In this document: positions 1 through 64,000 of the stretch, one piece after another
Numbering within the stretch: position 1 is the stretch's first letter
Layout of the letters: each line of letters opens with the position of its first letter
From: Escherichia phage vB_EcoM_IME392
Length of the DNA stretch: 64,000 nucleotides
Reading direction: 5' to 3' (one strand)
Sequence record: MH719082.1
The notes under the pieces: generated by a model
Told to the model about the DNA's origin: nothing
Seen by the model: only the letters and a program-made list of their open reading frames with translations
Database searches by the model: none
Program-made: the position numbers and the translations under genes

Positions 1-58
1 GTCCAGATTCGATCAATTTTTGAGCTTCAGACACGATGTTCTCATCTAAGATCTGCAT
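1..58 (-). CDS. hypothetical protein (partial; only N-terminus in window)
   Basis: ATG at 56-58 on minus strand with AGGAG RBS; frame open to window edge. Confidence 0.35.
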   Translation of the reverse strand, partial: MQILDENIVSEAQKLIESG

Positions 59-60
59 CG

Positions 61-240
61 TTACTCCTTAATATTTTTCCATGTTGCTGATTCAATATCG
101 TAGTCGTCTCGGCATGGGTTATCCAGTCTCATGCCTCCGCACTCCCCGAACTCCACATCTACGAAATCCTTAATATCGGAATCAGATGCTGTGTCCGGTA
201 CTTCGACGACTAAGGTTACTTCGATAAATTTGCGGCCCAC
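61..240 (-). CDS. small acidic hypothetical protein (59 aa)
   Basis: GTG start with AGGAG 6 nt upstream; stop overlaps RBS of next gene; below ORF-track length cutoff. Confidence 0.35.
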   Translation of the reverse strand: MGRKFIEVTLVVEVPDTASDSDIKDFVDVEFGECGGMRLDNPCRDDYDIESATWKNIKE

Positions 241-248
241 AGTAACTC

Positions 249-467
249 CTACTTATTCGGAGTAATGATGCATGGTGCAGCAGCAGTGATCACTACCGGA
301 TTACCACTACTGTCCCAGATGGTGGTTGCGGCAGTCTCAATTACGTAGCGTTGCGCATTAGGCTCGCTATACAGAGACCGACCATCCGGACCGAAGCATT
401 CGATATTTACTGATGCACTAGCCATTCCGCTTGTTGCAAGAAGAGCAACTACAAGAATCTTTTTCAT
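249..467 (-). CDS. small secreted protein (signal-peptide-like N-terminus)
   Basis: ORF track; N-terminal MKKILVVALLATSGMASA hydrophobic segment. Confidence 0.45.
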   Translation of the reverse strand: MKKILVVALLATSGMASASVNIECFGPDGRSLYSEPNAQRYVIETAATTIWDSSGNPVVITAAAPCIITPNK

Positions 468-627
468 CGTTAGTTCCTTTCGTTTTACGTAAATCGTTAC
501 ACTTACCCAGCAAAGTCTTAACTGAATTAAGATCTGAGTTTAGCTTAGATAAGCGATCTTTTAATAAAGCCAATCTGAACAGGAGTATCATAACTACCCC
601 TATCAATACTCCGATCGTTATAGCCAT
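418..627 (-). CDS. small membrane-anchored protein (N-terminal TM helix)
   Basis: ORF track; AITIGVLIGVVMILLF hydrophobic helix; overlaps start of 249-467 ORF. Confidence 0.45.
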   Translation of the reverse strand: MAITIGVLIGVVMILLFRLALLKDRLSKLNSDLNSVKTLLGKCNDLRKTKGTNDEKDSCSCSSCNKRNG

Positions 628-629
628 GG

Positions 630-962
630 TTACCCCAGTTCGATGAATATCCTCTCGTTGCGGTAGTTAGAGGACATAGAGTAGCTTACCTTAAATCCTA
701 GAGCACGGTACAGATTAGACAGCACCGTAGTGTTGGTAGTCTTGCCATCCTTATTCAGGAGTGCTCGGTCTCCCTTAAATGCTTCGTCCAGCTGGGTAAG
801 ATGGACATCCGCACTGAAGTGAGTGATCAGCATCTTATTGATAGCGTCGAAACCATCGTTCCAGTGTTCGTCCAGGAACTTCAGGGCATTCTCTTTATCT
901 ACCTGCTGCTTATGTTCACGAGCCAGACGTACGTGTTCTGCAGTTGCAATAATGTTACTCAT
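630..962 (-). CDS. hypothetical protein (110 aa)
   Basis: Internal ATG at 962 with AGGAGA RBS; ORF-track start at 1016 is probably over-extended. Confidence 0.5.
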   Translation of the reverse strand: MSNIIATAEHVRLAREHKQQVDKENALKFLDEHWNDGFDAINKMLITHFSADVHLTQLDEAFKGDRALLNKDGKTTNTTVLSNLYRALGFKVSYSMSSNYRNERIFIELG

Positions 963-1024
963 AATATCTCCTAAGATTAACAGCAATATTAATAGATGGT
1001 ACTCATAGAGCACCATCGATAATA

Positions 1025-1270
1025 CTACTCAGCGAAACTAACGCCTAACCTCTCCAGCTCTAGTCGCTTATCATCAATACGGCGAGATAACTCGCTAAGA
1101 ACTGCTGGACGTATTGCATCAATGAAGGCATCGTCCTGGTACTGAGATTGGATAGTGATACCCAACGCCACATGACCAGTACTTTCTTCGATGATATTGT
1201 ACTGCCTTTCCAGTTCTTTAAGAGCCTGCATACCGTAGTGAATCTTATCTACATCGGCTGCCTTAACCAT
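1025..1270 (-). CDS. hypothetical protein
   Basis: ORF track; co-directional tight packing. Confidence 0.45.
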   Translation of the reverse strand: MVKAADVDKIHYGMQALKELERQYNIIEESTGHVALGITIQSQYQDDAFIDAIRPAVLSELSRRIDDKRLELERLGVSFAE

Positions 1271-1271
1271 A

Positions 1272-1469
1272 TTACCCTATTTTAGTAAATCGCCCATCCT
1301 CCATCTCGGAGGCGCGTCGGACCCATTTCTTAAAGTCCTTACCACGATAGACATAGGCACGCTCATTAGTTTCTTCCAGATATACTTCATCATCCAGAAT
1401 ATGATAATGATTACCAGACTTCTCGTGTAGGACTTTATCCCCAGGATTAAACATGCTCATTATGTGCAA
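1272..1469 (-). CDS. hypothetical protein
   Basis: ORF track; co-directional tight packing. Confidence 0.4.
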   Translation of the reverse strand: MHIMSMFNPGDKVLHEKSGNHYHILDDEVYLEETNERAYVYRGKDFKKWVRRASEMEDGRFTKIG

Positions 1470-1645
1470 TGTGCTCCCACTTCACGAATAATGACATCCT
1501 GCTGTTCCGGAGTCATGGGATTAGCAATAGCGCTAGCCATCTCTCCGAAGTTACCGATTAACTCATGGCCTACCTGCATCTGGGTAAGCAGCTCTGATAA
1601 CTTAACATAGTCATCAGTCTTTACTCTGATCTGCACAAACTTCAT
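1460..1645 (-). CDS. hypothetical protein
   Basis: ORF track; overlaps neighbours by a few nt as in operon. Confidence 0.4.
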   Translation of the reverse strand: MKFVQIRVKTDDYVKLSELLTQMQVGHELIGNFGEMASAIANPMTPEQQDVIIREVGAHCT

Positions 1646-1899
1646 TTACGGAGATCCGTGTAGACATAGTTCTGATGCTCGGTACGAGTTACCAGACCCA
1701 GCTTACCTTTACTGGTGACTGCGTACTGAACACCATCTTCGTTGATCAGTTTGTAGTTATCAGCACGTACCCTCTCGCCACGTTTATCTTCAGGCTCAAG
1801 AATAGTTGCTTCTATGGTGTTATTGGGATGAATGATGGCTTTCTCCACCACCATATCCACATGTACCGATACACCTAATCGGCCATCAAGAGAAGGCAT
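1642..1899 (-). CDS. hypothetical protein
   Basis: ORF track; ATG at 1897-1899. Confidence 0.45.
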   Translation of the reverse strand: MPSLDGRLGVSVHVDMVVEKAIIHPNNTIEATILEPEDKRGERVRADNYKLINEDGVQYAVTSKGKLGLVTRTEHQNYVYTDLRK

Positions 1900-2062
1900 G
1901 TAATTTAACTCCCATCTTTTGGTATTTCTTGCGGATCTTCTGAACTACGCGATCCTGGTTACGTCTGGTATTCTTACGCATACCATTAATAGCTTCTTCC
2001 ATCTCACGATGCATAGCGTTACGCATCTTATCGTTAAGACTCAATTCCTGACGTTCTCCCAT
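1886..2062 (-). CDS. small basic protein (58 aa, Lys/Arg-rich)
   Basis: ATG at 2062 preceded by GAGGAGG RBS; stop overlaps next start; below ORF-track cutoff. Confidence 0.45.
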   Translation of the reverse strand: MGERQELSLNDKMRNAMHREMEEAINGMRKNTRRNQDRVVQKIRKKYQKMGVKLHAFS

Positions 2063-2083
2063 GTGTCCTCCTCTTTGAACACT

Positions 2084-2114
2084 TTAACAGCCTTTGGAAC
2101 CCTATAAAGAGCGG
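2084..2114 (-). promoter_or_regulatory. 31-bp conserved intergenic motif (putative phage-RNAP promoter)
   Basis: TTAACAGCCTTT..AAAGAGCGG on + strand; about 22 nt upstream of minus-strand start at 2062. Confidence 0.5.
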
Positions 2115-2116
2115 TT

Positions 2117-2746
2117 TTATTTAGGTATCCATGAATACTTCAAATCCCATGGTCTCGGAGTACCATGGAAGCATACTACCGCAACTCCATTAGGCACCGA
2201 CCCGTTTCCGGTAGACCTATGACAGTAATGCTCCTGGTCAGGACCTACTACTGATACCTTGTAGGAACAGAATTTACCTGGGTATAGATCCTGTATGCGA
2301 GGTACTCCATTAAAGAATGGGCAGATAAACTCCTGATCACCACCTACAGAGTGATTAGCCATGAATCTATCTGGGCTAACTATCCAGGCATTCCAGATGC
2401 GCTCAGCTAAGATAGGCTCAACACGCATCACGCTACTGTTAACCATCCCAGTATGATACCAGTCACGAAGAATAGTTGATTCGTCGCAATTAAGCAAGAA
2501 CGTAATATCGTCGATAATTGCTGTGTCTAAGTCGAAGAACACGAACGGCTCCTGGATAGTGAATAACTCCATCTTACTCCACCAGCCAGGATAATCATAC
2601 TTCATAGGTATCCACTCAACTCCTTCGATAGGCTCTTTAGAGATACATGCATATCTCGTACCCTCTGGGAGTTGTCTACCTACCCATTTAACGTGATCTT
2701 CTGTGAAGTCCTTACCCTTACGAAATACCGTAACCACTAACGACAT
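2117..2746 (-). CDS. hypothetical protein (209 aa)
   Basis: ORF track; adjacent to glycosyltransferase genes. Confidence 0.55.
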   Translation of the reverse strand: MSLVVTVFRKGKDFTEDHVKWVGRQLPEGTRYACISKEPIEGVEWIPMKYDYPGWWSKMELFTIQEPFVFFDLDTAIIDDITFLLNCDESTILRDWYHTGMVNSSVMRVEPILAERIWNAWIVSPDRFMANHSVGGDQEFICPFFNGVPRIQDLYPGKFCSYKVSVVGPDQEHYCHRSTGNGSVPNGVAVVCFHGTPRPWDLKYSWIPK

Positions 2747-3705
2747 TTAGTCTTCTCCATATGTTTAAATCCCTGGATCATGTTCTTAGCCACGTTATCC
2801 CAGGTACAATCTTTAACCTTATCAGCAATCTTGGTTCTGTTAAGCTTAGGGAGTATTTCATCCCAGTTTATCTTAGCACCAACTATGTGATGCTCCACAG
2901 ATTCCAGACGATCCTTAGGAATTAGTCCTTCCTTAGTTACTACCAGAGCTCCGCACCGAGCCGCTTCCAGGACAGTAAGACCTAACGACTCTTTATGAGT
3001 AACTATGAAGATGTCGCAGCATCTGATTAATGCAGCGAACTCCTGACTGCTTACTCCTCCCCGACGATACTCCTCAACACTTATATTCTCCTCGTCGATA
3101 ACGCATAATCCATTATCGGTAAGAGTGTAAGATACGTGAGGAACCGGAATATGCTTAAGGTTCATCATCATGGTTAGGGAGTAATCGAAGTCCGACAGAT
3201 CAAATAGAGGATGGTCTACGAATATCCTAAGTATACCATCTGACATTTTCTCTGGGTGGAATAGCTTATCATCAGCTGCCCACCCTACCTGCCAGTTATT
3301 ATCCAGATGTCTTTTCAGACGACTCGGATTGTCTAAGTACTTATAGGTATCATCTCGAAGAGTGAAAGTTACATCTACCTGTTTACAGTCCAGCATCGAA
3401 CCATCATAGATATGGGTAACTAATCCCTTAAAGTTCTTTTTAAGGTACTCACCTATCTCGTGAGGGATCTGGGTGAATGGTCTTACTCCTACGTATAGGA
3501 TATGATCACACTCCTCTTCCCTAGCTATTTCTAATACCTGATCGGCATAAACATGTGGATTAATCGAATCGTGGTATTCTGGCCAGAATACCAACTCTAC
3601 TCCGTTATCCTCCAGAGCGCCTCGGAGATGATATTTCCACATGGTACTGAAGTTGGTTATCTGATGTGAACTACCAGGACAATTCGCTATATACAGTAAC
3701 TTCAT
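2737..3705 (-). CDS. GT-B fold glycosyltransferase (GT4-like)
   Basis: C-terminal ESLGLTVLEAARCGALVV matches the E-x7-E sugar-donor motif region of GT4 enzymes. Confidence 0.6.
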   Translation of the reverse strand: MKLLYIANCPGSSHQITNFSTMWKYHLRGALEDNGVELVFWPEYHDSINPHVYADQVLEIAREEECDHILYVGVRPFTQIPHEIGEYLKKNFKGLVTHIYDGSMLDCKQVDVTFTLRDDTYKYLDNPSRLKRHLDNNWQVGWAADDKLFHPEKMSDGILRIFVDHPLFDLSDFDYSLTMMMNLKHIPVPHVSYTLTDNGLCVIDEENISVEEYRRGGVSSQEFAALIRCCDIFIVTHKESLGLTVLEAARCGALVVTKEGLIPKDRLESVEHHIVGAKINWDEILPKLNRTKIADKVKDCTWDNVAKNMIQGFKHMEKTKCR

Positions 3706-4306
3706 TCACCCATTCCTCAACAGTAGTTTTACGAGTCCCACCAATCCCTGATAAGGACTGAATATTTATCTTCTCTGTAGCCGACTTAATTAAAATAGGA
3801 AGATGGCTAAGGTTATTTGGTACCCCACCAGATATTCTTGGTTCTGGACTACCATCTACCCCAACCAACAAGAGATCAGTGTAACCCATATGATAAGCTA
3901 ATCCGATCGCCCCATAAGCGCTATTCCCAGAACTGATTACATCAGGATCCTCAGATAACCCAGGAACTGCTCTCCATCTCCACAACCACCATAGGGGAGT
4001 GCCGTAGATAGGCTCCTCCCCACGATGTTCGTCCCGCTTAAGTAAGTGTGCTCCATAATCTGAATACAGATGCATATCTGCTTCGTCAACAGCTAGATAA
4101 TAACGAGTACCCATCTTAGGGTTTTGGATACGACATAGATTAGCTTGGCTAGGGTCTAGGGTAAAGAAGTAATTAGCTCTGGGTAGCCACTCTATCGCTC
4201 CGTTAACTGCAAATATCGGTATCTCATGTGGAGGAGTAAATCCTCTTGCCGATGGTCCATCTGCTACAATTATAGCAGGTCTTCTATACTTAGCCTCTCG
4301 AAGCAT
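3671..4306 (-). CDS. MptE/Maf-like (DUF115) or GT42-like transferase, paralog 1
   Basis: ADGPS motif and VGVDGS block resembling the GNGPS / GxDF motifs of sialyltransferase-like and Maf proteins; paralogous to next gene. Confidence 0.4.
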   Translation of the reverse strand: MLREAKYRRPAIIVADGPSARGFTPPHEIPIFAVNGAIEWLPRANYFFTLDPSQANLCRIQNPKMGTRYYLAVDEADMHLYSDYGAHLLKRDEHRGEEPIYGTPLWWLWRWRAVPGLSEDPDVISSGNSAYGAIGLAYHMGYTDLLLVGVDGSPEPRISGGVPNNLSHLPILIKSATEKINIQSLSGIGGTRKTTVEEWVNEVTVYSELSW

Positions 4307-4806
4307 GTTATTTTAGTCCTTCTGGTACAATTGATTACAGCAATACTATCTGGAAGGTATTTCTTGACCAAGTAATAGTCCTCCATCCATTTAGCAACTG
4401 TTTCCAGATCGGGATTAGTTAATTTACCAATATGATCCCCGTGGAAATGGCTGCCCTCAGAGATATCGCAGTCATATCCAAGAAGTACTATCTCTTTAGG
4501 AGCGAATACGCTGGCTAAGAAGATAGCTTGAGCACCTGAGTTATAGCAACTATTCAAGTAGAAGAACTGTTTCACATCTGGATGATTCTCTACCGGAAGA
4601 TGGCTATACTTAGAGCAAGTGCTTGGAATATTATCATAATTATACTCCCACCAGATAGGATCGAATCCATAAACTATGTTGGGAGGTCTGGATGAGAACA
4701 TGGCGTTGTTAGCGCTAATAACCAAGTCGGACTTACTAGCAAGTAGTAAATAATCCTCCTCGGTTAGAGAAGGACCGCTAGCTACACACATTATTCTCTT
4801 TATCAT
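4270..4806 (-). CDS. MptE/Maf-like (DUF115) or GT42-like transferase, paralog 2
   Basis: ASGPSLTEEDY and LLGYDCD...HFHGDH motifs; tandem paralog of 3671-4306. Confidence 0.4.
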   Translation of the reverse strand: MIKRIMCVASGPSLTEEDYLLLASKSDLVISANNAMFSSRPPNIVYGFDPIWWEYNYDNIPSTCSKYSHLPVENHPDVKQFFYLNSCYNSGAQAIFLASVFAPKEIVLLGYDCDISEGSHFHGDHIGKLTNPDLETVAKWMEDYYLVKKYLPDSIAVINCTRRTKITCFERLSIEDLL

Positions 4807-5519
4807 AAGTACTGTCTAACCTCTGGGCTAAGGATCGTATCCATAATAGCTGAAGTACATTCCCCATCAACCCAGTCACCAAGTACTTCAGTCAATGCTG
4901 AGTTAATTGCGGTAGTCATGTACTCTTTAAGGAGTAATGCCTCTTCGTTAATGTAGTCGGTTACGTCCTTAACGAAAGTAGCTACTGACTCAAAAGCACC
5001 ATCCAGAGTAGCCTTAAGTTCCTGAGCCTTAGCCAGAAGATCTTCAGTATCGTCCAGACCCAGGAACTCTGCAATACTATCGGCTGCTCCCCCAACGGCC
5101 TCGGTGACAGTATTCAGTACTCGTTGCCCAATACCACCGACGATACCCATCACAGAATTAAATGGGGTACATGCAGTAGCTACACCGAATTTATCCATAG
5201 CTGCTGCGTAGTTCTTGGCTATGTTAATTCGGGAGTACATATTCTGTACAGATTCATCACCGTAGGCAACTAGCGTAGAGATGCTGGATAGGTTACCATC
5301 CATAGCCAACTGAACCATGTTAATGTAGGATGAGTCAATACCAGCCTTACGAAGAGCCTCAGCCTTAAGTGCCGAAGGATTCTGCAGCTGGCTTAATCCG
5401 CTAACCACAGACTGGGTTTTCTCACCAGCTACTGCACCTATATCGCTGAGTGGGTTAACAGTGCCACGACCAGCTTGTAGAATCTGGAATACTTTATTCT
5501 TATCAACCATTATCCCCAT
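4803..5519 (-). CDS. hypothetical protein (Ala/Gly-rich)
   Basis: ORF track. Confidence 0.5.
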   Translation of the reverse strand: MGIMVDKNKVFQILQAGRGTVNPLSDIGAVAGEKTQSVVSGLSQLQNPSALKAEALRKAGIDSSYINMVQLAMDGNLSSISTLVAYGDESVQNMYSRINIAKNYAAAMDKFGVATACTPFNSVMGIVGGIGQRVLNTVTEAVGGAADSIAEFLGLDDTEDLLAKAQELKATLDGAFESVATFVKDVTDYINEEALLLKEYMTTAINSALTEVLGDWVDGECTSAIMDTILSPEVRQYL

Positions 5520-5740
5520 ACCTCTTTTCGTTCTAAGTAGCCACGACCTTCACATACTGGGCAAGTTATTATATCTCTGCCATCTCCGGATGGAGACGTC
5601 TTGCCAGTACCATCACAAGATCGACATTCTTTTATATCCCCAGACTTTCTTTTACGCTCTCTATTTAGAGCAGCTTCTTCGGTGTCCCATAAGGATCCGT
5701 CATTAGCTCTATACTTAGTTGTTACTATCTTGTCAACCAT
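5510..5740 (-). CDS. DnaJ-type zinc-finger small protein
   Basis: Two CxxCxGxG repeats (CRSCDGTGK, CPVCEGRGY). Confidence 0.5.
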   Translation of the reverse strand: MVDKIVTTKYRANDGSLWDTEEAALNRERKRKSGDIKECRSCDGTGKTSPSGDGRDIITCPVCEGRGYLERKEVWG

Positions 5741-5765
5741 CGTTAAACTCCGTACGTAAAAATAA

Positions 5766-5783
5766 GGGAGACCGAAGTCTCCC
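5766..5783 (-). terminator. intrinsic terminator (UUCG-tetraloop hairpin plus U-tract)
   Basis: Minus-strand RNA GGGAGAC-UUCG-GUCUCCC followed by UUAUUUUU. Confidence 0.6.
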
Positions 5784-5788
5784 TATGA

Positions 5789-6106
5789 TTATTTTATTCT
5801 GGTGATTCTTCTGTAGTCTGTGTCTATATGCTCGCCTACTTCCAGCTTAAGGACATACCCATCCCAGAACCATGATGAGTCCATAGTGGAACCGGGAGCA
5901 CGAGTAGCCAGGAAATCTGGAGGCATGTTACCCTTACAGAAAATAGGCTTAGAGTTCTCGAAATCCAGATGAGTAATCTTGAACTCTTTCTCACGAATAC
6001 CCTGGCACCCTTCGCAGTTACACGGTCTCTCGAGTGGTCTGCAGAATACGCAATGACAGTTATTCATAAGATAGTTTTCTTTCTTATGAGGATGTACGTG
6101 ACTCAT
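5789..6106 (-). CDS. Cys-rich putative zinc-binding protein
   Basis: CHCVFC...CNCEGC cluster near N-terminus. Confidence 0.45.
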   Translation of the reverse strand: MSHVHPHKKENYLMNNCHCVFCRPLERPCNCEGCQGIREKEFKITHLDFENSKPIFCKGNMPPDFLATRAPGSTMDSSWFWDGYVLKLEVGEHIDTDYRRITRIK

Positions 6107-6522
6107 TTGCTTAAGTCCGTAATCTGGATGATGCGAGAAGCATTCTGGGCAAAGTCTTCTGCAGTACTAATCGGATAGCATACTGCCCAGGAGTGTACTT
6201 CACGAAGACGAGCTGTCAGCTTATCGATAACTTCAGCAGCACGATACATGAGATCATACTCTTCACTATCACAGTTTTCCTGACTGGCTATGGAGCGAAG
6301 AGCCATGGTGATGGGTACAGTACGGTTATGGAAGTGCGGGCTAGTTACAGTCAGCAGCTCTCCCTTCTCGTCCTTATCTCCCTCCAGATTAATGACATCT
6401 TCAATAGTCATCAGGAGGCTAGGCAGATCCAGTTGTTGGATATCTTCACGGATGATGCCTTTAGCTACCAGCATTTTAGTTACTGCGGCCGCCAGGATCT
6501 CATAAGCATTATCTTTGTTCAT
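6103..6522 (-). CDS. hypothetical protein (139 aa)
   Basis: Internal ATG at 6522 with GGAGA RBS. Confidence 0.45.
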   Translation of the reverse strand: MNKDNAYEILAAAVTKMLVAKGIIREDIQQLDLPSLLMTIEDVINLEGDKDEKGELLTVTSPHFHNRTVPITMALRSIASQENCDSEEYDLMYRAAEVIDKLTARLREVHSWAVCYPISTAEDFAQNASRIIQITDLSK

Positions 6523-6742
6523 CGTACTTCTCCAATGTATAGTTACCACTGCTGCTAGGATAGAGGTGAATAACTCCTTCAGGAAATCCCCTATGACCTC
6601 TTAATTCGTCCTCGGTCTGGGGAGCTTTAACGCAGTCTTTAGGGCTAACCCTATACAGCTCGCATAATCTGTGGAATGATATATGATGCATATCACCATC
6701 GGCACTTAATACAGGTCCTGGGTGAACAACATATTTAACCAT
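6509..6742 (-). CDS. hypothetical protein (77 aa)
   Basis: ATG at 6742 with GAGGAT RBS; ORF-track start at 6775 is GTG. Confidence 0.4.
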   Translation of the reverse strand: MVKYVVHPGPVLSADGDMHHISFHRLCELYRVSPKDCVKAPQTEDELRGHRGFPEGVIHLYPSSSGNYTLEKYDEQR

Positions 6743-6769
6743 TATTTTATCCTCAATGATACCGACATA

Positions 6770-6787
6770 GGACACCCGAAGATGTCC
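6770..6787 (-). terminator. UUCG-tetraloop hairpin (terminator-like)
   Basis: GGACAUC-UUCG-GGUGUCC downstream of ACP-like gene; weak U-tract. Confidence 0.4.
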
Positions 6788-6796
6788 TATAGCTTA

Positions 6797-7051
6797 TCAC
6801 TGGTTCAGAACTGCCACGATCTTTTCTGCCACCTGCTCCAGAGTATCGTCGCTATCATAGTCGAAGTCTGGGATACAGTCTTCCATACCCAGTTCATCTT
6901 CAACACGCATGATGATCTCCACTTCATCCAGAGAATCTGCACCTAACTGCTCACCAGTAGTAGTTTCAGTTACTTCCAGAATATCAACCATCATGATGTC
7001 AGCTACTGCAGATCGCAGCGCATCTTTAACCTGTTCCAAAGTTACAGACAT
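6797..7051 (-). CDS. acyl carrier protein-like
   Basis: QLGADSLDEVEIIMRVEDELG matches the ACP phosphopantetheine-attachment DSL motif and helix II; 84 aa, acidic. Confidence 0.7.
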   Translation of the reverse strand: MSVTLEQVKDALRSAVADIMMVDILEVTETTTGEQLGADSLDEVEIIMRVEDELGMEDCIPDFDYDSDDTLEQVAEKIVAVLNQ

Positions 7052-8994
7052 TATTCAGCTCCAATGATTTTACGGAATTGATCTTCGGTAACGATCTTGG
7101 TACCCTTAGCTTCGGCAGCCTTAAACTTACTGGACTGACTCGGCTTGTCGCATACCAGATATTCTGCGTCGCCGATACCGACTTCGACTACGCCGTATTT
7201 GATCCAGGAGTTAACCAGTTCGCTACGAGGCTTACTAAGCTTACCAGTTAAGCAGATCTTGAACTTGCCTTCCGGAAGCGGTTCCTCTACCTTAGAGGCT
7301 ACCCAGTTCAGAGGAAGATTCAGTACCTTCAGGATTACTTCCTGATTCTCTGCAATCTTCTTAGCTACGGAACCCATGCAGGCATCATAGATTGCCTTAC
7401 AGATTTCGTAGTCCTCGGTATTGACCTGGATACCATCATTAACCATGTCGTGGAAGCTATTGTTACGCAATACACGAATCATCTGGTCGCGAGTCACCGC
7501 AGTGGCAATACGCACTCCTGTTGCATAACCAAGACCATCCGTCCAGGTACAGGTCAGCATGTGGTCCATAGAGATAGGACGATCCTTCATATTGAAGAAG
7601 GACTGACGAGTAAGCTGGAGAGGGCCATCGTACATCTCTACCATACTGAACACTGGATGAGATGGGCCAGTCTCGATGATATCGTTCATCATGGCAACAT
7701 CATCCAGTTTAGCCTGCTCGGCAAACTTGTTGATATTCATGCCACCGAGACCCTTAGGAGCGAAGTCACGGATTATTGTACGAATAACCATCGGGTCTAA
7801 CTTAGTCTTGATGCGGATGTGCACACCATCCCAGAAGGTACGTACCCCATCGACAAACTCAGGAATTACCGCAGTGACGGGTTCCACGACTTCTTCGATA
7901 TGAGGAATTACCTCGTTACGGCGACTGATCTTGATCTTAGCGCCAGGTCCGATACCAGCACTCTTGATGTACTCAGCATTCCACCCGGATGCATAAGTTA
8001 CATTAACGCCACTCATGTCTACCGTCTCGAACTCAACAGTAGGCACGACTCGGCCGTAACCACTAACTACCCAGTGTACTTTAACCACGGTAGTGTCGTA
8101 GAATGCTGATTGGTACTTGATCTTATAGTGGACAGTATTCTTGCCCAGCATATTCTCATCCCAGTCAACATTCAGAGATCCCAGAACTACGCCATCCAGC
8201 AGGTAGTTGCAGATGGGATCTTCGCGGAACTTAGATGGCGGGTTAGCCACCAGCCAGGTATTGACATAACCAGCAGGAAGAACGAAGTACTTAACCACTT
8301 TGAAACCAGCCTTACTTAAGCATAGCAGCAGCTGGTTGTAGTCATCCATCCATGTCTCGTGATCCACATCCTCGTAGAATGCGGTTACAGAATATGCAAC
8401 CACATCCAGCAGTTCCATTAATGCAGGATCACTGTATTTAGCCAGAGCAATACCAGAGGCAGCATTACGCTGGTTACTGTACTCGTGGCTGATACGCTCG
8501 AACTTATCATCAGGAATAACGATTTCGCAGCGGACTTCTTTAATACCCTTAGGAACCTGGCGAGGAAACTCGGCACACTCCAGATTCTTCGTGATGTCCA
8601 GACCAGTGACGCCGTCGTGACGAGTTAAGCCACGGACGAAGTTACCGTCGTAGTCGTAATACAGAACTACCGAGATGCCGTCCAGTTTAGCCGAAGCGAC
8701 GAATCCCTTAACTTCTTCGTGACCATGGAGGAAGTTAAATCCCTCTTCCACAGCACCGATCTTAACCTGGTCAAGACCACCCACGAATGAACCATGTGGA
8801 CACTTAGCCAGATGTTCAGCAGCTTCGGTTACTCCCCAGCCTGGGGTGGTGAGGAGTGGGTTAGTAGGATCCAGCTCAGCTAATTTCTCGGTAAGAGCAT
8901 CGAACTCTTCGTCCGTAATAATGGGCTGGTCACCATTATAATATGCATTAGCCGCATTCTTAATTTGCTCTATCAGAGCAGCGACTTTTTCCAT
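7051..8994 (-). CDS. ligA: NAD-dependent DNA ligase
   Basis: N-terminal NAD-ligase block (YYNGDQPIITDEEFDAL), 647 aa, C-terminal BRCT-like segment. Confidence 0.85.
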   Translation of the reverse strand: MEKVAALIEQIKNAANAYYNGDQPIITDEEFDALTEKLAELDPTNPLLTTPGWGVTEAAEHLAKCPHGSFVGGLDQVKIGAVEEGFNFLHGHEEVKGFVASAKLDGISVVLYYDYDGNFVRGLTRHDGVTGLDITKNLECAEFPRQVPKGIKEVRCEIVIPDDKFERISHEYSNQRNAASGIALAKYSDPALMELLDVVAYSVTAFYEDVDHETWMDDYNQLLLCLSKAGFKVVKYFVLPAGYVNTWLVANPPSKFREDPICNYLLDGVVLGSLNVDWDENMLGKNTVHYKIKYQSAFYDTTVVKVHWVVSGYGRVVPTVEFETVDMSGVNVTYASGWNAEYIKSAGIGPGAKIKISRRNEVIPHIEEVVEPVTAVIPEFVDGVRTFWDGVHIRIKTKLDPMVIRTIIRDFAPKGLGGMNINKFAEQAKLDDVAMMNDIIETGPSHPVFSMVEMYDGPLQLTRQSFFNMKDRPISMDHMLTCTWTDGLGYATGVRIATAVTRDQMIRVLRNNSFHDMVNDGIQVNTEDYEICKAIYDACMGSVAKKIAENQEVILKVLNLPLNWVASKVEEPLPEGKFKICLTGKLSKPRSELVNSWIKYGVVEVGIGDAEYLVCDKPSQSSKFKAAEAKGTKIVTEDQFRKIIGAE

Positions 8995-9026
8995 CTTTGT
9001 TATTCCTTACGGTTGGATTGACACTT

Positions 9027-9056
9027 TAACAGCCTTTTAGCACCCTAAAAGAGCGG
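9027..9056 (-). promoter_or_regulatory. 31-bp conserved intergenic motif (putative phage-RNAP promoter)
   Basis: Abuts stop of upstream gene; about 33 nt upstream of ligase start at 8994; internal hairpin CTTTTAG-cacc-CTAAAAG. Confidence 0.5.
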
Positions 9057-9058
9057 AA

Positions 9059-9832
9059 TTAGCGATTCTCAGGTTCTACGTATTCCAGGCCCAGCAGCTG
9101 ATACAGTTCTTCCTCAGAGGAATTAGTATCCACACGCTCACCAGTCTCTACATTAAACAGGCCGTACTCATTAAGAGTCATGCCCATACGCTTAGCCACC
9201 GAACGCATGTGTACGTTATTCTGCATTGATCCTGTGGAGTGAAGTAAGCATGCATTCCAGGATTCTTCTGGACATATCTTGATATCGAACTCCAGACCAG
9301 TAGCGCAGTGTACGAAGCGGATCTTTTTATCCCCACCATAAACTTCTTCCATACCGGTAAGACGGAAGGCATGGCGAACCACTTCTGGAGGGTAAGTAGT
9401 GATCAGATCAACATCGCGAATCCACATCTTACCGCGACGTACTGAACCAGCAGTAGAGATCCGACCAGCAGATCCTTCAGCTAATCCTAACTTAGCCACT
9501 TCCATAAGGTAGGATTCTATGATATCCTTAAACTCGGTAGAGTAGGCAACACGCCCTTCTGGGACTTTAGACATAAGTTCAATGAACTTAGGAGTCATGG
9601 TACCATACTTGGCGAATGCTTCTAACTCGCTAGCAATCCCAGCACCGATCCATGGGATTGTAGTGAAGTTCATCTGGGAAGTTACACCATACGGGTAATC
9701 ATCCAGGGAACGGGCTGCACGATCATACGCCCGAACATGCCACATCGAGTCACCATGAGCTTTCTTAAGCTCGGCTATTTGGCGAAGGTGGCGAACAGCA
9801 TCAATACGGAAGGTCATCCTAACAGGCTCCAA
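9059..9832 (-). CDS. DNA polymerase beta-like (family X) nucleotidyltransferase
   Basis: GSVRRGKMWIRDVDLI matches Pol beta GSFRRG...DMDVLL catalytic motif. Confidence 0.6.
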   Translation of the reverse strand: MEPVRMTFRIDAVRHLRQIAELKKAHGDSMWHVRAYDRAARSLDDYPYGVTSQMNFTTIPWIGAGIASELEAFAKYGTMTPKFIELMSKVPEGRVAYSTEFKDIIESYLMEVAKLGLAEGSAGRISTAGSVRRGKMWIRDVDLITTYPPEVVRHAFRLTGMEEVYGGDKKIRFVHCATGLEFDIKICPEESWNACLLHSTGSMQNNVHMRSVAKRMGMTLNEYGLFNVETGERVDTNSSEEELYQLLGLEYVEPENR

Positions 9833-9982
9833 AACAGAGTTCTAAAAGTGGCGAATCCGCTGATAATGATGGTGGCCAACACCACCATCCAGAAATACTT
9901 TTTAGGGATATTCCAGACCAGACGACGAATCACCGTGTGCATTGCTGTGGTGAGTAATTGATCAAGAGTCGGAATTTTCATT

Positions 9983-10354
9983 TTATCGTACCTGAACTTG
10001 CTCGAGACCCACAATTCCTTCCAGGCTAGGAAGGAGCATCGACATCAGCTTGATATAACGAGCTGTGTCGCCTTCGCTAAGATCAACACACCAGAGATTC
10101 GGAGAACCGAAGATGCCTGGCCACTTAGGAGTGCGAGGACCGTATGTAACCATCAGGCCAGTATTAGCTTTTGAGGCTTCGTGGATTTTAGCCTTCCACT
10201 CATCGTAGACTTCTGGGTTAGCTTTAGGATCCATCACGAAATAGGCGAGGCAGTGACTTCCCTCCAGATAAGTGGAGTTAGACAGCATTGTACGCTCACC
10301 AGGCTGGTAAGAATCAACACGACAAACGGTAACGTCTTTTTCTAAGTTAGTCAT
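9983..10354 (-). CDS. hypothetical protein
   Basis: ORF track; AAGGAA RBS. Confidence 0.5.
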   Translation of the reverse strand: MTNLEKDVTVCRVDSYQPGERTMLSNSTYLEGSHCLAYFVMDPKANPEVYDEWKAKIHEASKANTGLMVTYGPRTPKWPGIFGSPNLWCVDLSEGDTARYIKLMSMLLPSLEGIVGLEQVQVR

Positions 10355-10365
10355 GATAGGGTTCC

Positions 10366-10473
10366 TTATGCGAAGTGGAAGATAGAAATAACAGCAGCCC
10401 AGAATGCAAAGCTCACGCCAAATACCAGAGCCCAGCTGTAACGATCTACGAAGCGGATGAGTTTAGTTGACAT
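10366..10473 (-). CDS. small hydrophobic peptide (35 aa, one predicted TM helix)
   Basis: ATG at 10473 with GGAG RBS; MSTKLIRFVDRYSWALVFGVSFAFWAAVISIFHFA; not in ORF track (short). Confidence 0.35.
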   Translation of the reverse strand: MSTKLIRFVDRYSWALVFGVSFAFWAAVISIFHFA

Positions 10474-10511
10474 TATTTTCTCCAAAATTAGATTATACTA
10501 AGTTAGTGGAC

Positions 10512-10586
10512 TGGGGCCGCCGGAGGCCGCCCCACCCAAAAGAACGGGCTTTAAACCCGTTCATAATTCGTTTATTTGAAAAATAA
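10512..10586 (-). repeat. composite conserved intergenic element, family B, copy 1
   Basis: GC-rich hairpin + CACCCAAAAGAACGGGCTTTA + spacer + CGTTTATTTGAAAAATAA. Confidence 0.5.
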
Positions 10587-10588
10587 TT

Positions 10589-10831
10589 TTACCACTGCTC
10601 GATAGACTTCTCTACTGCTTGTGGAAAGAGAGTCTTAGCCTTTTCCATAGCCATCTGGGATGGACCACTATGGTCCCAGTTAGGCAGCAAGTGCATCTCA
10701 GTAGGCTTAGGGAACAGACCGCGCAGCTTATTAACGCAGCTGGCGTAGACAGCATCAGAGCGAGTAAGGTGCTGGGAGCGGATATAATCGTTATACTGCC
10801 GTTGATCTTTGGCGAATACCAGAATGGCCAT
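10589..10831 (-). CDS. hypothetical protein
   Basis: ORF track. Confidence 0.45.
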   Translation of the reverse strand: MAILVFAKDQRQYNDYIRSQHLTRSDAVYASCVNKLRGLFPKPTEMHLLPNWDHSGPSQMAMEKAKTLFPQAVEKSIEQW

Positions 10832-11286
10832 TATTTATAATCCCTAATTAATTTTAAGATATCTTCGTTTAATACAGATGCGAGGTTAGGCTTATCTTCC
10901 AGAATACGTTTAGCATTCAGGATCTCAGACTTCCTCTTAGATAGAGGCTTATCCCGATTAATGAGATAAGCCAATTTCTCCTGGGTATCGACTAAGATAC
11001 CAGTAAGAGTCGGATGGAACCACTTAACCTGCTTGTCATAAGCATCCTGTTCAGTAGTTCCGTGGAAGAGTAATCCTTCGCTCACCAGCTTCAGACAGGT
11101 AGAGATGTTTGCCATGTTCACAGAATTATTATCTGTGCGGCATTCATAACCACCATTCTCTACAGCTGTATGCAGGATCTTGGTTCTGTCCATTAATTTA
11201 AAAGCCATCAGCGAACCTATAGATTCCGATTTCAGATTTATCCTGGTCAGATAAGTGACCCTGACGGTACATAACCAATCCATCAC
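10831..11286 (-). CDS. hypothetical protein
   Basis: ORF track; true start may be internal. Confidence 0.45.
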   Translation of the reverse strand: MMDWLCTVRVTYLTRINLKSESIGSLMAFKLMDRTKILHTAVENGGYECRTDNNSVNMANISTCLKLVSEGLLFHGTTEQDAYDKQVKWFHPTLTGILVDTQEKLAYLINRDKPLSKRKSEILNAKRILEDKPNLASVLNEDILKLIRDYK

Positions 11287-11358
11287 GAGTCCGGATTATG
11301 TCATCTGGGCAGATAGGCTTTAGCCTACTTATGACCATCAATGCTCTTACCCATTCCA

Positions 11359-11565
11359 TTAGCGGACCTTAGTTAAGTTGCCTCCGCTCACGTAAGGATG
11401 TTGTGAGCGGTAGACTGTTGAACTGAATTCCTGGGTAATAGACTTACATCCACTTCTATACCCAGGATCGTCAGGACTGCGAGGAGTATTCATGGCGGAG
11501 CCTTCCCGAATCATCTTCAGGAAGCGCTCCTCCTGCTCCTTAGTTTTAAAGAGCTTATATCCCAT
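11359..11565 (-). CDS. hypothetical protein (68 aa)
   Basis: Internal ATG at 11565 with GAGGT RBS. Confidence 0.4.
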   Translation of the reverse strand: MGYKLFKTKEQEERFLKMIREGSAMNTPRSPDDPGYRSGCKSITQEFSSTVYRSQHPYVSGGNLTKVR

Positions 11566-11572
11566 AATTACC

Positions 11573-11869
11573 TCAGAAGGAGATATGGACGTCGACAGGA
11601 TGCTTCGTAGCAGGAGTAGACTGCTCCACATCTGACAGTTTAGAGAACAGATCCTGGAGAGGAATGATCTCGCCTTCGACGAAGAGGTTATCCACGCTCT
11701 TGATTACTTTCGCCTTATTTTTATCCAGCACGATAAACGTCGTGGAGATAAAGTAGTCATGGTAGCGAGTATTCGGATGGAGATCGATATTAGTGATCTC
11801 TGCCAGATTCTTAGACTGGGCCGCACGCAGCAGGGCTCGGTGCTTAGACTTAATGATTACGGAAGGCAT
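11573..11869 (-). CDS. hypothetical protein
   Basis: ATG at 11869 with GGAG RBS. Confidence 0.45.
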   Translation of the reverse strand: MPSVIIKSKHRALLRAAQSKNLAEITNIDLHPNTRYHDYFISTTFIVLDKNKAKVIKSVDNLFVEGEIIPLQDLFSKLSDVEQSTPATKHPVDVHISF

Positions 11870-11871
11870 GG

Positions 11872-12252
11872 TTAGCTCCACATTAGATTTGTTGTTATCA
11901 GTGTATAGGTATGACTGATTGCAGCTAAGGCGGTCAGCATCTTCGACAATTTAACCAGGAACTTAATTTGATCCACAGCCAGATTCTCGTGTTGCTCATC
12001 AAGAAGAGCTGAGGTCCTTAAGGACAGACCCAGCAGATCTATAGGTTGAGCAACTCGCTCCGCTAAGCTTCCGCATAGACCATCTTCGGTTTCCACCTGA
12101 ATTAATTGGTCTACAATAGTGTTGTAGTGAATCGGGAGGAGGTCATCCTTGTTAATAGTGTCCCGTAACCCAACAAGACTCGTCGTTACGATCTTGACGT
12201 TATCTTCATCTACTACGTGGCCACCAACTACGGCTCTGAAGTATACAGACAT
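11872..12252 (-). CDS. hypothetical protein
   Basis: ORF track. Confidence 0.45.
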   Translation of the reverse strand: MSVYFRAVVGGHVVDEDNVKIVTTSLVGLRDTINKDDLLPIHYNTIVDQLIQVETEDGLCGSLAERVAQPIDLLGLSLRTSALLDEQHENLAVDQIKFLVKLSKMLTALAAISHTYTLITTNLMWS

Positions 12253-12261
12253 AGCGGCACC

Positions 12262-12573
12262 TTACTTATTCAGGTCGAGGAAGAAACGAGCACGATGGCT
12301 TAGAGAGTATAAATTGCACGGACGACCACCCTCTTCCGAGGCAGTAGTCGTTTTGATCAACCAGCCATCCTTCTCCAACTTATTACATACATAGTAGATG
12401 GATGTACGAGGGATTTGACCCAGTGATGCTTTGCTATCAGCAAAGACAGTTAACTCGTTGATCGTGGCTCCCGAAGCGGTTCCGGAGATATACCACAGAA
12501 TCATCGAGGAAGAATTAGATAGACGATACAGACGAGAGATAAGGAACAGTTTAGCGATATCGATGTTTTTCAT
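12262..12573 (-). CDS. putative winged-helix DNA-binding regulator
   Basis: Small protein with helix-turn-helix-like core; TATAAT and AGGAG upstream. Confidence 0.45.
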   Translation of the reverse strand: MKNIDIAKLFLISRLYRLSNSSSMILWYISGTASGATINELTVFADSKASLGQIPRTSIYYVCNKLEKDGWLIKTTTASEEGGRPCNLYSLSHRARFFLDLNK

Positions 12574-12604
12574 AATAACTCCTAACAGATTAGATTATAC
12601 TATA

Positions 12605-13018
12605 TTAACGGAAAGATTCGTTCGCAGCTACGGTGCATAGGGACGGAAGGATCAGATCATTAGCGTCACTGAGATCTTCCTTAGTCGCACCAGTTTTCTC
12701 TACGGATAGAGTTGTAACTACTTCTACCGGATCCAGATGAATCAGGGAGCGGATCACTGCTGGCTTACCATCAGACCCTATACCATTAAACTGGACGATT
12801 GCTGACTTATGCCCATGATCCATAACAGGCAGGACCATCGCTTCTTTAGCAGAGTACAACACTTCAGCAAGACTGTACTCTGGACACTCTTCCACATACG
12901 ACTTAGCCAAGAGTGCAGTAATGACATCAGCTTCCATAGCAGAAGCTACACGAGGATCTTTACCAGCATGGGCTGTGACTGATGCCAGAATCAAAGAAGC
13001 AGCAATTAATTTCTTCAT
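12605..13018 (-). CDS. secreted/periplasmic protein
   Basis: N-terminal signal peptide MKKLIAASLILASVTAHA. Confidence 0.55.
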   Translation of the reverse strand: MKKLIAASLILASVTAHAGKDPRVASAMEADVITALLAKSYVEECPEYSLAEVLYSAKEAMVLPVMDHGHKSAIVQFNGIGSDGKPAVIRSLIHLDPVEVVTTLSVEKTGATKEDLSDANDLILPSLCTVAANESFR

Positions 13019-13030
13019 TTTATCACCAAG

Positions 13031-13249
13031 TTATGCAATACGAGTTACGGAAAGTTCGGTTTTAACATCGCGTGTGTCAGCACGCATCGGCAGGTACTCT
13101 ATCTCCTGATAAGCAAGCTCCGGCTCCATAAATTTGTACCACGTCTGGAATTGCTCTATCAGCTTACGAGCACTCGGAGCATTACCCTGGATGGTGAAGG
13201 AGTGGACACCATTGACCTGGACAGCAAGACGGTAGCGGAGCTTGTTCAT
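13031..13249 (-). CDS. hypothetical protein (72 aa)
   Basis: Internal ATG at 13249 with AAGGGGA RBS. Confidence 0.4.
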   Translation of the reverse strand: MNKLRYRLAVQVNGVHSFTIQGNAPSARKLIEQFQTWYKFMEPELAYQEIEYLPMRADTRDVKTELSVTRIA

Positions 13250-13259
13250 GAGGATCCCC

Positions 13260-13634
13260 TTATTTTGCTTCTTTAGTGAAAGTCGGACGACGAACCATGA
13301 TTTCGCCATTCATACCAACCACGAACTGAGCAATACGGTGGCCATTCGAACCACCATCGTGGTGCTCGTAGCGGTAACCAACTTCGAACCATGCACCAGT
13401 CTTGTCATCCAGAGGGCCTCCGGAGATATGGATCCACATGGATTTGAACATCGGGATGTTCATCTGGCACATAACGTCCTCGGTAGAACCACTCACGTAA
13501 ACCTGACCACGTACTTCGCGGACTTCTGGAGTAGCCACCAAACCGGACATATTGATCATTGATTCTACTTCTGCCAGCATGTTCTCGAAAGCAGTTTTAG
13601 CGTCGAACTTTTGAATGAATTCTTGGTTAGTCAT
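13260..13634 (-). CDS. hypothetical protein (124 aa)
   Basis: ATG at 13634 with GGAG RBS; ORF-track start at 13748 runs through a terminator hairpin. Confidence 0.5.
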   Translation of the reverse strand: MTNQEFIQKFDAKTAFENMLAEVESMINMSGLVATPEVREVRGQVYVSGSTEDVMCQMNIPMFKSMWIHISGGPLDDKTGAWFEVGYRYEHHDGGSNGHRIAQFVVGMNGEIMVRRPTFTKEAK

Positions 13635-13666
13635 AATTAGCTCCAAATTATAAAGGGGAAGAATTA

Positions 13667-13684
13667 GGAGGACCGAAGTCCTCC
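13667..13684 (-). terminator. UUCG-tetraloop hairpin (terminator-like)
   Basis: GGAGGAC-UUCG-GUCCUCC followed by U-rich sequence. Confidence 0.5.
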
Positions 13685-13693
13685 AGATTGGAA

Positions 13694-13978
13694 TCAGAAC
13701 TGGACGTCTACTTCTTCGAAGATCGCTTCGAACAGACCATCCTCGCACTTAGCCACCACGGCACCGGTACCTGGGTCCAGCATCTCGACTGTATCAGAAC
13801 CGTCGGAAGCGAAGTGACTTTCTTCAGGAAACACTTCTGGACCAGTGTAAGCTTTGAAACCGATGATCTTTTCACCAACCGCACTTACCCAGTTGGAATT
13901 GTAGTTTACTGAAACACCCATGTAGTCAGTTACCAGAGTGTCATTTGCCAGAGCAGCGAGCAGTTGAGCGATTTTCAT
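13694..13978 (-). CDS. hypothetical protein (94 aa)
   Basis: ATG at 13978; ORF-track start at 14038 would overlap a conserved intergenic element. Confidence 0.45.
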   Translation of the reverse strand: MKIAQLLAALANDTLVTDYMGVSVNYNSNWVSAVGEKIIGFKAYTGPEVFPEESHFASDGSDTVEMLDPGTGAVVAKCEDGLFEAIFEEVDVQF

Positions 13979-14011
13979 AGTTTTATCCCAAATTAGACGA
14001 TTTGATGAACC

Positions 14012-14093
14012 GGGAAGCGCCTTGACGCCCCCGCCCACAAGAACGGGCTTTAGGACGGTTCAAAAATCGTTTATTTGAAAAATAAAACGTTTT
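14012..14093 (-). repeat. composite conserved intergenic element, family B, copy 2
   Basis: Same core CCCACAAGAACGGGCTTTA...AAAAATCGTTTATTTGAAAAATAA. Confidence 0.5.
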
Positions 14094-14442
14094 ATTTTTC
14101 GTGTCGAACGATGGTATCAATACAGTCCATATCCATGATAACGAAGATTACAGACTCCCCATTATCTTCCACTACCTTAAGCACCTGCCATCCTTGCTCC
14201 ATAAAGACTTCTCTCATAGCGGCAAGATCTCGCACATGCATAAGCTCGGTAACTGTAATCACTCTGGGACGAATGAACTTCTTCAGAGTTATCTCGTAAA
14301 GATAGGTCCCATAGTTCTTGTAGAGATTATCTACATTACAGGTATACAGACCTAACTCGGGACCCCACCCCTGCGATAAGGTCTGGATGAGCTCATAACT
14401 AGGCCAATCCCATTTATGCTTACTACGATGATACAGAATCAT
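14092..14442 (-). CDS. hypothetical protein
   Basis: ORF track. Confidence 0.45.
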   Translation of the reverse strand: MILYHRSKHKWDWPSYELIQTLSQGWGPELGLYTCNVDNLYKNYGTYLYEITLKKFIRPRVITVTELMHVRDLAAMREVFMEQGWQVLKVVEDNGESVIFVIMDMDCIDTIVRHEK

Positions 14443-14728
14443 TAGCTACCACCTTATGATAAAATCTTCCGGTAGTGTGGATTACAGTAGCTATGTACTT
14501 AGCGTCCACTTCAGTGCCTAGCAGATTAGATACCGCCTTAATTACAGTTGCTGCTGGGTGTTTATGGTTAATTACCACATCCAGCATCTTACGATCGGCA
14601 GATGGGAAGAACTTCTTATTCCGACGAGCAATATTCTTAACCACCATGTTGGGATCATCGGATGTGTAACCAGCTATGGCCATGGTGGTCAGTAAGTCAA
14701 AGAATTCGACTGGTTTAGTGGACTTCAT
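14423..14728 (-). CDS. hypothetical protein
   Basis: ORF track. Confidence 0.45.
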   Translation of the reverse strand: MKSTKPVEFFDLLTTMAIAGYTSDDPNMVVKNIARRNKKFFPSADRKMLDVVINHKHPAATVIKAVSNLLGTEVDAKYIATVIHTTGRFYHKVVANDSVSS

Positions 14729-14783
14729 ATCGTACCTTAACGAGTAAATAAAAATAGGCTGTTAACCGAGGGCGCTCCCCAAG

Positions 14784-14813
14784 TTAACAGCCTTTGGACC
14801 GTATTAAACGGCG
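14784..14813 (-). promoter_or_regulatory. 31-bp conserved intergenic motif (variant)
   Basis: TTAACAGCCTTTGG...AAACGGCGG; additional upstream inverted copy GGCTGTTAAC forming 10-bp stem. Confidence 0.45.
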
Positions 14814-15148
14814 GCAGTCAGGAAGTTACTGGAGATCAGGAAATCATCCAGAGCTACTTCTGTATTCTTAGGAGTATTGTCTAACTCCCATTCACCTACT
14901 CCCAAACGGATCTTAGCCACGCCAGGAGCAATCTCTTCAATAGCTAGCTTAGAGCCACCGATTATCTGGAGGCGAAGAGCATTTACAGCTACTGCATACC
15001 CAGAGAACGCAGTCTCTACCTGGTGACGGAACTCCTGGTCGGAATTAACCTTAGCAGCGTAAGCAGCAGGTTCCATACCCAGTTGCTTAGCATACATCAG
15101 ATGAAACATGTCCAGGTTAATTTTGTTACCAGTAGTCTTCTTAGTCAT
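14804..15148 (-). CDS. hypothetical protein
   Basis: ORF track. Confidence 0.45.
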   Translation of the reverse strand: MTKKTTGNKINLDMFHLMYAKQLGMEPAAYAAKVNSDQEFRHQVETAFSGYAVAVNALRLQIIGGSKLAIEEIAPGVAKIRLGVGEWELDNTPKNTEVALDDFLISSNFLTAAV

Positions 15149-15665
15149 TCTTGATTTCCTCAGCAGTTACGCCAGTGATGTTTAAATACAGATCGGTAGG
15201 TAATTCTGGTAGGGTAGAGACATCCAGATTCTCTACGTCCTTAGCCAGAGTTATGTGAGGAGAGTATTCCGCACTGATCTCAGACGGCACCTCTCCAGAG
15301 GCACGGAGTCGATAGTTAAACGACTGTAGCAGATCGCTATCGAACGCCAGCACCAGGTAGTTAGCATTCTCACCAAAGATCTCATAGCGAGGATTCTTCA
15401 GATGAAGTTTGCTACCCACCAGATCAGCAATAGTTCCCTCATCCGGAGCACCAGTCCCCGGAGCATACATAAGGGTGCAGTGGTTATCGTGACCGGTATC
15501 GAAGTTAAGCTTATCATAATCAGCTACTTCGGAGATAACCTGCTTAAGATTATCTATCCAGGCATCAGAGTCTGGACAGAATTTTACCGAGGAGTAACCC
15601 TCGTCCACGGACTGTACAAGTCCTAACACTACTTCAGCTTTATTCATTTTTATCACCATGGCCAT
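15141..15665 (-). CDS. 2H phosphoesterase superfamily protein (LigT-like)
   Basis: Two H-x-T-x motifs (HCTLMY, HITLAK) with spacing typical of 2H phosphoesterases. Confidence 0.5.
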   Translation of the reverse strand: MAMVIKMNKAEVVLGLVQSVDEGYSSVKFCPDSDAWIDNLKQVISEVADYDKLNFDTGHDNHCTLMYAPGTGAPDEGTIADLVGSKLHLKNPRYEIFGENANYLVLAFDSDLLQSFNYRLRASGEVPSEISAEYSPHITLAKDVENLDVSTLPELPTDLYLNITGVTAEEIKND

Positions 15666-15952
15666 GGTAGTTTATTTTCGGGCTCCTGCCTATAGTAGGA
15701 GCATTTGATACCCAACGATTCCACAATACTTACAGGAATCTTATCAGTTACTTCAGAGTCTTGATAGATTGGTCCGAATACTGATACGTTTGGATCTTGC
15801 AACAGTTCAGATACTAATCCGGCTTCTTCATAAGTATCGAAGAATGCTGCGGTAGTATCCGGATTACAGCCGAGACCGGTCCATGAGGTGTAAAACTCGT
15901 TTACTCCACAGAGAGCACCGTGCTCCTTATGCACCACTAAAAATCCCAGCAT
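15653..15952 (-). CDS. hypothetical protein
   Basis: ORF track. Confidence 0.4.
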   Translation of the reverse strand: MLGFLVVHKEHGALCGVNEFYTSWTGLGCNPDTTAAFFDTYEEAGLVSELLQDPNVSVFGPIYQDSEVTDKIPVSIVESLGIKCSYYRQEPENKLPWPW

Positions 15953-16457
15953 CTGTGTATCCTTTAAGTTTATTTCTATACTTAACCATTTCCTGCTTAG
16001 CTATCTCATCGCAGAGATTATTTACTTTGTAGCGAGGATTATTGAACTTCTGATGACCTTTGACATGCTTAACCTTAATGGACTTAGGGTTAAGATCGCG
16101 AAGCATTTCCATATGCTTATCTATGAATTCCTTTAGTGCCCATTCGCAATCGCATTGGACGACTACTCTAACGCCATCGAACGCTGTCTTAGTCATGGCG
16201 AACCATAAGGTCTTCATGATCCCTTCTAGCTCTGCCCAGTTATTATCTGCAGCAGTAAATCCTCCGCGAGTTATATGAGCTCGCTGCTCACCAGGAAGAC
16301 GAATCCATCCTCCGAAGCCAGCAGCCTTACTCTTATGACAGTACGATGCATCTGAGAAGATTGTTATATACCCAGTAGGGTCCAGACCGCGTTCGGGAGT
16401 ACCCTCAAAGTGGATAACTCTACCAACATCTTTCTCACCGATAGCAGGTTTCTTCAT
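15927..16457 (-). CDS. RNase H (type 1-like)
   Basis: IFSDASY, WAELEGI and VKHVKGH...NNLCDEIAKQ blocks matching RNase HI catalytic DEDD arrangement. Confidence 0.7.
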   Translation of the reverse strand: MKKPAIGEKDVGRVIHFEGTPERGLDPTGYITIFSDASYCHKSKAAGFGGWIRLPGEQRAHITRGGFTAADNNWAELEGIMKTLWFAMTKTAFDGVRVVVQCDCEWALKEFIDKHMEMLRDLNPKSIKVKHVKGHQKFNNPRYKVNNLCDEIAKQEMVKYRNKLKGYTDAGIFSGA

Positions 16458-18025
16458 TACATATCCACCGTAGTTGCCTGGAATAAACCGACTACCATTT
16501 CATGGCTTGGTTTGACTACCGGACTATCGAAGTCGATAGAGCTATTGATGTTCTGGTTAACCATCATCAGGCTACGTACTTCCCAGCAAGCACGATCAGT
16601 CAGTACACGGTGAATTGCTGCGGTATCACCATCCACGTCCATGTTCTGACCACCCATAGCCATCGGAGGAACCTGAATCTCCTTACCCATGTGAGGTCTG
16701 ACCTTAAATCCCCATACTGAGTAACGGTGTAGGGATGGCGCACGGTTCATGAACACCGTAGCATTCTCACACAGTCTCCAGCATACTTCCAGAGCTACTC
16801 GGGACTTATTCTTGTACATACGCTGGACTTTATTGCTGATGTCGTACATGTTGTACCCTTCGTTAGTCGGGCCACCATATAAGTTCTCCAGCTCACCCAG
16901 GATGTCTGGCTGAAGTAATTCGTACATCATCTTGAACGGTACACCAAGAGTATCCAGCGGAAGATGAGGAGCCGAAGTAACTACAGAACGACCGGAGTAA
17001 TCAACGCGCTTACCTAACAGGTTACCACGGATTCGACCACCCTTACCTTTAAGGTTATTGATCATCGGCTTAATTAAATTACCTCGATAGTCCTTAGTAC
17101 CCTCCAGGATTAGTCCGTTAACCATCTTCTGCATTACAATAGATTCACGAGGAATCAGAGATAACAGCGCTTCGCTGGCCTCGGCAGTATCGCGAATACT
17201 TCTGATACGGATAGCATGGCGCAGGATTCGCAGGTAGAGTAAGTTAGTTGGATGATACGACATTACCCCATTACTGATACCAACATCACGATAGCTAGGA
17301 GGATTCACCAGCACCGTAGTGTTATAGAAGTCGCTGAACTCCGTATAACCACTATTGATTACTGTAGGATCTTCGCATTCTTCGATATAGGCTTTCATAT
17401 CAGCATGGTTAGCTACCAATGCCTGGATAAGGCTTAGGAGACCTAATTCAGATGACTCATGCTCGGACATACGGCGGATCTTGATCATTACTACTGCGAG
17501 GCGCTTCGTGCTATCCTGAACTGGGATAGTGTTAGAGTAGAACATCGCATACTTCTCACGATCTTCATATTCCGGAAGAGCAGCATTAGCCTCACGAACC
17601 CGCTCCCGATCATCGCCAACCATCTTAGCTGCCAAACCAGCTTCCTGGACTACGAAGCGGTATTTACCGATAAGGAACTGACCGAACTCTCGCTCTGGAA
17701 ACCCGAATAACGCAGCCATGCGTTTGATAGCTAATGGATTCACATAAGGAACGATCGTCTCGATGTGACCCATACGGCGGCGACGAGATTCACGATGCAT
17801 CGCTACCATACCGCATACATTACACGGAGGCGCTCCCATAACCATCTGGTTACCACACTCACACTTACCAGTTACCAGAGGTCCGAAGATACGCTGGCAG
17901 AATAACCCACCAGTGAATGGCTTAGGATCATGGAACTTAAGGTTATACATGCCCATACTGGTTACTTCACCACTGGACTCGGCACGGATTACAGCATCAG
18001 TTGCAATAGATAACTTTAATTTCAT
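16457..18025 (-). CDS. multisubunit RNA polymerase beta-prime subunit, N-terminal portion
   Basis: GLFCQRIFGP...CECG zinc motif, RRRRMGHIE, NLLGKRVDYSGRSVV, NRAPSLHR and NMDVDGD (variant of NADFDGD) in canonical order. Confidence 0.85.
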   Translation of the reverse strand: MKLKLSIATDAVIRAESSGEVTSMGMYNLKFHDPKPFTGGLFCQRIFGPLVTGKCECGNQMVMGAPPCNVCGMVAMHRESRRRRMGHIETIVPYVNPLAIKRMAALFGFPEREFGQFLIGKYRFVVQEAGLAAKMVGDDRERVREANAALPEYEDREKYAMFYSNTIPVQDSTKRLAVVMIKIRRMSEHESSELGLLSLIQALVANHADMKAYIEECEDPTVINSGYTEFSDFYNTTVLVNPPSYRDVGISNGVMSYHPTNLLYLRILRHAIRIRSIRDTAEASEALLSLIPRESIVMQKMVNGLILEGTKDYRGNLIKPMINNLKGKGGRIRGNLLGKRVDYSGRSVVTSAPHLPLDTLGVPFKMMYELLQPDILGELENLYGGPTNEGYNMYDISNKVQRMYKNKSRVALEVCWRLCENATVFMNRAPSLHRYSVWGFKVRPHMGKEIQVPPMAMGGQNMDVDGDTAAIHRVLTDRACWEVRSLMMVNQNINSSIDFDSPVVKPSHEMVVGLFQATTVDM

Positions 18026-18040
18026 TTTAATTTCTCCTAA

Positions 18041-18760
18041 TCAAGGCTTAGCGACGACAGTATAGGCTTCACGAACGATTTCACGAGCTACTTTAGCCGC
18101 ATGCTGAGTACCACAATACTGATGCATGTATTTGAACTGCACAGGTTGTTGCTGGCGAAGATGATTGATATAGCGACGAAGAGTAGGATGTGTGACACTC
18201 TGGTCAGCACCACTCACTACCATCATAAACGCAAACATCTTCAAACTAGCTTCACGTTTAGCAGGATATTTCTGCATGATGTAATCGATTACACCGTTCA
18301 CCAGGAGCTTCAGATCACGAGAACGCGCTATGGGTGATTTCTGGTCTGGGCTAATGGAAGCAGGATCGATTAATTCCACACGACTTTCGCCATCATCGTC
18401 CGTTACGAGAGTAGACTCGTTAAAGGACATTATGTGACGACGATCCATCGTTTCTTTATCTTCGTGACGAGTATCACCAGTTTTAGCCATATAACCAGTT
18501 GGGTTAACTACCCGAAGATACTCATGCGACACGATAGAGTCAGCAACGTATGGATTATTATTGACACGAGCAATGTTACGGTCTAGAGAACGTAAATCTC
18601 CTGAATCTAATGCGCTATCATAGAAGGATAAGTCGATGTACTCGTCCCCAGTGTTAGCAATGTTGAATGTTTCATGGAACTTATAGTTAGCGGTCATTGG
18701 TCTATCCCAATTAGAGAATTCAAAGAGCGACCGCGAGGCCGCTCGGTTACCTGCTATCAA
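18041..18760 (-). CDS. hypothetical protein (between the two RNAP genes)
   Basis: ORF track. Confidence 0.5.
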   Translation of the reverse strand: MIAGNRAASRSLFEFSNWDRPMTANYKFHETFNIANTGDEYIDLSFYDSALDSGDLRSLDRNIARVNNNPYVADSIVSHEYLRVVNPTGYMAKTGDTRHEDKETMDRRHIMSFNESTLVTDDDGESRVELIDPASISPDQKSPIARSRDLKLLVNGVIDYIMQKYPAKREASLKMFAFMMVVSGADQSVTHPTLRRYINHLRQQQPVQFKYMHQYCGTQHAAKVAREIVREAYTVVAKP

Positions 18761-19095
18761 AGCGCGAAGTAATACCAGTCACCATAAACGCGAATCAGCA
18801 CTTCCTGACTTTCTGCGTCCACATTAGTGAAGTAGAAGCTACCGAATCCGAACTCCAGAGACTCACCAGTCTGCATGAGATCTGCCATTTCATCCATGAA
18901 CTTATCGAAGTCTGGATCACGGTCCTGAACTACAGCGACTTCCACCTCCTTGGCGTACAATTCAGAACGACCAATATGAGGAGCAGCCTGGCGGAACTCC
19001 ATTACAGCACCACGAGCCAGATTTTCCTCAGCAGCATCCCGAACAGAGTCAGTATCGATTGTAGCGAAAGATTTAATCGCATTTAAACGTGACAT
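18757..19095 (-). CDS. hypothetical protein
   Basis: ORF track. Confidence 0.45.
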   Translation of the reverse strand: MSRLNAIKSFATIDTDSVRDAAEENLARGAVMEFRQAAPHIGRSELYAKEVEVAVVQDRDPDFDKFMDEMADLMQTGESLEFGFGSFYFTNVDAESQEVLIRVYGDWYYFAL

Positions 19096-19123
19096 AGTAT
19101 TAGCTCCAAATTAGATTATCCAG

Positions 19124-19196
19124 TGAAGCGCGACCGCACCCCACCCAAAAGAACGGGCTTTATGAGCTCCCAAAAATCGGTTATTTGAAAAATAAA
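19124..19196 (-). repeat. composite conserved intergenic element, family B, copy 3
   Basis: CACCCAAAAGAACGGGCTTTA...CCCAAAAATCGGTTATTTGAAAAATAA. Confidence 0.5.
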
Positions 19197-19202
19197 TTTC
19201 AA

Positions 19203-19895
19203 TTATTTTTGGTTAGGAGGCATCTTGCGAGAGCGACGATAGTTAATCATCGTACATGCACAGTTACGCTTATCCTGAGTCTCATAGATAATTGCGCTGG
19301 ATAATTCCACATTAGACAATAGCAGAGTCATTACCCGACCTTGGGAAGACAGATCCTGGATGCGCTGCTTATTGATGAACTCTCTTACGGTTTCCTTAGA
19401 GTACAGCTTACGATCTCTACGTCCGCAAGTAATCACGTCTTCTATGGGGACCACCATATCCCCTAGTTCCTTAATTATGAAACGATCATCTGTTATGATA
19501 ATAGGGAACGACTTCAATAGTTCTTCCACAATCCGTAGAATACCATTGCCCATTCCGTAATACCGCCGATTACTAATATCGTCAATAAGATTATGTCGAT
19601 ATTTTTCATTAATATAGGTTTTGTGGGTAGCCAACAGATAGTACAGTTGCATACCACCGAACCCTTCACATGCCAGATTTCTCCGGAGTACCGCCTTACT
19701 TCCTGCGATAGTGAAGTTTCTGATAGGATACCAATCAGTGGTCCAAAAGTCGTCTATGTCGTCTATATGCGACTCTATTCCATTATACCAGACTGGCTGT
19801 AGGGCATCTGTACCTATGAATTTACGACCCTCGTAGCATATACTGTCCCCTACCGTATGGATCAGCAGGGGATTATAGATCTTGCCCACATCCAT
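19203..19895 (-). CDS. hypothetical protein
   Basis: ORF track. Confidence 0.5.
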   Translation of the reverse strand: MDVGKIYNPLLIHTVGDSICYEGRKFIGTDALQPVWYNGIESHIDDIDDFWTTDWYPIRNFTIAGSKAVLRRNLACEGFGGMQLYYLLATHKTYINEKYRHNLIDDISNRRYYGMGNGILRIVEELLKSFPIIITDDRFIIKELGDMVVPIEDVITCGRRDRKLYSKETVREFINKQRIQDLSSQGRVMTLLLSNVELSSAIIYETQDKRNCACTMINYRRSRKMPPNQK

Positions 19896-19903
19896 CTCCC
19901 AAG

Positions 19904-21418
19904 TTATTTGTTATTCAGATTTAACCCAGCAATGATCATCTCGGAACGGGTTCCGAAGCTAACATCACCATTAAGCACCGCCGAGGTAAGACGCTGCTTA
20001 ACGTTACCGTGGCCGATAGACTTCAACCAGCTAGGATGCTTCGTAGGGATGGCATCAGCTTTAATCGCCAGTACCTCACCTTTATCACCCATGCTGCGAA
20101 CGCCGATTCGTCCGTTATTCATCTTAACTAGATCAGTACATCCACGAGCAATGATCTCATGGTGAATCGATGCGATACCGATACCGATGTCGTCGAAGAT
20201 ATGCTTAAGCTGGATTGATGCTAGCTCTGCACCCTTAATAGCCGAACCAGTTTCGTGGGCAAGATCCGTGATGCACTTATACTTAGACTCAGATACCTGA
20301 GCCACCGCAGTACCTCGGCCACCTACCGTCTTCAGGATATCAGCCAAGGTATTACTTACCGAGGTACCGAATTCCTTAAGCGTAGTCGAACCAGATGTAT
20401 GCTTACCACGAAGACCAGCCTGAGTAGATGGTTCAGATATATGCTGCGCCGACGCCGTTCCAATACCGAAGTTAATCGGGAAGAAGTTAGCTGGCTTAGC
20501 CGGATCCATACCGCAGCAATGCTGACATACCCCACCCTTAGTTGATTCACAGGTAATCGGGCTAAGAACTTTCACATTACCTTCTTCATCTGCTAACTGA
20601 TCAACATTCTCTTTAGTGACCATTACTCGGTCGCTAGTGAATCGATACAGTGCCGATTTCTTAGGTAAGGTAATCACTTCCTTAGTTCCACAGTCCTCTT
20701 CGACAATAGACAGCTCTCTGGAACAGTTAACTAGCTGGCGAGCGAACCACCCAGTCGCAGGTACCAGGAAGAAGTTACCAGCCAGACCCTTACGTGCAGG
20801 TCCGCAGGTATTGAAGTAGTTGATCGGAGATAATCCAGAGCTTAAGTTCTCCATGATCGGCATCGGCATGATCTTACCAGTCATACCCACCAGAAGACCC
20901 TTAGCTACCACCATCGAACGAACCTGGGGAGGAGATACACGAGCACCGGATACACCCATCGCATACAGAGGATTATGACGGTCCACTTCTTTGAACCAGC
21001 GATCAGTACATTCGTTGATCACCTTATCAGCAGCAGCCAGACGATCCTCATACCCCATCTTACCAAGCTCCTGGGTCATAGCTGGGAAGTCAATACCGAA
21101 GTCAAACTTAGTATCGTCATAGCACAGGCTAAGTCCAGACATAGTTGCTTTATGGAATCCGAACTGCTGCAACTTATGTAATCTACGCCCAGCTACTTCC
21201 GGAGTGTAGTTATTATTGATGTGAGAGACGATCTTCGCAGATTCCTTCTTATCGATTTCTTTCTCTGGAAGATAGCCACTGATTTCCCAAATAAACAGTC
21301 GACCGATAGTAGTTTCTTTAGGACCATCAGAGAAGTAAAAACGCACCGGAGTGGTGTAGGTTGCTTCTTTCATATCAATAAGACGGTGTAATTCATTCAA
21401 GGACTTTGATACGATCAT
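19904..21418 (-). CDS. multisubunit RNA polymerase beta-prime subunit, C-terminal portion
   Basis: GVSGARVSPPQVRSM...GPARKGLAGN, EEDCGT, GVCQHCCGMD, ASAQHISEPSTQ blocks colinear with bacterial beta-prime C-terminal half. Confidence 0.8.
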   Translation of the reverse strand: MIVSKSLNELHRLIDMKEATYTTPVRFYFSDGPKETTIGRLFIWEISGYLPEKEIDKKESAKIVSHINNNYTPEVAGRRLHKLQQFGFHKATMSGLSLCYDDTKFDFGIDFPAMTQELGKMGYEDRLAAADKVINECTDRWFKEVDRHNPLYAMGVSGARVSPPQVRSMVVAKGLLVGMTGKIMPMPIMENLSSGLSPINYFNTCGPARKGLAGNFFLVPATGWFARQLVNCSRELSIVEEDCGTKEVITLPKKSALYRFTSDRVMVTKENVDQLADEEGNVKVLSPITCESTKGGVCQHCCGMDPAKPANFFPINFGIGTASAQHISEPSTQAGLRGKHTSGSTTLKEFGTSVSNTLADILKTVGGRGTAVAQVSESKYKCITDLAHETGSAIKGAELASIQLKHIFDDIGIGIASIHHEIIARGCTDLVKMNNGRIGVRSMGDKGEVLAIKADAIPTKHPSWLKSIGHGNVKQRLTSAVLNGDVSFGTRSEMIIAGLNLNNK

Positions 21419-21437
21419 TACTTAATTCTCCAAATTA

Positions 21438-21752
21438 TTATGCAGCTACGGATAAGTTTTCAAGGTAACTAACCACTCGGTCGGAATGGCGGAAGATCTT
21501 CGGATCCTGAGGTAAGTCAGTAGCGAAGTTGTGGAAGATCTTGTAGTAGATCTCCCGACGCTGCTCGTCGTTCTTATGAGGAACTCGAACAGTTATGGAA
21601 ATAGTCTGATCTCCCTTATCCACCAGGATGTACGGGAAACCTGTAGAGGAAGCAAATACCCCACGGTAGTTAACACGGTCGAACAGATTACTGAGCATCT
21701 GATACGATTTACGCTGGCGGAAAGTAGCCTTAGACAGATCAAAGTACTGCAT
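21438..21752 (-). CDS. hypothetical protein (104 aa)
   Basis: Internal ATG at 21752 with GGAGA RBS. Confidence 0.4.
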   Translation of the reverse strand: MQYFDLSKATFRQRKSYQMLSNLFDRVNYRGVFASSTGFPYILVDKGDQTISITVRVPHKNDEQRREIYYKIFHNFATDLPQDPKIFRHSDRVVSYLENLSVAA

Positions 21753-22083
21753 TGATAATCTCCTCAGCCTGATGATCAACCAGGAATACTCCACACTGAC
21801 CATCATAACCAATACGCTGCGAATTAAAGCCGTACACAGTAATAACTTCTGATATCCCATCGATAGGATCAGTTTCACCAGAACGAATCACTGGGTAACG
21901 ACCAGACAGGATATACTGCTCAATCACCATGGCCCAGTGATCGTTATGAGACGACCCAGCCACAACCTTATCAGGATCGGTGAGGATCAGGTCAGCGAAC
22001 TTACGCAGAGCGGCCTCCTCGAAGCCATCAACATCTGCCAAGGTTACCAGACCATGCTCCTTCTTGAACTCGTCACTAATCAT
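21739..22083 (-). CDS. hypothetical protein
   Basis: ORF track. Confidence 0.45.
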   Translation of the reverse strand: MISDEFKKEHGLVTLADVDGFEEAALRKFADLILTDPDKVVAGSSHNDHWAMVIEQYILSGRYPVIRSGETDPIDGISEVITVYGFNSQRIGYDGQCGVFLVDHQAEEIINAVL

Positions 22084-22547
22084 AAAGCCTCCAGAACTAA
22101 GTGGACGTTATTCCCTACGCTGTCATTTACAACGATATGGGATTTAAACTTATACATTTCGTTGATCACATCAGTCATGTGAATCACCGGAATATACACT
22201 CGGTCAGAACCAACTACTGCAACTTCATTAAGCCAGTCATAGTCGATTTCATGGGTCTTCAGGAGATTTATGAGATCACGGTACATAAGGCTTACAGACT
22301 TGATTCCACCACTCATACGAGCAGACCAGTCTGTAGCCGGAACTGATTCAATTTCCTTCCTACCTTTCATCTTACGGCGAAAGATGGCGGACTGAACGTT
22401 CCATAACTCTGAGAATTCTTGATCGGGGATTTCTCGACCATGCTTGGTCCGAGAGACCAGTCGAGCTTGAGGATCGGCATTAGGACGGAACTGCTCAGCG
22501 ATAGAAGGAGCAGCTTGTTGGAAGGCAGCGAAAAGGGATGTAGACAT
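22080..22547 (-). CDS. hypothetical protein (155 aa)
   Basis: Internal ATG at 22547 with GGAGA RBS; longer ORF would overlap conserved element. Confidence 0.45.
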   Translation of the reverse strand: MSTSLFAAFQQAAPSIAEQFRPNADPQARLVSRTKHGREIPDQEFSELWNVQSAIFRRKMKGRKEIESVPATDWSARMSGGIKSVSLMYRDLINLLKTHEIDYDWLNEVAVVGSDRVYIPVIHMTDVINEMYKFKSHIVVNDSVGNNVHLVLEAL

Positions 22548-22584
22548 GACTTTCTCCAGTCTTTCAAGGTCGCAGGCAACGCGA

Positions 22585-22675
22585 CGGATCATTCGGCGGG
22601 AAACGCCCCGCCCCAAGTGAACGGGCTGTGGGGCGTCTCAAACTTCGCCAGGAAGCGTCTTTTTGAAACTATTTT
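22585..22675 (-). repeat. composite conserved intergenic element, family B, divergent copy
   Basis: GGCGGG-aaacg-CCCCGCC hairpin + CCCAAGTGAACGGGCT... + T-rich tail. Confidence 0.35.
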
Positions 22676-22678
22676 TGA

Positions 22679-22918
22679 TTAGAATCCCTGGGTAGCAATC
22701 ATGTAAACCAGGTTAGTTATCCCAGCCTCATCCGAGGAATCAAGGCCGATTCCTTTAAGGACTTCTGCAGGAACATGCTCACGAATAGCCGGAACCAGAG
22801 CAGCATGGTTACCTTTATCAAACTCTTCCCAAGACTCAGCTGGGATTGCCTCGACCAGTTCACTGAAAGAGGTGGTAGTGATGATTTCATCGTAGCGGGA
22901 TTGAGAAATGATTGTCAT
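22679..22918 (-). CDS. hypothetical protein
   Basis: ORF track; TATAAT and GGAG upstream. Confidence 0.45.
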   Translation of the reverse strand: MTIISQSRYDEIITTTSFSELVEAIPAESWEEFDKGNHAALVPAIREHVPAEVLKGIGLDSSDEAGITNLVYMIATQGF

Positions 22919-22943
22919 GATTTAACTCCGTATTATAATGAAC

Positions 22944-23048
22944 GGCGAAGCGGCCAACCCGCTCCACCCAAAAGAACGGGCTTATCTGACGTCCAAAGTT
23001 CGTTTTATTTTTCAAAAACATTTCGACAATGAAAAATATTTTTGAAAA
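22944..23048 (-). repeat. composite conserved intergenic element, family B, copy 4
   Basis: CACCCAAAAGAACGGGCTTA...GTTCGTTTTATTTTTCAAAAA...TTTGAAAAATA. Confidence 0.45.
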
Positions 23049-23051
23049 ATA

Positions 23052-23065
23052 GGCCATCCCTGGCC
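23052..23065 (-). terminator. intrinsic terminator-like hairpin
   Basis: GGCCA-GGGA-UGGCC followed by UAUUUUUC, just after stop of 23073-24533. Confidence 0.45.
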
Positions 23066-23072
23066 TAATGAA

Positions 23073-24533
23073 TCAGCGAGCTTTGCTGATTGCCTGGGTA
23101 ATACGTTGGGACTGTTTACGCCAGGATTGCTGCAGACGAGGATTAAGCTTCATGATTACAGACATAATCATGGCTAGTACTCCGCGCTTAGCCTTAGGAC
23201 TACCAGACTTAGCATCCTTCAGGTATTTACGAGCCACAGTTTTAATATCCTGGGATGGCCAGGTCTTAATGACTGGTGACTTAACCTGCTTAGCTAGCGC
23301 TACGAAAATTACCAGAGTGCTGATAAGGTCGGAGGTACGTACAGAGCCTTTACCACCCATCAGTACTTCGATAACCTTGTTAACGCGACGGAGCACTTCC
23401 GACGGAGCTGCTTCGTCTACTCCCTCAGGCATAGCCGTACTCTCAGAAGCAGATAGCTTCCAGGAGTTAGCAGTAGCCATATCGGTAGTGTAACATGCTG
23501 ACAGCTCATCGTCGGATGCTTCGGACAGATTCATGAACTCGTTCTTAGTCGGGTTCCAAACCATATCCTTGTACTTAATGTACCAGCGACCACCATCGTC
23601 TTTGATCATATCAGGGACTTCACCCTTAGACAGATCTTCGTTGACAGATCGTCCCATCAACCAGCGGTAAACAGGTTTCAGATCCCAGCGACCATCAGGA
23701 GTAACCTTCACATCCTGGCCAGTCAGATCCTTAATTACCTGAGTTACGTTATCGCCAGTCTGGTTGATCTTATGGTTAGTCACCAGCTGCGCTACGGACT
23801 TCTTATTACCCTGATCGTCGGTACGTTCTGCACCACGTAAGATCATGGTGGAGTTAATCTGGTCCATAGTGAATCCAGCATCGATAAGACGCTTGATCTG
23901 AGCCATGACCTGATCATACTCCTTCGGCAGCTTATCTACGAACTCGTTGAGCTGCAGACCAGCACCAGCAGTCATGCTACCACGACCCGCCGCATCACCG
24001 GTAGTCAGTCGAGCAATAACAACCAGTTTAGAACTGGAAGATAGCTTAGGATGGTTAATGAATTTCGACAGAAAATCATTTACCGTAGTGATCTCTTCAG
24101 GGTTATTAGCACGGTTGCTAGATGCCAGTTCTGTGAACATACCCATAGCGGAACCATCCGGAGTCTCATAAGCATCCATCATATTCAGCTGGGTAGAACC
24201 ACCTTCCCCATCTTCGGCGAAGAATGCATCAGCTGAGAACGTACCAGAACGAACTTCTTTCTGGACGAACTCACGCATCAGGTTCTTAGCCATCTGAGGA
24301 GACATCATCATCAGGTAGGAATAGTAGTCACGCAGGTTAGCATCACTGGTATTCTGCATCTTGCGGAACATAGTGTACCACTGGGATGAACGACCATTCT
24401 TCTCGATGTCAGCAATCGCATGATCCAACATACGCTGGTCAATAAATCGCTCAACGTCAGCAAGCGCCTCGTCTACTTCTTCGCCGAATCCAGCAACAGA
24501 TAGCAGGACAGCGGCTTTATTTAAGTTTTCCAT
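23073..24533 (-). CDS. hypothetical protein (486 aa)
   Basis: ORF track; followed by hairpin plus U-tract. Confidence 0.55.
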   Translation of the reverse strand: MENLNKAAVLLSVAGFGEEVDEALADVERFIDQRMLDHAIADIEKNGRSSQWYTMFRKMQNTSDANLRDYYSYLMMMSPQMAKNLMREFVQKEVRSGTFSADAFFAEDGEGGSTQLNMMDAYETPDGSAMGMFTELASSNRANNPEEITTVNDFLSKFINHPKLSSSSKLVVIARLTTGDAAGRGSMTAGAGLQLNEFVDKLPKEYDQVMAQIKRLIDAGFTMDQINSTMILRGAERTDDQGNKKSVAQLVTNHKINQTGDNVTQVIKDLTGQDVKVTPDGRWDLKPVYRWLMGRSVNEDLSKGEVPDMIKDDGGRWYIKYKDMVWNPTKNEFMNLSEASDDELSACYTTDMATANSWKLSASESTAMPEGVDEAAPSEVLRRVNKVIEVLMGGKGSVRTSDLISTLVIFVALAKQVKSPVIKTWPSQDIKTVARKYLKDAKSGSPKAKRGVLAMIMSVIMKLNPRLQQSWRKQSQRITQAISKAR

Positions 24534-24638
24534 CTTAAATCCTTATTTAAGTGATCACACGCGAGAAATAAATGGGATGATCAGTCCCTACTCGCTAAGT
24601 GGTGAACGGATTCATCCGTGTAGTCTCCGTCCACCAGA

Positions 24639-24669
24639 TTAACAGCCTTTCGAGTCATCAAAAGAGCGG
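24639..24669 (-). promoter_or_regulatory. 31-bp conserved intergenic motif
   Basis: Consensus match; about 105 nt upstream of start at 24533. Confidence 0.5.
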
Positions 24670-24671
24670 TT

Positions 24672-24941
24672 TTATCGAATTAGCCCATACTTCCATGCCA
24701 TTACATGCGCAGGTTCGTTATGAGCGAAGAATGCGGTACCCTTCTTGGTAGTAAGCACCAAACATGGCTTATTTCCCATCATATCAGCCATGCTAGCTAC
24801 CACAGTCTTCTCAGACCCAGGCTTAGCCGGATCAATGCCCATAGCTATTTTATGAGCAGTTGTCTTACCAGGACGTCTCGGATTAGATACCAAGACTTTA
24901 GGGGAGGCCTTTCGGCCACCCTTACGCTGCTTTCTCGCCAT
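24672..24941 (-). CDS. small basic protein
   Basis: ORF track; Lys/Arg-rich N-terminus. Confidence 0.4.
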   Translation of the reverse strand: MARKQRKGGRKASPKVLVSNPRRPGKTTAHKIAMGIDPAKPGSEKTVVASMADMMGNKPCLVLTTKKGTAFFAHNEPAHVMAWKYGLIR

Positions 24942-27900
24942 GTTTAGGCTCCAGAGTTATTTTAGCCTTAAGCTCGATATACTTACATCCCCAGCCTGTA
25001 CCGTCGGAACGAATACCGGATTTGGAGTTGAAGCTGTTAGCTATAGAGTTTAACTTCTCCTTCTCCTTAAGGATCTCTACGTATGGAGTCCACTGGCTAT
25101 ACTGATCGAGAGCTTCCAGTAGTTTTTCCAATGCAGACTCACGACCCTCAACGATCAGCCATCCGGAACCATCTTCGTTAACTCCATAGTCATCCAGACC
25201 CATCAAGGAACCTCCCCGAGCACCGAATTCGATATCAGTGCGCATAGGCATATCCCAGAGTTCACGAATAGCTCCCTCCATATTCTCACGAGTCTTCTGG
25301 AATACCTTGAACATCTCGTTGATTCCGGATGTGGTATCCAAGGAGTCGTGGACCATGATGTGAGTCTCGGCTTCCATATTGGACTGCTTAAAGTCCTCAT
25401 CCAGGAAATACATACCTGCACCAGCAACCATCGACGAAGTATTCTGGATAGGGTAGTTCACCGAAGTAGAGTTAACGTTGGTACCTTCCAGGTTGATACG
25501 GTTACCGAAGTAGCCATAAGCATACCCAGTCTCGAAGCCATTTTTCTTGGTAGCATCAATCCATGCCTTAAGACCGGTAAACTTACCGAATACCGTGTCC
25601 ATCAGATTCTGAGCACGCTCCATATCACCACCAGTAGCAACCATCGCTACCGATTCAAGGCTAGACTGGTATACTAATGCGAAGTTAATCGCCTTACCAC
25701 CCTTACGCTCAACATCAGTTACTTCAGGTTCAGACTTCTGGTATGCAATAGAGCTAACGAATCGGTGCATGTCACCACCAGATGAGAATACGTTCTTCAT
25801 ATCCGAGTCATCGGCGAACACGCTAACCATCACCAGCTCAGCCTGGCTAAAGTCCTGGTGATACCACAGACCACCCTCCGGCTTAGATACCCAGATGTTA
25901 CGCAGAGTACTGTCGCCAGGAACGTTATGAATACCTGCCTGCCAACGGGATGTAATCGCAGCCAACGAGTTAAAGTCCGGAGTCATGATGTAACAATCTT
26001 CACCATCCTGCAACTTCGGATTATCCCAGTCGTACTTACGAACTCGCAGTGGAGGTAGACCATCACGTAGCTTAGCTGCCCATACCGTCTGACGTCCTAC
26101 CTTACCATCAATGTACGTAGCAATCTGTTTGTAGTGACGCTTATACATCTTCAGGTCAACCATCATACGGAACGATGTATTCCAGGTAGACTCGTCGTCA
26201 GGATTAACTCCCAGCATCAACTGGTGAATAGCCAATTGAGCATCGAGAACATCCGCTTTAAACTTATTCGTGAATCGCTCTTCATAAGCTTCCAGACCGT
26301 CCTGGACGCACATGGCAATTAACTCTCGAACATGCTTAGACTCAGCAGTATCCCCGAATTGGATGATCCTGGTTAAGATCTCATCTACCGGAAACTCCCG
26401 GAAGAATTCCTTCTCCAGCTTCTCCGAATCCTTAGGCACGAATCCCTTAGAGATCGCTAGCAGGGTTTTATCCCAGTAGTCATGCACCTTAAGCTGGTCC
26501 ATTACAGACCATAGCATGGTACACATCTCGACTTCATCGGTAAGATAGGCTTTCCAGAACTTCTCCTTATTAGCCTTATCGTTACTGTTAGGGTTGAAGA
26601 ATCCAGACAGATCAGCAATCTTCCCAGCCAGAGTAGTAACCATCTTACGGCGCTCTTGGCCACCAGGAGTGTACCATACGTTCTCGTACGGCAACTCTCG
26701 ATAGATAAAGTCACGAGCTGTAAGCATCTGGTCAGGAGGTAACTTAAGGTTAGGAATTAGGCTAACCAAGTGCTCCGACATTTTGCTCATGCAATAGTCG
26801 TACTCTTTAGTCGCCTCTTCGTCATCCCAACGAATACCGTTAGCTTCAAAGATAGATGCCAGGTATGGATGTAACATATATACGTTATACCCATCCTTAT
26901 ACTTATCGTAAAACATCTCGTGGATGAACACACCGTACGCGGAGTCATAGCAGCAGTACTCCCCAAGAATCTCACGAGGAATCGCACCCCACTCATATGG
27001 GTAGAACGATGCCAAGTAAATAATCTCGGATTCTTCGAGCTCCTCCGATAGTTCGGCTATCTTATCCAGCATAAACTGGTTGAAGTTAACAGGAACACGA
27101 TTCTTAGCTGCCTTAGTCGGAGCCGCTTCCACGAGTTTCTCGTACTCAGCTTTAAGAGCTAGGTGATGCTCAATATTGAACTCACCGGACTGAATCTCGG
27201 CAATCTGTTCAGGAGTACAACGCTTCTTCATATCCTTGAAGATAGCTGCCCAACGATCCTTCCATTCGTGTACCGACCCTTCCCAGAAGTCTGCATGTAA
27301 ATAACGACGAGCAGCATCTTTCAACGAGCTTCGTTCGCCATGCATAGTCAGAGTTACAATCGCATCTATAAACTTACAGAATACGTCTAACCAGTGCCAC
27401 GTAGTCTTAATCTCGTACGGGCAGTTAAACGCCACGATCTGTTCCTGGAACTTAACCAGGAAGTCACGCAGGAATCCGAGCTGCTCCGGAGTCTCTTTAC
27501 CGGTAACATTATACCATACAGACTTGGCATCCTTATCACCAATCTTCTTAGCGATACTGAATCCAGTGATCCGGAAGTCTACCGAGAATAAATCAGCTGC
27601 GTTAGACTCATAGTCGAGGCCGAGATAGCCTTTGTACCCAGACCACATAATGTCGTTAAGGAACTCCTGGAGGCCGTTCCAGTCGACGAATTCCCACTCT
27701 ACATTATACTCGGATTCTTTCTGGCCGAATACCAGAAACTTAAAACGATCAATCCACGAATCCAGTAGGCCAGGATCAGAATCCAGATTACGTTCAACCT
27801 GGGCATGGTGCATGACTACAGCTAGCTTAAAGTTATACTCCGGTATGTTACCCAGAGGGAACTTCAGCAACTTATCCAGAGTCTTCTTATGCGTGTAACC

Positions 27901-28209
27901 TGGAGATATAGTCGCAGCTAATTGGCGACCCAAAGTCATTACATGCTTAACGCCATGCTTTTCACACAGCTCGTAAAAGTTGAGACCATCCTTATCACGG
28001 ATTTCGTCTATGTTAGACAGCTCTTCGAAAGTACCATCTCTGTTGATCTCTATCAGACCAACTTTGTTATGTACCCCAGCTGTAATTAGCGCTACATCAA
28101 GAGTTTGGCCAGCATTCGATGCAGCAAACGGAGGAGCATCATTATTCTCGCGCTCGTCCCCGATAATGACATAGTCTACTTCGCCAACTAAATTGTGATT
28201 CAGAAACAT
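24922..28209 (-). CDS. family A DNA polymerase
   Basis: Motif A DFSQAELV, motif B RKGGKAINFALVYQ, motif C VHDSLD; ATG at 28209 with GGAG RBS (ORF-track start at 28221 is TTG). Confidence 0.8.
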   Translation of the reverse strand: MFLNHNLVGEVDYVIIGDERENNDAPPFAASNAGQTLDVALITAGVHNKVGLIEINRDGTFEELSNIDEIRDKDGLNFYELCEKHGVKHVMTLGRQLAATISPGYTHKKTLDKLLKFPLGNIPEYNFKLAVVMHHAQVERNLDSDPGLLDSWIDRFKFLVFGQKESEYNVEWEFVDWNGLQEFLNDIMWSGYKGYLGLDYESNAADLFSVDFRITGFSIAKKIGDKDAKSVWYNVTGKETPEQLGFLRDFLVKFQEQIVAFNCPYEIKTTWHWLDVFCKFIDAIVTLTMHGERSSLKDAARRYLHADFWEGSVHEWKDRWAAIFKDMKKRCTPEQIAEIQSGEFNIEHHLALKAEYEKLVEAAPTKAAKNRVPVNFNQFMLDKIAELSEELEESEIIYLASFYPYEWGAIPREILGEYCCYDSAYGVFIHEMFYDKYKDGYNVYMLHPYLASIFEANGIRWDDEEATKEYDYCMSKMSEHLVSLIPNLKLPPDQMLTARDFIYRELPYENVWYTPGGQERRKMVTTLAGKIADLSGFFNPNSNDKANKEKFWKAYLTDEVEMCTMLWSVMDQLKVHDYWDKTLLAISKGFVPKDSEKLEKEFFREFPVDEILTRIIQFGDTAESKHVRELIAMCVQDGLEAYEERFTNKFKADVLDAQLAIHQLMLGVNPDDESTWNTSFRMMVDLKMYKRHYKQIATYIDGKVGRQTVWAAKLRDGLPPLRVRKYDWDNPKLQDGEDCYIMTPDFNSLAAITSRWQAGIHNVPGDSTLRNIWVSKPEGGLWYHQDFSQAELVMVSVFADDSDMKNVFSSGGDMHRFVSSIAYQKSEPEVTDVERKGGKAINFALVYQSSLESVAMVATGGDMERAQNLMDTVFGKFTGLKAWIDATKKNGFETGYAYGYFGNRINLEGTNVNSTSVNYPIQNTSSMVAGAGMYFLDEDFKQSNMEAETHIMVHDSLDTTSGINEMFKVFQKTRENMEGAIRELWDMPMRTDIEFGARGGSLMGLDDYGVNEDGSGWLIVEGRESALEKLLEALDQYSQWTPYVEILKEKEKLNSIANSFNSKSGIRSDGTGWGCKYIELKAKITLEPKHGEKAA

Positions 28210-28238
28210 GTTTAACTCCAAAAATAAACCTCCGCCAA

Positions 28239-28270
28239 TTTAACAGCCTTTTAGGCCGCTAAAAAGGCGG
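28239..28270 (-). promoter_or_regulatory. 31-bp conserved intergenic motif
   Basis: Consensus match immediately upstream of DNA polymerase RBS. Confidence 0.5.
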
Positions 28271-28278
28271 AGGTATCT

Positions 28279-29916
28279 TTAGATGAGGGTCTGTAGGAAC
28301 CACTCGGGCACTTGACCCTTAAGGTTATCCAGCAGTCTCTGGAAGGATGGGTCCATCATGTAGGTTACTGCGAAATCGTCATGGCTACGTACAGCACGAC
28401 CACTACCCTGGATGATGGCTATCATAGGCTGGATATTATACCACTCGGGATCACGCACTTTCTTACGCTCTACCCAGAGATCACCCAGATTAGGATAGGA
28501 GATCTTGAAGAATACCTGGAATCTGGCAAGATCGCCATGTAAGTCCACACCCTCCAGAATAGATGGAGACACGATAATACGACCAGGAGTCATCAGCTTA
28601 GTGATGTCTCGCACTTCCCTAGAGGTGGGAATATACATACGGTCAGCATACTTACTTAACTTCTTGATCTCCTCAGCATTAGCATACGATGCAGAGTGAA
28701 CCAGTCCGCAAGCAGTGTCATCTCCCAGACCCTCCAGGAAGTTATCCAGAGCTTCTACATATTCCGGGAACACATCCGCCTTAGTCTTGAAGTTCATGCT
28801 GGGAAGAGAACGTTCCACAATAAACGGACGATTCTCCAGAGGCCATGCATAATCAGTAGTGATTACTTCCGTATCATCCATGCTCAGTTTCAGATCATAG
28901 ATAAGATTAAACGGAGTAGCAGTCATCAGCAGACGATACTCTGGATGCATAATCAAGCTAGCTGAAGAGTCCAGTACTTCCAGTGGCTTGAACTTAAACA
29001 TCAGATCTCGCTCACCAGTATCTTCGTACAGTACCCACTGATCTGGATCCGTAGCGATGATTGTATTAATCCCGGACACGGTCTCTGAAGCCAGGCTAGC
29101 TCGCGATTCCAGAGGTCCCAGTTTACTCGCGATCAGCGACTCTACCTGAGCCTTGTTACCGATAGCATCGAACTTCTCGATAGCCTTCTCCAGATCACGA
29201 ATCTGGGCGTATAGAACAGATTTAGCCTGGGTAAGATATGGCAGCAGGTCGAAGATGTAGTTGATCTTGAAGTGCTTAGTCTTCTGAATCTCAGCAACCG
29301 GAATGTAATCCCCCATGTCGAATTCTGGAGTTAGGTCCATAAGACGACTGATGTTGATAGTAACTTCGGAGCGATCAATAAGAGATCCTGGCAGAGTATG
29401 GGCTTCATCCGCCACCAGCAGTCCTTCTGCAGTGTACTTACCATCCGCAGTAAAGAAGAATGCATAGTTAAGGTTCTTAAGTGGTGAATCTTTCCACGCA
29501 TTACGAGCTGCCGCATACTCACAGCACCCGTCCGTCTTACGATAGCGGCAGGTAGGGTGATGTTTCTTCTTCGGAGGAATAGGCAGAGTAAGGTCTGTAT
29601 GGCAGCTATAGTTCGTAGCACCCATCAACTGCTTCATATCCTTAAAGTCGCGAAGATACTGCTGCTGGAGAGCGATAGTCTTGGTAATGAATAGAGAATC
29701 GGTCTCGAACAGCTGATTAATTACTTCGGCTACGATTCGAGAGATCCACGATTTACCAGCACCGGTAGGAGCATTCAGCAGCACCGTCTTCTTATTCTTG
29801 TTAATGAACGCATCCAGAATTCTGATAATAGTTTCGCGCTGATTAGCTCGATAGCTAAAGTCCGGGAACGTCTCCTCCACTACGCTATCGAGGATTCCTT
29901 CGACATCATATTGCAT
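28279..29916 (-). CDS. DinG/Rad3-like SF2 DNA helicase with Fe-S cysteine cluster
   Basis: Walker A NAPTGAGKS, DEAH box, Cys cluster CHTD...CRYRKTDGCC, motif VI QGSGRAVR. Confidence 0.6.
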   Translation of the reverse strand: MQYDVEGILDSVVEETFPDFSYRANQRETIIRILDAFINKNKKTVLLNAPTGAGKSWISRIVAEVINQLFETDSLFITKTIALQQQYLRDFKDMKQLMGATNYSCHTDLTLPIPPKKKHHPTCRYRKTDGCCEYAAARNAWKDSPLKNLNYAFFFTADGKYTAEGLLVADEAHTLPGSLIDRSEVTINISRLMDLTPEFDMGDYIPVAEIQKTKHFKINYIFDLLPYLTQAKSVLYAQIRDLEKAIEKFDAIGNKAQVESLIASKLGPLESRASLASETVSGINTIIATDPDQWVLYEDTGERDLMFKFKPLEVLDSSASLIMHPEYRLLMTATPFNLIYDLKLSMDDTEVITTDYAWPLENRPFIVERSLPSMNFKTKADVFPEYVEALDNFLEGLGDDTACGLVHSASYANAEEIKKLSKYADRMYIPTSREVRDITKLMTPGRIIVSPSILEGVDLHGDLARFQVFFKISYPNLGDLWVERKKVRDPEWYNIQPMIAIIQGSGRAVRSHDDFAVTYMMDPSFQRLLDNLKGQVPEWFLQTLI

Positions 29917-30872
29917 ATTAAGTTCTCTCTTCTGTCTAATACGGACTGGATGAACTCATCAGTACCATTCTGCAGTTTCCGTATTAGTAATTCCTCAGGA
30001 TCCTCACCATCGCTGTAGACTACTCGCAGTTGACGAATACTCTTCACCTTCTGTCTTACGCTATTGCGCAGTTCAAAAGATAAATCCGTACTGTCAAGAA
30101 ATATCTGACCTTCTTCCGGGAAGAACTGACTCATCATCCTGGCCTGGGTATCGGTGAGGAAAGATCCCTGGACAGCTAATGGGTTATCGTAGCCTAACAG
30201 CAACATTGCGAAAGCATCAAACATACCCTCGCATAAGCTGAACTTAGTCATACCTCCGTACAGACTAGTCTTCAGAGCACGATTCGGACTATAGATATAC
30301 TTATCCCCAGGAGGAATATGGTATTTCCTTTTACCTATCGGCTCGTACAGACGCATCGTATAAGATATGATCTTACCCTTAAAATACATAGGAGCTGCCA
30401 CACCTACTCCCTTAAGTTCGCGGATCTGGAAATAATCTTCCATACCCTGCAGGAGCGGGTTGCGGTTAGCCAAATATTCTTTACAGAAATCAGATGGAGG
30501 ATCAAACATCCTCTCATACTGAATCTCTGGAACCGAAGATAAACTCCGGACTACCTGCTTATCTGAATGAGCTATCCATCCACGGATAGTTAGCTCTAAT
30601 TCTAACTCTTCCTTACTCTTATTCGAGAAAGGTATGAACTTACAATGGCAACGATGGCATATGCCAGTCTGCTTATTGTAGTTCCAGTAAAATGTCCACT
30701 TAGAGTTTGGTTCCCCCATAAGTTCACAGGTAGGACACAGTCGGAGCTCCTCCCCCTTATGTTCGTTAGCTATCTGGACATTACCAGGATACTTATCTGC
30801 TTCGAACATGTAAACTCTGGGAGTAACCCTAACCAAGTATTCATTTATACGAGTTAGAGACTCAATTTCCAT
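29880..30872 (-). CDS. DnaG-type DNA primase (zinc ribbon plus TOPRIM)
   Basis: CPTC...CHRCHC zinc ribbon; EGMFDAF and DSTD acidic TOPRIM-like motifs. Confidence 0.55.
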   Translation of the reverse strand: MEIESLTRINEYLVRVTPRVYMFEADKYPGNVQIANEHKGEELRLCPTCELMGEPNSKWTFYWNYNKQTGICHRCHCKFIPFSNKSKEELELELTIRGWIAHSDKQVVRSLSSVPEIQYERMFDPPSDFCKEYLANRNPLLQGMEDYFQIRELKGVGVAAPMYFKGKIISYTMRLYEPIGKRKYHIPPGDKYIYSPNRALKTSLYGGMTKFSLCEGMFDAFAMLLLGYDNPLAVQGSFLTDTQARMMSQFFPEEGQIFLDSTDLSFELRNSVRQKVKSIRQLRVVYSDGEDPEELLIRKLQNGTDEFIQSVLDRRENLICNMMSKESSIA

Positions 30873-31185
30873 AGACTAAACTCTGACCTGCATGGATGCG
30901 TACTGCATGGTTCTTGTTAGAGTTAGTCAGACGAATCCACTTATTACCTTCGTCTGTAGAGAATACCTGAGCAGTTAAGCCCAGGTAAGATACAGAAAGA
31001 TTAGAGATAGAGTCTACAGTTACCGTACTATCTACCGGAAACTCTACCGATGAGCCAGCTCCAACAATGTAGCCACTCTTACGCAGCTTCATCGGAGCAA
31101 TACGACTACTGTGCTGATCGTCAGCACCAATTGTCCGAGCGAACGAGCTCTCAACGTAAACAGTTTCAGGAATATTAATCTGCAT
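30862..31185 (-). CDS. hypothetical protein (107 aa)
   Basis: Internal ATG at 31185 with AAGAGG RBS. Confidence 0.4.
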   Translation of the reverse strand: MQINIPETVYVESSFARTIGADDQHSSRIAPMKLRKSGYIVGAGSSVEFPVDSTVTVDSISNLSVSYLGLTAQVFSTDEGNKWIRLTNSNKNHAVRIHAGQSLVYGN

Positions 31186-31774
31186 TGCCAATAGCCTCTT
31201 TAACCAGGTGCTCGATTGAACTACCATGTGCCATATGGAGAAGAGACTGGAGAGTACCCATCCATACATCATCACTCACTTCGTCTTTGTACTTATTGAA
31301 GCAGGTACTGAAGATGTTGCGGCAGTTCTCCAGCTCGCTTTCGCCAAAGAAGATGTTACCCATGCTGAACTCAGTCATGATCTCACGAGATACCGCAATC
31401 GCATCTGCAACTTTACAGATGAACTTAGCTTCGGCAGATGCAGGAGTGCGGAAAGTAGGAAGTACCTCTTCCCAGATTTCCTGCTCAACTTTATTCAGAG
31501 TCTCTTTTAACTCTGGGAAGCGAGCCTTAGCAGTGTAGGGGACATCACCTGTAAAGATCTCTGGAATGTCGTGAACCAACGAGTACTGATTTACTTCCAG
31601 ACCCTGCTCAGCAGTTAAAAATCCATCCATCACCAGTTTCTGAACAATCAGAGTAGAGTAGTAAGTAACTTCGAAGCTATGCTCCGAGATAGTAGAGCGA
31701 TGAGACAGTACTTGCTTACCTGCGAAGCGATTCACGTTATTGGTACACACTGGTACCTTAAAAAGATCTTTCAT
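31175..31774 (-). CDS. HD-domain phosphohydrolase (YfbR-like 5'-deoxynucleotidase)
   Basis: H...HD...D signature (HSFEV ... HDIPEIFTGDVP). Confidence 0.55.
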   Translation of the reverse strand: MKDLFKVPVCTNNVNRFAGKQVLSHRSTISEHSFEVTYYSTLIVQKLVMDGFLTAEQGLEVNQYSLVHDIPEIFTGDVPYTAKARFPELKETLNKVEQEIWEEVLPTFRTPASAEAKFICKVADAIAVSREIMTEFSMGNIFFGESELENCRNIFSTCFNKYKDEVSDDVWMGTLQSLLHMAHGSSIEHLVKEAIGNAD

Positions 31775-31826
31775 GTAATTTCTCCTAAGTTACAAAAATA
31801 AAGGTATGGAAGTTGCCTCCCACACC

Positions 31827-31857
31827 TTAACAGCCTTTCGAGCCCTAAAAAGAGCGG
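31827..31857 (-). promoter_or_regulatory. 31-bp conserved intergenic motif
   Basis: Consensus match upstream of HD-domain gene start at 31774. Confidence 0.5.
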
Positions 31858-32931
31858 TTATTCCAGAATGAACGGAGACTTATCCCAGAGGCGGTTCGCG
31901 ACCCATTTCACGAATGGTGAATTAACCAGATGCTCGCACTGGATAGACATGTGAGCTCCAGTAGTCTTGCACAGGTAATGAGCACCTGCTAACCACATCA
32001 TCACATCCAGAGTTGATCCTGGTTGGAACTCTCGACCAACATCTTCCATTACGTATTCTAGAATACTGTGATCGCTATTATAACGAGAAGCAGCATCTTC
32101 AAGAGTAGCGATGTAATGCTGGAAGTAGGTACGGATCTTATACCAGGAATTAAGTGATCCGAGATCAATCGTAGTTACCGGAGCTTCATTAATGTCGTCA
32201 ACATAAGCTCGGATATTACTTACCTGCTTCTTGATGTTCGACACTTCCGGATACCAGTGGAGATCATCCGTCATCACCACATAGTTGCCCATATCTACTT
32301 TGAGCATAGTTGCGATGATTTCCTGGATGATCGTGAACTCCACCAGATTAACGTTAGTCAATCCCCAGATTAGATCATTACTACGGTTGAATACCGTGCA
32401 GTCCAGACCACCATTACGGTACTTAAACGATAGAGCAATGTTGCAGATCATATCTGCGGTATTGATGCTGCCGATGCTGTTTACCAAACCTACATCAGAA
32501 TCACGGCTGGGATCGTGAATAGTAGCCACGCACTTACGGTTACCCAGGTCAGAACGGAGGCGGTCTGTTACAGTCTGGAGTTGATCGTAGTTATACAGAC
32601 GCTCACCGTAAGCACCACGCCAGGTAACCATATCATCGCTAAACATCTTAGCGCGAGGAACCATAATCGACATCCAGTTATCGATTGCATAGCCACCAGA
32701 CAGTACCCACAATACTTCCCCCATAATTCCGAGGATATTGTCTTTACGTTCTGGATGAGCCATCCAACGATTAATCGGATTACTTAACTCAACTACAGCA
32801 TGACCGATGGATACTACCGCCGAAGAGTTAACAGAAGTTCTGGACTTCTGCAACTCACCAGCCTTATCCATAGTATTGATGCTGTTAACCAGGATTTCAG
32901 TATTACTGTTACCGCGAATTACCGAGATCAT
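31858..32931 (-). CDS. thymidylate synthase-fold pyrimidine methylase/hydroxymethylase
   Basis: ADMICNIALSF...LDCTVFNRSNDLIWGLTNVNLVEFTII colinear with ThyA PCH...[26 protein letters not shown] core, catalytic Cys retained. Confidence 0.6.
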   Translation of the reverse strand: MISVIRGNSNTEILVNSINTMDKAGELQKSRTSVNSSAVVSIGHAVVELSNPINRWMAHPERKDNILGIMGEVLWVLSGGYAIDNWMSIMVPRAKMFSDDMVTWRGAYGERLYNYDQLQTVTDRLRSDLGNRKCVATIHDPSRDSDVGLVNSIGSINTADMICNIALSFKYRNGGLDCTVFNRSNDLIWGLTNVNLVEFTIIQEIIATMLKVDMGNYVVMTDDLHWYPEVSNIKKQVSNIRAYVDDINEAPVTTIDLGSLNSWYKIRTYFQHYIATLEDAASRYNSDHSILEYVMEDVGREFQPGSTLDVMMWLAGAHYLCKTTGAHMSIQCEHLVNSPFVKWVANRLWDKSPFILE

Positions 32932-33662
32932 TTAGAGTCCTTACGCACTGAATCAATAGACTTAACTGCAGAGGACAGTAACTCCAGACGGGCCTCCTGA
33001 GGGATCATACCAGATGGCTCATTCAGGATCATAATACCTTTACCAGTATTAGTAAAACGAGCTGTGATTGATCCAGGATACACCGGATGATTCAGAGTTA
33101 CAGAATTACACAACGCAGCACCGAATCGCTCCTCGTAGGCACGCATAGTTACCTTAAGGAGAGTAGAACTGACTGCTACAGAGTATTCCGGATCAACAAC
33201 ACGGAAGTTATTGTCCTCAATACTCTTATCCTTCGTATTGAAGAACAGAGTCATGTTATAATAATCAATAGACTCGTTACTGAGACGTAATGCCTCATCA
33301 CGAGCTTCCTGGCTAGCAAACATACTGTTATGCAGCAGGAAGTAAACGTACGAATCGAATACCGCACGATCACTGACGATCAACTCGCCACGATTGTAGG
33401 CATCCTTGAACATCTGAGTTCGCTGACGAATAAGACGCAGCTGGAACTCTACCGCTTCCATAGGATCTTCCACAGCTAAGCGCAGAATATCCATATGGGA
33501 TGTTACTCCCAGAGGAAGATGGTCACGAGTCTGTACTGCACGGAAGGTACATTCGGTTGATTCTTCCCAGCCTTTAGCCAGAGTAGATTTACCGGTACCC
33601 TGCGCACCAGACATAATTACACTGTAGCCTGGGATACTATAGTCTCTCATTATTCTCTCCAA
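32928..33662 (-). CDS. P-loop nucleotide/nucleic-acid kinase
   Basis: Walker A SGAQGTGKST near N-terminus; 244 aa. Confidence 0.55.
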   Translation of the reverse strand: MERIMRDYSIPGYSVIMSGAQGTGKSTLAKGWEESTECTFRAVQTRDHLPLGVTSHMDILRLAVEDPMEAVEFQLRLIRQRTQMFKDAYNRGELIVSDRAVFDSYVYFLLHNSMFASQEARDEALRLSNESIDYYNMTLFFNTKDKSIEDNNFRVVDPEYSVAVSSTLLKVTMRAYEERFGAALCNSVTLNHPVYPGSITARFTNTGKGIMILNEPSGMIPQEARLELLSSAVKSIDSVRKDSK

Positions 33663-33682
33663 TTAAGAATCTTTCCCACATT

Positions 33683-33713
33683 TTAACAGCCTTTCAAGAC
33701 CCTAAAAGAGCGG
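33683..33713 (-). promoter_or_regulatory. 31-bp conserved intergenic motif
   Basis: Consensus match about 20 nt upstream of kinase start at 33662. Confidence 0.5.
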
Positions 33714-33739
33714 ACTAAAAAGGCTGGTGTAAATGTGAA

Positions 33740-34711
33740 CTAGCTAAACTTATACCAGCGAGGTCTCATACGGATCTCGTGATTCAGTTTATGTAGTTTC
33801 GAGAATTCGCAGAATGAGTTGGTGAACATCTGACGAGTATAGAACCGCTCATCCTCCGGCATGAAGTGGAACCATTTCTCCGGCTCCCATGCATACCCGA
33901 AATGAGCACATATCTCTTTGATGTTCTGATACCACCATTCCACGAACATCTGGTAGCCGCAAGGAGGGTTCTGGTCATTAAGCATGTACCATACCCCATC
34001 CTGCGTCCCGGGTCCACATACGATAGCATCGTTATCTGTGTACGCAGTCTCTTTAGAGTAGGACATAGTTGCCCAGCATTGATATGCCATGAACGGACCT
34101 AATCCAGATACCTGTAACAGATGCTCGATGGCCTCGGTAGCGAACGGAGACTTCCATGCCAGTAAGATAGGATCACTGTAGGTCTTCACCAGATAGGCTC
34201 TGGCAGCTACACTGTACTTAATATCCTCTGGACATACTTCATTAGCCATCTTAACTGCTGTGCTAAGGAAGTAGGCATTTGATTGCTGTGGAGCAGTGAA
34301 CGGAGGACCATCCTCATAACGACGTAGCTCTTCACGACCCATGTTATGTATGTCGTCATAGCTCATCTCATAAAGAGGAAGGACTCTGCGGAAGCGATCC
34401 ATATATGAATCACCACGGTTTATCATCTGGAAGAGTACCACGTTAAGCGCCTTACTCTCCCAGCTTAGGGAATCGTTCTCCAGAATGTTCTTGATAGCCC
34501 ATACTGTTTCACGATCGTGCTTACGGAACACGTTAGTGAATTTAAACTTACTAATCCACTTATGTTCTGTCCACGGAGGAGGTAGCTTAAGTATCTCCTT
34601 CTTATAATAAACCTCAGTCCGCTCGCGGTTATACTCCACATACTCACGTAGCTCCTCGGGATTTATCATCCCGAGTAACCCGTCGAAGTGCAAACCTAAC
34701 GGTTTAGACAT
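33740..34711 (-). CDS. hypothetical protein (323 aa) in modification cluster
   Basis: ORF track; position between kinase and glycosyltransferase. Confidence 0.5.
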   Translation of the reverse strand: MSKPLGLHFDGLLGMINPEELREYVEYNRERTEVYYKKEILKLPPPWTEHKWISKFKFTNVFRKHDRETVWAIKNILENDSLSWESKALNVVLFQMINRGDSYMDRFRRVLPLYEMSYDDIHNMGREELRRYEDGPPFTAPQQSNAYFLSTAVKMANEVCPEDIKYSVAARAYLVKTYSDPILLAWKSPFATEAIEHLLQVSGLGPFMAYQCWATMSYSKETAYTDNDAIVCGPGTQDGVWYMLNDQNPPCGYQMFVEWWYQNIKEICAHFGYAWEPEKWFHFMPEDERFYTRQMFTNSFCEFSKLHKLNHEIRMRPRWYKFS

Positions 34712-35790
34712 TAAAGAATACCTTCTTTGGTAAAGTAGTCTATTACTTCATCCTGAAGTTCTTGTGCGTAATCCTTGCGCAGATATAGATTCTCATACTG
34801 ATGTTTCAGCAGAGCATCACGATCTTTCAGTTTCTCTGCAATCTCCGCATTACTGGAGACGATCAGAGGAGCCAGTAGCTCTTCGGGGACGCCGCTCCGG
34901 ATTATTGTTCCAGCAGCATCTTTATCCACCAGCATCAGAGTACCAGAGCTCAGGTATTCGTAATAACGGTTAGGTGGGCTGGTATAGAACGAATTACTGG
35001 AGTTCCAGTCTTCGATAAGCAGTACCGCTGCATATTTAGCCACTTCATCCAGCATCTCTGACAGCTTAAACTTAGGCAGCCAGTTAATCGGAGCAGCAGG
35101 TCCCAGCCACTTACGTTCTTTAGGATCCAGCTCTTCCCAGTTTTCCTGCTCGTAGCCGTCAAATCCTGCAAGACCACCAGTATGTTTAGCGATGGACATC
35201 TGAGCTTTGTAGCTCGGCACCGACATAAACAGTTCCAGACCATCTTGCTGGGAGAAGTACTGAGTGAACTTATGGAAGCGGCCTTCACGAGCAGCACCGT
35301 AATACAGCAGGCTATTGTCCGGCTTATCTGACGATCCATAGCGAGGCTTACGACCAGGAACGTAGGTAAGACGGTTCCAGTTAATGTGATGATAGTTCTC
35401 TTCGCTAGGAGAATACTGATTACCCCAGGAAGTACGTTCAAATGCTGCTACAACTTTAAATACAGTAGCTGCGGTGATGTGTCTCCACTGCGGACCCTGG
35501 ATACGCATCTTAGACGAGTAATCCTGTCCAATCCAGTAGAACTTAGCTCCGACATCTGCCTGGTCTACCCAGAACTTATACATCTCGTCGCGGAACTTAC
35601 AGAAGGTAGGAACACCATTGATGGCGATAATCACGTCATATTTAGTGCCATCTTCCATAGCCTTAACGAACTTAGGAGTATCGTCCAACAGGTCAGCTTG
35701 AAGTCCGTAGGCTAACCAGGAAGCCAGAGTATTACTGGCAATGATGGATTTATCGCTGCATGGCGAAAAGTTAGTTACTGCAATCTTCAT
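34711..35790 (-). CDS. putative glycosyltransferase (GT-B-like)
   Basis: N-terminal MKIAVTNFSP and C-terminal GTLMLVDKD segments resemble T-even DNA beta-glucosyltransferase; similarity is weak and from memory. Confidence 0.4.
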   Translation of the reverse strand: MKIAVTNFSPCSDKSIIASNTLASWLAYGLQADLLDDTPKFVKAMEDGTKYDVIIAINGVPTFCKFRDEMYKFWVDQADVGAKFYWIGQDYSSKMRIQGPQWRHITAATVFKVVAAFERTSWGNQYSPSEENYHHINWNRLTYVPGRKPRYGSSDKPDNSLLYYGAAREGRFHKFTQYFSQQDGLELFMSVPSYKAQMSIAKHTGGLAGFDGYEQENWEELDPKERKWLGPAAPINWLPKFKLSEMLDEVAKYAAVLLIEDWNSSNSFYTSPPNRYYEYLSSGTLMLVDKDAAGTIIRSGVPEELLAPLIVSSNAEIAEKLKDRDALLKHQYENLYLRKDYAQELQDEVIDYFTKEGIL

Positions 35791-35817
35791 GTTTAATTTC
35801 TCCGTAGGCTGTCACAA

Positions 35818-35850
35818 TTTAACAGCCTTTTAGCTCATCAAAGAAGCGAG
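35818..35850 (-). promoter_or_regulatory. 31-bp conserved intergenic motif (variant)
   Basis: TTAACAGCCTTTTAG...AAAGAAGCGAG; upstream GGCTGT forms hairpin with ACAGCC. Confidence 0.45.
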
Positions 35851-36872
35851 TTAGCTGATGCCCAGCTCAGCCAGTTATCGTTGAGATCGGTCAGGTAGGA
35901 GTAATCCTTATTCAGACCGAATACAGTACGGTTAGTTCCGTCGAACTTCATTATACCAGCGCCAGGAGCTCTGATGATTGCATCTTCCGTAGCCAGACAA
36001 TATTCTTTCAAGTATTCCTGGATGTTGGGACGAATACGACGGAAGGAACTATCTGCCGAGTCATAGTGGAACATATCTGCGCAGTGCCACTGTACGTAGG
36101 ATTTATCCGGACGGCTGAGTAGTTCATTACGGGTAACCATATCTTTAGGAGAATATCCCAGCTTAGCTACAGTGACTTCGTGAATACCTCCACCATTAGA
36201 CGAAGTATCCATCAGCCAGTTTTCGTCCCAGTAGAACGAAGTACCAGTACCAGTTACCTGTCCAACCTTCCAGCCCATCGCCATACCTTTAAACAACAGG
36301 TAGCAATCTTCTCCTACGGTCAACTGTTGGAAGGTTATATCGAACAGCCAGAACATCTTCTCACTGGTCTTGACCATGATACCGAGGTCAGTGGCCGGAG
36401 CAGTGTTATTATGTGACTGACGATCGCATAGTTCAACAATCTTGTAGTTACGATTCTTGAAGCTACGGACGAACGCCATCTCAAACTCAGATCCCTCGAA
36501 GTCTATAACGGAACGGTCCAGATGGAAAATATTATCTGCGAACCAGACATCATCATCCACGAAGTAGCAGATGTCTGGACACCAGTTCTGATCCTCCATT
36601 AAAATCCATGCCTTATCAAGAGCATGAGCTCGGATTCTTCCGATTACCGGATTATCGTACTTAGGACGATGCCAGAAATTAAACTGCTCGTCCCCACCGA
36701 ACTGCTCTTCCAGAACTGCCTTATCTTCTTCGGAGGCATCCTGCATAAAGTAGAAGAAACGATACTCGATAGAGTCGTCAGTCTTCTTAGCATCTTTGAA
36801 CGACTGAATCTGACGGAGTACCGACTTCATACGATGATAGGTTGGGATGATAAAAGCCACTTTGGTAGTCAT
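35838..36872 (-). CDS. GT-A fold glycosyltransferase (family 2-like)
   Basis: IIPTYHR N-terminal block and DDD (DxD) motif. Confidence 0.5.
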   Translation of the reverse strand: MTTKVAFIIPTYHRMKSVLRQIQSFKDAKKTDDSIEYRFFYFMQDASEEDKAVLEEQFGGDEQFNFWHRPKYDNPVIGRIRAHALDKAWILMEDQNWCPDICYFVDDDVWFADNIFHLDRSVIDFEGSEFEMAFVRSFKNRNYKIVELCDRQSHNNTAPATDLGIMVKTSEKMFWLFDITFQQLTVGEDCYLLFKGMAMGWKVGQVTGTGTSFYWDENWLMDTSSNGGGIHEVTVAKLGYSPKDMVTRNELLSRPDKSYVQWHCADMFHYDSADSSFRRIRPNIQEYLKEYCLATEDAIIRAPGAGIMKFDGTNRTVFGLNKDYSYLTDLNDNWLSWASANSLL

Positions 36873-36878
36873 ATTTAT

Positions 36879-37490
36879 TTATCCAATTTGACGAACTAAG
36901 CGAAACCCTTCGGCGTACGGCCACTGGGCAGAATATCCACGTAAGGTGGCTAGAGCTAAGATACTCTGGGTATCTCGGTCTGACTTAATCTGGGAGTCGA
37001 ATCGTCCCATAGCCTGGCACTTACACTCAATATCGTCCTTATTCAGACGCTCGAAGTAATTAGGTTCCATCTGACCGAACTGGGTCAGGGACTCGGCATA
37101 CTCATATTCCAGGATAAGCCAGTTATACGCTCGGAGAGCTACACGAGCAGCATGATTAACTAGTTGATGGTCCTGGTGTAGGCTACTGAACGGAATATAG
37201 ACTACATCCGGCCTGATTTTAGCAACATAGTCCGCAATATCCTTAGCCAATTGCGGAATATCCTTCTGAGTCATACCATCGCCTGTGGAGGCATCGTTAC
37301 GCTCCAGGCAATGTACTTCTTTGATATTCGGATAGACACCGAATGCTGCTTCGGCTTCACCACGACGGGTCTCGTCCGGAGCAGTTACTTCGAGGATGAA
37401 AAATTGGTCGTCGCGGAATTTGCTCATAATACCTCCGCAACCCAGAATCTCATCATCGTGATGTGGGCTGATAATCAATCGTGACTTCAT
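36879..37490 (-). CDS. PIG-L/LmbE family N-acetylglucosaminyl deacetylase
   Basis: SPHHDDEILGCGG matches the PIG-L zinc-binding HPDDE motif. Confidence 0.7.
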   Translation of the reverse strand: MKSRLIISPHHDDEILGCGGIMSKFRDDQFFILEVTAPDETRRGEAEAAFGVYPNIKEVHCLERNDASTGDGMTQKDIPQLAKDIADYVAKIRPDVVYIPFSSLHQDHQLVNHAARVALRAYNWLILEYEYAESLTQFGQMEPNYFERLNKDDIECKCQAMGRFDSQIKSDRDTQSILALATLRGYSAQWPYAEGFRLVRQIG

Positions 37491-37514
37491 TATTAATCCT
37501 CGCTACACAAAAAT

Positions 37515-37541
37515 GGGGTTAGGCCGTAGAGACCTAACCCC
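37515..37541 (-). terminator. intrinsic terminator (9-bp hairpin plus U-tract)
   Basis: GGGGUUAGG...CCUAACCCC followed by AUUUUUGUG. Confidence 0.55.
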
Positions 37542-37557
37542 GTACGCCTCTGACACC

Positions 37558-37588
37558 TTAACAGCCTTTTAGGTCATCAAACAGGAGG
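37558..37588 (-). promoter_or_regulatory. 31-bp conserved intergenic motif (variant, overlaps 3' end of transporter CDS)
   Basis: Left half conserved; right half diverged where it overlaps last codons of 37577-38959. Confidence 0.4.
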
Positions 37589-38959
37589 AGTTTCCTTAGC
37601 CAAGAATACTTTAGGTACAAAGATCTTGAGGAACCCGAATAGAATACACAATACCCCAATCAGTACCGGAACAGCCGATACAGCTACCAGAGTCTTCGTT
37701 ACAGTTACTACGTCACCACCTGCCCAGTTAAGTGCAGCAGCAACTACACCCATGCTTACAATCCAGAATACACGAGTTCTAGGAGCGGTCATGGACTCTA
37801 CCGTAATACCTGCTGAGTCATGACCTGTAATAAAGAACAGAATCACAGACACGAGGGTAATTACTGAGAATATCCATCCGCCTGGGAAATTAGCCAGAAG
37901 CTGGAAGATATCCTGAGCACCATGTTGCAAACCGGCTACACCGAATACGGTAAACCATACGTTACTGATAATGGTAGGGAACAGTACACATCCCAGGATC
38001 AGTTCGCGAATAGTACGGCCGTAAGAGATACGTGCCACAAACGCTCCGACGAATAATGCCCAACCTACCCAGGCTGCATAGTAAGCATAAGGCCAGCTAG
38101 CCAGCCATTGCTTCTCTTCAGCAGTACTGCCAATGTTTACCGACATAGGAATAATCTGGAGCAGATAGCTGCCAGAATAGGTGATGGTCTTCCAGAGGTA
38201 TTCAAAGAATGTACCACTTACAGCAACGAATGCCATAATAGATAGAGCTACGATTACATTATATCTGGATAACCACTTAACCCCACGATCGACACCAGTT
38301 ACGGCACTAAGTACAGTGCCCAGAGTCAGGAGTGCGATAATGGTGTAAGGACCAACATCCACACCAAGGAACTCTTTAAATCCAGAACTGATCGGGCCTA
38401 CTGCGTAGACGAACGACAGGGTTAAGCCTATGATGGTCGAGAAGAGTAAGCTTATCGTATTAAGGTTATTCAGAGTTCGGGACTTGAATAACTGATTAAG
38501 CGGACGGTCTTCACCACGTACATGCAGTAAGTACCCGAATGCCACCCCTACGACTGCATACACAGCCCATGCATTAAGTCCCCAGTCAAAGAAGGTAGTT
38601 ACCATATTCTGACGTTCGGACATACCCTCCTGATGATGGTACATAGGTTCGAGTACGCCATAATAAATCATGGATACACCCATACCGGTACTAAACATCA
38701 TAGAGTAATAGGTAAAGCGATTGTATTTCGGAGTACCTTTACCCAGCTTAATGTTACCATGTTTGCTGAATACAAAGAATGCCAGGAACGCCAGGAAGAT
38801 CAGCGAAGACCAGGTAAATATGAATCCATACTGAGATATAAATACAGACTTACTCCAGTCCATTACAGCACCAAACTGGGTGGGAGCAAACATAATGGCG
38901 AGTACAATACCCACCGTTACCAGCACCGTCCCCCAGGTAACTACCTTTGAATCGGACAT
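37577..38959 (-). CDS. BCCT family transporter (betaine/carnitine/choline-type)
   Basis: Multi-pass membrane protein; FVGAFVARISYGRTIRE matches the BCCT signature. Confidence 0.8.
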   Translation of the reverse strand: MSDSKVVTWGTVLVTVGIVLAIMFAPTQFGAVMDWSKSVFISQYGFIFTWSSLIFLAFLAFFVFSKHGNIKLGKGTPKYNRFTYYSMMFSTGMGVSMIYYGVLEPMYHHQEGMSERQNMVTTFFDWGLNAWAVYAVVGVAFGYLLHVRGEDRPLNQLFKSRTLNNLNTISLLFSTIIGLTLSFVYAVGPISSGFKEFLGVDVGPYTIIALLTLGTVLSAVTGVDRGVKWLSRYNVIVALSIMAFVAVSGTFFEYLWKTITYSGSYLLQIIPMSVNIGSTAEEKQWLASWPYAYYAAWVGWALFVGAFVARISYGRTIRELILGCVLFPTIISNVWFTVFGVAGLQHGAQDIFQLLANFPGGWIFSVITLVSVILFFITGHDSAGITVESMTAPRTRVFWIVSMGVVAAALNWAGGDVVTVTKTLVAVSAVPVLIGVLCILFGFLKIFVPKVFLAKETPPV

Positions 38960-38962
38960 TGA

Positions 38963-39871
38963 TTATTCCTCAATTACGCCCTTAGCGATTAACTGGCGAC
39001 GGACGTATGCGTAGCCAGCAGGTGAAGTAGCGAGGACGATGTCCGCACTACGGAAGTTGGTTTCGATATAGAAGCACTCCTGAAGATCCCGAGTACAGAA
39101 GAGCTCAGTACTCATCATACCCTCGCGTACGTTACATGCATCTGCAACGAATTGCGCAACATCTTCGAAGTGGTCTACCGAATGACTATAGCCGAATCCA
39201 CGGGCATCAGTAGATATAACGTAGTTAGGGCAGTACGGAGTGAAGTCAGTATCTTCGTAGGATTTACCCTGGATAGTGAAGATATCTGCATAGTCCTTGA
39301 ACCCGCTCGGGCTAACCAGAAGATCCCAGGCAACTACCATACCATCGATAACATCTGCCTGAAGTACCAGAGAGGTAGTATATTCGTCCGGTGCCTTATC
39401 GCAGACCAAAATTGGGGAGTCTCCCAGAAGGTCCGACATAGTGCCCGCACCCTTGCCCCCGTGAACACGATCACGGCGTACAAACGCCTCCTGAGGCCTC
39501 TGGTACAGTCTGAACGACGGTACAATCAGCGAATCAGGCAGAGTTCCCAGGTTAGCTTCGGAGCGAAGGCAGGATAATTGGTCAGCTTTAGACCACGTAC
39601 TTTCGATAGCGTGCAGATCGTTACCGATTTTGGTATAGATATAGCTTTCCGGATTACGGCACTTACCCTGATTCAACTCTTCGATAACCGAGTCGAAATA
39701 AGGAAGTCGTACTGATCCCTCACGAGGAGCAGTTAACGCTACTGAGCCATGCTTGGTATGATCCTGATCAACTACCATAACCTGGTCCAGACTTACACCC
39801 ATCTTAAGAATCTGGGATAATGTAGCTGCCGTGTGATTAGTGCAGCCAATCATCAAATCTAACTTCTTCAT
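38963..39871 (-). CDS. hypothetical enzyme-sized protein (302 aa)
   Basis: ORF track; 4 nt downstream of transporter gene. Confidence 0.5.
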   Translation of the reverse strand: MKKLDLMIGCTNHTAATLSQILKMGVSLDQVMVVDQDHTKHGSVALTAPREGSVRLPYFDSVIEELNQGKCRNPESYIYTKIGNDLHAIESTWSKADQLSCLRSEANLGTLPDSLIVPSFRLYQRPQEAFVRRDRVHGGKGAGTMSDLLGDSPILVCDKAPDEYTTSLVLQADVIDGMVVAWDLLVSPSGFKDYADIFTIQGKSYEDTDFTPYCPNYVISTDARGFGYSHSVDHFEDVAQFVADACNVREGMMSTELFCTRDLQECFYIETNFRSADIVLATSPAGYAYVRRQLIAKGVIEE

Positions 39872-39898
39872 TTTAATTCCTCAGTTAACTTGTACAAC

Positions 39899-39928
39899 CT
39901 AACAGCCTTTCGAACCCTAAAAAGAGCG
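39899..39928 (-). promoter_or_regulatory. 31-bp conserved intergenic motif (variant)
   Basis: CTAACAGCCTTTCGAACCCTAAAAAGAGCG about 27 nt upstream of start at 39871. Confidence 0.45.
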
Positions 39929-39942
39929 AAATAATAGATATC

Positions 39943-39964
39943 TAGCCATCTCGTAAGATGGCTA
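39943..39964 (-). terminator. terminator-like hairpin
   Basis: UAGCCAUC-loop-GAUGGCUA downstream of methyltransferase gene; U-rich tail. Confidence 0.4.
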
Positions 39965-39972
39965 TGTATATA

Positions 39973-40713
39973 TTACTTTAATTCGGAGAGATCTGCGATC
40001 TTCACCTTAGCTGATACATCCCAGATTCCTTCACCAAATCCGGTATCTTCCAGCAGCTTAGGCACTTCACGTTTCTGTACCTTAGATTGCTCGTACTTAA
40101 GCAGAGGAATATTACCGGTCTTATCTGATTGATCCCACAGATAAGTAGCAGCACCGATGTTATCGAACAGTGCGAGATCTGGATTAAACTGGGTAAGGAG
40201 TCGGCAGTCCCAGTGAGACTTATGTTCCTCGAAAGGATTAGTTTCCGTGCCACGCTGACGATACTCATAGTTAGGAGTACCGATCACGATTTTAGCCTTA
40301 GACTGGAATAGCTTAGACAACACCATAAGCCCGTCTTCGCTATCCAGATGCTCCAACACATCCAGCCAGATAATAGTGCCGAATTTATCCAGCTCTTCAA
40401 TAGGAAGATCTTTCAACAGTTCAACGATATTGCAGATATAGATATCGCTATATACATTTACACTGCCTTTGATGTAGTCTTCGCAGATGTCCAGACCTGT
40501 AATCTGACCATCGAATCCTGCGTTACGGAGAGCAAGACCAATTTCTCCACGACCTAATCCCATATCCAGGATTGGCCCGGAGATAATTTCGTTACGGAGC
40601 ATCCATTGGAGAAAGTGCTTCTGGACTAAGTAGGAGGTGCCTCCGTTGCCCAGTGAAGCCTTCGTGACCTTAGTACCAGGAACGAAATTACACTCGATAT
40701 GTTTACCAAACAT
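39973..40713 (-). CDS. class I SAM-dependent methyltransferase
   Basis: Motif I ILDMGLGRGEIG and downstream acidic WLDVLEH block. Confidence 0.6.
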   Translation of the reverse strand: MFGKHIECNFVPGTKVTKASLGNGGTSYLVQKHFLQWMLRNEIISGPILDMGLGRGEIGLALRNAGFDGQITGLDICEDYIKGSVNVYSDIYICNIVELLKDLPIEELDKFGTIIWLDVLEHLDSEDGLMVLSKLFQSKAKIVIGTPNYEYRQRGTETNPFEEHKSHWDCRLLTQFNPDLALFDNIGAATYLWDQSDKTGNIPLLKYEQSKVQKREVPKLLEDTGFGEGIWDVSAKVKIADLSELK

Positions 40714-40739
40714 GTTCTGTCCTCATTAGTTTCGACACC

Positions 40740-40770
40740 TTAACAGCCTTTGGAGCCGTAAAAGAAGTGG
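40740..40770 (-). promoter_or_regulatory. 31-bp conserved intergenic motif
   Basis: Between terminator hairpin and methyltransferase start at 40713. Confidence 0.5.
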
Positions 40771-40792
40771 TATTGTACATATTCAAAAATTA

Positions 40793-40810
40793 GGGTGGCC
40801 GAAGCCACCC
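40793..40810 (-). terminator. intrinsic terminator (UUCG-tetraloop hairpin plus U-tract)
   Basis: GGGUGGC-UUCG-GCCACCC followed by UAAUUUUUG. Confidence 0.6.
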
Positions 40811-40817
40811 TAGTTAG

Positions 40818-42065
40818 TTACAGTTTACCGATCATCTTCTGAATCATCTCGTCAGAAGTCTGATTCTCTACCTTAGCACGACGTTCTTGCAGATTAGCAA
40901 TGCGGTCGTCGTGATCTTTCTTACGTAGCATGCTGATGCTACGGCTAAGGCAGGAATTCAACACTTCCTGGGTAATACCGAGAGCTTTGATGATCTGAGC
41001 ATCAGACTTATCCTGCATAACCAGCTCGCCCACTTTAGGAAGAATCTGGTAAATCTCGATGTCTCGGTCAATCTTCTTAAGAGACTCAGTCTTATGGACG
41101 GAGAATGCCTGATTGTAGAGAGCCATCGTGACTGCAATCCAGTCGCGAATACCCATCGTCACCAGTTGACCATTGTAGGCTACCTGGATACGATGCGAGC
41201 GGTTCATGTAAGCAATATTCATGCATGCTTCGTGAACCTCGTCCATATCGATGGTCCTGATACGGGGAGCCTTCATTACTCGGATATAGATCTTATCCTT
41301 GGACATGTTCTTGACCAGGATCTTACCTTCTGATAACCACTTATTCAGGAACCCGATGCGAGGAGTAATTACCTCACCAGACCCGATGATGTCGATGGTG
41401 TCGGTATTGACGCGAGTTACCTTAAGGGTAAGGCCTAAGCGACCTACACCAGTTTCCCATAAGGACTTAAGGTCTGACTTACTCGGCACGATATCATACC
41501 CGTACTGAGCCTTAAGCAGATTATAATCGTCATGCTTGTAGGCTTCCAGCAGACTCTCGTAAGTGAATGCTGGGATACGGGACTGAATACCAGTAGCCCA
41601 TGAGAAGGTACCATACATCAGAGCATACGGAATAGGCACTGGAAGGTATGCGTATTCCATCTTCTCTTCACCTTCAACCTGCGGAACATAGTCCGCTAGA
41701 CCGAAGTAGTATTCTGCACGATCTTCGTTCAGGCCAACCTTCGTGTAACGAGGAGCAGCACCAGGAACTTCTTCCAGCAACTTAACGCCGAAAGATCCCT
41801 GACCATCAATAGCACCGATGCGAGCAAGACGGGAAATAGTCCCATCGATAGACTGGTCACCGAATGGGTGTAGCGACTGAGTTTCTGAGATAGCGCTCAG
41901 AGTCCCCACCAGCTTCCCACGAGCAATGCTATTCAGAGCCATGTAGATACGGCGCTGGGCAGGAATCAGGCCATCGATACCGGGAACTACACGATGAAGA
42001 GCACAATACACACTGTAGTCAGTGTAGTTCTTGGTGATGAATTCAGAAATCTTTACCTGTTCCAT
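40818..42065 (-). CDS. type II topoisomerase DNA-cleavage subunit (GyrA/gp52-like)
   Basis: DGLIPAQRRI and HPFGD blocks; APRYTK around predicted active-site Tyr. Confidence 0.7.
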   Translation of the reverse strand: MEQVKISEFITKNYTDYSVYCALHRVVPGIDGLIPAQRRIYMALNSIARGKLVGTLSAISETQSLHPFGDQSIDGTISRLARIGAIDGQGSFGVKLLEEVPGAAPRYTKVGLNEDRAEYYFGLADYVPQVEGEEKMEYAYLPVPIPYALMYGTFSWATGIQSRIPAFTYESLLEAYKHDDYNLLKAQYGYDIVPSKSDLKSLWETGVGRLGLTLKVTRVNTDTIDIIGSGEVITPRIGFLNKWLSEGKILVKNMSKDKIYIRVMKAPRIRTIDMDEVHEACMNIAYMNRSHRIQVAYNGQLVTMGIRDWIAVTMALYNQAFSVHKTESLKKIDRDIEIYQILPKVGELVMQDKSDAQIIKALGITQEVLNSCLSRSISMLRKKDHDDRIANLQERRAKVENQTSDEMIQKMIGKL

Positions 42066-42067
42066 AA

Positions 42068-44053
42068 TTACTCCTTAAACAGACCGTAGTCTTCTAACAG
42101 TTGGCGACGAGCACGAGATGAGTACAGCAACTTACGAGCGGCATCGAGATGCTCTTCATTATCATCGTAGGTTACCTGGATAAGACGGCGAGATTTCGAG
42201 TTAATGATGAATTGCTCAGTTTCTTCTTCGGTATATGACCCGAGTCCCTTACGACGTTCAACATAGCACTTATCGAAGTCGATCTTATCCTTCTCGTCAG
42301 CGTAGTAGAACTCGGTCTTCTTACCATTCTTAACTACATAGAACGGAGCTTCGAGTTTATACAGACGACCATCTTTAACCAGCTCTGGAGCATGGATAAG
42401 GAAGATTGAGCTAATGAGGTTACTGATGTGCTGACCATCAACATCAAGGTCGGTCATAATGATGATCTTACCGTAACGAGCCTTATCTATGTCAAACATC
42501 TGGCCCATACCACACCCGATAGTATTGATGATCGCCAGCAGCTCTGGGTTATTCACGAATTCCATGATATCCATGGAAGCCGAGTTACGCATCTTACCGC
42601 GAAGAGGAAGCACCGACTGATACTCATTACGCAACTTGATGATATTACCAGAAGCAGACGGACCCTCTGTGATGAACAGCTCACGAAGATCCCAGCGGTC
42701 GGACGGAGATTCGTAGATCTTCGCCATGTCACCATCCATAGCGGCCTTACGGTGATCATCACCCATCACCAGCTTAGACTTAATGAAGTCCATGTTGGAG
42801 AGTTTATTCAGGCTAGCTTTGTAAGCCAGGATCTTGGCAATCAGAGCATCAAAGAATTGCTTATTCTTCTCGTATACCAGGCTGAAGTAGAATGTGAGCT
42901 GACTCAGGCATTCTTTCTCGTAGAAGAAGTACTCGCCATAATAGTCGTAATCGTTGATTTGCTCATCATTCAGCATCAACTTATTCTTAGCCATGATTTC
43001 CCAGTCGCTCCAGGACATACCGAGGCCAGTTAACTTCTCCTTAGTCTGCGAGGAGAATGCTGTACGATAGCTGGAGAAGACGTTAGTGAACACGATCAAT
43101 CCCAGCTTAGCATCACCAACAGTGATAGCAGAGTTAACTTTATTCAGCATACCGCCGAGCGCTCTCGTGACCAGCTTCTCATGCAGACCACCATGCGGGT
43201 TATTGATCAAGTTGATCATGTCTACATGGGAGTAGGACATATTCTTATCAGAGTAGCCCAACTCACCAGAGAAGGTCAGACGATCGTTGAACGAGAACTC
43301 GTACTTGACTGTAGTATCGAGGAACAGCTTCTCATTCTCTGCAACATCACGACGAAAATCCCAGGTAGCCAGAGCTTCACCATTAACGGTGATAGTTGCA
43401 TCACGACCAATCAGGGAGATCTTCAGAGGAACAGTATCCACATCAGACCAGATGCTGCGGTACAGAGTCGCATCAGGCACCATGAAGACTGCTGTGGAGA
43501 AGTCGGTAGCCTTTAACGTCTCGAGCACTTCGTCTGGGAAGCCATCGTCGTGAAGATCATTCAGATCATTGATCACTCCATCGATTTCCATAACACCACG
43601 GCGGAATCCGAGGACATAGAACTGACCTGGCTCCATAGGGATGTGTGCCTTATCTCCCTGCATTACGCGACGGATTACAACGAATCGCTCGGACACTGCG
43701 TTAACAGCGGAGCTACCTACGCCATGGGTACCAGAGGTAATTTCACGGTTATCGCCCAGCTTAGAGCCAGCATGCAGATCTGTTACAGTAGAGAACAGAA
43801 TAGATTTAGACGGATCTTCCGGATCAGCGTAGATAGGAATACCACGTCCGTTATCGGTAACCAACTTGTAGGCTTCACGGTTAATGATCTGCACTAGGTT
43901 AGCATAACCATTAAGCAGCTCGTCCTCCGCATTATTGATTATTTCCTGGAGAGGATGAGTGTAGTTAATCGGGTCACCGAGATACATGGATACGTTCTGA
44001 CGAACGTTATCAGGGTAACGCAATCTTGTGATTTCAATAGCATGTTCTGACAT
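42068..44053 (-). CDS. type II topoisomerase ATPase/TOPRIM subunit (GyrB/gp39-like)
   Basis: GHKL ATPase motifs DNGRGIP and GTHGVGSS; TOPRIM-like EGPSASG. Confidence 0.75.
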   Translation of the reverse strand: MSEHAIEITRLRYPDNVRQNVSMYLGDPINYTHPLQEIINNAEDELLNGYANLVQIINREAYKLVTDNGRGIPIYADPEDPSKSILFSTVTDLHAGSKLGDNREITSGTHGVGSSAVNAVSERFVVIRRVMQGDKAHIPMEPGQFYVLGFRRGVMEIDGVINDLNDLHDDGFPDEVLETLKATDFSTAVFMVPDATLYRSIWSDVDTVPLKISLIGRDATITVNGEALATWDFRRDVAENEKLFLDTTVKYEFSFNDRLTFSGELGYSDKNMSYSHVDMINLINNPHGGLHEKLVTRALGGMLNKVNSAITVGDAKLGLIVFTNVFSSYRTAFSSQTKEKLTGLGMSWSDWEIMAKNKLMLNDEQINDYDYYGEYFFYEKECLSQLTFYFSLVYEKNKQFFDALIAKILAYKASLNKLSNMDFIKSKLVMGDDHRKAAMDGDMAKIYESPSDRWDLRELFITEGPSASGNIIKLRNEYQSVLPLRGKMRNSASMDIMEFVNNPELLAIINTIGCGMGQMFDIDKARYGKIIIMTDLDVDGQHISNLISSIFLIHAPELVKDGRLYKLEAPFYVVKNGKKTEFYYADEKDKIDFDKCYVERRKGLGSYTEEETEQFIINSKSRRLIQVTYDDNEEHLDAARKLLYSSRARRQLLEDYGLFKE

Positions 44054-44088
44054 AATTTCTCCGGTCAGGTTTAAATAAGCTCACACAG

Positions 44089-44120
44089 TTTAACAGCCTT
44101 TGGAGGCCTCAAAGGAGCGG
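44089..44120 (-). promoter_or_regulatory. 31-bp conserved intergenic motif
   Basis: Upstream of topoisomerase ATPase gene start at 44053. Confidence 0.5.
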
Positions 44121-44752
44121 TTCACGAACAGGACTAAATCCTCTACTCTGGACTTATCTACCCACTCTGTTCTTCCTGGTAAGGACCTATTAGACTCGGA
44201 GAAGAAAGATAATCTCACTTTTGATTCTAAATCCACTCCCTCTTCTTTAGGCATCTCGATTAAGATTAGCGGGGTCATACCGATGCCTAATCCATCTAAT
44301 CTTCTTTCTATATTTGAAGTAATCCCATATTTAGCATTTCCAGATTGGTCCAATACGATATAAAAGACCACCTTACCTTCTGGAATGGTAGATATCGCTA
44401 GGTTCTTAATCACAGAGTTAGCGTATTCAGGATTCAACCATCGTTTATGATTTGAAGAGGATATCACTTTAGACATCTTCTTCTGGTAGTTCTCATCTTC
44501 CCACATTTTAATGTTGCGATTAGTCATGGAAACAGACCTAGCCCTGGTGGCGCATTCTGATCTTCCACATGTAGGACGATAGCCCTTAATCACGGATTTA
44601 AAGGAGCAGGGTTTTCCACATGAACATATTTTTACAGGAAAGAATTTTAAGTAATATTCATGCGGAGTTAAGCCATGAGATTTGGCATGGGAGGGAAATG
44701 CCTGGCCTCTTACTTCGGCAGAGCATATTCTACATTTATGATTCATAATCAT
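44090..44752 (-). CDS. putative GIY-YIG-like endonuclease with N-terminal zinc-binding region
   Basis: FYIVL...YGITSNIERRL resembles GIY-(x10)-YIG with downstream Arg; N-terminal Cys/His cluster. Confidence 0.35.
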   Translation of the reverse strand: MIMNHKCRICSAEVRGQAFPSHAKSHGLTPHEYYLKFFPVKICSCGKPCSFKSVIKGYRPTCGRSECATRARSVSMTNRNIKMWEDENYQKKMSKVISSSNHKRWLNPEYANSVIKNLAISTIPEGKVVFYIVLDQSGNAKYGITSNIERRLDGLGIGMTPLILIEMPKEEGVDLESKVRLSFFSESNRSLPGRTEWVDKSRVEDLVLFVNRSFEASKGC

Positions 44753-44990
44753 ACCACTTAGTTAATTCAAGGAAGTCATCCATCGCGGAATTAAAGAAGG
44801 AGTCTATCTCCTTAGCCATTTCCTTGGCGAAGCGACCAGATTCGGTCGACATCACTACCTTAGCCTCGCCCATAGGGTGCTTGACCACTTCGTAGATTCC
44901 CAGATTTGGGTAATACACTATGCTGGATAGGAAGTTTACAGACTTAACCACCACAGTATTGAATTGAGTTACTTCCACCATCTTAATCAT
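44736..44990 (-). CDS. hypothetical protein
   Basis: ORF track. Confidence 0.4.
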   Translation of the reverse strand: MIKMVEVTQFNTVVVKSVNFLSSIVYYPNLGIYEVVKHPMGEAKVVMSTESGRFAKEMAKEIDSFFNSAMDDFLELTKWYDYES

Positions 44991-45226
44991 GCTTCACCTA
45001 CCATTTTCAGGAAGGTGTCTACCATAATCGGGTCGAAGCTATCGACATCGGCAGTATGCATCAGGGCGGAGAATAATGAGTTAGCCCAGTGCTCCGTAAC
45101 TCCGTCTTTACCTTCGAGAATTACGCAGTACTGATCTTTGGAAGGATGGTACTGAATCTTAGCAACATTGCGATTCGAGGTCAGGACCAAAATCTTGGTT
45201 CCCGAGATAGTGAAGATTCTAGACAT
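44987..45226 (-). CDS. hypothetical protein (79 aa)
   Basis: Internal ATG at 45226; longer ORF would overlap conserved element. Confidence 0.4.
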   Translation of the reverse strand: MSRIFTISGTKILVLTSNRNVAKIQYHPSKDQYCVILEGKDGVTEHWANSLFSALMHTADVDSFDPIMVDTFLKMVGEA

Positions 45227-45249
45227 ATAATAATCCCAAATTAGAAGAT

Positions 45250-45335
45250 CCGCAGCGGGAACGCCCCGCCACCCAAAAGAACGGGCTTTAGGAGGTCCCA
45301 TAAATCGTTTTATTTTTCATTATTTGAAAAATAAA
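45250..45335 (-). repeat. composite conserved intergenic element, family B, copy 5
   Basis: GCGGG-aacgc-CCCGC hairpin + CACCCAAAAGAACGGGCTTTA...AAATCGTTTTATTTTTCATTATTTGAAAAATAA. Confidence 0.5.
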
Positions 45336-45352
45336 ATAATCTACACAAAAAT

Positions 45353-45368
45353 GGGGTCCGAAGACCCC
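45353..45368 (-). terminator. intrinsic terminator (UUCG-tetraloop hairpin plus U-tract)
   Basis: GGGGUC-UUCG-GACCCC followed by AUUUUUGUG, just after stop of SbcCD-like gene. Confidence 0.6.
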
Positions 45369-45373
45369 ATCAA

Positions 45374-48139
45374 CTACTCTTCCATAAACGTAGTTACGTT
45401 ATTGGAAAGGTAGGCACCAATTTTAGTGTTATATCTCTGGAAGGTAGGAACATGGGTAACCAGGATGATGTGGTTAACCGGAATGTCCTGAAGAGCATCA
45501 ATAGCTACGTCCAGAGTATTTACGTCCAGATTTCGCAGAGACTCATCCAGAATCAGACATCCTGCTCCCTTACTGAGGCTAATCAGCTTACCGATGAACA
45601 GTACGTCCACCAGGTTCTGTTGGCCACCAGACAGATCAGCATACGGAATTAACAGATCTCCAACTTTGTATTGAACATCGAAGTCAATCTTGATAGCTCC
45701 GTTAGCCTGTTCACGAACAGTAGAAATTACCATATCTCCACCAGTCATCATAGCAGCTACTTCTTTGAAGATAGAAGCAGTTACATCGCCGCTATTAGTG
45801 AACAGGCTCTGATACTCAACCAGTTTCTGATACTTAGGCTGGAGAATAGCCAACTGCGCATTAGCATCGTCGAGTTTCTTCTGAGCCTCGTCCATACGAG
45901 TCTTCAGACTACGAAGAGTAGCCATAGCGCCGATGGTAGAGTTGATCTCGATTAGCTCCTGCTCCAGCTTAGCCACTTCCTCTTCGAGAACCTGCACGGA
46001 AGGATAGGACTTAGTCTTACTCTTAAGCACTTCCACGTCGCTATTAACGGTATGGATCTTCTGACGAAGAGTAGCCACATCGTTCAGCAGACCGGACTTA
46101 CGTCTTAGTTCGGCTAATTCACTATTCTTAACGTTAAGCTTCTCTCTGAGTTCATCAGACTTAGGAGCCTTACTGATCTCAGCCTCGACAGCATCCAGCT
46201 TAGTAACAGATGCAGATCCTTGGGTTTCGAGATCATCCATCTTAGCTCTGATAGACTTCTCTACTTCTTTAATGTCCTCTTCCTTAAGGGACTGCTTACA
46301 GGTTGGGCACGTAGTAGGGATGTTGCGCATCTCGGTCTCGAGCTTAGTTAACTCCTTCTCTAAGCGAGTTAACTCATTAGTCAGAGATTCACTCTGATTA
46401 TGCAGTGACCGGATGTTACCTTCTACTTCAGATACCTCGGCATCCAGAGTAGTGATTTCGTCCCGGACCTTAGCGAGAGCGGAGTTAACCTCCTCTTCGT
46501 TAAAGTCAATCTTGAACGCAGCCAGAGAATCTTCCAGCATCTGGAGACTCTGTAGCTTACTGTCCAGATTACCCAGCTCACGGATCTTCTGACGAATATC
46601 ATCAATCTGTGGCAGGATTCGAGACTTATCTTCTTCCAGATTACTCACGTCCTTAAGTTTGGAGAAGTCGTGATCCTCCATGGTCTTAAGGACTTCTTCC
46701 TGAGCAGTTACCTGGGTCTGATAGTTACTGATCTCTACCTTACAGTTCTTAGCCGAGGCCTTTGCGACAGCTTCGTACTGGTTAATTACGGTAAGACCGA
46801 GCATCTTCGTGATCAGGTTAATACGTTCGTTGAATCCGAACTGGCTCAAGAACGGAGGACTATTCTGGGAACGATACAGAAGATCGAAGTGTTCGAGGAA
46901 TGGCAACATCTCCCAGAGCTTAGCTTCACGCTCTCGGATACTACCACCATCCATCTCATCACCATCAATCCAGACTCGGAAAGTCTGACCACCAGCCCAA
47001 TGGCGACTGATCAGGAATTCACGACCACCATACTCTAGCATCACTTCTACCAGAAGATGGTCTTGACCGCGTCTCACCACGTTACGAGGACTGTCGCTAC
47101 CAGTTAAGCAGTAGTTAAGAGCTCTCAGCAACGAGGATTTACCGTTACCAGTTTCGCCGTAGAGATAAGTAAGACCTCGCTTAAAGTTAAGCTCCAGCTT
47201 ATCAATACTGCGGAAGTTCTCTACCTTAATACTATTCAAGGTAAAGTTAAGGTCGAAGACCGACTCGGAACGATCAACGTGGGTAGACATCTCATCATGG
47301 ATATCTTTAAGACCCTTTGCCCGAACGACTTTGTCGATTACTTCTTCAACATCGATAGATTTAACTGAGATGCGTGAAGCATCCATCATCTGAGCTCTTT
47401 CACGAACTACCAGATGAGGGTAATTATCCATACCGGCAGGTACTTCATCTTCCCAGTACATCTTGAGGTATTTGTAGGAGTCAGACTCTACCGGAACCCG
47501 CTGCCAGGAAAGATCTTTAAGATCCAGCAGCACCAAGCTACCGTCCTGACAGTCACCCATCCCGTGAGGAATAGGTACGTTAACCGAGTGGGTATGACCG
47601 ATGCTGATAGGACGATGGATGTCACCAGCAAATCCCAGCTCATACTTAGTATCGTCGAACTCCTGACCAAACATAGAGGACAGAGTAATGTGGCCAATAA
47701 GGACATCTACTTTATCTTCGATAAAACTGAAGTCCTGGGTAGGACGCCAGTCGCTAAAGGCGACCTTACGGCCACCTAAGTTCAGGATTTTACCATCGAC
47801 ATATTCTGCCTTACCAGCGAGGATCGGCACCAGTGAGTTCTGGTAGTGATCAGCATCTACTGATTTGGAGTTAATGTCGTGGTTACCCAGAATATAATAA
47901 ATCTCGGTAAACTGCTCACCGAGGATCTCCATAAACTGGGATGTAGCGTGTGCAATTTTAGGCTCATGCTGAGCCTTATGCACTAAGTCGCCAGCGATAG
48001 ACAGACAGGTTACTTTATGTTCCCTGCCCATCTCCGCCATACGATGAGCTAAACCGATAAACTGCTTTAAGCGAAACCCTTCCGAGTTATGCTGCTGAAA
48101 TTCATGGATATGAATATCAGCTACGATCAACATTTTCAT
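45374..48139 (-). CDS. fused SbcD/Mre11-like nuclease and SbcC/Rad50-like ATPase
   Basis: N-terminal metallophosphatase motifs (DIHIHE, GDLVH, GNHD, GHTH); then Walker A GETGNGKS, coiled coils with CPTC zinc hook, signature LSGGQQ and Walker B ILDES in one 921-aa ORF. Confidence 0.8.
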   Translation of the reverse strand: MKMLIVADIHIHEFQQHNSEGFRLKQFIGLAHRMAEMGREHKVTCLSIAGDLVHKAQHEPKIAHATSQFMEILGEQFTEIYYILGNHDINSKSVDADHYQNSLVPILAGKAEYVDGKILNLGGRKVAFSDWRPTQDFSFIEDKVDVLIGHITLSSMFGQEFDDTKYELGFAGDIHRPISIGHTHSVNVPIPHGMGDCQDGSLVLLDLKDLSWQRVPVESDSYKYLKMYWEDEVPAGMDNYPHLVVRERAQMMDASRISVKSIDVEEVIDKVVRAKGLKDIHDEMSTHVDRSESVFDLNFTLNSIKVENFRSIDKLELNFKRGLTYLYGETGNGKSSLLRALNYCLTGSDSPRNVVRRGQDHLLVEVMLEYGGREFLISRHWAGGQTFRVWIDGDEMDGGSIREREAKLWEMLPFLEHFDLLYRSQNSPPFLSQFGFNERINLITKMLGLTVINQYEAVAKASAKNCKVEISNYQTQVTAQEEVLKTMEDHDFSKLKDVSNLEEDKSRILPQIDDIRQKIRELGNLDSKLQSLQMLEDSLAAFKIDFNEEEVNSALAKVRDEITTLDAEVSEVEGNIRSLHNQSESLTNELTRLEKELTKLETEMRNIPTTCPTCKQSLKEEDIKEVEKSIRAKMDDLETQGSASVTKLDAVEAEISKAPKSDELREKLNVKNSELAELRRKSGLLNDVATLRQKIHTVNSDVEVLKSKTKSYPSVQVLEEEVAKLEQELIEINSTIGAMATLRSLKTRMDEAQKKLDDANAQLAILQPKYQKLVEYQSLFTNSGDVTASIFKEVAAMMTGGDMVISTVREQANGAIKIDFDVQYKVGDLLIPYADLSGGQQNLVDVLFIGKLISLSKGAGCLILDESLRNLDVNTLDVAIDALQDIPVNHIILVTHVPTFQRYNTKIGAYLSNNVTTFMEE

Positions 48140-48993
48140 GCCGACTCCAGTATCTTAGCCGTAACGGATCTGTTATATTTACCCAGTACACCATGGAAGT
48201 ACGGAGGGAATCTGAATCCTGGACAGAACTCTTCCAGAGTAGGTAGGATGCGCTGTTGCATCTGTACCTTAGACTCCTGTTCTTTAATGATGCTGTGGAC
48301 TTCTGTATCGGTTAGGATTCTGTCTAGACGCATCAGTTCCATATTAGAACGAATACGGAATTCAACCGATTGGCTTAAGCTACCATCTTTGTAGGCATTA
48401 ATCGCCTCCTTAACAGTGCTTAATCCAGTAGCCACTCCTGGAATGTTGTCGGAGCCGTCCCCGACGATGGCTTTGTAGATGAGATAATCCTTATGATCGT
48501 CCAGATCGTAGGTCTTCATTAACCAAGGAAGATCCACTAAACCATCGTCAGGATTTAAGACACAAGTATTCTCATTAATTGATAAGTACCAGTCACGGTC
48601 ACGAGAATGCAACATAACCGGACGTCCTGAATGAGCATAGTAGTAGCCTAAATCATCGGCTTCCACACCAGACACCTGGATACACTTAATACCCAATGCT
48701 GGGAAGATCTGCTCATGAAGTACATTCATAGCAGCCCACAATGCCTCAAAGCTCTCGTCATACTCACGATTAGCTTTATACTCCGGATTCTTATCTTTAG
48801 GCCTGTATCTCCACTTGCCTCGATCATATAGCATGATTAGCTCGGAGTTATATCCGTCTTCCTTAATCAACTTCGCTACACTACCAATAGTGGAGGAGAC
48901 CGTAGGACCTAAGTCCTGGGACTTACCGGCTGCGAACCAGTTACGAAGAGTCAGCCACTGACAATCGACTGGTATTAACGGGATGTCATTCAT
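48136..48993 (-). CDS. 5'-3' exonuclease / flap endonuclease
   Basis: GDGSDNIPGV helix-hairpin-helix motif typical of FEN / Pol I 5' nuclease family. Confidence 0.7.
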   Translation of the reverse strand: MNDIPLIPVDCQWLTLRNWFAAGKSQDLGPTVSSTIGSVAKLIKEDGYNSELIMLYDRGKWRYRPKDKNPEYKANREYDESFEALWAAMNVLHEQIFPALGIKCIQVSGVEADDLGYYYAHSGRPVMLHSRDRDWYLSINENTCVLNPDDGLVDLPWLMKTYDLDDHKDYLIYKAIVGDGSDNIPGVATGLSTVKEAINAYKDGSLSQSVEFRIRSNMELMRLDRILTDTEVHSIIKEQESKVQMQQRILPTLEEFCPGFRFPPYFHGVLGKYNRSVTAKILESA

Positions 48994-49019
48994 AGTCTAC
49001 CTAGAGCGTCAAAAATAAA

Positions 49020-49033
49020 GGGACCGAAGTCCC
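49020..49033 (-). terminator. intrinsic terminator (UUCG-tetraloop hairpin plus U-tract)
   Basis: GGGAC-UUCG-GUCCC followed by UUUAUUUUUG, after SSB-like gene. Confidence 0.6.
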
Positions 49034-49045
49034 TTTATTAGTTAA

Positions 49046-50056
49046 TTAATTTTTACGGAACTTGGCGAAACGGGAAGCTGCACCACCTTCTTCCTGACCT
49101 TCGTCAGACTTATCTTCGCCGGCATCTTCGACTTTATCTTCAGACTTCTCTTCGGACTTAGTTTCAGATTTATCTTCACCAGCTTCGTCAGACTTAGCCT
49201 GATCTTCGGTAGGCTCGGACTTAGCGTCAGACTTAGTATCTTCAACTTTATCGTCTGATTTAGCTTCTTCAGCCTTAGCCTCTTCCTCAGCTTTGAGCTC
49301 TTCGAAGCCATCTTCACCAACTAACGGCAGACCCTTAGCCTTACGCTGGGAGCGAATTTCGTCCAGATCTTTACGGACACGCTTAACCAGACCTACGTAC
49401 TTATCTTTATCGAAACCTTCACGAATATAAGCCTGAGACAGAGGCTGGTAAGTCTGATCCACAACTACCGGATCAGCTTTGCTGAACAGCGGAGTGAAAG
49501 TTACAGATCCCTGGTTACCACGTACCACGGTAATTTTAACCGGAGATCCTTTGACGTCTTTATCCAGCATACCTTCCAGAACTTCTGGAGAGTCTTCCGC
49601 CAGCGCCGTAATGAAGTCGGTCAGTGCGTTAGCCACTTTACCGTTACCGATCACCGCATACAGAGTATTCGGCTTCCAGTTATCAGACGGAGTGTCGGTT
49701 TTCTGCAGGAAGAAGTAGAACAGGATGTTGTACTTCAGACCGTATTTCCAGTGATTGTACTCATTCAGCTCTTCGAGCATGTCATCCAGCTCGGCATAGT
49801 TGAAGTTCTCAGGAAGATCTTCACAGTCAGACGGAGTCTGAATACCATAACTGAAGTAACCGTGAGTACGGACTTCGCGATACAGGTTACCGACAGGGTC
49901 AGTGATGATACGACCCTGATGGCTACCTTCTGGTAAGAACGTAGCATTTGGGAAGTTACCGGTACCGCCGGACTTCTCTTTACGTTCTTTCATTTTACCT
50001 GCGAGGGCTTTGATACCGGCTACGTCTAACTTCTTAACTTGAGTTTGTTCAGTCAT
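49046..50056 (-). CDS. putative ssDNA-binding protein with acidic low-complexity tail
   Basis: Position between nuclease and helicase genes; long acidic C-terminal region; terminator downstream; no diagnostic motif. Confidence 0.35.
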   Translation of the reverse strand: MTEQTQVKKLDVAGIKALAGKMKERKEKSGGTGNFPNATFLPEGSHQGRIITDPVGNLYREVRTHGYFSYGIQTPSDCEDLPENFNYAELDDMLEELNEYNHWKYGLKYNILFYFFLQKTDTPSDNWKPNTLYAVIGNGKVANALTDFITALAEDSPEVLEGMLDKDVKGSPVKITVVRGNQGSVTFTPLFSKADPVVVDQTYQPLSQAYIREGFDKDKYVGLVKRVRKDLDEIRSQRKAKGLPLVGEDGFEELKAEEEAKAEEAKSDDKVEDTKSDAKSEPTEDQAKSDEAGEDKSETKSEEKSEDKVEDAGEDKSDEGQEEGGAASRFAKFRKN

Positions 50057-50117
50057 CTTTGTGATCTCTATTTAAACAATGTTTCAACAATCATAATCAG
50101 AGTTGCCCTCTGACACC

Positions 50118-50148
50118 TTAACAGCCTTTCGACCCTCCAAAAGAGCGG
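50118..50148 (-). promoter_or_regulatory. 31-bp conserved intergenic motif
   Basis: Upstream of SSB-like gene start at 50056. Confidence 0.5.
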
Positions 50149-50152
50149 CGGA

Positions 50153-51193
50153 CTACACTTTACGCAATCGATCTATCATTTTAGCACGATGCTGCTCTTC
50201 TGTATTGATGATCGAGTACATACGAACCAACACTGACGGATCATTATCCACTCTGTTAGCCAACTTATCCAGAGCTCCTAAGTAGATACTGGTTTCTTCC
50301 TTGATTACCTTACGGACTGAGTCAGCGAAGGTAAATCCAATACTGTCTGGGTCGAACGTAATACCGTCCAGCATCACAGCCAGCATGACATTATCCTGGA
50401 AGATATCTGACTTAATGGAATCCAGCACGCTATTCTTGCGCACTGCTTCCAATATAGAAACTACCTTAGATACCTTCGGGAACCCTTTCCGGCCATTTAG
50501 TAATTCCAGGAAGGTAAAGAACTTGCCTATGTCTTTGATAGATGTGAGCAGCAGAAACAGTTCCGGATGGTGCTCTGCTAGGATCGACAGAAACATCATC
50601 TTCTCTGTATTCGTCTTAGGAATCAGATCCTGTATCGCTTTAATATCTACGTCGGTCACGATTGCTCCCATGTGTTCGAGTATGCGAGTCACGATGATCC
50701 TGTCTGTAAGATCAAGATGCTCGACCATAACCACTCCCCAGTCTAAATATAGCTGGATGATAGGTTTAAATCGTTTAGGGAGGAACTGATTCCAAAGATT
50801 AACATAGCGATGGACAGCTACCTCCTGTCGCACGCTGTAACTATTGCCTAACTCCAGAGCCTTGTAAAAATCTGAGTTCTCGGCTAATTCGGGTTCTAAC
50901 ATGTCGATCGATACTTGCTTTACTTCTTTCTTAATTATCGATTCTAGATGATCCCGAGTAACTTCTTCTGTAGTAGTTAACAGCATGTAGGTCAGGCTGG
51001 TTACTGCAGAAGATAATGCCTCTTCGGTCTGTCCTCTGAATTTATAATAAGTACACACCCGTCGGACGATCGCCAGGGATAGGGTGAATAGGGTACGAGA
51101 ATCCCTCTTCACTGAATTAATTTCCCTATTCACCAGTTCCACTAGCTTATCGACGGTAGCGTTCTCGAGGATCTCTACCATCTCTTTTATCAT
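50153..51193 (-). CDS. hypothetical protein (346 aa)
   Basis: ORF track. Confidence 0.5.
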   Translation of the reverse strand: MIKEMVEILENATVDKLVELVNREINSVKRDSRTLFTLSLAIVRRVCTYYKFRGQTEEALSSAVTSLTYMLLTTTEEVTRDHLESIIKKEVKQVSIDMLEPELAENSDFYKALELGNSYSVRQEVAVHRYVNLWNQFLPKRFKPIIQLYLDWGVVMVEHLDLTDRIIVTRILEHMGAIVTDVDIKAIQDLIPKTNTEKMMFLSILAEHHPELFLLLTSIKDIGKFFTFLELLNGRKGFPKVSKVVSILEAVRKNSVLDSIKSDIFQDNVMLAVMLDGITFDPDSIGFTFADSVRKVIKEETSIYLGALDKLANRVDNDPSVLVRMYSIINTEEQHRAKMIDRLRKV

Positions 51194-51417
51194 TTAAATA
51201 TCTTCCTTAAGCCAGCATCTGGATCTCCTTCGTCAACCAGATCTTGCTTCATGCTAACAGCATCATTGATAGATATTTTGAACTCCTCGTCTGTTACACG
51301 AGTTATAGTTCCGTACTTACTTTCTATGGAATTACCTGGGCTGATGGAACTAAGCACCATGAATACCATAGCTTCGTTGGGCAGGGTACCTACGATATCG
51401 GACAGCTTTACACTCAT
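51190..51417 (-). CDS. hypothetical protein
   Basis: ORF track. Confidence 0.4.
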   Translation of the reverse strand: MSVKLSDIVGTLPNEAMVFMVLSSISPGNSIESKYGTITRVTDEEFKISINDAVSMKQDLVDEGDPDAGLRKIFK

Positions 51418-51420
51418 ATA

Positions 51421-51870
51421 TTACCCCATACTTGATAAAGAGATAGACTTTTCGTCTAGTTCGCATACCTCCATGATTAAAATCAGGTATTCGTAATTAT
51501 CTTTATCGTTTATTAGTTTATCCATATTTAAGGTGATGGTGAACCGATCATCTATGCTAATAGCTTCCTTGACAGCATCTTCCACTGCTTTAATTAGGTT
51601 AGATACGTCACGAGTCCAGAATGACTGGCTAAACGAGAATATCATCCTAATATTCAGCATCACAGGCTTACCTTTATATACCAGGAAGTCTTCACGAGCT
51701 CCTTGCATATCTAGGGAGGATTTAACCCACTCTTTAAAGTCCTTGATGCTGGGGTCGAGATAGACCCATGATCTTCCTCCACGAGCCCTCCCGACTTTAT
51801 ACATCTCGTTTACGGAGGGGAAGTTCCCTCCGTATTGCAGCAGGTAGTTATGAGTTCCTAATACTTCCAT
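51421..51870 (-). CDS. RusA-like Holliday junction resolvase
   Basis: FPSVNEMY...RDVSNLIKAVEDA...DDRF pattern resembling RusA PPSxN...RDLDNLxKAxxDA...DD. Confidence 0.45.
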   Translation of the reverse strand: MEVLGTHNYLLQYGGNFPSVNEMYKVGRARGGRSWVYLDPSIKDFKEWVKSSLDMQGAREDFLVYKGKPVMLNIRMIFSFSQSFWTRDVSNLIKAVEDAVKEAISIDDRFTITLNMDKLINDKDNYEYLILIMEVCELDEKSISLSSMG

Positions 51871-53129
51871 TAGTTCCTCCGGCCACCTCTGCCACCATAA
51901 GTCTGCATACGTGAGTATACATCACGACCGATCTGCTCGATTTCACCATGAGATCGCATAATCCATGGAGAACTAACTCCATCTTTACCACGACGGCATT
52001 TAGCTACTTTCAAGATCCCGCAGTGTTTCTCACTACGAGGACTCAGACCTACGGTTATCATCATATCCACGTTCTGCTGTTTACGAGCAGACTCACCAGC
52101 CGAGTCGATATTCAGTTCTTCCTCGCCCCAGTATTGAATCTTAGGCTGGGAAGCAACGAATACCAGACGAGCAGGTTCGTAGATAGGTTTAGCAATAGAT
52201 GTAAGTATGTCATAGATATGACCACCATCATCATACATGCTACCAGTTTCAGGACGCTTAAGGTTAGAGTCATAGTCGACTACCAGACAGTCATAGCGTT
52301 TCTTACCGCGGCAACTATCCAGATACTCTTCCAAATCTTCAGCACCTAAGCTACGAGACGGAACCGTAATCAGATCGATATAGTTCAGGATCTCACGAAC
52401 GTCGTCGGTGAGATGTTTATTAAGTTCGGCAACTACCTTGGCATAAGGAGTACCGGTGATCACTGCCGTAGCACGAGATAGGAAGTCATAGCGAGTTAAG
52501 TCTCCAAGAGCTACCCATAACGTGCGGCGACCCTGTGTAGCAAATCCGAGGACTTCCTGTAGCATGATAGCAGACTTACCACCACCAGGACGACCTACGA
52601 ACTGAATTACCTGACCAGGAATATAGCCATTGAATACTGATGCTTCAGTAACCACATCCAGAGTAGACTGGAATACGCCATCTAAACCACCGATGTCATG
52701 CTCCATTACAGTATCTACATCCAGACCACCCAGAGTATGTACCGGAATAGTTGAAGTAAGACTACGAGGAATCTCGCGAATCATATCAATCAACATTCCG
52801 GTATCTTCGGAGTTAGCCTTCATGATCTCGGTCAGTTTACGTTCCTGATAGAACTTGAAGAAGTTATTTACAATCTTCTCTATTTCTTTAGGATCCGTAA
52901 CCAGACGGAAGTTTTCAGCTAACTCCACAAAGTTAGATATGTCCTCGGCAGGACATATTTCACCAAGTATCGAATGAATTACAGCTGGGGTAGCATCCGG
53001 TAACTTAATACCGGACTCCACGAGGGCTCTTGCAATCTCAGTAGACCAGGGAAGATCATTAATAGTGAGTCCCATAGACTCTTTGATCTTAGGGTTAAAC
53101 AAACTTGCTACGTGTGTGATCTCTGACAT
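51870..53129 (-). CDS. DnaB-like replicative helicase (RecA-fold ATPase)
   Basis: Walker A GRPGGGKS after a ~170-aa N-terminal domain; Walker B-like VVDYD. Confidence 0.55.
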   Translation of the reverse strand: MSEITHVASLFNPKIKESMGLTINDLPWSTEIARALVESGIKLPDATPAVIHSILGEICPAEDISNFVELAENFRLVTDPKEIEKIVNNFFKFYQERKLTEIMKANSEDTGMLIDMIREIPRSLTSTIPVHTLGGLDVDTVMEHDIGGLDGVFQSTLDVVTEASVFNGYIPGQVIQFVGRPGGGKSAIMLQEVLGFATQGRRTLWVALGDLTRYDFLSRATAVITGTPYAKVVAELNKHLTDDVREILNYIDLITVPSRSLGAEDLEEYLDSCRGKKRYDCLVVDYDSNLKRPETGSMYDDGGHIYDILTSIAKPIYEPARLVFVASQPKIQYWGEEELNIDSAGESARKQQNVDMMITVGLSPRSEKHCGILKVAKCRRGKDGVSSPWIMRSHGEIEQIGRDVYSRMQTYGGRGGRRN

Positions 53130-53138
53130 TTCTATGTC

Positions 53139-54779
53139 CTATTTGCGAAATGATACCTTAGCGTGACTGATTACTTTCAGTCTACTTTTAATAGTTTCCA
53201 TCTTGGACTTCATCTGCTTATTCAGCATATAGTTATGCTTATCGAAGAAGAGTCCTACCTTAACTGCATCACCACGAGCCGAACGACCGATCGTCTGAAT
53301 TACGCTCTTGTATGACTTACCAGTTAATGGTATAATAGAATCTAAGTTAGGGATGTCGATCCCTTCGGTACCTACGGATGTAGTAATCAGCACTTTGAAT
53401 GCTAAATCCTGAGCTAGTTCCTTGAGTTCATCAAGTCCCAACCCATCCGCTTCGCCTACAGGTGTCCAAACTACCGAACTCGAGAAGAATACAGTATCAA
53501 TTCCAATAGCATTCAGATTCTTAGCGATCTGAACACCATCCTCGACCTGCACCATCGGGATATAGGTTATTCCTTTACCACCGAATACTTCATTATAGGT
53601 TCGTTTAATAGCCTCAGCAGTCATCATGCTACCCATATGCAGGTACAAACTACCTAACATATACTCGGGTCGCTCTTTCTGATACTTGGCAATAACAGAT
53701 CTGTCTTCTGACATCTCAACCAGTATTTCTGTCAACTCTACCGGAACAGGTAGGTCGTGCTCAATAATGGATGGTCCGCAATATGCTAATACAGCCATCC
53801 CTTTACTTGATGCTCCGAACTTAAATCCTTCTACGAGTAAACTGACGCCTTCCAGAGAATCTCCGGTAGCCGTAGTTCCCCAGATATACTCGGGATCAAT
53901 TAGTTCGGTAAGTCTCTGCCAACCAGATGCAGAGAAGTGGTGAGCCTCGTCGGCTATAATACAGTTTACCTGTTTAAAGAACTCGGCATACTCACCTTTC
54001 TTGTATTTATTAGTTCTCTGGAGTCCAGCAGGATTAATAACGTTAATCGGGCTATTTACATCCAGATCCCACGGAATAGTTACCCCGTACTTCTCAGCAC
54101 GTAGAATAATCTCTTCCTTAACTCTGTTAGCGAAAGTATAGATTAGTACTTTCTCTGTCAGACCCGCTTCCAGTACAGATTCGGCAGTACCGATCAGCAG
54201 TTCTGTCTTACCAGCACCGGTATATAAGCCAATAATTCCGAACTTAGAGTGGCAGATAGCATCTGCTGCACTCATCTGAATTTTACCCTTCTCTGGCTTA
54301 GGGTGATTCTGATAGATATCTATCCATTTCTGGCTAAAGTTAAATGCTGGATCTTCCAGACTATTATCGAACTGGGTAGGATCATCAGCAGTAGCGAACG
54401 CTGTAGCTCCTGGAATTACATCAGCTCCAGAGTTAATCAGCTGATATAACATCTGACCGACGCCTAATTGGCAGTTAACCTCTCCAGAGAATAGACTCGT
54501 ATATTTAATTTCTTTACGAGTCGGTAACATTCTCTTCATCCGCCAATTGTATTCCATAACATCTTCGATGGCGGTAGCGAACATGTGAATCTGTTTCAGA
54601 GCTTCCTGATCGTCAGCCGTGATCTTGCACAGCATACGAGGCTCGCGAGTAAAATGTACATTGTACGTTTTACCTACAGACTCGTTCTTAATCTTGGCCA
54701 GTTCCATGCGGATAGCTTTAGACACATCCGGATTTACTTTAGCCTTCTTACCTACAAGATCCTCTAGCTTTACAGACAT
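53139..54779 (-). CDS. SF2 DEAH-box helicase (UvsW/Res-like)
   Basis: Walker A GAGKT, DEAH box IIADEAHH, motif VI TIGRSARG. Confidence 0.6.
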   Translation of the reverse strand: MSVKLEDLVGKKAKVNPDVSKAIRMELAKIKNESVGKTYNVHFTREPRMLCKITADDQEALKQIHMFATAIEDVMEYNWRMKRMLPTRKEIKYTSLFSGEVNCQLGVGQMLYQLINSGADVIPGATAFATADDPTQFDNSLEDPAFNFSQKWIDIYQNHPKPEKGKIQMSAADAICHSKFGIIGLYTGAGKTELLIGTAESVLEAGLTEKVLIYTFANRVKEEIILRAEKYGVTIPWDLDVNSPINVINPAGLQRTNKYKKGEYAEFFKQVNCIIADEAHHFSASGWQRLTELIDPEYIWGTTATGDSLEGVSLLVEGFKFGASSKGMAVLAYCGPSIIEHDLPVPVELTEILVEMSEDRSVIAKYQKERPEYMLGSLYLHMGSMMTAEAIKRTYNEVFGGKGITYIPMVQVEDGVQIAKNLNAIGIDTVFFSSSVVWTPVGEADGLGLDELKELAQDLAFKVLITTSVGTEGIDIPNLDSIIPLTGKSYKSVIQTIGRSARGDAVKVGLFFDKHNYMLNKQMKSKMETIKSRLKVISHAKVSFRK

Positions 54780-54781
54780 AA

Positions 54782-55321
54782 TTACTCCTCTTTACTCTGG
54801 TAAAGTAACTGGATATCTGCCGAGTTCTCGACATATTCCTGAGCTATTCGAATAGCTCTAACGACCATAGCCTTCTCTCCCCAGCTTAGGAATTCTGGGG
54901 TAGCAGCCATCTTAACTACTAACTCGCGAGAAAGATCTTCGATACACTTAATCTTGTTCGAGACCTTAGGGAACGCAAGTCTATTATTAATAGTTATACG
55001 ATCAGCAGGAATCTGGGTGAAGGTCTCGCTGAATAGTCTATCGAAATCTCCGATATTTAATTCAGTGAAATAACCCTTACCCTCTTCTGTATCGAATATA
55101 CCATGAACAACTACTTCTTGTCGAATAGATACATTTAGTAAGTACTTCGAGTTCAACAAGATAACGTAGATGCTCGAATAGCTCCGAAGATCTCGTTTCC
55201 ATGCTGATAGGGACTCAGTAGGTGATCCCTTGTATTCTACTCCCGAATTCAGAAGCATCTTACAAAATGGGTCTAGGCTGTTAATTACTACAGTACTCAT
55301 TGTATTCTCCTCACGTGCCAC
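54782..55321 (-). CDS. hypothetical protein
   Basis: ORF track. Confidence 0.45.
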   Translation of the reverse strand: MAREENTMSTVVINSLDPFCKMLLNSGVEYKGSPTESLSAWKRDLRSYSSIYVILLNSKYLLNVSIRQEVVVHGIFDTEEGKGYFTELNIGDFDRLFSETFTQIPADRITINNRLAFPKVSNKIKCIEDLSRELVVKMAATPEFLSWGEKAMVVRAIRIAQEYVENSADIQLLYQSKEE

Positions 55322-55323
55322 AG

Positions 55324-55355
55324 TTTAACAGCCTTTCGACGCTAATTAAAGGTGG
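55324..55355 (-). promoter_or_regulatory. 31-bp conserved intergenic motif (variant)
   Basis: Immediately upstream of start at 55321; overlaps stop of 55346-55657. Confidence 0.45.
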
Positions 55356-55657
55356 TCTTTAACAGTTCCCAGGATAGCTTCTCTGGTGTGGATTAGGCCA
55401 GATCGATTAATCTCTACTTTGGTGGTAGTCACCATTTCGAATACTTCCAGCTCAATACCAGGATGAGCCATGCATGTATGAATCAATACAGACAGAGCAT
55501 CATCATAGCTGGGATAACCAGTGGCATATTTATGATTGTCGTTCCACAGGCGGTCGGTTGCATGCCTGCGTTCGCTGATGTAAGATATCTTACCTTCTTT
55601 CATCCGGCCTACATAATACTTAGCTTCGGAATTATCCGAAATATGTAACGTTTCCAT
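55346..55657 (-). CDS. hypothetical protein (103 aa)
   Basis: ATG at 55657 with AGGAGA RBS; ORF-track start at 55696 is over-extended. Confidence 0.5.
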   Translation of the reverse strand: METLHISDNSEAKYYVGRMKEGKISYISERRHATDRLWNDNHKYATGYPSYDDALSVLIHTCMAHPGIELEVFEMVTTTKVEINRSGLIHTREAILGTVKDHL

Positions 55658-55701
55658 AATTTCTCCTAATGGGGAGTTTTTACCTCCCCCGAGCAAAGGT
55701 A

Positions 55702-55947
55702 TTAGAATGGGCTATGACGAGATTCCGTTACTTGCAGACCGGAGAGGATCTGACCGATAAAGTCATAGCTTACACCATCTTCTACAGATGTAATCTTAAC
55801 TTCATTGGTATTTTCGATCTTCTGGCCAGTTGCCAGTAATCCGTTAGGGAGGACGACGCCTACGAATTCACGAGTATCGACTGGCTTACGAAAGTGCTTC
55901 TTAGCTGGTTTCTTATGTCTCATGAACGGATTGTTATTATAAGGCAT
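55702..55947 (-). CDS. small basic protein
   Basis: ORF track; Lys/Arg-rich N-terminus. Confidence 0.4.
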   Translation of the reverse strand: MPYNNNPFMRHKKPAKKHFRKPVDTREFVGVVLPNGLLATGQKIENTNEVKITSVEDGVSYDFIGQILSGLQVTESRHSPF

Positions 55948-56254
55948 TGTCTGATTCCCCTTTTATAGTATGATCTTTGAAAACTCTTAAACTATACGGA
56001 TTCTCTATTTCTTCGAACTGTAGACCATCAAAGCCATGTATCATATTCACATAGTTCATACTATACATAGTAATTCTGATTTGCCAGATCGTCGAATTAG
56101 AGGACTTACGAAATACTCTACACGGCTCACTAACTACAGCACCCTTAATCTTCCCAAGTTCCCTGAGAATACCAGTTATGTCCTCGATCTCGCAGAACGA
56201 TTGAAAGATGCGGGATGGACATCGTCTTATGGGACTAACGTCTGAACCATACAT
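55937..56254 (-). CDS. doubtful ORF
   Basis: ORF track only; no convincing RBS at any candidate start. Confidence 0.25.
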   Translation of the reverse strand: MYGSDVSPIRRCPSRIFQSFCEIEDITGILRELGKIKGAVVSEPCRVFRKSSNSTIWQIRITMYSMNYVNMIHGFDGLQFEEIENPYSLRVFKDHTIKGESDNAL

Positions 56255-56310
56255 AATTTTACATAATAGGTAAGTTGGACACAGAAGGACGCAGTCACGC
56301 CTCCACCGTT

Positions 56311-56341
56311 TTAACAGCCTTTTAGGTCATTAAAACGGCGG
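56311..56341 (-). promoter_or_regulatory. 31-bp conserved intergenic motif (variant)
   Basis: TTAACAGCCTTTTAGGTCATTAAAACGGCGG; abuts stop of GT32-like gene. Confidence 0.45.
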
Positions 56342-56348
56342 AGTTCAA

Positions 56349-57140
56349 TCAGTACCGAGGATCAGTATCCTGATAGTCGCGAATTAGGTCATAGACGAGC
56401 ACATCCAGACGAGTAGCATCTTCACGTTTCATGCGGGTAGGTCTGTACATATGGATACATACACAATGCTTAGACCAGACCTTAGCAGTCTGACGCTCCG
56501 TAAGTTCTTTACGGTCGATAATGTACTTCTCGAATGCGTGATAAGAGATAGGCTTTGATACTTCGACATGCTGGCACATATCGAGGAACTGCGGGTAGTC
56601 GTCAGTTAAGAAGCGACTGAATACGTCCTGGTAATAAGAGTAGTTAGGGAATTTACCACCCTGCTCCAGAGATAACGCATGAGTCTCGATCTCCTTCAAC
56701 ATCAGAGCCATAAATTCCTGATTATTGCTGGGAGAGGTCCACATGTTTATCTCGCAGTAATCTAACCGAGGGGAATAAACACGTACCTGAGTCTCGTGAG
56801 GAGTATACGTTTCGTGAGGGCTTCTGATAAAGAGAGTATCAGCATCTACATAGGAGTAACCACGAAGATCCATCATTACCTGAATCTTGAGTCGCAGATA
56901 GTCACATACAGAGGCCATCTTAGCCTTAGTTTTCAGGATATTATACGCCTTCTCCATAATAGGATCTCTGGCGAATAAATCCTGGATCATAACGCAACGG
57001 CAACCTTCGATAATATTCTCTTCGTTATCGATCACCAGTACATGATCATTAGGTCCGTATTTCTGTAAGGACTTAATGCATTCCCGAACATGGATAGGCA
57101 TTTTGGGTCCTACCCAAAGCTGGAAATAATTCTGACTCAT
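56349..57140 (-). CDS. putative DXD-type glycosyltransferase (GT32-like)
   Basis: N-terminal YFQLWVG and CDYLRLKI...GYSYVDADT resembling the GT32 sugar-binding region. Confidence 0.4.
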   Translation of the reverse strand: MSQNYFQLWVGPKMPIHVRECIKSLQKYGPNDHVLVIDNEENIIEGCRCVMIQDLFARDPIMEKAYNILKTKAKMASVCDYLRLKIQVMMDLRGYSYVDADTLFIRSPHETYTPHETQVRVYSPRLDYCEINMWTSPSNNQEFMALMLKEIETHALSLEQGGKFPNYSYYQDVFSRFLTDDYPQFLDMCQHVEVSKPISYHAFEKYIIDRKELTERQTAKVWSKHCVCIHMYRPTRMKREDATRLDVLVYDLIRDYQDTDPRY

Positions 57141-57239
57141 AGTTACCTCTATGTTATTTATTTTAAACTGGATAGGGACTAATAAAGTAAATAGTAATTA
57201 AATACTTATTAATCTTCCTCTTATCTAATGCTAAGGGAA

Positions 57240-57770
57240 GCGTACTCGAGGAGTACAGAAGCTTAGCGAAGAGCGGAGTAACCATTTGATTTAAACAGTC
57301 ACCGTAGAGAGCGAAGGAGTCGCGCCCGCTTGAGGCGGCGCGACCTCCGCTTCACCAATCCTACCGGATGGACGCCTGCGACCACCCGAGCCTACCCCTG
57401 CCTCACTCACTAAAGCCACTTCGGGCTTTACCTCGTTCCGCTACGCGATACGCAGGCAGATAGCTACACTAAGTCCCCTGGAGATGGCTAGTAAGTATCC
57501 GTTACCAGACCATGTCCAACCTAACATTGACGAAGCCAGGGACTAGGCACTCCTCGCCAATAAGCTACATTAGGATTTATGTCCGTATTTCGAAGATAGG
57601 CCGATCGGGGAGACTATGCATTCATCTCTGCTCAACCAGGAAGCACCGATTAGGGTAAATACCCAAACTATCTTCTTAATGTCACTCCTCCCAGACCGCT
57701 TCGGGACTTAGCTTAAGTCTTATCCGAATAATCTGGCATCTACGACGGACCGTAGTGTATGGAGCGTACT
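57240..57770 (-). ncRNA. ORF-free structured region (candidate ncRNA or long structured leader)
   Basis: No ORF of 60 aa or more in any frame; multiple strong hairpins (e.g. GGAGUCGCGCCCGC-loop-GCGGCGCGACCUCC at 57313-57347); lies between a 31-bp motif copy and gene start at 57140. Confidence 0.35.
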
Positions 57771-57774
57771 GCAA

Positions 57775-57805
57775 TTTAACAGCCTTTTGACTCATCAAAA
57801 GAGCG
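57775..57805 (-). promoter_or_regulatory. 31-bp conserved intergenic motif
   Basis: Internal perfect hairpin CTTTTGA-ctca-TCAAAAG; precedes the ORF-free structured region. Confidence 0.5.
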
Positions 57806-57923
57806 TAATTAGGGCCCGATTATTTCACTTAGCTTCCATCCGTTCGGGCCAACACGGATCGTACATGACGTTACCGTCGTTTCAAGTCACTCGGATTATT
57901 AGTTCCCGGTGCTCATATAAAGA

Positions 57924-58002
57924 TGGTGCCACGTAGGGAATCGAACCCTATATCAGGTAAACGTCTAGCCGTAGACTGCTGAGTGCCCTCAGCTACCCTA
58001 TC
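57924..58002 (-). ncRNA. tRNA-like element (canonical T-arm and CACCA 3' end, no canonical anticodon arm)
   Basis: UAGGG-UUCGAUU-CCCUA T-arm followed by ACGUGGCACCA; upstream perfect hairpin GCUGAG-GGCA-CUCAGC; acceptor pairing not found. Confidence 0.3.
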
Positions 58003-58104
58003 ACTTAACCGAACCATCGGCAAATCTTTCACAGATACTTACACGTGATTTTCTCTGATCGGATCTGGTGATTCCTCGGAGTCGAACCGAGGAGTGGCAT
58101 AATA

Positions 58105-58180
58105 TGGTGGTCCATACTGGTTTCGAACCAGTGACCAAGCGATTATGAGTCGCCTGCTCTCACCACTGAGCTAATGGACC
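58105..58180 (-). tRNA. tRNA-Met (anticodon CAU; could be initiator, elongator or lysidine-Ile)
   Basis: Manual cloverleaf: acceptor GGUCCAU/AUGGACC, D-arm GCUC/GAGC, anticodon stem GGCGA/UCGCU with loop CUCAUAA, T-arm ACUGG-UUCGAAA-CCAGU, encoded ACCA. Confidence 0.8.
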
Positions 58181-58649
58181 GAACTAGATTGAGCGATAGG
58201 CTATGGAGTACCTTACCATCGGGCGTCTTTCGCTAAATAGCCCATCATGGGCTACCGCAGGGGCATGACACCTATCGCTCAAATTGGTCGGGATCGTGGC
58301 CCACGTCGGAGGATTTGCCAAACTCCCCATTATCATAGCCTAAGCTATCCAGACGGCCGTAACTACCCTGCTCCGGTACATGCGATAATGGGGACGTATC
58401 CAAAGATGTGGAGATCCCGTTAAAATATCTTAAGCTTCTCGCTATGTGTGTCCTACACTCTACCCTTGCGGGGTACCGGAGGATGAATCCGAACTTCCTG
58501 CGACCACACACGGAGGCCCTTGCAGACGTGCTTTATTGCGCTCATCCTGGCATAGCGAGAACTTAAGATATCTATTGATGCGCACCAGATAAGTATTTCC
58601 CAAGCCATGAACTTAATCTGGGATCTTGACCTATCCAGTGCGACTTATG
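58181..58649 (-). ncRNA. structured inter-tRNA region with long-range helices
   Basis: 12-bp inverted repeat TTGAGCGATAGG / CCTATCGCTCAA (58190-58201 and 58271-58282); 17-bp interrupted repeat 58431-58448 / 58551-58567. Confidence 0.3.
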
Positions 58650-58725
58650 TGGTACTCCCTACTGGATTCGAACCAGTGACCGTCGGTTTAGAAGACCGAT
58701 GCTCTATCCTCTGAGCTAAGGGAGC
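58650..58725 (-). tRNA. tRNA-Arg (anticodon UCU)
   Basis: Manual cloverleaf: acceptor GCUCCCU/AGGGAGU, D-arm GCUC-AGAGGAUA-GAGC, anticodon stem UCGGU/ACCGA with loop CUUCUAA, T-arm ACUGG-UUCGAAU-CCAGU, encoded CCA. Confidence 0.8.
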
Positions 58726-59302
58726 TTAACTTTAGGATGACCTCTTAGCTTACCATCGCGAAAGCTACATGGAGTGTAGTTAACGTGAACTAAGAGGTCA
58801 TCATAAAATCAGTTACTGACGAATTATACTTTCCCAACCATCCACATATACTGCGTTGGCTATGTAAAGAATGCAGAACAAGCCAACGATTAAAGGATTA
58901 ATCATTGTACTTCTCCATTTAATTAAGTTACCTGCTTACTGTTACAGGGACGCCGTTCGTCGCGCCAGATTACCAATTGGCGTATTAAGCCAATCTCGCC
59001 AACCGCGTAACGCCATTGGCTGGTATCACATAGGCTTGTAGCCCTCAGTCAACCTATCCTGAGGATGAAGATCAGATACTCTCTAACGGCGGGATTGATA
59101 GTCCCAGAGTACGATCTCTTTGCCATTCTCGTATGACCTAGGAGACGACTGCCCTGGTTAAGGAGACCAGACAGCTGATATGGTTTAGTTTATTTTTAAT
59201 TTGAGTCCCACTCATACCTTACAGACTCAAGCACTGCAGACCACCATGAAGCCGACTCGTACGCTAACAGTCGACACCACGGATCCATGAAACTCCAACA
59301 AT

Positions 59303-59332
59303 TTAACAGCCTTTCGACTCATCAAAAGAGTG
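59303..59332 (-). promoter_or_regulatory. 31-bp conserved intergenic motif
   Basis: Consensus match at upstream edge of tRNA region. Confidence 0.5.
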
Positions 59333-59485
59333 TTAAATTGTCCGCTCCCTATCACCGAGCACTGTGATGATGGGAAAATAGGGAGCGAAGCGATTCCTAA
59401 GTTTTATCTCTTCTCTAAGTGATTAACCGTTACATACGATGTACCTTCTCGAAAGAATTAAGCCGGTATTGGCACTTCAGACACT

Positions 59486-59516
59486 TTAACAGCCTTTCGA
59501 CCGTACAAAAGAGCGG
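59486..59516 (-). promoter_or_regulatory. 31-bp conserved intergenic motif
   Basis: Exact 31-mer identical to copy at 61173-61203. Confidence 0.5.
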
Positions 59517-59521
59517 CGTAA

Positions 59522-60064
59522 TTAGACGCTCGCCTCAGGCACTTTAACAGCCTTTGGACGTGTAAAAAGAGCGGGATTATACCATTCTGGGGTACGATAG
59601 AAAGAGATCTTACGACCCTCTTTCTTCCAGAAGTAGAATTTATCGTTGAGGTAGTTACGGTACTTCTCGTAGACTGTCTCACCAGGAGCACCTGATACAC
59701 ATGCATACGGAGTCATATCGGTCTCTGGACCTACTACCAGATTTTTAGGTAGTGCCACAAGACGGGATAAAATTTCTTCGGTTGCATGGAGCCGTCCGGT
59801 ACGTTCAAAGAATAGCATGCATAAATAGCTTGCCAAGTCACGAACGAAGTTGTAGTTACCTGACGATTCACGAACCCACTTAGCACACGGATGATTAACA
59901 TGCGTCTGCTTATAAATACCCTCGATAGCGTTTTCGCCATCCAGAACATGATGAGCAGTAGATAATAACTGAGCACACTCAATAATCATTTTATTCTGGT
60001 GCATAGGCATACAGTGGTCCATAGCACATTCTAACGCATCTTCGTGAGTACGGAAAATATTCAC
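59522..60064 (-). CDS. hypothetical protein (C-terminal 23 codons coincide with a copy of the 31-bp motif)
   Basis: ORF track; GTG start with AGGAG RBS. Confidence 0.45.
   Translation of the reverse strand: MNIFRTHEDALECAMDHCMPMHQNKMIIECAQLLSTAHHVLDGENAIEGIYKQTHVNHPCAKWVRESSGNYNFVRDLASYLCMLFFERTGRLHATEEILSRLVALPKNLVVGPETDMTPYACVSGAPGETVYEKYRNYLNDKFYFWKKEGRKISFYRTPEWYNPALFTRPKAVKVPEASV
59544..59574 (-). promoter_or_regulatory. 31-bp conserved motif copy inside annotated CDS 3' end
   Basis: Tandem with copy at 59486; encodes last 23 codons of ORF 59522-60064. Confidence 0.4.
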
Positions 60065-60148
60065 AATAATTACTCCTAACGTGGTTGCTTACTTTAAGTC
60101 TCTCGTGAAAGATTTAGAGTAAGCATCGGAGGAATTACCTCCGACACT

Positions 60149-60179
60149 TTAACAGCCTTTCGACGGCACAAAAGAGCGG
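60149..60179 (-). promoter_or_regulatory. 31-bp conserved intergenic motif
   Basis: About 85 nt upstream of start at 60064. Confidence 0.5.
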
Positions 60180-60181
60180 TT

Positions 60182-60343
60182 TTAAATTTTACATGCATCT
60201 CCGCAGTCGTCGTCACCAGGCTGGCTGATAACTTCGTCTACGTTAACCATGCGATCTTCTACACGACGAGATGCCTCGTCTAATTCTTCCTGAGATGGGA
60301 GATTGGAGAAATCCAATTCTTCACCAGATTTATTGCCTGACAT
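60182..60343 (-). CDS. small acidic protein (53 aa)
   Basis: Internal ATG at 60343 with GGAG RBS. Confidence 0.35.
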   Translation of the reverse strand: MSGNKSGEELDFSNLPSQEELDEASRRVEDRMVNVDEVISQPGDDDCGDACKI

Positions 60344-60812
60344 AATCACTCCACACGTTAATAACTTCTTTACCACAGGATTTAGCATAGGCTACACAGT
60401 TACCTGTGCCACCCGAACTACCATCCCATAGGGCTAATCCCATCTGACTACGGTTAACCATGTATCGGTTACGCACCATCATCTTGAAGGAATCATACCC
60501 AGGCTCGGACACTATAATTGTGCGACGACTTTTTCTGCATAGCTCAGTCCATTTTTCTGTATCTGCAGATCGCCACATTTTGGGTTGGTCAATCATAGGG
60601 ATTGTTGCAAAGTATGGTATTCCGAGATTGGCACATGCCTGAGCACATGCCATATCCCATCCTAACGCCATACCTATAAACCAGCAGTCCACGCTATTCT
60701 TAGCTGTAAGCTCCTGGATGTGATGTTCGGCAAACTGGGTAAGATGATCATGGCTAAAGTTATCCCATCCACCCAGCTTATCTGGCCTATGACCAGTCAC
60801 GAACATAAACAT
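60330..60812 (-). CDS. YpsA/DUF1273-like (SLOG superfamily) nucleotide-binding protein
   Basis: FVTGHRP N-terminal block and IGMALGWDMACAQAC resemble YpsA LAITGYKP ... ISGQLGVELWAAEAA. Confidence 0.45.
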   Translation of the reverse strand: MFMFVTGHRPDKLGGWDNFSHDHLTQFAEHHIQELTAKNSVDCWFIGMALGWDMACAQACANLGIPYFATIPMIDQPKMWRSADTEKWTELCRKSRRTIIVSEPGYDSFKMMVRNRYMVNRSQMGLALWDGSSGGTGNCVAYAKSCGKEVINVWSDYVRQ

Positions 60813-61153
60813 TACTTCTTGCCCATCTTAGCCTGCATAGCACGGACGGTATCCATGGCGCTGGCCAATTTGGCTGAAGTATCCTGCGGACCATCTTCTT
60901 CTAGCTGTTTCTTAAGGGACTCCATACGATCAGTAGTACCCTTAGTATCCATCTCGATTAATTCGTTGATGGTCGAACCACCCACGTTAGGTAACTTACC
61001 CAGCTGAGTAAGATCCTTAACTTCTGGGATTTTAACATGAAGTTGAATAGACTGGGATGCTCTCGCGAACGACCCAGCACGACGATTGTCTCCTACCTTA
61101 TTGTACAGGGAAGATAGGTTACCCAGGAACGTAATGATATCAGCAGTTTTCAT
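60812..61153 (-). CDS. small helix-hairpin-helix-like protein
   Basis: ATG at 61153 with GGAGG RBS; LPNVGGSTINELIE resembles an HhH motif; ORF-track start at 61195 lies inside the 31-bp motif. Confidence 0.35.
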   Translation of the reverse strand: MKTADIITFLGNLSSLYNKVGDNRRAGSFARASQSIQLHVKIPEVKDLTQLGKLPNVGGSTINELIEMDTKGTTDRMESLKKQLEEDGPQDTSAKLASAMDTVRAMQAKMGKK

Positions 61154-61172
61154 ATTTGATTCCTCCAACAAG

Positions 61173-61203
61173 TTAACAGCCTTTCGACCGTACAAAAGAG
61201 CGG
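61173..61203 (-). promoter_or_regulatory. 31-bp conserved intergenic motif (outermost copy at strand-switch region)
   Basis: 20 nt upstream of start at 61153; identical to copy at 59486. Confidence 0.5.
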
Positions 61204-61349
61204 TTTTTACTCAAAAAGACTCTTAAAATTATGTTTTCGAGCTTTACAGGACGCCCCTGCGGTCTAAAGATAGGCCTCAAAAGGGTGTTTTTGTGAAGGT
61301 TGTCCGAGGCCCGTCCGTGACGTCTTCAATTATAAACAGGAGAAATACA

Positions 61350-61823
61350 ATGGGCGAGTTAGCTAAGCAAAACTTAAGTACTATTCAAAAGGGTCTTTCC
61401 TTAGTTAATTCGGAGGGCTCTGAATCCGTAAACGTTAAAGCCCTACAAGGTAAAGAAATAGGCTTACAGATTCTTCAGTTAGGTCTGGCAGAATCCGAGG
61501 CTAACCGAGTAGCAAAGCTTAACGGGATTATAGAGATCCTGGAAAAGAAAATATTCGATCCTGAGCGATTAGATAGACTTACCGAGAAGGAGCAGATCGA
61601 GAGATATCAGCTGGCCTTAGCTAGCGCATCTCAATCGGCAGCATTCGTTAAATCGACCATCGGCTCGATTAACTGGACAGCTATCGAAGTTTCTCTCTTA
61701 AGTCTGGCATCCGCCATTGAGACAGCCAACGAAGGTCAGTCTCCTAAGGATCGTAAAGACATGTCTACTATTGCCAATAACTTGATTAAGCAGTTGGCAG
61801 AAGGCATTGGTCCTAAGGGGTAA
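61350..61823 (+). CDS. hypothetical protein (possible small terminase subunit by position)
   Basis: ATG at 61350 with AGGAG RBS; immediately upstream of terminase-like ATPase. Confidence 0.45.
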   Translation: MGELAKQNLSTIQKGLSLVNSEGSESVNVKALQGKEIGLQILQLGLAESEANRVAKLNGIIEILEKKIFDPERLDRLTEKEQIERYQLALASASQSAAFVKSTIGSINWTAIEVSLLSLASAIETANEGQSPKDRKDMSTIANNLIKQLAEGIGPKG

Positions 61824-61826
61824 GCC

Positions 61827-63653
61827 ATGGCTGATGCATTAGATGAGTTTATTGAAGCATGTGGCTCTAGACTCGAAGCTATGCATCAGTTAGCATTGAT
61901 GAGTGGCTACGAGGAGCGGGTTCCAACGATCCAAGAGTTCGTAATGGATCCATACTACCTGGGTAAGTCCTTGGTAGATGCTGATGGTGTCTGCTCGGTC
62001 TATCCTATTTGGATGGATGCTCTGGCTAAGATTTATCCTACTCCGTACACTTCACCAGCCGTAGAGATTTATCTCACTGGTGGTATCGGTCTTGGTAAGT
62101 CTACTGCTGCTAAGATTATCACTCTCTATGACTTGTGCAAATTGCTATGTCTTAGAGATCCTCGTGCACATTTTAAACTTCTGCCATCCACAGTAATTCG
62201 CTGGATGCTGATGAACGCCACTAAAGGTCTGTCCTACGATGTACTCTATGCAGAGATCATCGAGTGGATAGAGAATAGCCCATTCTTCAAAGGTAAGATG
62301 ACTGGTGGTAAGAATCCTCGTACTCTGTTCATTAAGAACGTAGACTTAGGATTCGGTTCTCGTGGTCAAGATGCTCTGGGTCAGGCTACCGTAGGTGCCA
62401 TCTTCTCAGAGATAAACGACATGACCGTAGTTCACGGTCAAGCAGAAGATAACTTTGATACCATCTATACTCGTATGAACTCTCGTTTCGGGGGTAAAGG
62501 GGTAGAGATGATTGGCCACTTGATTCTGGACTCTTCGAATAAGGGAAACCGTTCCTTTATCGATGTTCGTCTAGAGGATAAGGCCAAGAAAGGAATTCAC
62601 GACTATCTGTTATTCAGATACGCTCACTGGGAAGCTAAATGGCACCTCGGCGGGTATTCTGGGGAAATGTTCTACGTCTATGCTGGTGACCAGTATCGAG
62701 ATCCGTTTATCTTCGATGAGAATACTCTCAAGATTAAAGACGGTCTGGAGCCATCTCGTATTATCTCTGTACCTGTTGAACATAGACAGGAATTCGAGAC
62801 TAACATTGTTAAGTCTCTTAGGGATCTTGCAGGTGTGTCCACATTCGGTACATGGTCGTTCATCTCGTCCTACGAGGTGCTTAACCGAGCTGCTGATCAC
62901 ATTAACCCTACTGAATCTAACGTGGTGGTTCTGGACTTCTTCGATAAGGAGCAGACTCTTCACCAGACTATAGATATTCCTAGACTTGCCTTCCTTAATA
63001 AGAAGGATAGGTTCATCCATATTGACTTGGGTCTTAAGAACGACTCAACTGGTATAGCCTGTTCCTATCTCGATGGTTATGTTGACCAAGAGACTTACGA
63101 TCCTCTAACCAGTACGCGCATGGTTACTCGTGAACCTAAGATCGTTACTGAGTGGGCGTTAGAAATTACCTGCCAGCCTGGTCAGGAAGTTCCTATCTAC
63201 AAGATTAAGAACTTCTTAATAGAAGCATCTCAGCAGGGTTACCCAATTAAAATGGTAACCACCGATGGATACCAATCCACTAACTTACGTCAGGATTTAA
63301 CTCTGGCTGGGTTCGAGACTGCTCTGCTATCTGTTGACCGGACTAAAGATCCATATAACTACTTAAGGAACTCGATTCTCGAAGGTCGCAGCACTATTCC
63401 AGCTGTACCTAAGTTGATCAAAGAACTTAAGGAGCTAGAGGAAGGCGAAGGTAAATTCGACCATCCACCAGATGGCTCTAAGGATATCGCGGATGCCGTA
63501 TGTGGATCCCAATGGTCTGTTAAGGAGAATATCCATAAGATCGGGTCTACTGCTACGGTTGAAGATCTTCAAGTTGCACTCCACGAACTTAATAAGTCTA
63601 GGGATGCGAAGGAGATGTTTCGGAACATTATTAAGCAACGAGTGGGTGGCTAA
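61827..63653 (+). CDS. putative terminase large subunit
   Basis: 608 aa; Walker A GGIGLGKST near N-terminus; first gene pair after strand switch. Confidence 0.5.
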   Translation: MADALDEFIEACGSRLEAMHQLALMSGYEERVPTIQEFVMDPYYLGKSLVDADGVCSVYPIWMDALAKIYPTPYTSPAVEIYLTGGIGLGKSTAAKIITLYDLCKLLCLRDPRAHFKLLPSTVIRWMLMNATKGLSYDVLYAEIIEWIENSPFFKGKMTGGKNPRTLFIKNVDLGFGSRGQDALGQATVGAIFSEINDMTVVHGQAEDNFDTIYTRMNSRFGGKGVEMIGHLILDSSNKGNRSFIDVRLEDKAKKGIHDYLLFRYAHWEAKWHLGGYSGEMFYVYAGDQYRDPFIFDENTLKIKDGLEPSRIISVPVEHRQEFETNIVKSLRDLAGVSTFGTWSFISSYEVLNRAADHINPTESNVVVLDFFDKEQTLHQTIDIPRLAFLNKKDRFIHIDLGLKNDSTGIACSYLDGYVDQETYDPLTSTRMVTREPKIVTEWALEITCQPGQEVPIYKIKNFLIEASQQGYPIKMVTTDGYQSTNLRQDLTLAGFETALLSVDRTKDPYNYLRNSILEGRSTIPAVPKLIKELKELEEGEGKFDHPPDGSKDIADAVCGSQWSVKENIHKIGSTATVEDLQVALHELNKSRDAKEMFRNIIKQRVGG

Positions 63654-64000
63654 ATGGCAGAAAACGAAGTGGTCTCTAAGCAAGACTTAGATGACAAACC
63701 TGGTTCTCGCCAGGAGGTCTTAGCAAAGTTGCTAGACGATACCATCACTATGAAGCATAGTGATGGATTGTTGGGCACGGTACAGGCTTACCTTACCGAT
63801 CGCCTTACCAATATGGTAACCACTCGTGAAAAGTATTTCAACGAGCTGGCGAGATTTCGCTATAACTATATCACAGCTGGTATCTATGATATCATCTGCA
63901 ATGACGTGCTCACCAATACGGATGATGGTGGATTCGTCATAGAGATTGAAGGTGATGAAGAACTGACTCAGGAGGCGAACGAGCTAATTAAGGCTCTGGC
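63654..64000 (+). CDS. hypothetical protein (partial, continues past window end; portal by position?)
   Basis: ATG at 63654 overlapping stop of terminase gene; open to window edge. Confidence 0.35.
   Translation, partial: MAENEVVSKQDLDDKPGSRQEVLAKLLDDTITMKHSDGLLGTVQAYLTDRLTNMVTTREKYFNELARFRYNYITAGIYDIICNDVLTNTDDGGFVIEIEGDEELTQEANELIKAL

What the first reader, a model, noticed from the sequence alone, without database searches (positions are those of the whole stretch)
57924..58104. tRNA 3'-half-like minihelices ending in CACCA without a full cloverleaf
At 57924-58002 a canonical T-arm (UAGGG-UUCGAUU-CCCUA) is followed by ACGUGGCACCA, but I could not pair an acceptor stem or find a 7-nt anticodon loop; upstream is a perfect 6-bp hairpin with a 4-nt loop. 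Immediately 3' of tRNA-Met, at 58071-58092, a second T-arm-like hairpin (CCUCGG-UUCGACU-CCGAGG) is followed by AAUCACCA. These resemble degenerate tRNAs or tRNA-like processing or priming elements.
Basis: seen in the sequence. Interest (0 to 1): 0.45.

Follow-up and report, generated by a model that had tools for sequence, protein, structure and literature searches.

The report
Phage tRNA-like RNA with two T-arms
The two "orphan" tRNA T-arms most likely belong to one unannotated 175-base tRNA-like RNA gene that sits right after tRNA-Met in a rare E. coli phage, cannot decode codons, and resembles the still unexplained small stable RNAs of phage T4.

Summary
On the minus strand, two hairpins with perfect T-loops and two CACCA motifs lie just downstream of tRNA-Met, and no tool finds a normal tRNA there. 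The reading as two separate minihelices is probably wrong. The 5 nt before the first hairpin (GCCAC, 58094-58098) pair perfectly with the 5 nt after the second T-arm (GUGGC, 57928-57932), followed by A-CCA. This closes a single 175-nt, five-helix, cloverleaf-like unit (57924-58098).

Related phage genomes carry this whole unit, or lack it exactly from CCA to CCA, or carry a different 189-nt acceptor/T-arm/CCA RNA at the same site. Acinetobacter Saclayvirus phages have the same layout right after tRNA-Ile, with compensatory base changes and the same A/G polymorphism before CCA. They do not have the internal CACCA.

Best reading (about 0.5): an accessory, non-decoding tRNA-like RNA, co-transcribed with tRNA-Arg and tRNA-Met and matured by the tRNA-processing enzymes. 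Its tRNA "top half" serves as a processing and stability chassis or as a mimic. Main rival (about 0.25): decayed tRNA remnants. The closest known analogues are T4 RNAC and RNAD, whose function is unknown. There are no expression data, and the window type itself shows no covariation.

The parts
57924..58098 (-). The whole tRNA-like unit, 175 nt (176 nt if U58099 is counted). It forms a five-way junction in the order P1, H1, P3, P4, T2, P1', then A-CCA.
   Evidence: The MFE and centroid folds close the unit with P1, z = -2.7. Pair probabilities are given. The unit is 98.3% identical to EP_H11, while the flanks are 80.3% and 76.6% identical. It is a cassette present or absent as a whole in relatives.
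58099..58104 (-). AU-rich spacer UAUUAU between the CCA of tRNA-Met and the unit. U58099 can pair with A57927.
   Evidence: Read from the sequence. The U0-A172 pair has probability 0.73-0.81. TAC1 has an equivalent spacer, AAUAA.
58094..58098 (-). P1 5' strand, GCCAC (acceptor-like stem).
   Evidence: Pairs with 57928-57932 at five Watson-Crick pairs out of five, p >= 0.99.
58073..58093 (-). H1: a T-arm-like hairpin, UCCUCGG-UUCGACU-CCGAGGA, in the position a D-arm would occupy.
   Evidence: p >= 0.9. The equivalent hairpin in TAC1-type RNAs shows a compensatory G-C to A-U change.
58066..58070 (-). Internal CACCA after H1. It overlaps the P3 5' strand and is probably not a 3' end.
   Evidence: It is not conserved in the TAC1 or L059 architectures. 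In the fold, its first three bases (CAC, 58070-58068) lie in P3; the last two (CA, 58067-58066) are unpaired.
58000..58072 (-). P3 arm: AUCAC (58072-58068) pairs with GUGAU (58004-58000) and encloses a 63-nt domain whose fold is uncertain.
   Evidence: only the closing helix survives in the centroid; p = 0.57-0.66. Two of the five variable sites lie in this arm.
57955..57998 (-). P4 arm: GGGUA/UACCU closes two hairpins, GCUGAG-GGCA-CUCAGC (57993-57978) and GUCUA-CGGC-UAGAC (57976-57963).
   Evidence: p = 0.59-0.69. The CGGC loop is CGG in EP_H11, so it cannot be an anticodon loop.
57934..57950 (-). T2: canonical T-arm UAGGG-UUCGAUU-CCCUA.
   Evidence: Loop position 60 is U or C among relatives.
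57924..57933 (-). 3' end: C (bulge or mismatch), then GUGGC (P1 3' strand, 57932-57928), then A (57927; G in three relatives), then CCA (57926-57924).
   Evidence: The purine-CCA is kept. Homology with the relatives that lack the unit resumes immediately after this CCA.
58105..58180 (-). tRNA-Met (CAU) immediately upstream. Included as context and as a probable co-transcript.
   Evidence: ARAGORN; Rfam 70.3 bits.
57775..57801 (-). Hairpin CUUUUGA-UGAG-UCAAAAG plus the motif AAGGCTGTTAAA, about 120 nt downstream. This is the likely end of the tRNA transcription unit and the start of the next one.
   Evidence: The motif occurs about 22 times on the minus strand upstream of genes, against 4.5 expected. 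That it is a promoter or terminator is an inference.

Best explanation
Positions 57924-58098 (minus strand) are one gene for a roughly 175-nt, non-decoding, tRNA-like RNA.

Architecture:
- Its ends form an acceptor-like helix (GCCAC/GUGGC, possibly extended by a U-A pair).
- That helix sits next to a canonical T-arm and ends in an encoded purine-CCA. Together these reproduce the 'top half' of a tRNA.
- The D-arm position is taken by a second T-arm-like hairpin.
- The anticodon-arm and variable-arm positions are taken by two larger arms, P3 and P4, which have no 7-nt anticodon loop.

Inferred mechanism:
- The RNA is transcribed from the phage's own promoter together with tRNA-Arg and tRNA-Met.
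- RNase P cuts the 5' side, in the AU-rich spacer 6 nt after the tRNA-Met CCA.
- Exonucleases trim the 3' side back to the encoded RCCA, as for E. coli tRNAs.
- The tRNA-like chassis gives precise excision and stability.
- The RNA then acts in trans, either as a mimic of the tRNA top half (a competitor or decoy for a tRNA-binding factor) or as a natural 'tRNA scaffold' carrying P3/P4 as its payload.
- It is an accessory cassette, not an essential gene.

Shown here: the sequence features, the thermodynamic fold, the cassette behaviour, the conservation, and the recurrence of the architecture in another phage group with compensatory changes.

Inferred only: transcription, processing, stability and the trans function.
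For: 1. No tRNA or tmRNA model fits.

2. The P1 closing helix is five Watson-Crick pairs out of five. It lies 0-1 nt from H1 on one side and 1 nt from T2 on the other, and is followed by A-CCA. Pair probability is at least 0.99 alone, with flanks, and with tRNA-Met attached. ARAGORN's alternative acceptor has probability 0.0. The fold has z = -2.7.

3. Cassette behaviour:
- The window, EP_H11, L011, L012 and L014 carry the unit.
- L008, L009 and L015 go from the tRNA-Met CACCA straight to tctttatatg.
- L021 carries, at the same site, a different 189-nt RNA: GUUCCC...UGGAGG-UUCGACU-CCUUCA-GGGAAC-A-CCA.

4. The unit is 98.3% identical to EP_H11, whereas tRNA-Met is 80.3% and the next 137 nt are 76.6% identical. 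Four of the five variable sites are unpaired, one is a 1-nt indel in a hairpin loop, and the base before CCA varies only A/G.

5. It is not protein-coding: the EP_H11 indel frameshifts the only overlapping 39-aa ORF.

6. The same layout occurs in Acinetobacter Saclayvirus TAC1: tRNA, 5-nt AU spacer, 5-nt strand, 7-8-bp T-arm-like hairpin, two arms, T-arm, complementary strand, CCA.
- It is present in 18 phage records at 96-100% identity and is unannotated there.
- It is absent from relative HB01.
- All 315 pair cells are paired, with two compensatory pairs (H1 G-C to A-U; P4 A-U/G-U/G-C) and the same A/G change before CCA.

7. A third instance, L059, has a 10-bp closing helix.

8. A covariance model built from the TAC1 type ranks this element first in 56000-60500, full length, at 21.6 bits, against 14.6 and 11.4 bits for the two true tRNAs.

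9. T4 encodes stable RNAs of the same general kind in its tRNA cluster, and they are expressed (PMC3014915, PMC9697503).
Against: - There are no transcript, end-mapping or stability data.
- Within the window type the copies are at least 97.7% identical, so the element's own helices show no covariation at all.
- The acceptor-plus-T stack is 11 layers (12 with U-A, but then there is no unpaired discriminator) instead of the canonical 12 plus N73. Efficient RNase P or CCA-enzyme recognition is therefore not guaranteed.
- The unit is dispensable in natural relatives.
- The high identity could reflect recent cassette exchange rather than purifying selection.
- The type-2 RNA in L021 folds no better than shuffles, z = 0.0.
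- The covariance-model cross-hit is weak evidence. Hits of 20-28 bits in other loci are mostly artefacts made of the T-arm of one tRNA plus the next class II tRNA.
- Orphan T-arm fragments right after tRNA genes are common in phage contigs, so H1 might be such a scar.
- No antisense target of 13 nt or more exists in the window, and no partner protein was identified.
Confidence: 0.5

Rival explanations
1. Decay products. H1 is an orphan 5'-truncated tRNA fragment, and the 3' 79 nt is a degenerate tRNA pseudogene. Both were left by recombination within a fast-turning-over phage tRNA cluster and have no function of their own. The GCCAC/GUGGC pairing is what remains of the ancestral acceptor stem, or is fortuitous.
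For: - At a lowered threshold, ARAGORN sees a cloverleaf-like layout in 58003-57925, with shrunken loops.
- T-arm hairpins within 22 nt after a tRNA CCA are common in IMG/VR (119 unique cases). Of these, 39 are followed by 7 nt + N + CCA with no 5' partner, and some duplicate the preceding tRNA's 3' strand.
- The unit is missing in L008, L009 and L015 with no other visible change in the aligned flanks.
- The tRNA region is highly mosaic.
Against: - The unit is an island of 98.3% identity between flanks of 80% and 77%.
- Its substitutions avoid helices.
- P1 is perfect and positioned exactly at the junction.
- The same composite architecture is kept in 18 Saclayvirus genomes, with compensatory changes in H1 and P4.
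- A purine is retained before CCA in both groups.
Confidence: 0.25
2. A cis-acting punctuation or stabiliser element. The tRNA-like fold recruits RNase P and 3' processing enzymes to define the 3' end of the tRNA-Arg/tRNA-Met transcript, or to protect it. It may also release the 5' end of the long conserved non-coding RNA downstream (57141-57923). This would resemble plant mitochondrial t-elements or MALAT1-mascRNA. The excised RNA itself would be a by-product.
For: - The element is the last structured unit before a hairpin-plus-promoter motif at 57801-57775.
- No intrinsic terminator is found in 57000-59700.
- The surrounding 2.4 kb is non-coding, conserved and structured.
- t-elements are known to set mRNA ends (PMC1920247, title and abstract seen).
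Against: - A 35-nt minihelix or a plain tRNA would be enough for that job. It does not explain 175 nt with a second T-arm and two large arms.
- Relatives without the unit keep the same downstream RNA directly after tRNA-Met, which already supplies a processing site.
- L021 replaces the unit with a different large RNA rather than losing it.
Confidence: 0.12
3. One reading: two separate tRNA 3'-half-like minihelices, each matured to its own CCA end (at 58066 and at 57924).
For: - Both hairpins have consensus T-loops and are followed by CACCA.
- Minus-strand CACCA is rare here.
- Fragments of the form T-arm + 7 nt + N + CCA do exist after tRNAs in other phages.
Against: - H1's flanks do not form an acceptor stem, and only 4 nt plus A separate its 6-bp stem from CCA, against the canonical 7 + N.
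- T2's partner strand lies 5' of H1.
- The internal CACCA is partly sequestered in P3 (its CAC pairs; the terminal CA is unpaired) and is absent in TAC1 and L059.
- No relative carries one hairpin without the other.
Confidence: 0.08
4. A reduced tmRNA-like or otherwise aminoacylatable RNA that enters the ribosome or donates an amino acid.
For: - It has an acceptor helix, a T-arm and a CCA around a large insert, as tmRNA does.
- GGUUCGAC lies at the same distance from the 5' strand as the GGAUUCGAC of the tmRNA D-loop (a comparison from memory of the E. coli and B. subtilis ssrA sequences).
Against: - ARAGORN's tmRNA search finds nothing, even at 70% threshold, and there is no Rfam tmRNA hit at E<=10.
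- The 3:70 pair is C-G, not G-U.
- There is no tag-like reading frame.
- The discriminator varies A/G among near-identical copies.
- The acceptor/T stack is one layer short.
Confidence: 0.03

Closest known systems
Bacteriophage T4 species 1 and species 2 RNAs (RNAC/rnaC, 139 nt; RNAD/rnaD, 119 nt)
   Same: - Both are small non-coding RNAs encoded inside the phage tRNA cluster, directly downstream of a tRNA (tRNA-Arg UCU in T4) and on the same strand.
- rnaC ends with a canonical T-arm, CCGGG-UUCGAAU-CCCGG, followed by a 7-nt strand that partly pairs with the 5' end.
- rnaD has a 5'-proximal hairpin with a 7-nt loop and runs into CACCA.
- They are larger than a tRNA and have no anticodon arm.
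- Their function is unknown (PMC3014915; expression confirmed in PMC9697503).
   Different: - There is no detectable sequence similarity: blastn of the element against 50,697 phage records, T4 included, finds only EP_H11.
- T4 rnaC has no second T-arm at the D-arm position and does not encode CCA.
- In T4 the two features (5' hairpin, 3' T-arm) belong to two separate RNAs. Here they are closed into one unit by P1.
Unannotated element after tRNA-Ile in Acinetobacter Saclayvirus phages (TAC1, phiAbaA1, Aci01-1 and others)
   Same: - The order of parts and the junction spacing are identical: tRNA CCA, 5-6-nt AU spacer, 5-nt strand, 7-8-bp hairpin with a UUCGAYU loop, two long arms, T-arm, complementary 5-nt strand, CCA.
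- The T-loop-to-T-loop distance from the preceding tRNA is 41 nt in both.
- Both show an A/G polymorphism just before CCA.
- Both are optional among close relatives.
- The fold z-scores are similar, -2.5 against -2.7.
   Different: - It is 152 nt rather than 175 nt, and there is no sequence similarity outside the T-loops.
- It has no internal CACCA and no bulged C before the 3' strand.
- It follows tRNA-Ile, not tRNA-Met.
- Homology, as opposed to convergence, is not established: the covariance-model cross-hit of 21.6 bits lies within the range of artefactual hits.
Class II (long-variable-arm) tRNA cloverleaf
   Same: Five helices radiate from one junction in the same order (acceptor, first arm, second arm, extra arm, T-arm). 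It has a consensus T-loop and an encoded NCCA, is embedded in a tRNA operon, and lies on the same strand as the tRNAs.
   Different: - The acceptor helix is 5-6 bp rather than 7.
- There is a T-arm where the D-arm should be.
- There is no 7-nt anticodon loop anywhere at the expected position.
- It is 175 nt long.
- It is rejected by ARAGORN and by Rfam RF00005.
tRNA-like processing modules (plant mitochondrial t-elements, MALAT1 mascRNA, gammaherpesvirus TMER tRNA-like RNAs) and engineered tRNA scaffolds
   Same: An acceptor/T-arm module lets tRNA-processing enzymes excise and stabilise a non-tRNA payload, and the products carry CCA but do not decode (established knowledge; the abstract of PMC1920247 on t-elements was seen). 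The 'chassis plus variable payload' idea fits the type-1 and type-2 alleles.
   Different: - Those are eukaryotic, organellar or artificial, whereas this one is in a tailed phage of E. coli.
- The Rfam mascRNA model scores 13.1 bits against a 42.5 cut-off.
- None of those has two T-arms.
tmRNA tRNA-like domain
   Same: An acceptor helix, a T-arm and a CCA flank a large insert, and a UUCGAC motif lies shortly after the 5' strand.
   Different: There is no G3-U70 pair, no tag ORF and no predicted pseudoknots, and ARAGORN and Rfam do not detect it.

Membership tests
Canonical tRNA (Rfam RF00005 / ARAGORN) | Cloverleaf scoring above the family threshold | tested here: not met
   There is no hit at gathering score or at E<=10. 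ARAGORN finds nothing at default settings or with introns up to 200 nt. The tRNAscan-SE-annotated KissB record calls nothing over the analogous TAC1-type element.
Canonical tRNA (Rfam RF00005 / ARAGORN) | Anticodon arm with a 7-nt loop | tested here: not met
   The candidate hairpins have 4-nt loops (GGCA; CGGC, which is CGG in EP_H11).
Canonical tRNA (Rfam RF00005 / ARAGORN) | 7-bp acceptor stem, unpaired N73, then CCA | tested here: not met
   There are five Watson-Crick pairs plus A-CCA. Alternatively there are six pairs plus a U.C mismatch (7 layers), with no unpaired discriminator.
Canonical tRNA (Rfam RF00005 / ARAGORN) | T-arm with a UUCRANY loop | tested here: met
   UAGGG-UUCGAUU-CCCUA, and a second copy CCUCGG-UUCGACU-CCGAGG.
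tmRNA | Detection by ARAGORN or the Rfam tmRNA models; a G3-U70 pair; a tag reading frame | tested here: not met
   (ARAGORN -m at 70% threshold finds 0 genes). The 3:70 pair is C-G. There is no tag-like ORF.
T4 RNAC/RNAD-type phage stable RNAs | Encoded within the phage tRNA cluster, downstream of a tRNA, on the same strand | tested here: met
   It starts 6 nt after tRNA-Met, on the minus strand like all the genes. The T4 layout is shown.
T4 RNAC/RNAD-type phage stable RNAs | tRNA-like 3' end (T-arm plus acceptor-like strand) on an RNA larger than a tRNA and without an anticodon arm | tested here: met
   for the window; for T4.
T4 RNAC/RNAD-type phage stable RNAs | Sequence homology to T4 rnaC or rnaD | tested here: not met
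   blastn in distant mode at E<=1 against the phage collection, which includes T4, returns only EP_H11.
T4 RNAC/RNAD-type phage stable RNAs | Accumulates as a discrete stable RNA during infection | not testable with these tools
   No expression data are available. For T4 this is shown by Northern blot and RNA-seq (PMC9697503).
tRNA minihelix / tRNA 3' half | Acceptor stem formed by the sequences immediately flanking one T-arm, giving about 12 stacked pairs, then NCCA | tested here: not met
   H1's flanks pair at 4 of 7 positions, not contiguously, and its CCA comes 2 nt early. T2's partner strand lies 170 nt upstream.
Double-T-arm tRNA-like RNA (provisional class: window type, Saclayvirus TAC1 type, L059) | Closing helix whose 5' strand abuts a T-arm-like hairpin and whose 3' strand abuts a second T-arm, followed by (N)CCA; not called as a tRNA | tested here: met
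   only these three types qualify among 119 candidate loci. The TAC1-type covariance model hits the element at full length.
Double-T-arm tRNA-like RNA (provisional class: window type, Saclayvirus TAC1 type, L059) | Common descent, or covariation across the types | tested here: inconclusive
   Compensatory changes are seen only within the TAC1 type. The covariance-model score of 21.6 bits overlaps that of artefactual hits. The window-type copies are too similar to one another.
YrlA / bacterial Y RNA tRNA-like module | Rfam model match and an associated Ro (TROVE) or RtcB gene | tested here: not met
   There is no Rfam hit at E<=10. No TROVE or RtcB family was found among the window proteins scanned. 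Only 64 kb of the roughly 112-kb genome was examined.

The most novel reading that the evidence does not exclude
The element, the Saclayvirus TAC1-type RNA and L059 may define a previously unrecognised class of phage RNAs. They would be CCA-terminated 'double-T-loop' tRNA mimics of 90-175 nt, in which a second T-arm replaces the D-arm.

The two UCGA-containing T-loops could pair with each other to build a tRNA-like elbow. This is my own speculation and is untested.

Such an RNA would present a complete tRNA top half (acceptor, CCA, elbow) without an anticodon. It would be carried as an exchangeable accessory cassette that titrates or diverts a host factor recognising that half. Candidates are a defence toxin that modifies or cleaves tRNA 3' ends or T-loops, or RNase P, the CCA-adding enzyme or EF-Tu.
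Probability: 0.15. Interest if true: 0.7.

Novelty: new variant of a known kind. Interest (0 to 1): 0.45.

Why it matters
Phage tRNA clusters are annotated with tRNA finders, which miss RNAs like this one. It is unannotated in EP_H11 and in 18 Saclayvirus records.

T4's RNAC and RNAD have remained without a function for about fifty years. A second and a third phage lineage carry large tRNA-like RNAs with a CCA end in the same genomic niche. They behave as exchangeable cassettes, and natural genomes exist both with and without them. That supplies natural cassette-plus/cassette-minus comparators, which T4 never offered.

If the RNA is a tRNA top-half mimic, it would bear on how phages deal with tRNA-directed host defences and on how tRNA-processing enzymes are exploited. 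If it is only a decayed tRNA, it is still a warning that half-tRNA scars are frequent next to phage tRNA genes.

Tried and rejected
- **Standard or intron-containing tRNA:** ARAGORN and Rfam are negative. Only junk calls appear at lowered thresholds.
- **tmRNA:** rejected (see the membership test).
- **Protein-coding:** rejected. The 39-aa ORF at 57913-58032 is frameshifted in EP_H11.
- **Host origin:** there is no match in 5,426 E. coli genomes.
- **Wider homologues by sequence:**
  - Nothing in the 50,697 phage records except EP_H11.
  - Nothing in IMG/VR.
  - Nothing in the JGI metagenomes for one 28-mer.
- **Homologues by synteny:**
  - The downstream 263-aa protein exists only in this lineage.
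  - Contigs of the 79%- and 53%-identity helicase relatives do not reach the tRNA region.
  - IME392 could not be fetched.
  - In YerA41 and Carin-5, no tRNA gene is annotated in the ~8-10 kb fetched upstream of the helicase.
- **Antisense target in the window:** only one 12-mer, which is the chance level.
- **Covariance model from the TAC1 type to enlarge the family:** the 20-28-bit hits in IMG/VR loci proved to be the T-arm of one tRNA plus the following class II tRNA. They were discarded, and the cross-hit to the window was down-weighted.
- **Nested or split tRNA for the orphan T-arm fragments:** no consistent upstream 5' strand was found. Some fragments duplicate the preceding tRNA's 3' strand.
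- **tRNA-related enzymes encoded nearby:** only a weak RNA-ligase-like match (phrog_755, 15141-15665). No CCA-adding enzyme, RtcB or Ro was found in the window.
Full report
**Setting**

The window is a stretch of a tailed-phage genome with almost all genes on the minus strand.
- It is 95% identical to Escherichia phage EP_H11, which is 111 kb.
- It belongs with vB_EcoM_IME392 and a few assembly contigs.
- The literature places these phages in the 'RP13-like' group with hypermodified thymidine (PMC12686479).
- The window encodes pieces of a multisubunit RNA polymerase, among other things.
- Between the ORFs ending at 59522 and starting at 57140 lies a 2.4-kb stretch with no ORF of 100 aa or more.
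- Nothing longer than 82 aa overlaps that stretch, and it has no intrinsic terminator.
- It holds tRNA-Arg(UCU) at 58650-58725 and tRNA-Met(CAU) at 58105-58180, both on the minus strand.

**Checking the observation**

Read on the minus strand, the sequence after tRNA-Met is:

CCA-UAUUAU-GCCAC-U-CCUCGG-UUCGACU-CCGAGG-A-AUCACCAG...(63-nt domain)...GUGAU-A-GGGUA-GCUGAG-GGCA-CUCAGC-A-GUCUA-CGGC-UAGAC-GUU-UACCU-GAUA-UAGGG-UUCGAUU-CCCUA-C-GUGGC-A-CCA-UCUUUAUAUG.

- No tool finds a normal tRNA or tmRNA there. ARAGORN is negative at default settings and with introns. Rfam is negative at gathering score and at E<=10, even when given only these 205 nt.
- With ARAGORN's threshold lowered to 80%, it proposes 'tRNA-???' for 58003-57925, with a two-base 'anticodon' and an acceptor stem carrying two mismatches and a wobble. 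The 3' 79 nt is cloverleaf-like but degenerate.
- Four good T-arm hairpins cluster in 750 nt here, against three looser ones, all in ORFs, in the remaining 63 kb.
- Minus-strand CACCA is rare and occurs three times within 186 nt here.

**One unit, not two**

The fold:
- The 5 nt before the first hairpin (GCCAC, 58098-58094) are the exact complement of the 5 nt after the second T-arm (GUGGC, 57932-57928).
- The minimum-free-energy and centroid folds of the 175 nt both close the molecule with this helix, P1 (z = -2.7).
- The P1 pairs have probability of at least 0.99 for the element alone, with flanks, and with tRNA-Met attached.
- The alternative acceptor proposed by the relaxed ARAGORN run has probability 0.0.
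- The result is a five-way junction in the order P1, H1 (the T-arm-like hairpin), P3 (AUCAC/GUGAU plus a 63-nt domain), P4 (GGGUA/UACCU enclosing the two small hairpins), T2 (the true T-arm), P1', then A-CCA.
- This is the topology of a class II tRNA. It differs in having a T-arm where the D-arm should be and no anticodon loop.

The comparative evidence agrees:
- The unit is present in the window, EP_H11, L011, L012 and L014.
- In L008, L009 and L015 the tRNA-Met CACCA is followed directly by tctttatatg. In the window that sequence follows the second CACCA. The whole unit is therefore missing, exactly from CCA to CCA.
- In L021, a more distant relative whose neighbouring DenV-like protein is 86% identical, the same site holds a different 189-nt RNA.
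- That RNA starts 4 nt after the tRNA-Met CCA with GUUCCC. It ends with UGGAGG-UUCGACU-CCUUCA-GGGAAC-A-CCA, a canonical 12-layer acceptor/T stack. It has no 5' T-arm-like hairpin.
- No genome carries one of the two hairpins without the other.

**Conservation**

- Against EP_H11 the unit is 98.3% identical, while tRNA-Met is 80.3% and the next 137 nt are 76.6% identical.
- Among the four distinct copies there are five variable sites. Four are unpaired in the fold: a junction A/C, a 1-nt indel in the CGGC loop, T-loop position 60, and the base before CCA, which is A or G.
- The fifth variable site lies in the poorly determined P3 interior.
- The loop indel frameshifts the only overlapping ORF, so the region is not protein-coding.
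- The copies are too similar to give covariation for this element itself. The high identity could reflect selection or recent cassette exchange.

**The same architecture elsewhere**

- A scan for T-arm hairpins in the fetched loci showed an equivalent arrangement in Acinetobacter phage TAC1 (Saclayvirus).
- Right after tRNA-Ile it reads CCA-AAUAA-UCUCC-[CGAUUGGG-UUCGAUU-CCCGAUCG]-two arms-[GAAGG-UUCGAAU-CCUUU]-GGAGA-CCA.
- The distance from the tRNA's T-loop to the hairpin's T-loop is the same 41 nt.
- It folds into the same five-way junction, z = -2.5.
- It occurs in 18 Saclayvirus records at 96-100% identity, and no RNA feature is annotated over it in any of them.
- One of those records was annotated with tRNAscan-SE, which calls nothing there.
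- It is absent from the relative HB01.
- Seven distinct copies keep 100% of 315 pair cells. They show two compensatory pairs, G-C to A-U in H1 and A-U/G-U/G-C in P4.
- One copy changes the base before CCA from A to G, the same polymorphism as in the window type. Slid-partner controls give no double changes.
- Two pattern scans of IMG/VR looked for a T-arm hairpin within 22 nt after a tRNA CCA. They gave 119 unique cases with a stem of at least 5 bp.
- Only three types combine that hairpin with a downstream non-tRNA T-arm, a closing helix and CCA. They are the window type, the TAC1 type and one uncultivated phage, L059, which has a 10-bp closing helix and is 92 nt long.
- Neither TAC1 nor L059 has a CCA after the first hairpin, so the window's internal CACCA is most likely incidental.

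**Cautions**

- A covariance model built from the TAC1 type ranks the window element first in 56000-60500, at full length, with 21.6 bits against 14.6 and 11.4 for the two real tRNAs.
- Equally high or higher hits in other loci turned out to be the T-arm of one tRNA plus the next class II tRNA.
- The cross-hit therefore shows a shared layout, not homology.
- One third of the IMG/VR hairpins (39 of 119) are followed by 7 nt + N + CCA without a 5' partner. Some of them copy the preceding tRNA's 3' strand.
- Truncated tRNA 3' fragments next to phage tRNA genes are therefore common, and H1 may have started as one.
- The type-2 RNA of L021 folds no better than shuffles.

**How it most likely works**

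- The motif AAGGCTGTTAAA, preceded by a conserved hairpin, occurs about 22 times on the minus strand just upstream of genes, against 4.5 expected.
- Copies lie at 59543, 59485 and 59302 upstream of the RNA-rich stretch, and at 57775 about 120 nt downstream of the unit.
- I infer a phage-promoter-driven transcript that carries a leader RNA, tRNA-Arg, a structured spacer RNA, tRNA-Met and the tRNA-like unit.
- The acceptor/T-arm module with an encoded purine-CCA is the substrate class of RNase P and of 3' trimming in E. coli. This rests on established knowledge of the RCCA-RNase P RNA interaction and of encoded CCA in E. coli tRNA genes.
- The retained A/G before CCA in two phage groups fits that requirement. 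It equally fits a U-A/U-G closing pair with U58099.
- The excised RNA cannot decode. It presents a tRNA top half, and it differs between alleles in the rest of the molecule.
- I therefore favour a trans-acting tRNA top-half mimic, or a natural tRNA scaffold carrying P3/P4. It would be held as an accessory cassette.
- No target or partner was identified. There is no antisense match of 13 nt or more in the window, and no tRNA-related enzyme lies nearby apart from a weak RNA-ligase-like hit.

**Comparison with what is known**

- The nearest described things are T4 RNAC and RNAD.
- They are stable RNAs of 139 and 119 nt that lie directly after tRNA-Arg in the T4 tRNA cluster.
- RNAC ends in a canonical T-arm plus an acceptor-like strand. 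RNAD starts with a hairpin with a 7-nt loop and runs into CACCA.
- They are expressed late in infection and have no known function (PMC3014915; PMC9697503).
- The present element shares the niche and the tRNA-like end. It shares no sequence with them, and it uniquely joins two T-arms in one closed cloverleaf.
- It is not a tRNA, a tmRNA, a minihelix or a YrlA-type RNA by the tests listed under membership.

**Verdict**

- The best reading is one accessory gene for a 175-nt non-decoding tRNA-like RNA, at confidence about 0.5.
- The rivals are decayed tRNA remnants (0.25), a cis-acting processing element (0.12), two separate minihelices (0.08) and a tmRNA-like RNA (0.03).
- It is a new variant of a known but unexplained kind of phage RNA. 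Interest is moderate. It would rise sharply if expression were shown, or if a phenotype separated the natural cassette-plus and cassette-minus phages.

Noticed in passing
window, minus strand: 2083-2094, 9025-9036, 28239-28250, 33682-33693, 35818-35829, 44089-44100, 55324-55335, 56310-56321, 57775-57786, 59302-59313, 59485-59496, 59543-59554, 60148-60159 and near-copies: The motif AAGGCTGTTAAA has 30 matches at up to 2 mismatches, against 4.5 expected. Almost all are on the coding strand, 20-40 nt upstream of start codons. In the RNA-rich region each copy is preceded by a conserved hairpin, CUCUUUUG-loop-CGAAAGG. It is probably the promoter, or a terminator-promoter module, of the phage's own multisubunit RNA polymerase.
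   Followed up: partly
window 58191-58280 (-), within the shared spacer RNA 58181-58424; L021:1855-1945: This is a 90-nt domain between tRNA-Arg and tRNA-Met, closed by GAGCGAUAGG/CCUAUCGCUC. In L021 the helix is GGAUAACAAG/CUUGUUAUCC, so 6 of 10 pairs are changed on both sides, around a conserved core (GUCAUGCC, UGCGG, UUUAGC, AAAGAC, GGUAAGGUACUCCA). It has no Rfam match. It looks like a real structured RNA of unknown kind.
   Followed up: partly
window 58425-58571 (-): A long hairpin of about 147 nt (arms AUAUCUUAAGUUCUCGCUAUG / CAUAGCGAGAAGCUUAAGAUAU) is inserted after tRNA-Arg in the window, L011 and L014. It is absent in EP_H11, L008 and L021. It is another optional RNA cassette.
   Followed up: no
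window 57141-57923 (-): About 780 nt of conserved non-coding sequence lies between the tRNA-like unit and the next gene. Parts are 98% identical to EP_H11, and it contains GC-rich long-range pairings such as GGAGGUCGCGCCGCC...GGCGGGCGCGACUCC. No ORF longer than 42 aa lies on the coding (minus) strand; the longest ORF on either strand is 49 aa, and there is no Rfam hit.
   Followed up: no
window 58813-58905 (-); L021:1396-1496: A 30-aa hydrophobic ORF (MINPLIVGLFCILYIANAVYVDGWESIIRQ) with a GGAG ribosome-binding site lies inside the 'non-coding' stretch. It is conserved with conservative substitutions in the 86%-relative L021. It is likely a real small membrane protein gene.
   Followed up: partly
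L001 (EP_H11) 3677-3765: This is a tRNA-like sequence with a normal acceptor stem, D-arm and T-arm but an insertion of about 21 nt in the anticodon arm. ARAGORN does not call it, and it is absent from the window. It may be another degenerate or expanded tRNA in this lineage.
   Followed up: no
IMG/VR loci L022-L199: T-arm hairpins lying within 22 nt downstream of a tRNA's CCA are frequent in phage contigs. In 39 of them CCA sits exactly 7 nt + N after the stem (about 2 expected by chance), with no adjacent 5' acceptor strand. In several, the 7 nt repeat the preceding tRNA's 3' strand. These are 5'-truncated tRNA copies or partial duplications.
   Followed up: partly
L017 (TAC1) 4685-4763: The record annotates a tRNA-Asn directly after the TAC1-type element. 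ARAGORN does not call it, and its D-arm region is unusual.
   Followed up: no
L027 2027-2458: An uncultivated 226-kb phage contig, picked up by the pattern scan, encodes a tmRNA with the tag VANDNEPEALRFAA. It also has a T-arm hairpin after tRNA-Met followed by a D-arm-like segment.
   Followed up: no
window 15141-15665 (-): A 174-aa protein gives a weak match to PHROG 755, 'RNA ligase' (E = 4e-10). It is the only RNA-repair-like gene seen in the window.
   Followed up: no

What the first reader, a model, noticed from the sequence alone, without database searches (positions are those of the whole stretch)
59486..59574. Tandem duplicated 31-bp motif, one copy forming the last 23 codons of a gene
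Two motif copies lie 58 bp apart; the distal copy (59544-59574) is in frame within ORF 59522-60064 and encodes ...PALFTRPKAVKVPEASV. Similar partial overlaps with CDS 3' ends occur at 37558-37588 (transporter) and 55324-55355. Either the element tolerates coding constraint (the right half diverges where it overlaps codons) or these ORFs have been extended by capture of a regulatory repeat.
Basis: seen in the sequence. Interest (0 to 1): 0.4.

Follow-up and report, generated by a model that had tools for sequence, protein, structure and literature searches.

The report
Tandem phage promoters overlapping a gene
Two neighbouring copies of a roughly 40-bp signal that this E. coli phage puts in front of its early and middle genes, most likely a phage-specific promoter; one copy also encodes the tail of the preceding repair-enzyme gene, an ordinary result of tight gene packing, although this promoter family has not been described.

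Summary
Two motif copies lie 58 bp apart, and the upstream one is read in frame as the end of ORF 59522-60064.

The motif is longer than reported (about 37-43 bp: CCGCTCTTTT-N6-TCGAAAGGCTGTTAAnnTG-nGGAGG). It has 21 copies in the window, all on the gene strand, against about 0 expected by chance. The related complete genome EP_H11 has 24 copies. All lie in the early/middle gene block, none in the structural block, and one sits at the head of the block.

I read it as a class-specific phage promoter. This is inferred; there are no transcript data.

The ORF is a DenV-like glycosylase homologue. Distant homologues end at ...TPEWY, so the 17-residue tail is a lineage-specific read-through into the promoter.

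The tandem pair is old and conserved: two further contigs, one about as divergent as EP_H11, keep both copies 58 bp apart. EP_H11 has one chimeric copy, which fits a deletion by recombination between the two.

A related Acinetobacter phage and a metagenomic relative carry the same core. A second motif class shares the skeleton AAAGnCnGTTnnnnTG.

Canonical sigma-70 features are incomplete. The phage encodes split beta' homologues, so phage-specific recognition is favoured but unproven.

The coding overlap is ordinary; the promoter family is moderately interesting.

The parts
59538..59574 (-). Class-1 motif copy A (CCGCTCTTTTTACACGTCCAAAGGCTGTTAAAGTGCC). It lies entirely inside the 3' end of ORF 59522-60064.
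   Evidence: score 53.6. Orthologous copies are present in L141 and L140. Its left part matches the single EP_H11 copy.
59480..59516 (-). Class-1 motif copy B (CCGCTCTTTTGTACGGTCGAAAGGCTGTTAAAGTGTC). It starts 5 nt after the ORF's stop codon and 58 bp downstream of copy A.
   Evidence: (score 58.2). The 58-bp spacing is conserved in L140 and L141.
59297..59333 (-). Class-1 motif copy C, the third of the cluster. Its two halves form a 20-nt inverted repeat that is 85% complementary.
   Evidence: families D1 and I1; score 52.8. Orthologues are present in EP_H11, L140 and L141.
59522..60064 (-). ORF of 180 aa, a homologue of phrog_624. Many homologues carry Pfam PF03013 Pyr_excise, the T4 DenV-like pyrimidine-dimer glycosylase family.
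   Evidence: E 6.7e-42; precomputed PF03013 on many homologues. Pfam gave no hit on the window protein itself.
59525..59575 (-). Lineage-specific C-terminal tail, residues 164-180 (PALFTRPKAVKVPEASV). Copy A encodes residues 164 to about 176; the A-B spacer encodes the rest. The TAA stop is at 59522-59524.
   Evidence: Alignment A3: homologues end at TPEWY plus 0-3 residues. Tails in relatives are shown.
60143..60179 (-). Class-1 motif copy upstream of the DenV-like ORF. A 6-8 bp hairpin (CGGAGGTAATTCCTCCG) follows, starting just after the conserved TG.
   Evidence: score 63.5; hairpin -13.5 kcal/mol, z -3.0.
61167..61203 (-). Class-1 motif copy at the head of the leftward gene block, in the divergent region between the two gene blocks. 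It ends 13 nt before the first ATG (61153).
   Evidence: EP_H11 has its orthologue at 97465, in the same divergent region.
57770..57806 (-). Class-1 motif copy downstream of the tRNA genes.
56305..56341 (-). Class-1 motif copy enclosed by a 12-bp inverted repeat (CTCCGCCGTTTT ... AAAACGGTGGAG).
   Evidence: -16.4 kcal/mol, z -5.9. EP_H11 keeps the pairing through a different wobble pair.
55319..55355 (-). Class-1 motif copy. The stop codon of the upstream ORF 55346-55696 lies inside it (10-nt overlap).
50112..50148 (-). Class-1 motif copy followed by a hairpin (TCAGAGGGCAACTCTGA).
44084..44120 (-). Class-1 motif copy. The upstream ORF 44090-44752 stops at the TAA of the core. The motif's 5' edge coincides with the boundary of a 637-nt insertion relative to EP_H11.
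40734..40770 (-). Class-1 motif copy.
39893..39929 (-). Class-1 motif copy (core variant TGTTAG).
37552..37588 (-). Class-1 motif copy. The stop codon of the BCCT-transporter ORF lies inside it (12-nt overlap). A strong hairpin lies downstream.
   Evidence: -21 kcal/mol, z -4.4.
35813..35849 (-). Class-1 motif copy. The upstream ORF's stop codon lies inside it (12-nt overlap).
33677..33713 (-). Class-1 motif copy upstream of the AAA_28 gene.
   Evidence: An orthologous site is present in L142.
31821..31857 (-). Class-1 motif copy upstream of ORF 31175-31774. It abuts the stop codon of the thymidylate-synthase-like gene.
   Evidence: The corresponding site in L142 lies upstream of a YfbR-like gene.
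28234..28270 (-). Class-1 motif copy upstream of the DNA polymerase gene. It is enclosed by an inverted repeat (ACCTCCGCC ... GGCGGAGGT) that is followed by a run of T.
   Evidence: -21.9 kcal/mol, z -6.0. An orthologous site is present in L142.
24633..24669 (-). Class-1 motif copy upstream of the 486-aa ORF. Homology with EP_H11 ends right after TGTTAA, where EP_H11 carries an extra 303-aa gene.
14778..14814 (-). Class-1 motif copy. Its core pairs with an inverted partial copy at 14754-14765, and a run of T follows, so it looks like a terminator.
   Evidence: (the single - strand hit).
9020..9056 (-). Class-1 motif copy upstream of the NAD-dependent DNA ligase gene.
2078..2114 (-). Class-1 motif copy.
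58650..58725 (-). tRNA-Arg (TCT), about 570 nt downstream of copy C.
58105..58180 (-). tRNA-Met (CAT).
58726..59296 (-). Conserved, ORF-poor region between the promoter cluster and the tRNAs. It is presumably transcribed from copies A, B and C.
   Evidence: Four-genome alignment. No Rfam family matched. Fold z-score is only -0.75.

Best explanation
The motif is a class-specific promoter of the phage's early/middle genes. These genes cover replication, nucleotide metabolism, DNA modification, the beta' homologues and the tRNAs.

Its layout is bipartite:
- an upstream element, CCGCTCTTTT;
- a 6-nt variable spacer;
- an invariant core, AAAGGCTGTTAA-nn-TG;
- a purine-rich stretch (nGGAGG).

Transcription probably starts at, or within a few bases after, the conserved TG.

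Copies A, B and C at 59.3-59.6 kb form an old, conserved promoter cluster. It sits ahead of a non-coding region and the tRNA genes.

The DenV-like gene upstream has no stop codon of its own before copy A. Translation therefore runs through the promoter in one of its two open frames and ends at a TAA in the A-B spacer. This adds a 17-residue tail, which is a by-product of dense packing rather than a selected protein feature.

Because the copies are alike, they can recombine. EP_H11 lost the 58-bp unit in this way and now has one A/B chimera. Other gene-content differences also end at motif edges.

Recognition is most likely by phage-specific machinery rather than by unaided host sigma-70 holoenzyme. 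The candidates are an RNA polymerase containing the phage's split beta' homologues, possibly delivered in the virion as reported for YerA41, together with an unidentified specificity factor. This last step is inference.
For: Shown directly:
- Copy number and strand. There are 21 copies, all on the gene strand, against about 0 expected.
- Genome distribution in EP_H11. There are 24 copies, all on the + strand within the early/middle block and none in the structural block 59678-97324.
- One copy sits in the divergent region at the head of the block, 13 nt before the first start codon. An RNA-processing or terminator element would have no upstream transcript there.
- Copies are packed between a stop codon (0-8 nt upstream in 8 cases, overlapping in 6) and a Shine-Dalgarno sequence plus start codon 12-99 nt downstream.
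- Eight copies lie in the first 5.9 kb of the block.
- Selection acts on the DNA motif. Between orthologous copies, changes fall mainly in the spacer hexamer and in flanking positions, while the AAAGGCTGTTA core is almost untouched.
- Conservation at a distance. The core recurs at orthologous intergenic sites in L142, a relative with 58% amino-acid identity. It also recurs in Acinetobacter phage Ab1-TPeters, where 15 sites lie on the + strand in the early/middle block.
- A second motif class (6 copies) shares the skeleton AAAGnCnGTTnnnnTG. That skeleton has 24 hits, all on the - strand, against 0.1 expected.
- Canonical sigma-70 promoters are not enriched. Counts were 36 found against 36.2 expected, and 5 against 7.9. 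The scan calls none of the copies.
- The phage encodes split beta' homologues. In the relative YerA41, RNA polymerase subunits were found in virions (PMC7354516).

Tail as a by-product:
- The four distant homologues aligned end at TPEWY plus 0-3 residues, and matches across 289 phage records typically stop near residue 161-162.
- Amino-acid changes in the tail map to the motif's free positions.

Age of the tandem pair:
- The A and B copies and their 58-bp spacing are kept in L141 and in L140, which has 86% amino-acid identity to the window protein.
- The EP_H11 copy matches A on its left and B on its right.
Against: - There are no transcript or 5'-end data, so promoter activity and the start site are inferred.
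- No cognate factor was identified. Pfam and PHROG searches found no sigma factor and no beta subunit.
- An AlphaFold model of the neighbouring 486-aa protein was unusable, with mean pLDDT 51.
- The core contains TGnTAAnnT in the register of a sigma-70 extended -10 element. Host holoenzyme therefore cannot be excluded.
- The motif has weak dyad symmetry (CTTTTGA/TCGAAAG). Two or three copies sit inside terminator-like hairpins, which would also suit an operator or a dual terminator-promoter.
- Evidence for a recombination role is thin. Six of 18 indel edges lie within 3 nt of a cassette. That is enriched against the whole genome, since none of 20,000 permutations reached it. It is not enriched against intergenic positions alone (P = 0.16).
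- Only five related genomes or contigs were available.
Confidence: 0.7

Rival explanations
1. The motif is a host-dependent early promoter. E. coli sigma-70 holoenzyme would read the core as an extended -10 element (TG-n-TAAnnT). The conserved upstream parts (AAAGGC and CCGCTCTTTT) would serve as an UP-like or activator site, in the manner of T4 early promoters or MotA-dependent middle promoters.
For: - TGnTAAnnT occurs in the correct register in nearly all of the 40 distinct copies: the TG that follows is kept in 38 of 40, and T-12/A-11 in 39 of 40.
- Copies cluster at the head of the gene block, as early promoters do.
- The same core occurs in phages of two different hosts, E. coli and Acinetobacter. 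That fits the universal -10 reading by primary sigma factors.
- No phage sigma factor or beta subunit was found.
Against: - No copy has a -35 hexamer, and none passes the sigma-70 scan.
- The invariant AAAGGC at -21 to -16 and the conserved G after the hexamer are not explained by sigma-70 contacts.
- The class-2 motif shares the skeleton AAAGnCnGTTnnnnTG but has CTTT where the -10 A/T positions would be. The shared element is therefore not a -10 box.
- No MotA or AsiA family appeared among the small ORFs.
- This phage group is reported to have hypermodified thymidines (bioRxiv 10.1101/2025.03.26.645540). From general knowledge of sigma-70, bulky groups on T-12 and T-7 should hinder -10 recognition.
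Confidence: 0.2
2. The motif is not a promoter. It would be an operator for a dimeric phage regulator, or an RNA-level signal such as a processing site or a terminator/antiterminator, repeated between genes.
For: - The motif has partial dyad symmetry. Copy C forms a 20-nt inverted repeat that is 85% complementary.
- The copies at 56311 and 28240 are enclosed by long inverted repeats, with z-scores near -6.
- The copy at 14784 pairs with an inverted partial copy, and a run of T follows.
- In Ab1-TPeters, the class-2 upstream element is a palindrome (AACTCAAAATTGAGTT).
Against: - RNAalifold finds no consensus structure across the 21 copies.
- The mean z-score of the motif fold is only -1.3.
- The enclosing hairpins are features of single copies.
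- One copy lies upstream of the first gene of the block, where there is no upstream transcript to process or terminate.
- An operator without a promoter leaves the block with no recognisable promoters at all.
- An operator overlapping a promoter is compatible with the best explanation rather than a rival to it.
Confidence: 0.07
3. The repeats are mainly selfish or mobile recombination cassettes that spread and shuffle genes. Any transcriptional role would be secondary.
For: - Several gene-content differences between the window and EP_H11 end exactly at motif edges (24639, 44123, and 59516/59535) or at class-2 cassettes (14103, 19084, 45246-45252).
- Copies within one genome share spacer hexamers that their orthologues lack, which suggests gene conversion. 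Window copies 59486 and 61173 share GTACGG. EP_H11 copies 99094 and 97465 share TACACC.
Against: - Edges are not enriched at cassettes once the test is restricted to intergenic positions (P = 0.16).
- The strict strand and block specificity, the fixed position ahead of start codons, and the orthologous retention in L142 all point to a selected regulatory role.
- No transposase or homing enzyme is associated with the copies.
Confidence: 0.03

Closest known systems
PeSL cassettes (promoter-early stem-loops) of T4-like phages (Arbiol et al. 2010, PMC2839356; Comeau et al. 2014, PMC4122927)
   Same: Both are short conserved regulatory cassettes repeated between early genes, all in the direction of transcription. 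Some are paired with stem-loops. They lie at the edges of insertions, deletions and replacements between close relatives. Recombination between copies deletes the DNA between them, as in the single chimeric copy of EP_H11.
   Different: [quoted passage not shown] Here there is no -35 element, only 5 of 21 copies are followed by a strong hairpin, and the phage is not T4-like. The association with indel edges is not statistically separable from a general intergenic preference. No mini-circles were tested.
Promoters of T7-like phages (own knowledge): about 23 bp, highly conserved, several in tandem (phi1.1A/phi1.1B) and several inside or overlapping coding sequence
   Same: Both are long, nearly invariant phage-specific sequences repeated ahead of gene groups and followed by a purine-rich start region. 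Both include tandem pairs and overlap the ends of upstream genes.
   Different: T7 promoters are read by a single-subunit RNA polymerase. No such gene was found here. This motif is bipartite with a variable spacer and is about 40 bp long.
T4 middle promoters (MotA box at -30 plus a sigma-70 -10 element; own knowledge)
   Same: Both have a -10-like TAnnnT element combined with a different conserved element in place of the -35 hexamer. Both belong to a temporal class that covers replication genes.
   Different: The upstream sequence is not a MotA box. No MotA or AsiA family was detected. Extra invariant bases lie between the two elements. The class-2 motif shows that the shared element is not the -10 box.
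Promoters of non-canonical multisubunit phage RNA polymerases (phiKZ and AR9; own knowledge of work from the Severinov and Sokolova laboratories)
   Same: The phage encodes split homologues of a large RNA polymerase subunit. It has distinct promoter classes for distinct gene blocks and modified bases in its DNA. In the relative YerA41, polymerase subunits are found in the virion (PMC7354516).
   Different: The beta' pieces here are much closer to bacterial beta' (phmmer E about 1e-50). No beta-like subunit was found. The consensus does not resemble what I recall of the phiKZ or AR9 consensus sequences; that comparison is from memory and was not tested.
Tandem promoters ahead of stable-RNA operons (for example bacterial rrn P1-P2; own knowledge)
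   Same: Several promoters lie within about 280 bp ahead of a non-coding region and tRNA genes.
   Different: There is no evidence here on promoter strength or regulation. The copies belong to the same family as those ahead of the protein-coding genes.

Membership tests
Canonical sigma-70 promoter | A -35 hexamer close to TTGACA, 16-18 bp upstream of the -10 hexamer | tested here: not met
   At that position the motif reads (T)CTTTT(G). The consensus scan called none of the motif copies.
Canonical sigma-70 promoter | A -10 hexamer with A at position 2 and T at position 6, optionally preceded by TGn (extended -10) | tested here: met
   TG-T-TAAnnT is present in nearly all of the 40 distinct copies from the window and EP_H11. 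The third position is always A rather than the consensus T.
Canonical sigma-70 promoter | Initiation by host holoenzyme | not testable with these tools
   This needs in vitro transcription or rifampicin experiments.
T7-like single-subunit RNA polymerase promoter | The phage encodes a T7-type single-subunit RNA polymerase | tested here: not met
   PHROG and Pfam scans of the large ORFs of the window and of the EP_H11 structural block gave no such hit.
T7-like single-subunit RNA polymerase promoter | A contiguous conserved sequence of about 23 bp spanning -17 to +6 | tested here: not met
   The conserved unit is about 40 bp and bipartite, with a variable 6-nt spacer.
phiKZ/AR9-type multisubunit phage polymerase promoter | The phage encodes split beta and beta' homologues | tested here: inconclusive
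   Two beta' pieces were found, at 16457-18025 and 19904-21418. No beta-like protein was detected by Pfam, PHROG or PDB sequence search. The structure prediction of the 486-aa candidate failed, with pLDDT 51.
phiKZ/AR9-type multisubunit phage polymerase promoter | A match to the published consensus sequences | not tested
   Those consensus sequences are known to me only from memory. No resemblance is apparent.
PeSL cassette (T4-like phages) | A sigma-70-like early promoter inside the cassette | tested here: not met
   There is no -35 element, and the scan does not call the copies.
PeSL cassette (T4-like phages) | An adjacent stem-loop that acts as a terminator | tested here: inconclusive
   Five of 21 class-1 copies are followed by a strong hairpin, and 2-3 copies are embedded in hairpins followed by a run of T. 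All six class-2 cassettes carry a G+C-rich hairpin. Terminator function was not tested.
PeSL cassette (T4-like phages) | Copies lie at the junctions of insertions, deletions and replacements between close relatives | tested here: inconclusive
   Six of 18 edges lie within 3 nt of a cassette. None of 20,000 permutations against all positions reached this count, but against intergenic positions P = 0.16. One clear case exists: the EP_H11 A/B chimera.
T4 middle (MotA-dependent) promoter | A MotA box ((a/t)(a/t)(a/t)TGCTTtA) centred near -30, and motA/asiA genes in the phage | tested here: not met
   The upstream element is CCGCTCTTTT. No MotA or AsiA family appeared among the Pfam hits for the 47 small ORFs or the larger ORFs.
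Structured RNA element (Rfam family or conserved hairpin) | A consensus secondary structure with covariation, or a match to a known family | tested here: not met
   RNAalifold predicts 0 pairs across the 21 copies. The only Rfam matches are the two tRNAs.

The most novel reading that the evidence does not exclude
The class-1 and class-2 motifs are the promoters of a previously uncharacterised transcription system in the RP13/YerA41/IME392-like phages, a group reported to have hypermodified thymidine.

In this reading, a phage polymerase built around split, bacterial-like beta' pieces initiates at the skeleton AAAGnCnGTTnnnnTG. It may be carried in the virion. It may use host beta, or a beta subunit too diverged to detect. 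Recognition may depend on the modified thymidines.

The repeated promoters would also act as the recombination joints that shuffle genes in this group, as PeSLs do in T4-like phages.
Probability: 0.3. Interest if true: 0.65.

Novelty: new member of a known kind. Interest (0 to 1): 0.38.

Why it matters
- Promoters of this phage group have so far only been predicted, for YerA41 alone, with a generic sigma-70 tool (BPROM, 42 sites; PMC9023294). That tool would miss this motif.
- A defined promoter family gives a direct route to how these phages transcribe heavily modified DNA. It comes with exact sites, a second class and a shared skeleton. It can be used to fish for the recognising factor, to design templates for in vitro transcription, and to sort genes into temporal classes.
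- For annotation, it shows that the last 17 residues of the DenV-like protein, and the last few codons of five other genes, are dictated by a regulatory element rather than by protein function.
- It explains the copy-number difference between IME392-like phages and EP_H11.
- The coding overlap itself is ordinary for a compact phage genome.

Tried and rejected
- **Exact-pattern scans of IMG/VR.** I searched AAAGGCTGTTAANNTG and CTCTTT-N10-AAAGGCTGTTAA. Only chance matches came back. The one contig with several hits (L087) is a coding tandem repeat. This lineage is not represented there in this form.
- **Literature.** Searches for EP_H11, IME392, YerA41 and RP13 found no description of this motif or of promoters for the group.
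- **A virion sigma factor.** The 2020 YerA41 paper lists a 'sigma factor' among particle proteins. The parts of the final YerA41 record I inspected (1-50,000 and 98,000-145,577) no longer annotate one. Pfam finds none among the EP_H11 structural-block proteins at the matching position.
- **A beta subunit or specificity factor.** Pfam, PHROG and PDB sequence searches of the ORFs around the beta' genes gave nothing. The 486-aa ORF has only 4 homologues. Its AlphaFold model has pLDDT 51, so I ran no fold search.
- **A conserved RNA structure in the motif.** Rejected.
- **A universal 5' stem-loop after the motif.** Rejected, because only 5 of 21 copies have one.
- **A small protein gene downstream of copy C.** Rejected. 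The 30-aa frame after copy C is broken by an indel in EP_H11.
- **A shared late-gene motif.** None was visible by eye in the intergenic regions of the EP_H11 structural block.
- **The YerA41 repeat.** It is a different sequence, so it is not evidence for this consensus.
- **A tool note.** Some early scripts failed because locus files hold several records each.
Full report
**What is in the sequence**

On the + strand, the window carries CACTTTAACAGCCTTTCGAC... at 59482 and 59540, so the 12-mer cores start at 59486 and 59544, 58 bp apart. A third copy lies at 59299 and a fourth at 60145. All genes from position 1 to about 61,200 are on the - strand, so the motif is best read on that strand: CCGCTCTTTT-N6-TCGAAAGGCTGTTAAAGTGT.

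ORF 59522-60064 (- strand, 180 aa) ends ...TPEWYNPALFTRPKAVKVPEASV. It reads straight through the 59544 copy (copy A). Its TAA stop lies 5 nt before the 59486 copy (copy B). The finding's coordinates and peptide are correct.

Three details need correcting:
- The conserved unit is about 37-43 bp rather than 31.
- It supplies 12-13 codons of a 17-codon tail, not 23 codons.
- The pair is not a recent duplication (see below).

**More than chance**

The 20-mer with up to 3 mismatches gives 16 hits against 0.00 expected. The 12-mer core with up to 1 mismatch gives 22 hits against 0.32 expected.

A weight matrix built from the copies finds 21 sites in the window. All are on the - strand and score 40-63. 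The best other position scores 9.4. Eleven consecutive columns (AAAGGCTGTTA) are invariant across the 21 copies.

**What the phage is**

The DNA is 91% identical to Escherichia phage EP_H11 (OP688485, 111 kb) over the region of the finding. The DenV-like protein is identical over 162 of 162 residues to a protein of phage vB_EcoM_IME392. The window is therefore IME392 or a very close relative.

Two papers place EP_H11 and IME392 in a group with RP13, YerA41 and SP-15. They infer that its thymidines are hypermodified (bioRxiv 10.1101/2025.03.26.645540 and PMC12686479).

The window encodes:
- DNA polymerase, helicases, topoisomerase II, ligase and an SbcCD-like nuclease;
- a thymidylate-synthase homologue and a 5-hmdU DNA kinase domain;
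- glycosyltransferases and a BCCT transporter;
- two pieces of an RNA polymerase beta' homologue. ORF 16457-18025 matches E. coli beta' up to residue 514, with the best stretch at 240-514 (E about 1e-50). ORF 19904-21418 matches about residues 690-950 (E about 1e-24 to 1e-28).

No beta subunit, sigma factor or single-subunit polymerase was detected.

**Where the motif sits**

EP_H11 has two gene blocks:
- an early/middle block on the + strand, running 97518 to the record end and on to 59624;
- a structural block on the - strand, 59678-97324.

All 24 EP_H11 copies are on the + strand inside the first block. None is in the structural block. The first copy lies in the divergent region between the blocks. 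In the window this is 61167-203, which ends 13 nt before the ATG of the first gene.

In the window:
- Eight copies begin 0-8 nt after the stop codon of the upstream gene.
- Six copies overlap the upstream gene.
- A Shine-Dalgarno sequence and start codon follow 12-99 nt downstream.
- Eight of the 21 copies lie in the first 5.9 kb of the block.

Canonical sigma-70 promoters are not enriched. Over the first 20 kb of the block the count was 36 against 36.2 expected. Over the 4.5 kb around the finding it was 5 against 7.9. The scan calls none of the motif copies.

The motif is therefore the only recurrent upstream signal for most of this block. It includes the one place where a promoter must exist. 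That is the main basis for calling it a promoter. It is an inference from position, because no transcript data exist.

**Conservation in relatives**

Between orthologous copies in the window and EP_H11, substitutions fall mainly in the 6-nt spacer and in the two free positions of TAAnnT. The core is almost untouched. At 60182/98489, for example, four of six spacer bases differ while 40 flanking bases are identical.

L142 is a Logan contig from a more distant relative, with 58% identity in the 486-aa protein. It carries CTAAAAGGCTGTTAAnnTG at orthologous sites: upstream of the AAA_28, YfbR-like and DNA polymerase genes and the gene for the 486-aa homologue. Its upstream half is degenerate.

Acinetobacter phage Ab1-TPeters has 37% beta' identity and the same two-block layout. 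It has 15 sites with the core CTGTT(T)AAnnTG, all on the + strand of its early/middle block. They carry two kinds of upstream element.

YerA41 has a repeated intergenic motif of its own, with a different sequence. It includes a tandem pair 52 bp apart.

**A second motif class**

L142 led me to a second motif, which the window also contains in six copies. All are on the - strand: 45288, 22983, 22628, 19160, 14050 and 10551. The form is ...AAATAAACGAtttTG-N9-AAAGCCCGTTCTTTTGG, then a G+C-rich hairpin, then a conserved leader (TCTAATTTGGAG) before the start codon.

Classes 1 and 2 share the skeleton AAAGnCnGTTnnnnTG. This pattern occurs 24 times in the window, always on the - strand, against 0.1 expected.

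In class 2, the four bases between GTT and TG are CTTT. They cannot form a -10 hexamer. The shared element is therefore not a sigma-70 -10 box, which weakens the host-sigma-70 reading of class 1.

**Which polymerase**

The class-1 core does read TG-T-TAAnnT, in the register of an extended -10 promoter. Host holoenzyme therefore cannot be excluded. I give that rival about 0.2.

Five points count against it:
- There is no -35 element.
- The invariant AAAGGC is unexplained by sigma-70 contacts.
- The shared skeleton with class 2 is not a -10 box.
- The phage has its own beta' pieces.
- RNA polymerase subunits are reported to be particle-associated in YerA41 (PMC7354516).

If the thymidines are bulky, sigma-70 should also have trouble with T-12 and T-7. 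That last point rests on general knowledge and was not tested here.

In four or five copies a strong hairpin begins at, or one base after, the conserved TG. A purine-rich nGGAGG follows the TG in most copies, whatever the distance to the start codon. Both observations suggest that transcription starts at or just after the TG. This is inference.

**The coding overlap**

The ORF matches phrog_624 over residues 1-169. Many of its homologues carry Pfam PF03013, the DenV-like pyrimidine-dimer glycosylase family.

Across 289 phage records, matches to the query typically end near residue 161-162. Aligned examples end at ...TPEWY, or its equivalent, plus 0-3 residues. Only the close relatives have the tail:
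- window: PALFTRPKAVKVPEASV
- L141: ...PEAIV
- L140: PALFTLPKAVKVSEASA
- EP_H11: PALFTPRKAVKVPEVTILS

The amino-acid differences, for example RP against PR against LP, arise from changes at the motif's free nucleotide positions. The DNA motif sets the peptide, not the other way round.

The motif is open in frame 2 in most copies. Frame 1 is closed in all copies, at the TAA of TGTTAA in most. Frame 0 is closed when the spacer begins GA, AG or AA. The six overlapping genes use all of these outcomes. In five the stop lies inside the motif, and only the DenV-like gene reads through.

Copy A keeps all invariant positions and has a mid-range score. There is therefore no sign that codon use has degraded it.

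**History of the tandem pair**

EP_H11 has one copy where the window has two (alignment A1). Two Logan contigs keep both copies, 58 bp apart:
- L141 has 99% protein identity to the window.
- L140 has 86% protein identity, about as diverged as EP_H11.

In both, the spacer of copy A (TACAC-G/T) and of copy B (GTACGG) is retained.

The EP_H11 copy matches A on its left, through ...GTGCC. It matches B on its right...GAAGTG-CAATAC. The simplest account is that the tandem pair is ancestral. EP_H11 then lost one 58-bp unit by recombination between A and B.

**Repeats as recombination joints**

A blastn comparison of the window with EP_H11 shows nine insertion, deletion or replacement events.

Edges at class-1 motifs:
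- Homology ends right after TGTTAA at 24639, where EP_H11 has an extra 303-aa gene.
- A 637-nt insertion ends at the 5' edge of the motif at 44123.
- The tandem unit accounts for the edges at 59516 and 59535.

Edges at or near class-2 cassettes lie at 14103, 19084 and 45246-45252.

Six of 18 edges are within 3 nt of a cassette. None of 20,000 permutations over all positions reached that count. Against intergenic positions only, P = 0.16. The resemblance to the PeSL cassettes of T4-like phages (PMC2839356, PMC4122927) is therefore suggestive rather than established.

Copies within one genome share spacer hexamers that their orthologues lack. This hints at gene conversion between copies.

**What the cluster may drive**

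About 570 nt downstream of copy C lie tRNA-Arg and tRNA-Met. EP_H11 has an additional tRNA-Gly.

The intervening region has no conserved ORF. It is strongly conserved in four genomes, with a few compensatory changes in a predicted fold. It matches no Rfam family. Its folding energy is not unusual, with a z-score of -0.75.

Three promoters within 280 bp ahead of stable-RNA genes would be a familiar arrangement.

**Alternatives**

An RNA-level element is unlikely. No consensus structure was found, and one copy lies upstream of the first gene of the block.

An operator function could coexist with promoter function. The weak dyad symmetry, and the copy-specific enclosing hairpins at 56311, 28240 and 14784, leave room for regulation or for combined terminator-promoter sites.

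**Verdict**

The 'right half diverges' idea is not.
- The thing itself is most likely a tandem pair, in fact a trio, of class-specific phage promoters. One of them doubles as the tail of the preceding gene.
- The overlap is ordinary for a compact phage genome.
- The promoter family, its second class and the shared skeleton are undescribed for this little-studied phage group. They are worth a modest follow-up.
- Confidence that the motif is a promoter, together with the by-product tail and the ancestral tandem pair, is about 0.7. That figure allows for recognition by either the phage or the host. Confidence that recognition is phage-specific is about 0.55.

Noticed in passing
window 45288, 22983, 22628, 19160, 14050, 10551 (first base of AAGCCCGTTC on the - strand); each cassette spans about +40 to -70 nt around it: A second repeated cassette of about 110 nt, with six copies all on the gene strand. 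It consists of an A+T-rich upstream part (AAATAAACGAtttTG), then AAAGCCCGTTCTTTTGG, a G+C-rich hairpin, and a conserved leader (TCTAATTTGGAG) before the start codon. It flanks the beta' genes. EP_H11 has six orthologues. L142 has the variant AAAGCGAGTTCTTTTGG.
   Followed up: partly
window 58726-59296 (- strand): An ORF-poor region between promoter copy C and tRNA-Arg that is strongly conserved in four genomes. RNAalifold predicts 77 pairs, 5 of them with compensatory changes. It matches no Rfam family, and its fold z-score is only -0.75. It may be a non-coding RNA or a pre-tRNA leader.
   Followed up: partly
window 16457-18025 and 19904-21418 (- strand), and the ORFs between and around them (15.9-24.5 kb): RNA polymerase beta' is encoded in two separate genes, with the C-terminal piece transcribed first. 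Both are fairly close to bacterial beta'. Sequence methods detected no beta homologue, sigma factor or alpha subunit anywhere. The unassigned neighbouring ORFs (486, 178, 146, 230 and 239 aa) are candidates for a diverged beta or a specificity factor.
   Followed up: partly
window 33740-34711 (- strand): This ORF matches Pfam PF18723, the helical domain of 5-hmdU DNA kinase (E 3e-35). A 2025 preprint on this phage group states that the kinase could not be detected. L142 has the same domain.
   Followed up: no
window 37577-38959 (- strand): A full-length BCCT betaine/carnitine/choline transporter (Pfam E 1e-92) is encoded in a lytic phage genome. EP_H11 annotates its orthologue as BetT. This is an unusual auxiliary gene.
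   Followed up: no
window 58431-58930; L001 5783-5858: The tRNA region is plastic. EP_H11 has a tRNA-Gly (TCC) that the window lacks. The flanks of tRNA-Arg are only about 80% identical or cannot be aligned between the two phages. In L140 the two tRNAs lie closer together. YerA41 also has adjacent tRNA-Arg and tRNA-Met in its early block.
   Followed up: partly
window 14754-14814 and 28228-28273 (- strand): Two class-1 copies are built into terminator-like structures. At 14784 the core pairs with an inverted partial copy (GTTAACAGCCT), and ATTTTTATTT follows. At 28240 a 9-bp G+C-rich inverted repeat encloses the whole motif, and TTTATTTTT follows. These may be combined terminator-promoter sites.
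   Followed up: partly
window 44124-44760, 14104-14721, 18794-19083; EP_H11 22492-23521 and 2297-2505: Whole small genes are present in one phage and absent from the other. The window has an extra 220-aa ORF, a two-ORF insert and a 112-aa ORF. EP_H11 has an extra 303-aa gene and an extra 48-aa gene. Most have one edge at a class-1 or class-2 cassette.
   Followed up: partly
L138 (YerA41) 30622, 34640, 34692, 35799, 39699: YerA41 has its own repeated intergenic motif (...AACTG-N-AAGAGTTnATCACCTTTAT...). It includes a tandem pair 52 bp apart, about 2.4 kb upstream of the phage's tRNA-Arg and tRNA-Met. The record annotates only BPROM-predicted sigma-70 promoters.
   Followed up: no
small ORFs of window 61-58511 (alignment A2; individual ORFs not located): Pfam hits among the 47 small ORFs include anti-CBASS Acb1, PinA protease inhibitor, RusA, a phosphopantetheine-binding domain, a PIG-L deacetylase, an Anti-TRAP-like/DnaJ zinc-finger domain and DUF7217 (E 2e-79).
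   Followed up: no
EP_H11 record 90115-90263 (- strand), outside the window: Upstream of the 242-aa ORF at 89386-90114, which lies just downstream of the putative capsid gene, there is a clear intrinsic terminator (GCTACGGCCTC...GAGGCCGTAG followed by T's). It is followed by TTGACA-N18-TAAATT. This is the only convincing sigma-70-like arrangement I saw in the structural block.
   Followed up: no
window 47421-47547; EP_H11 record positions 1-127 and 111247-111373: The same 127 bp of the window aligns to both ends of the linear EP_H11 record. This is either a short terminal repeat or an assembly overlap in that record.
   Followed up: no
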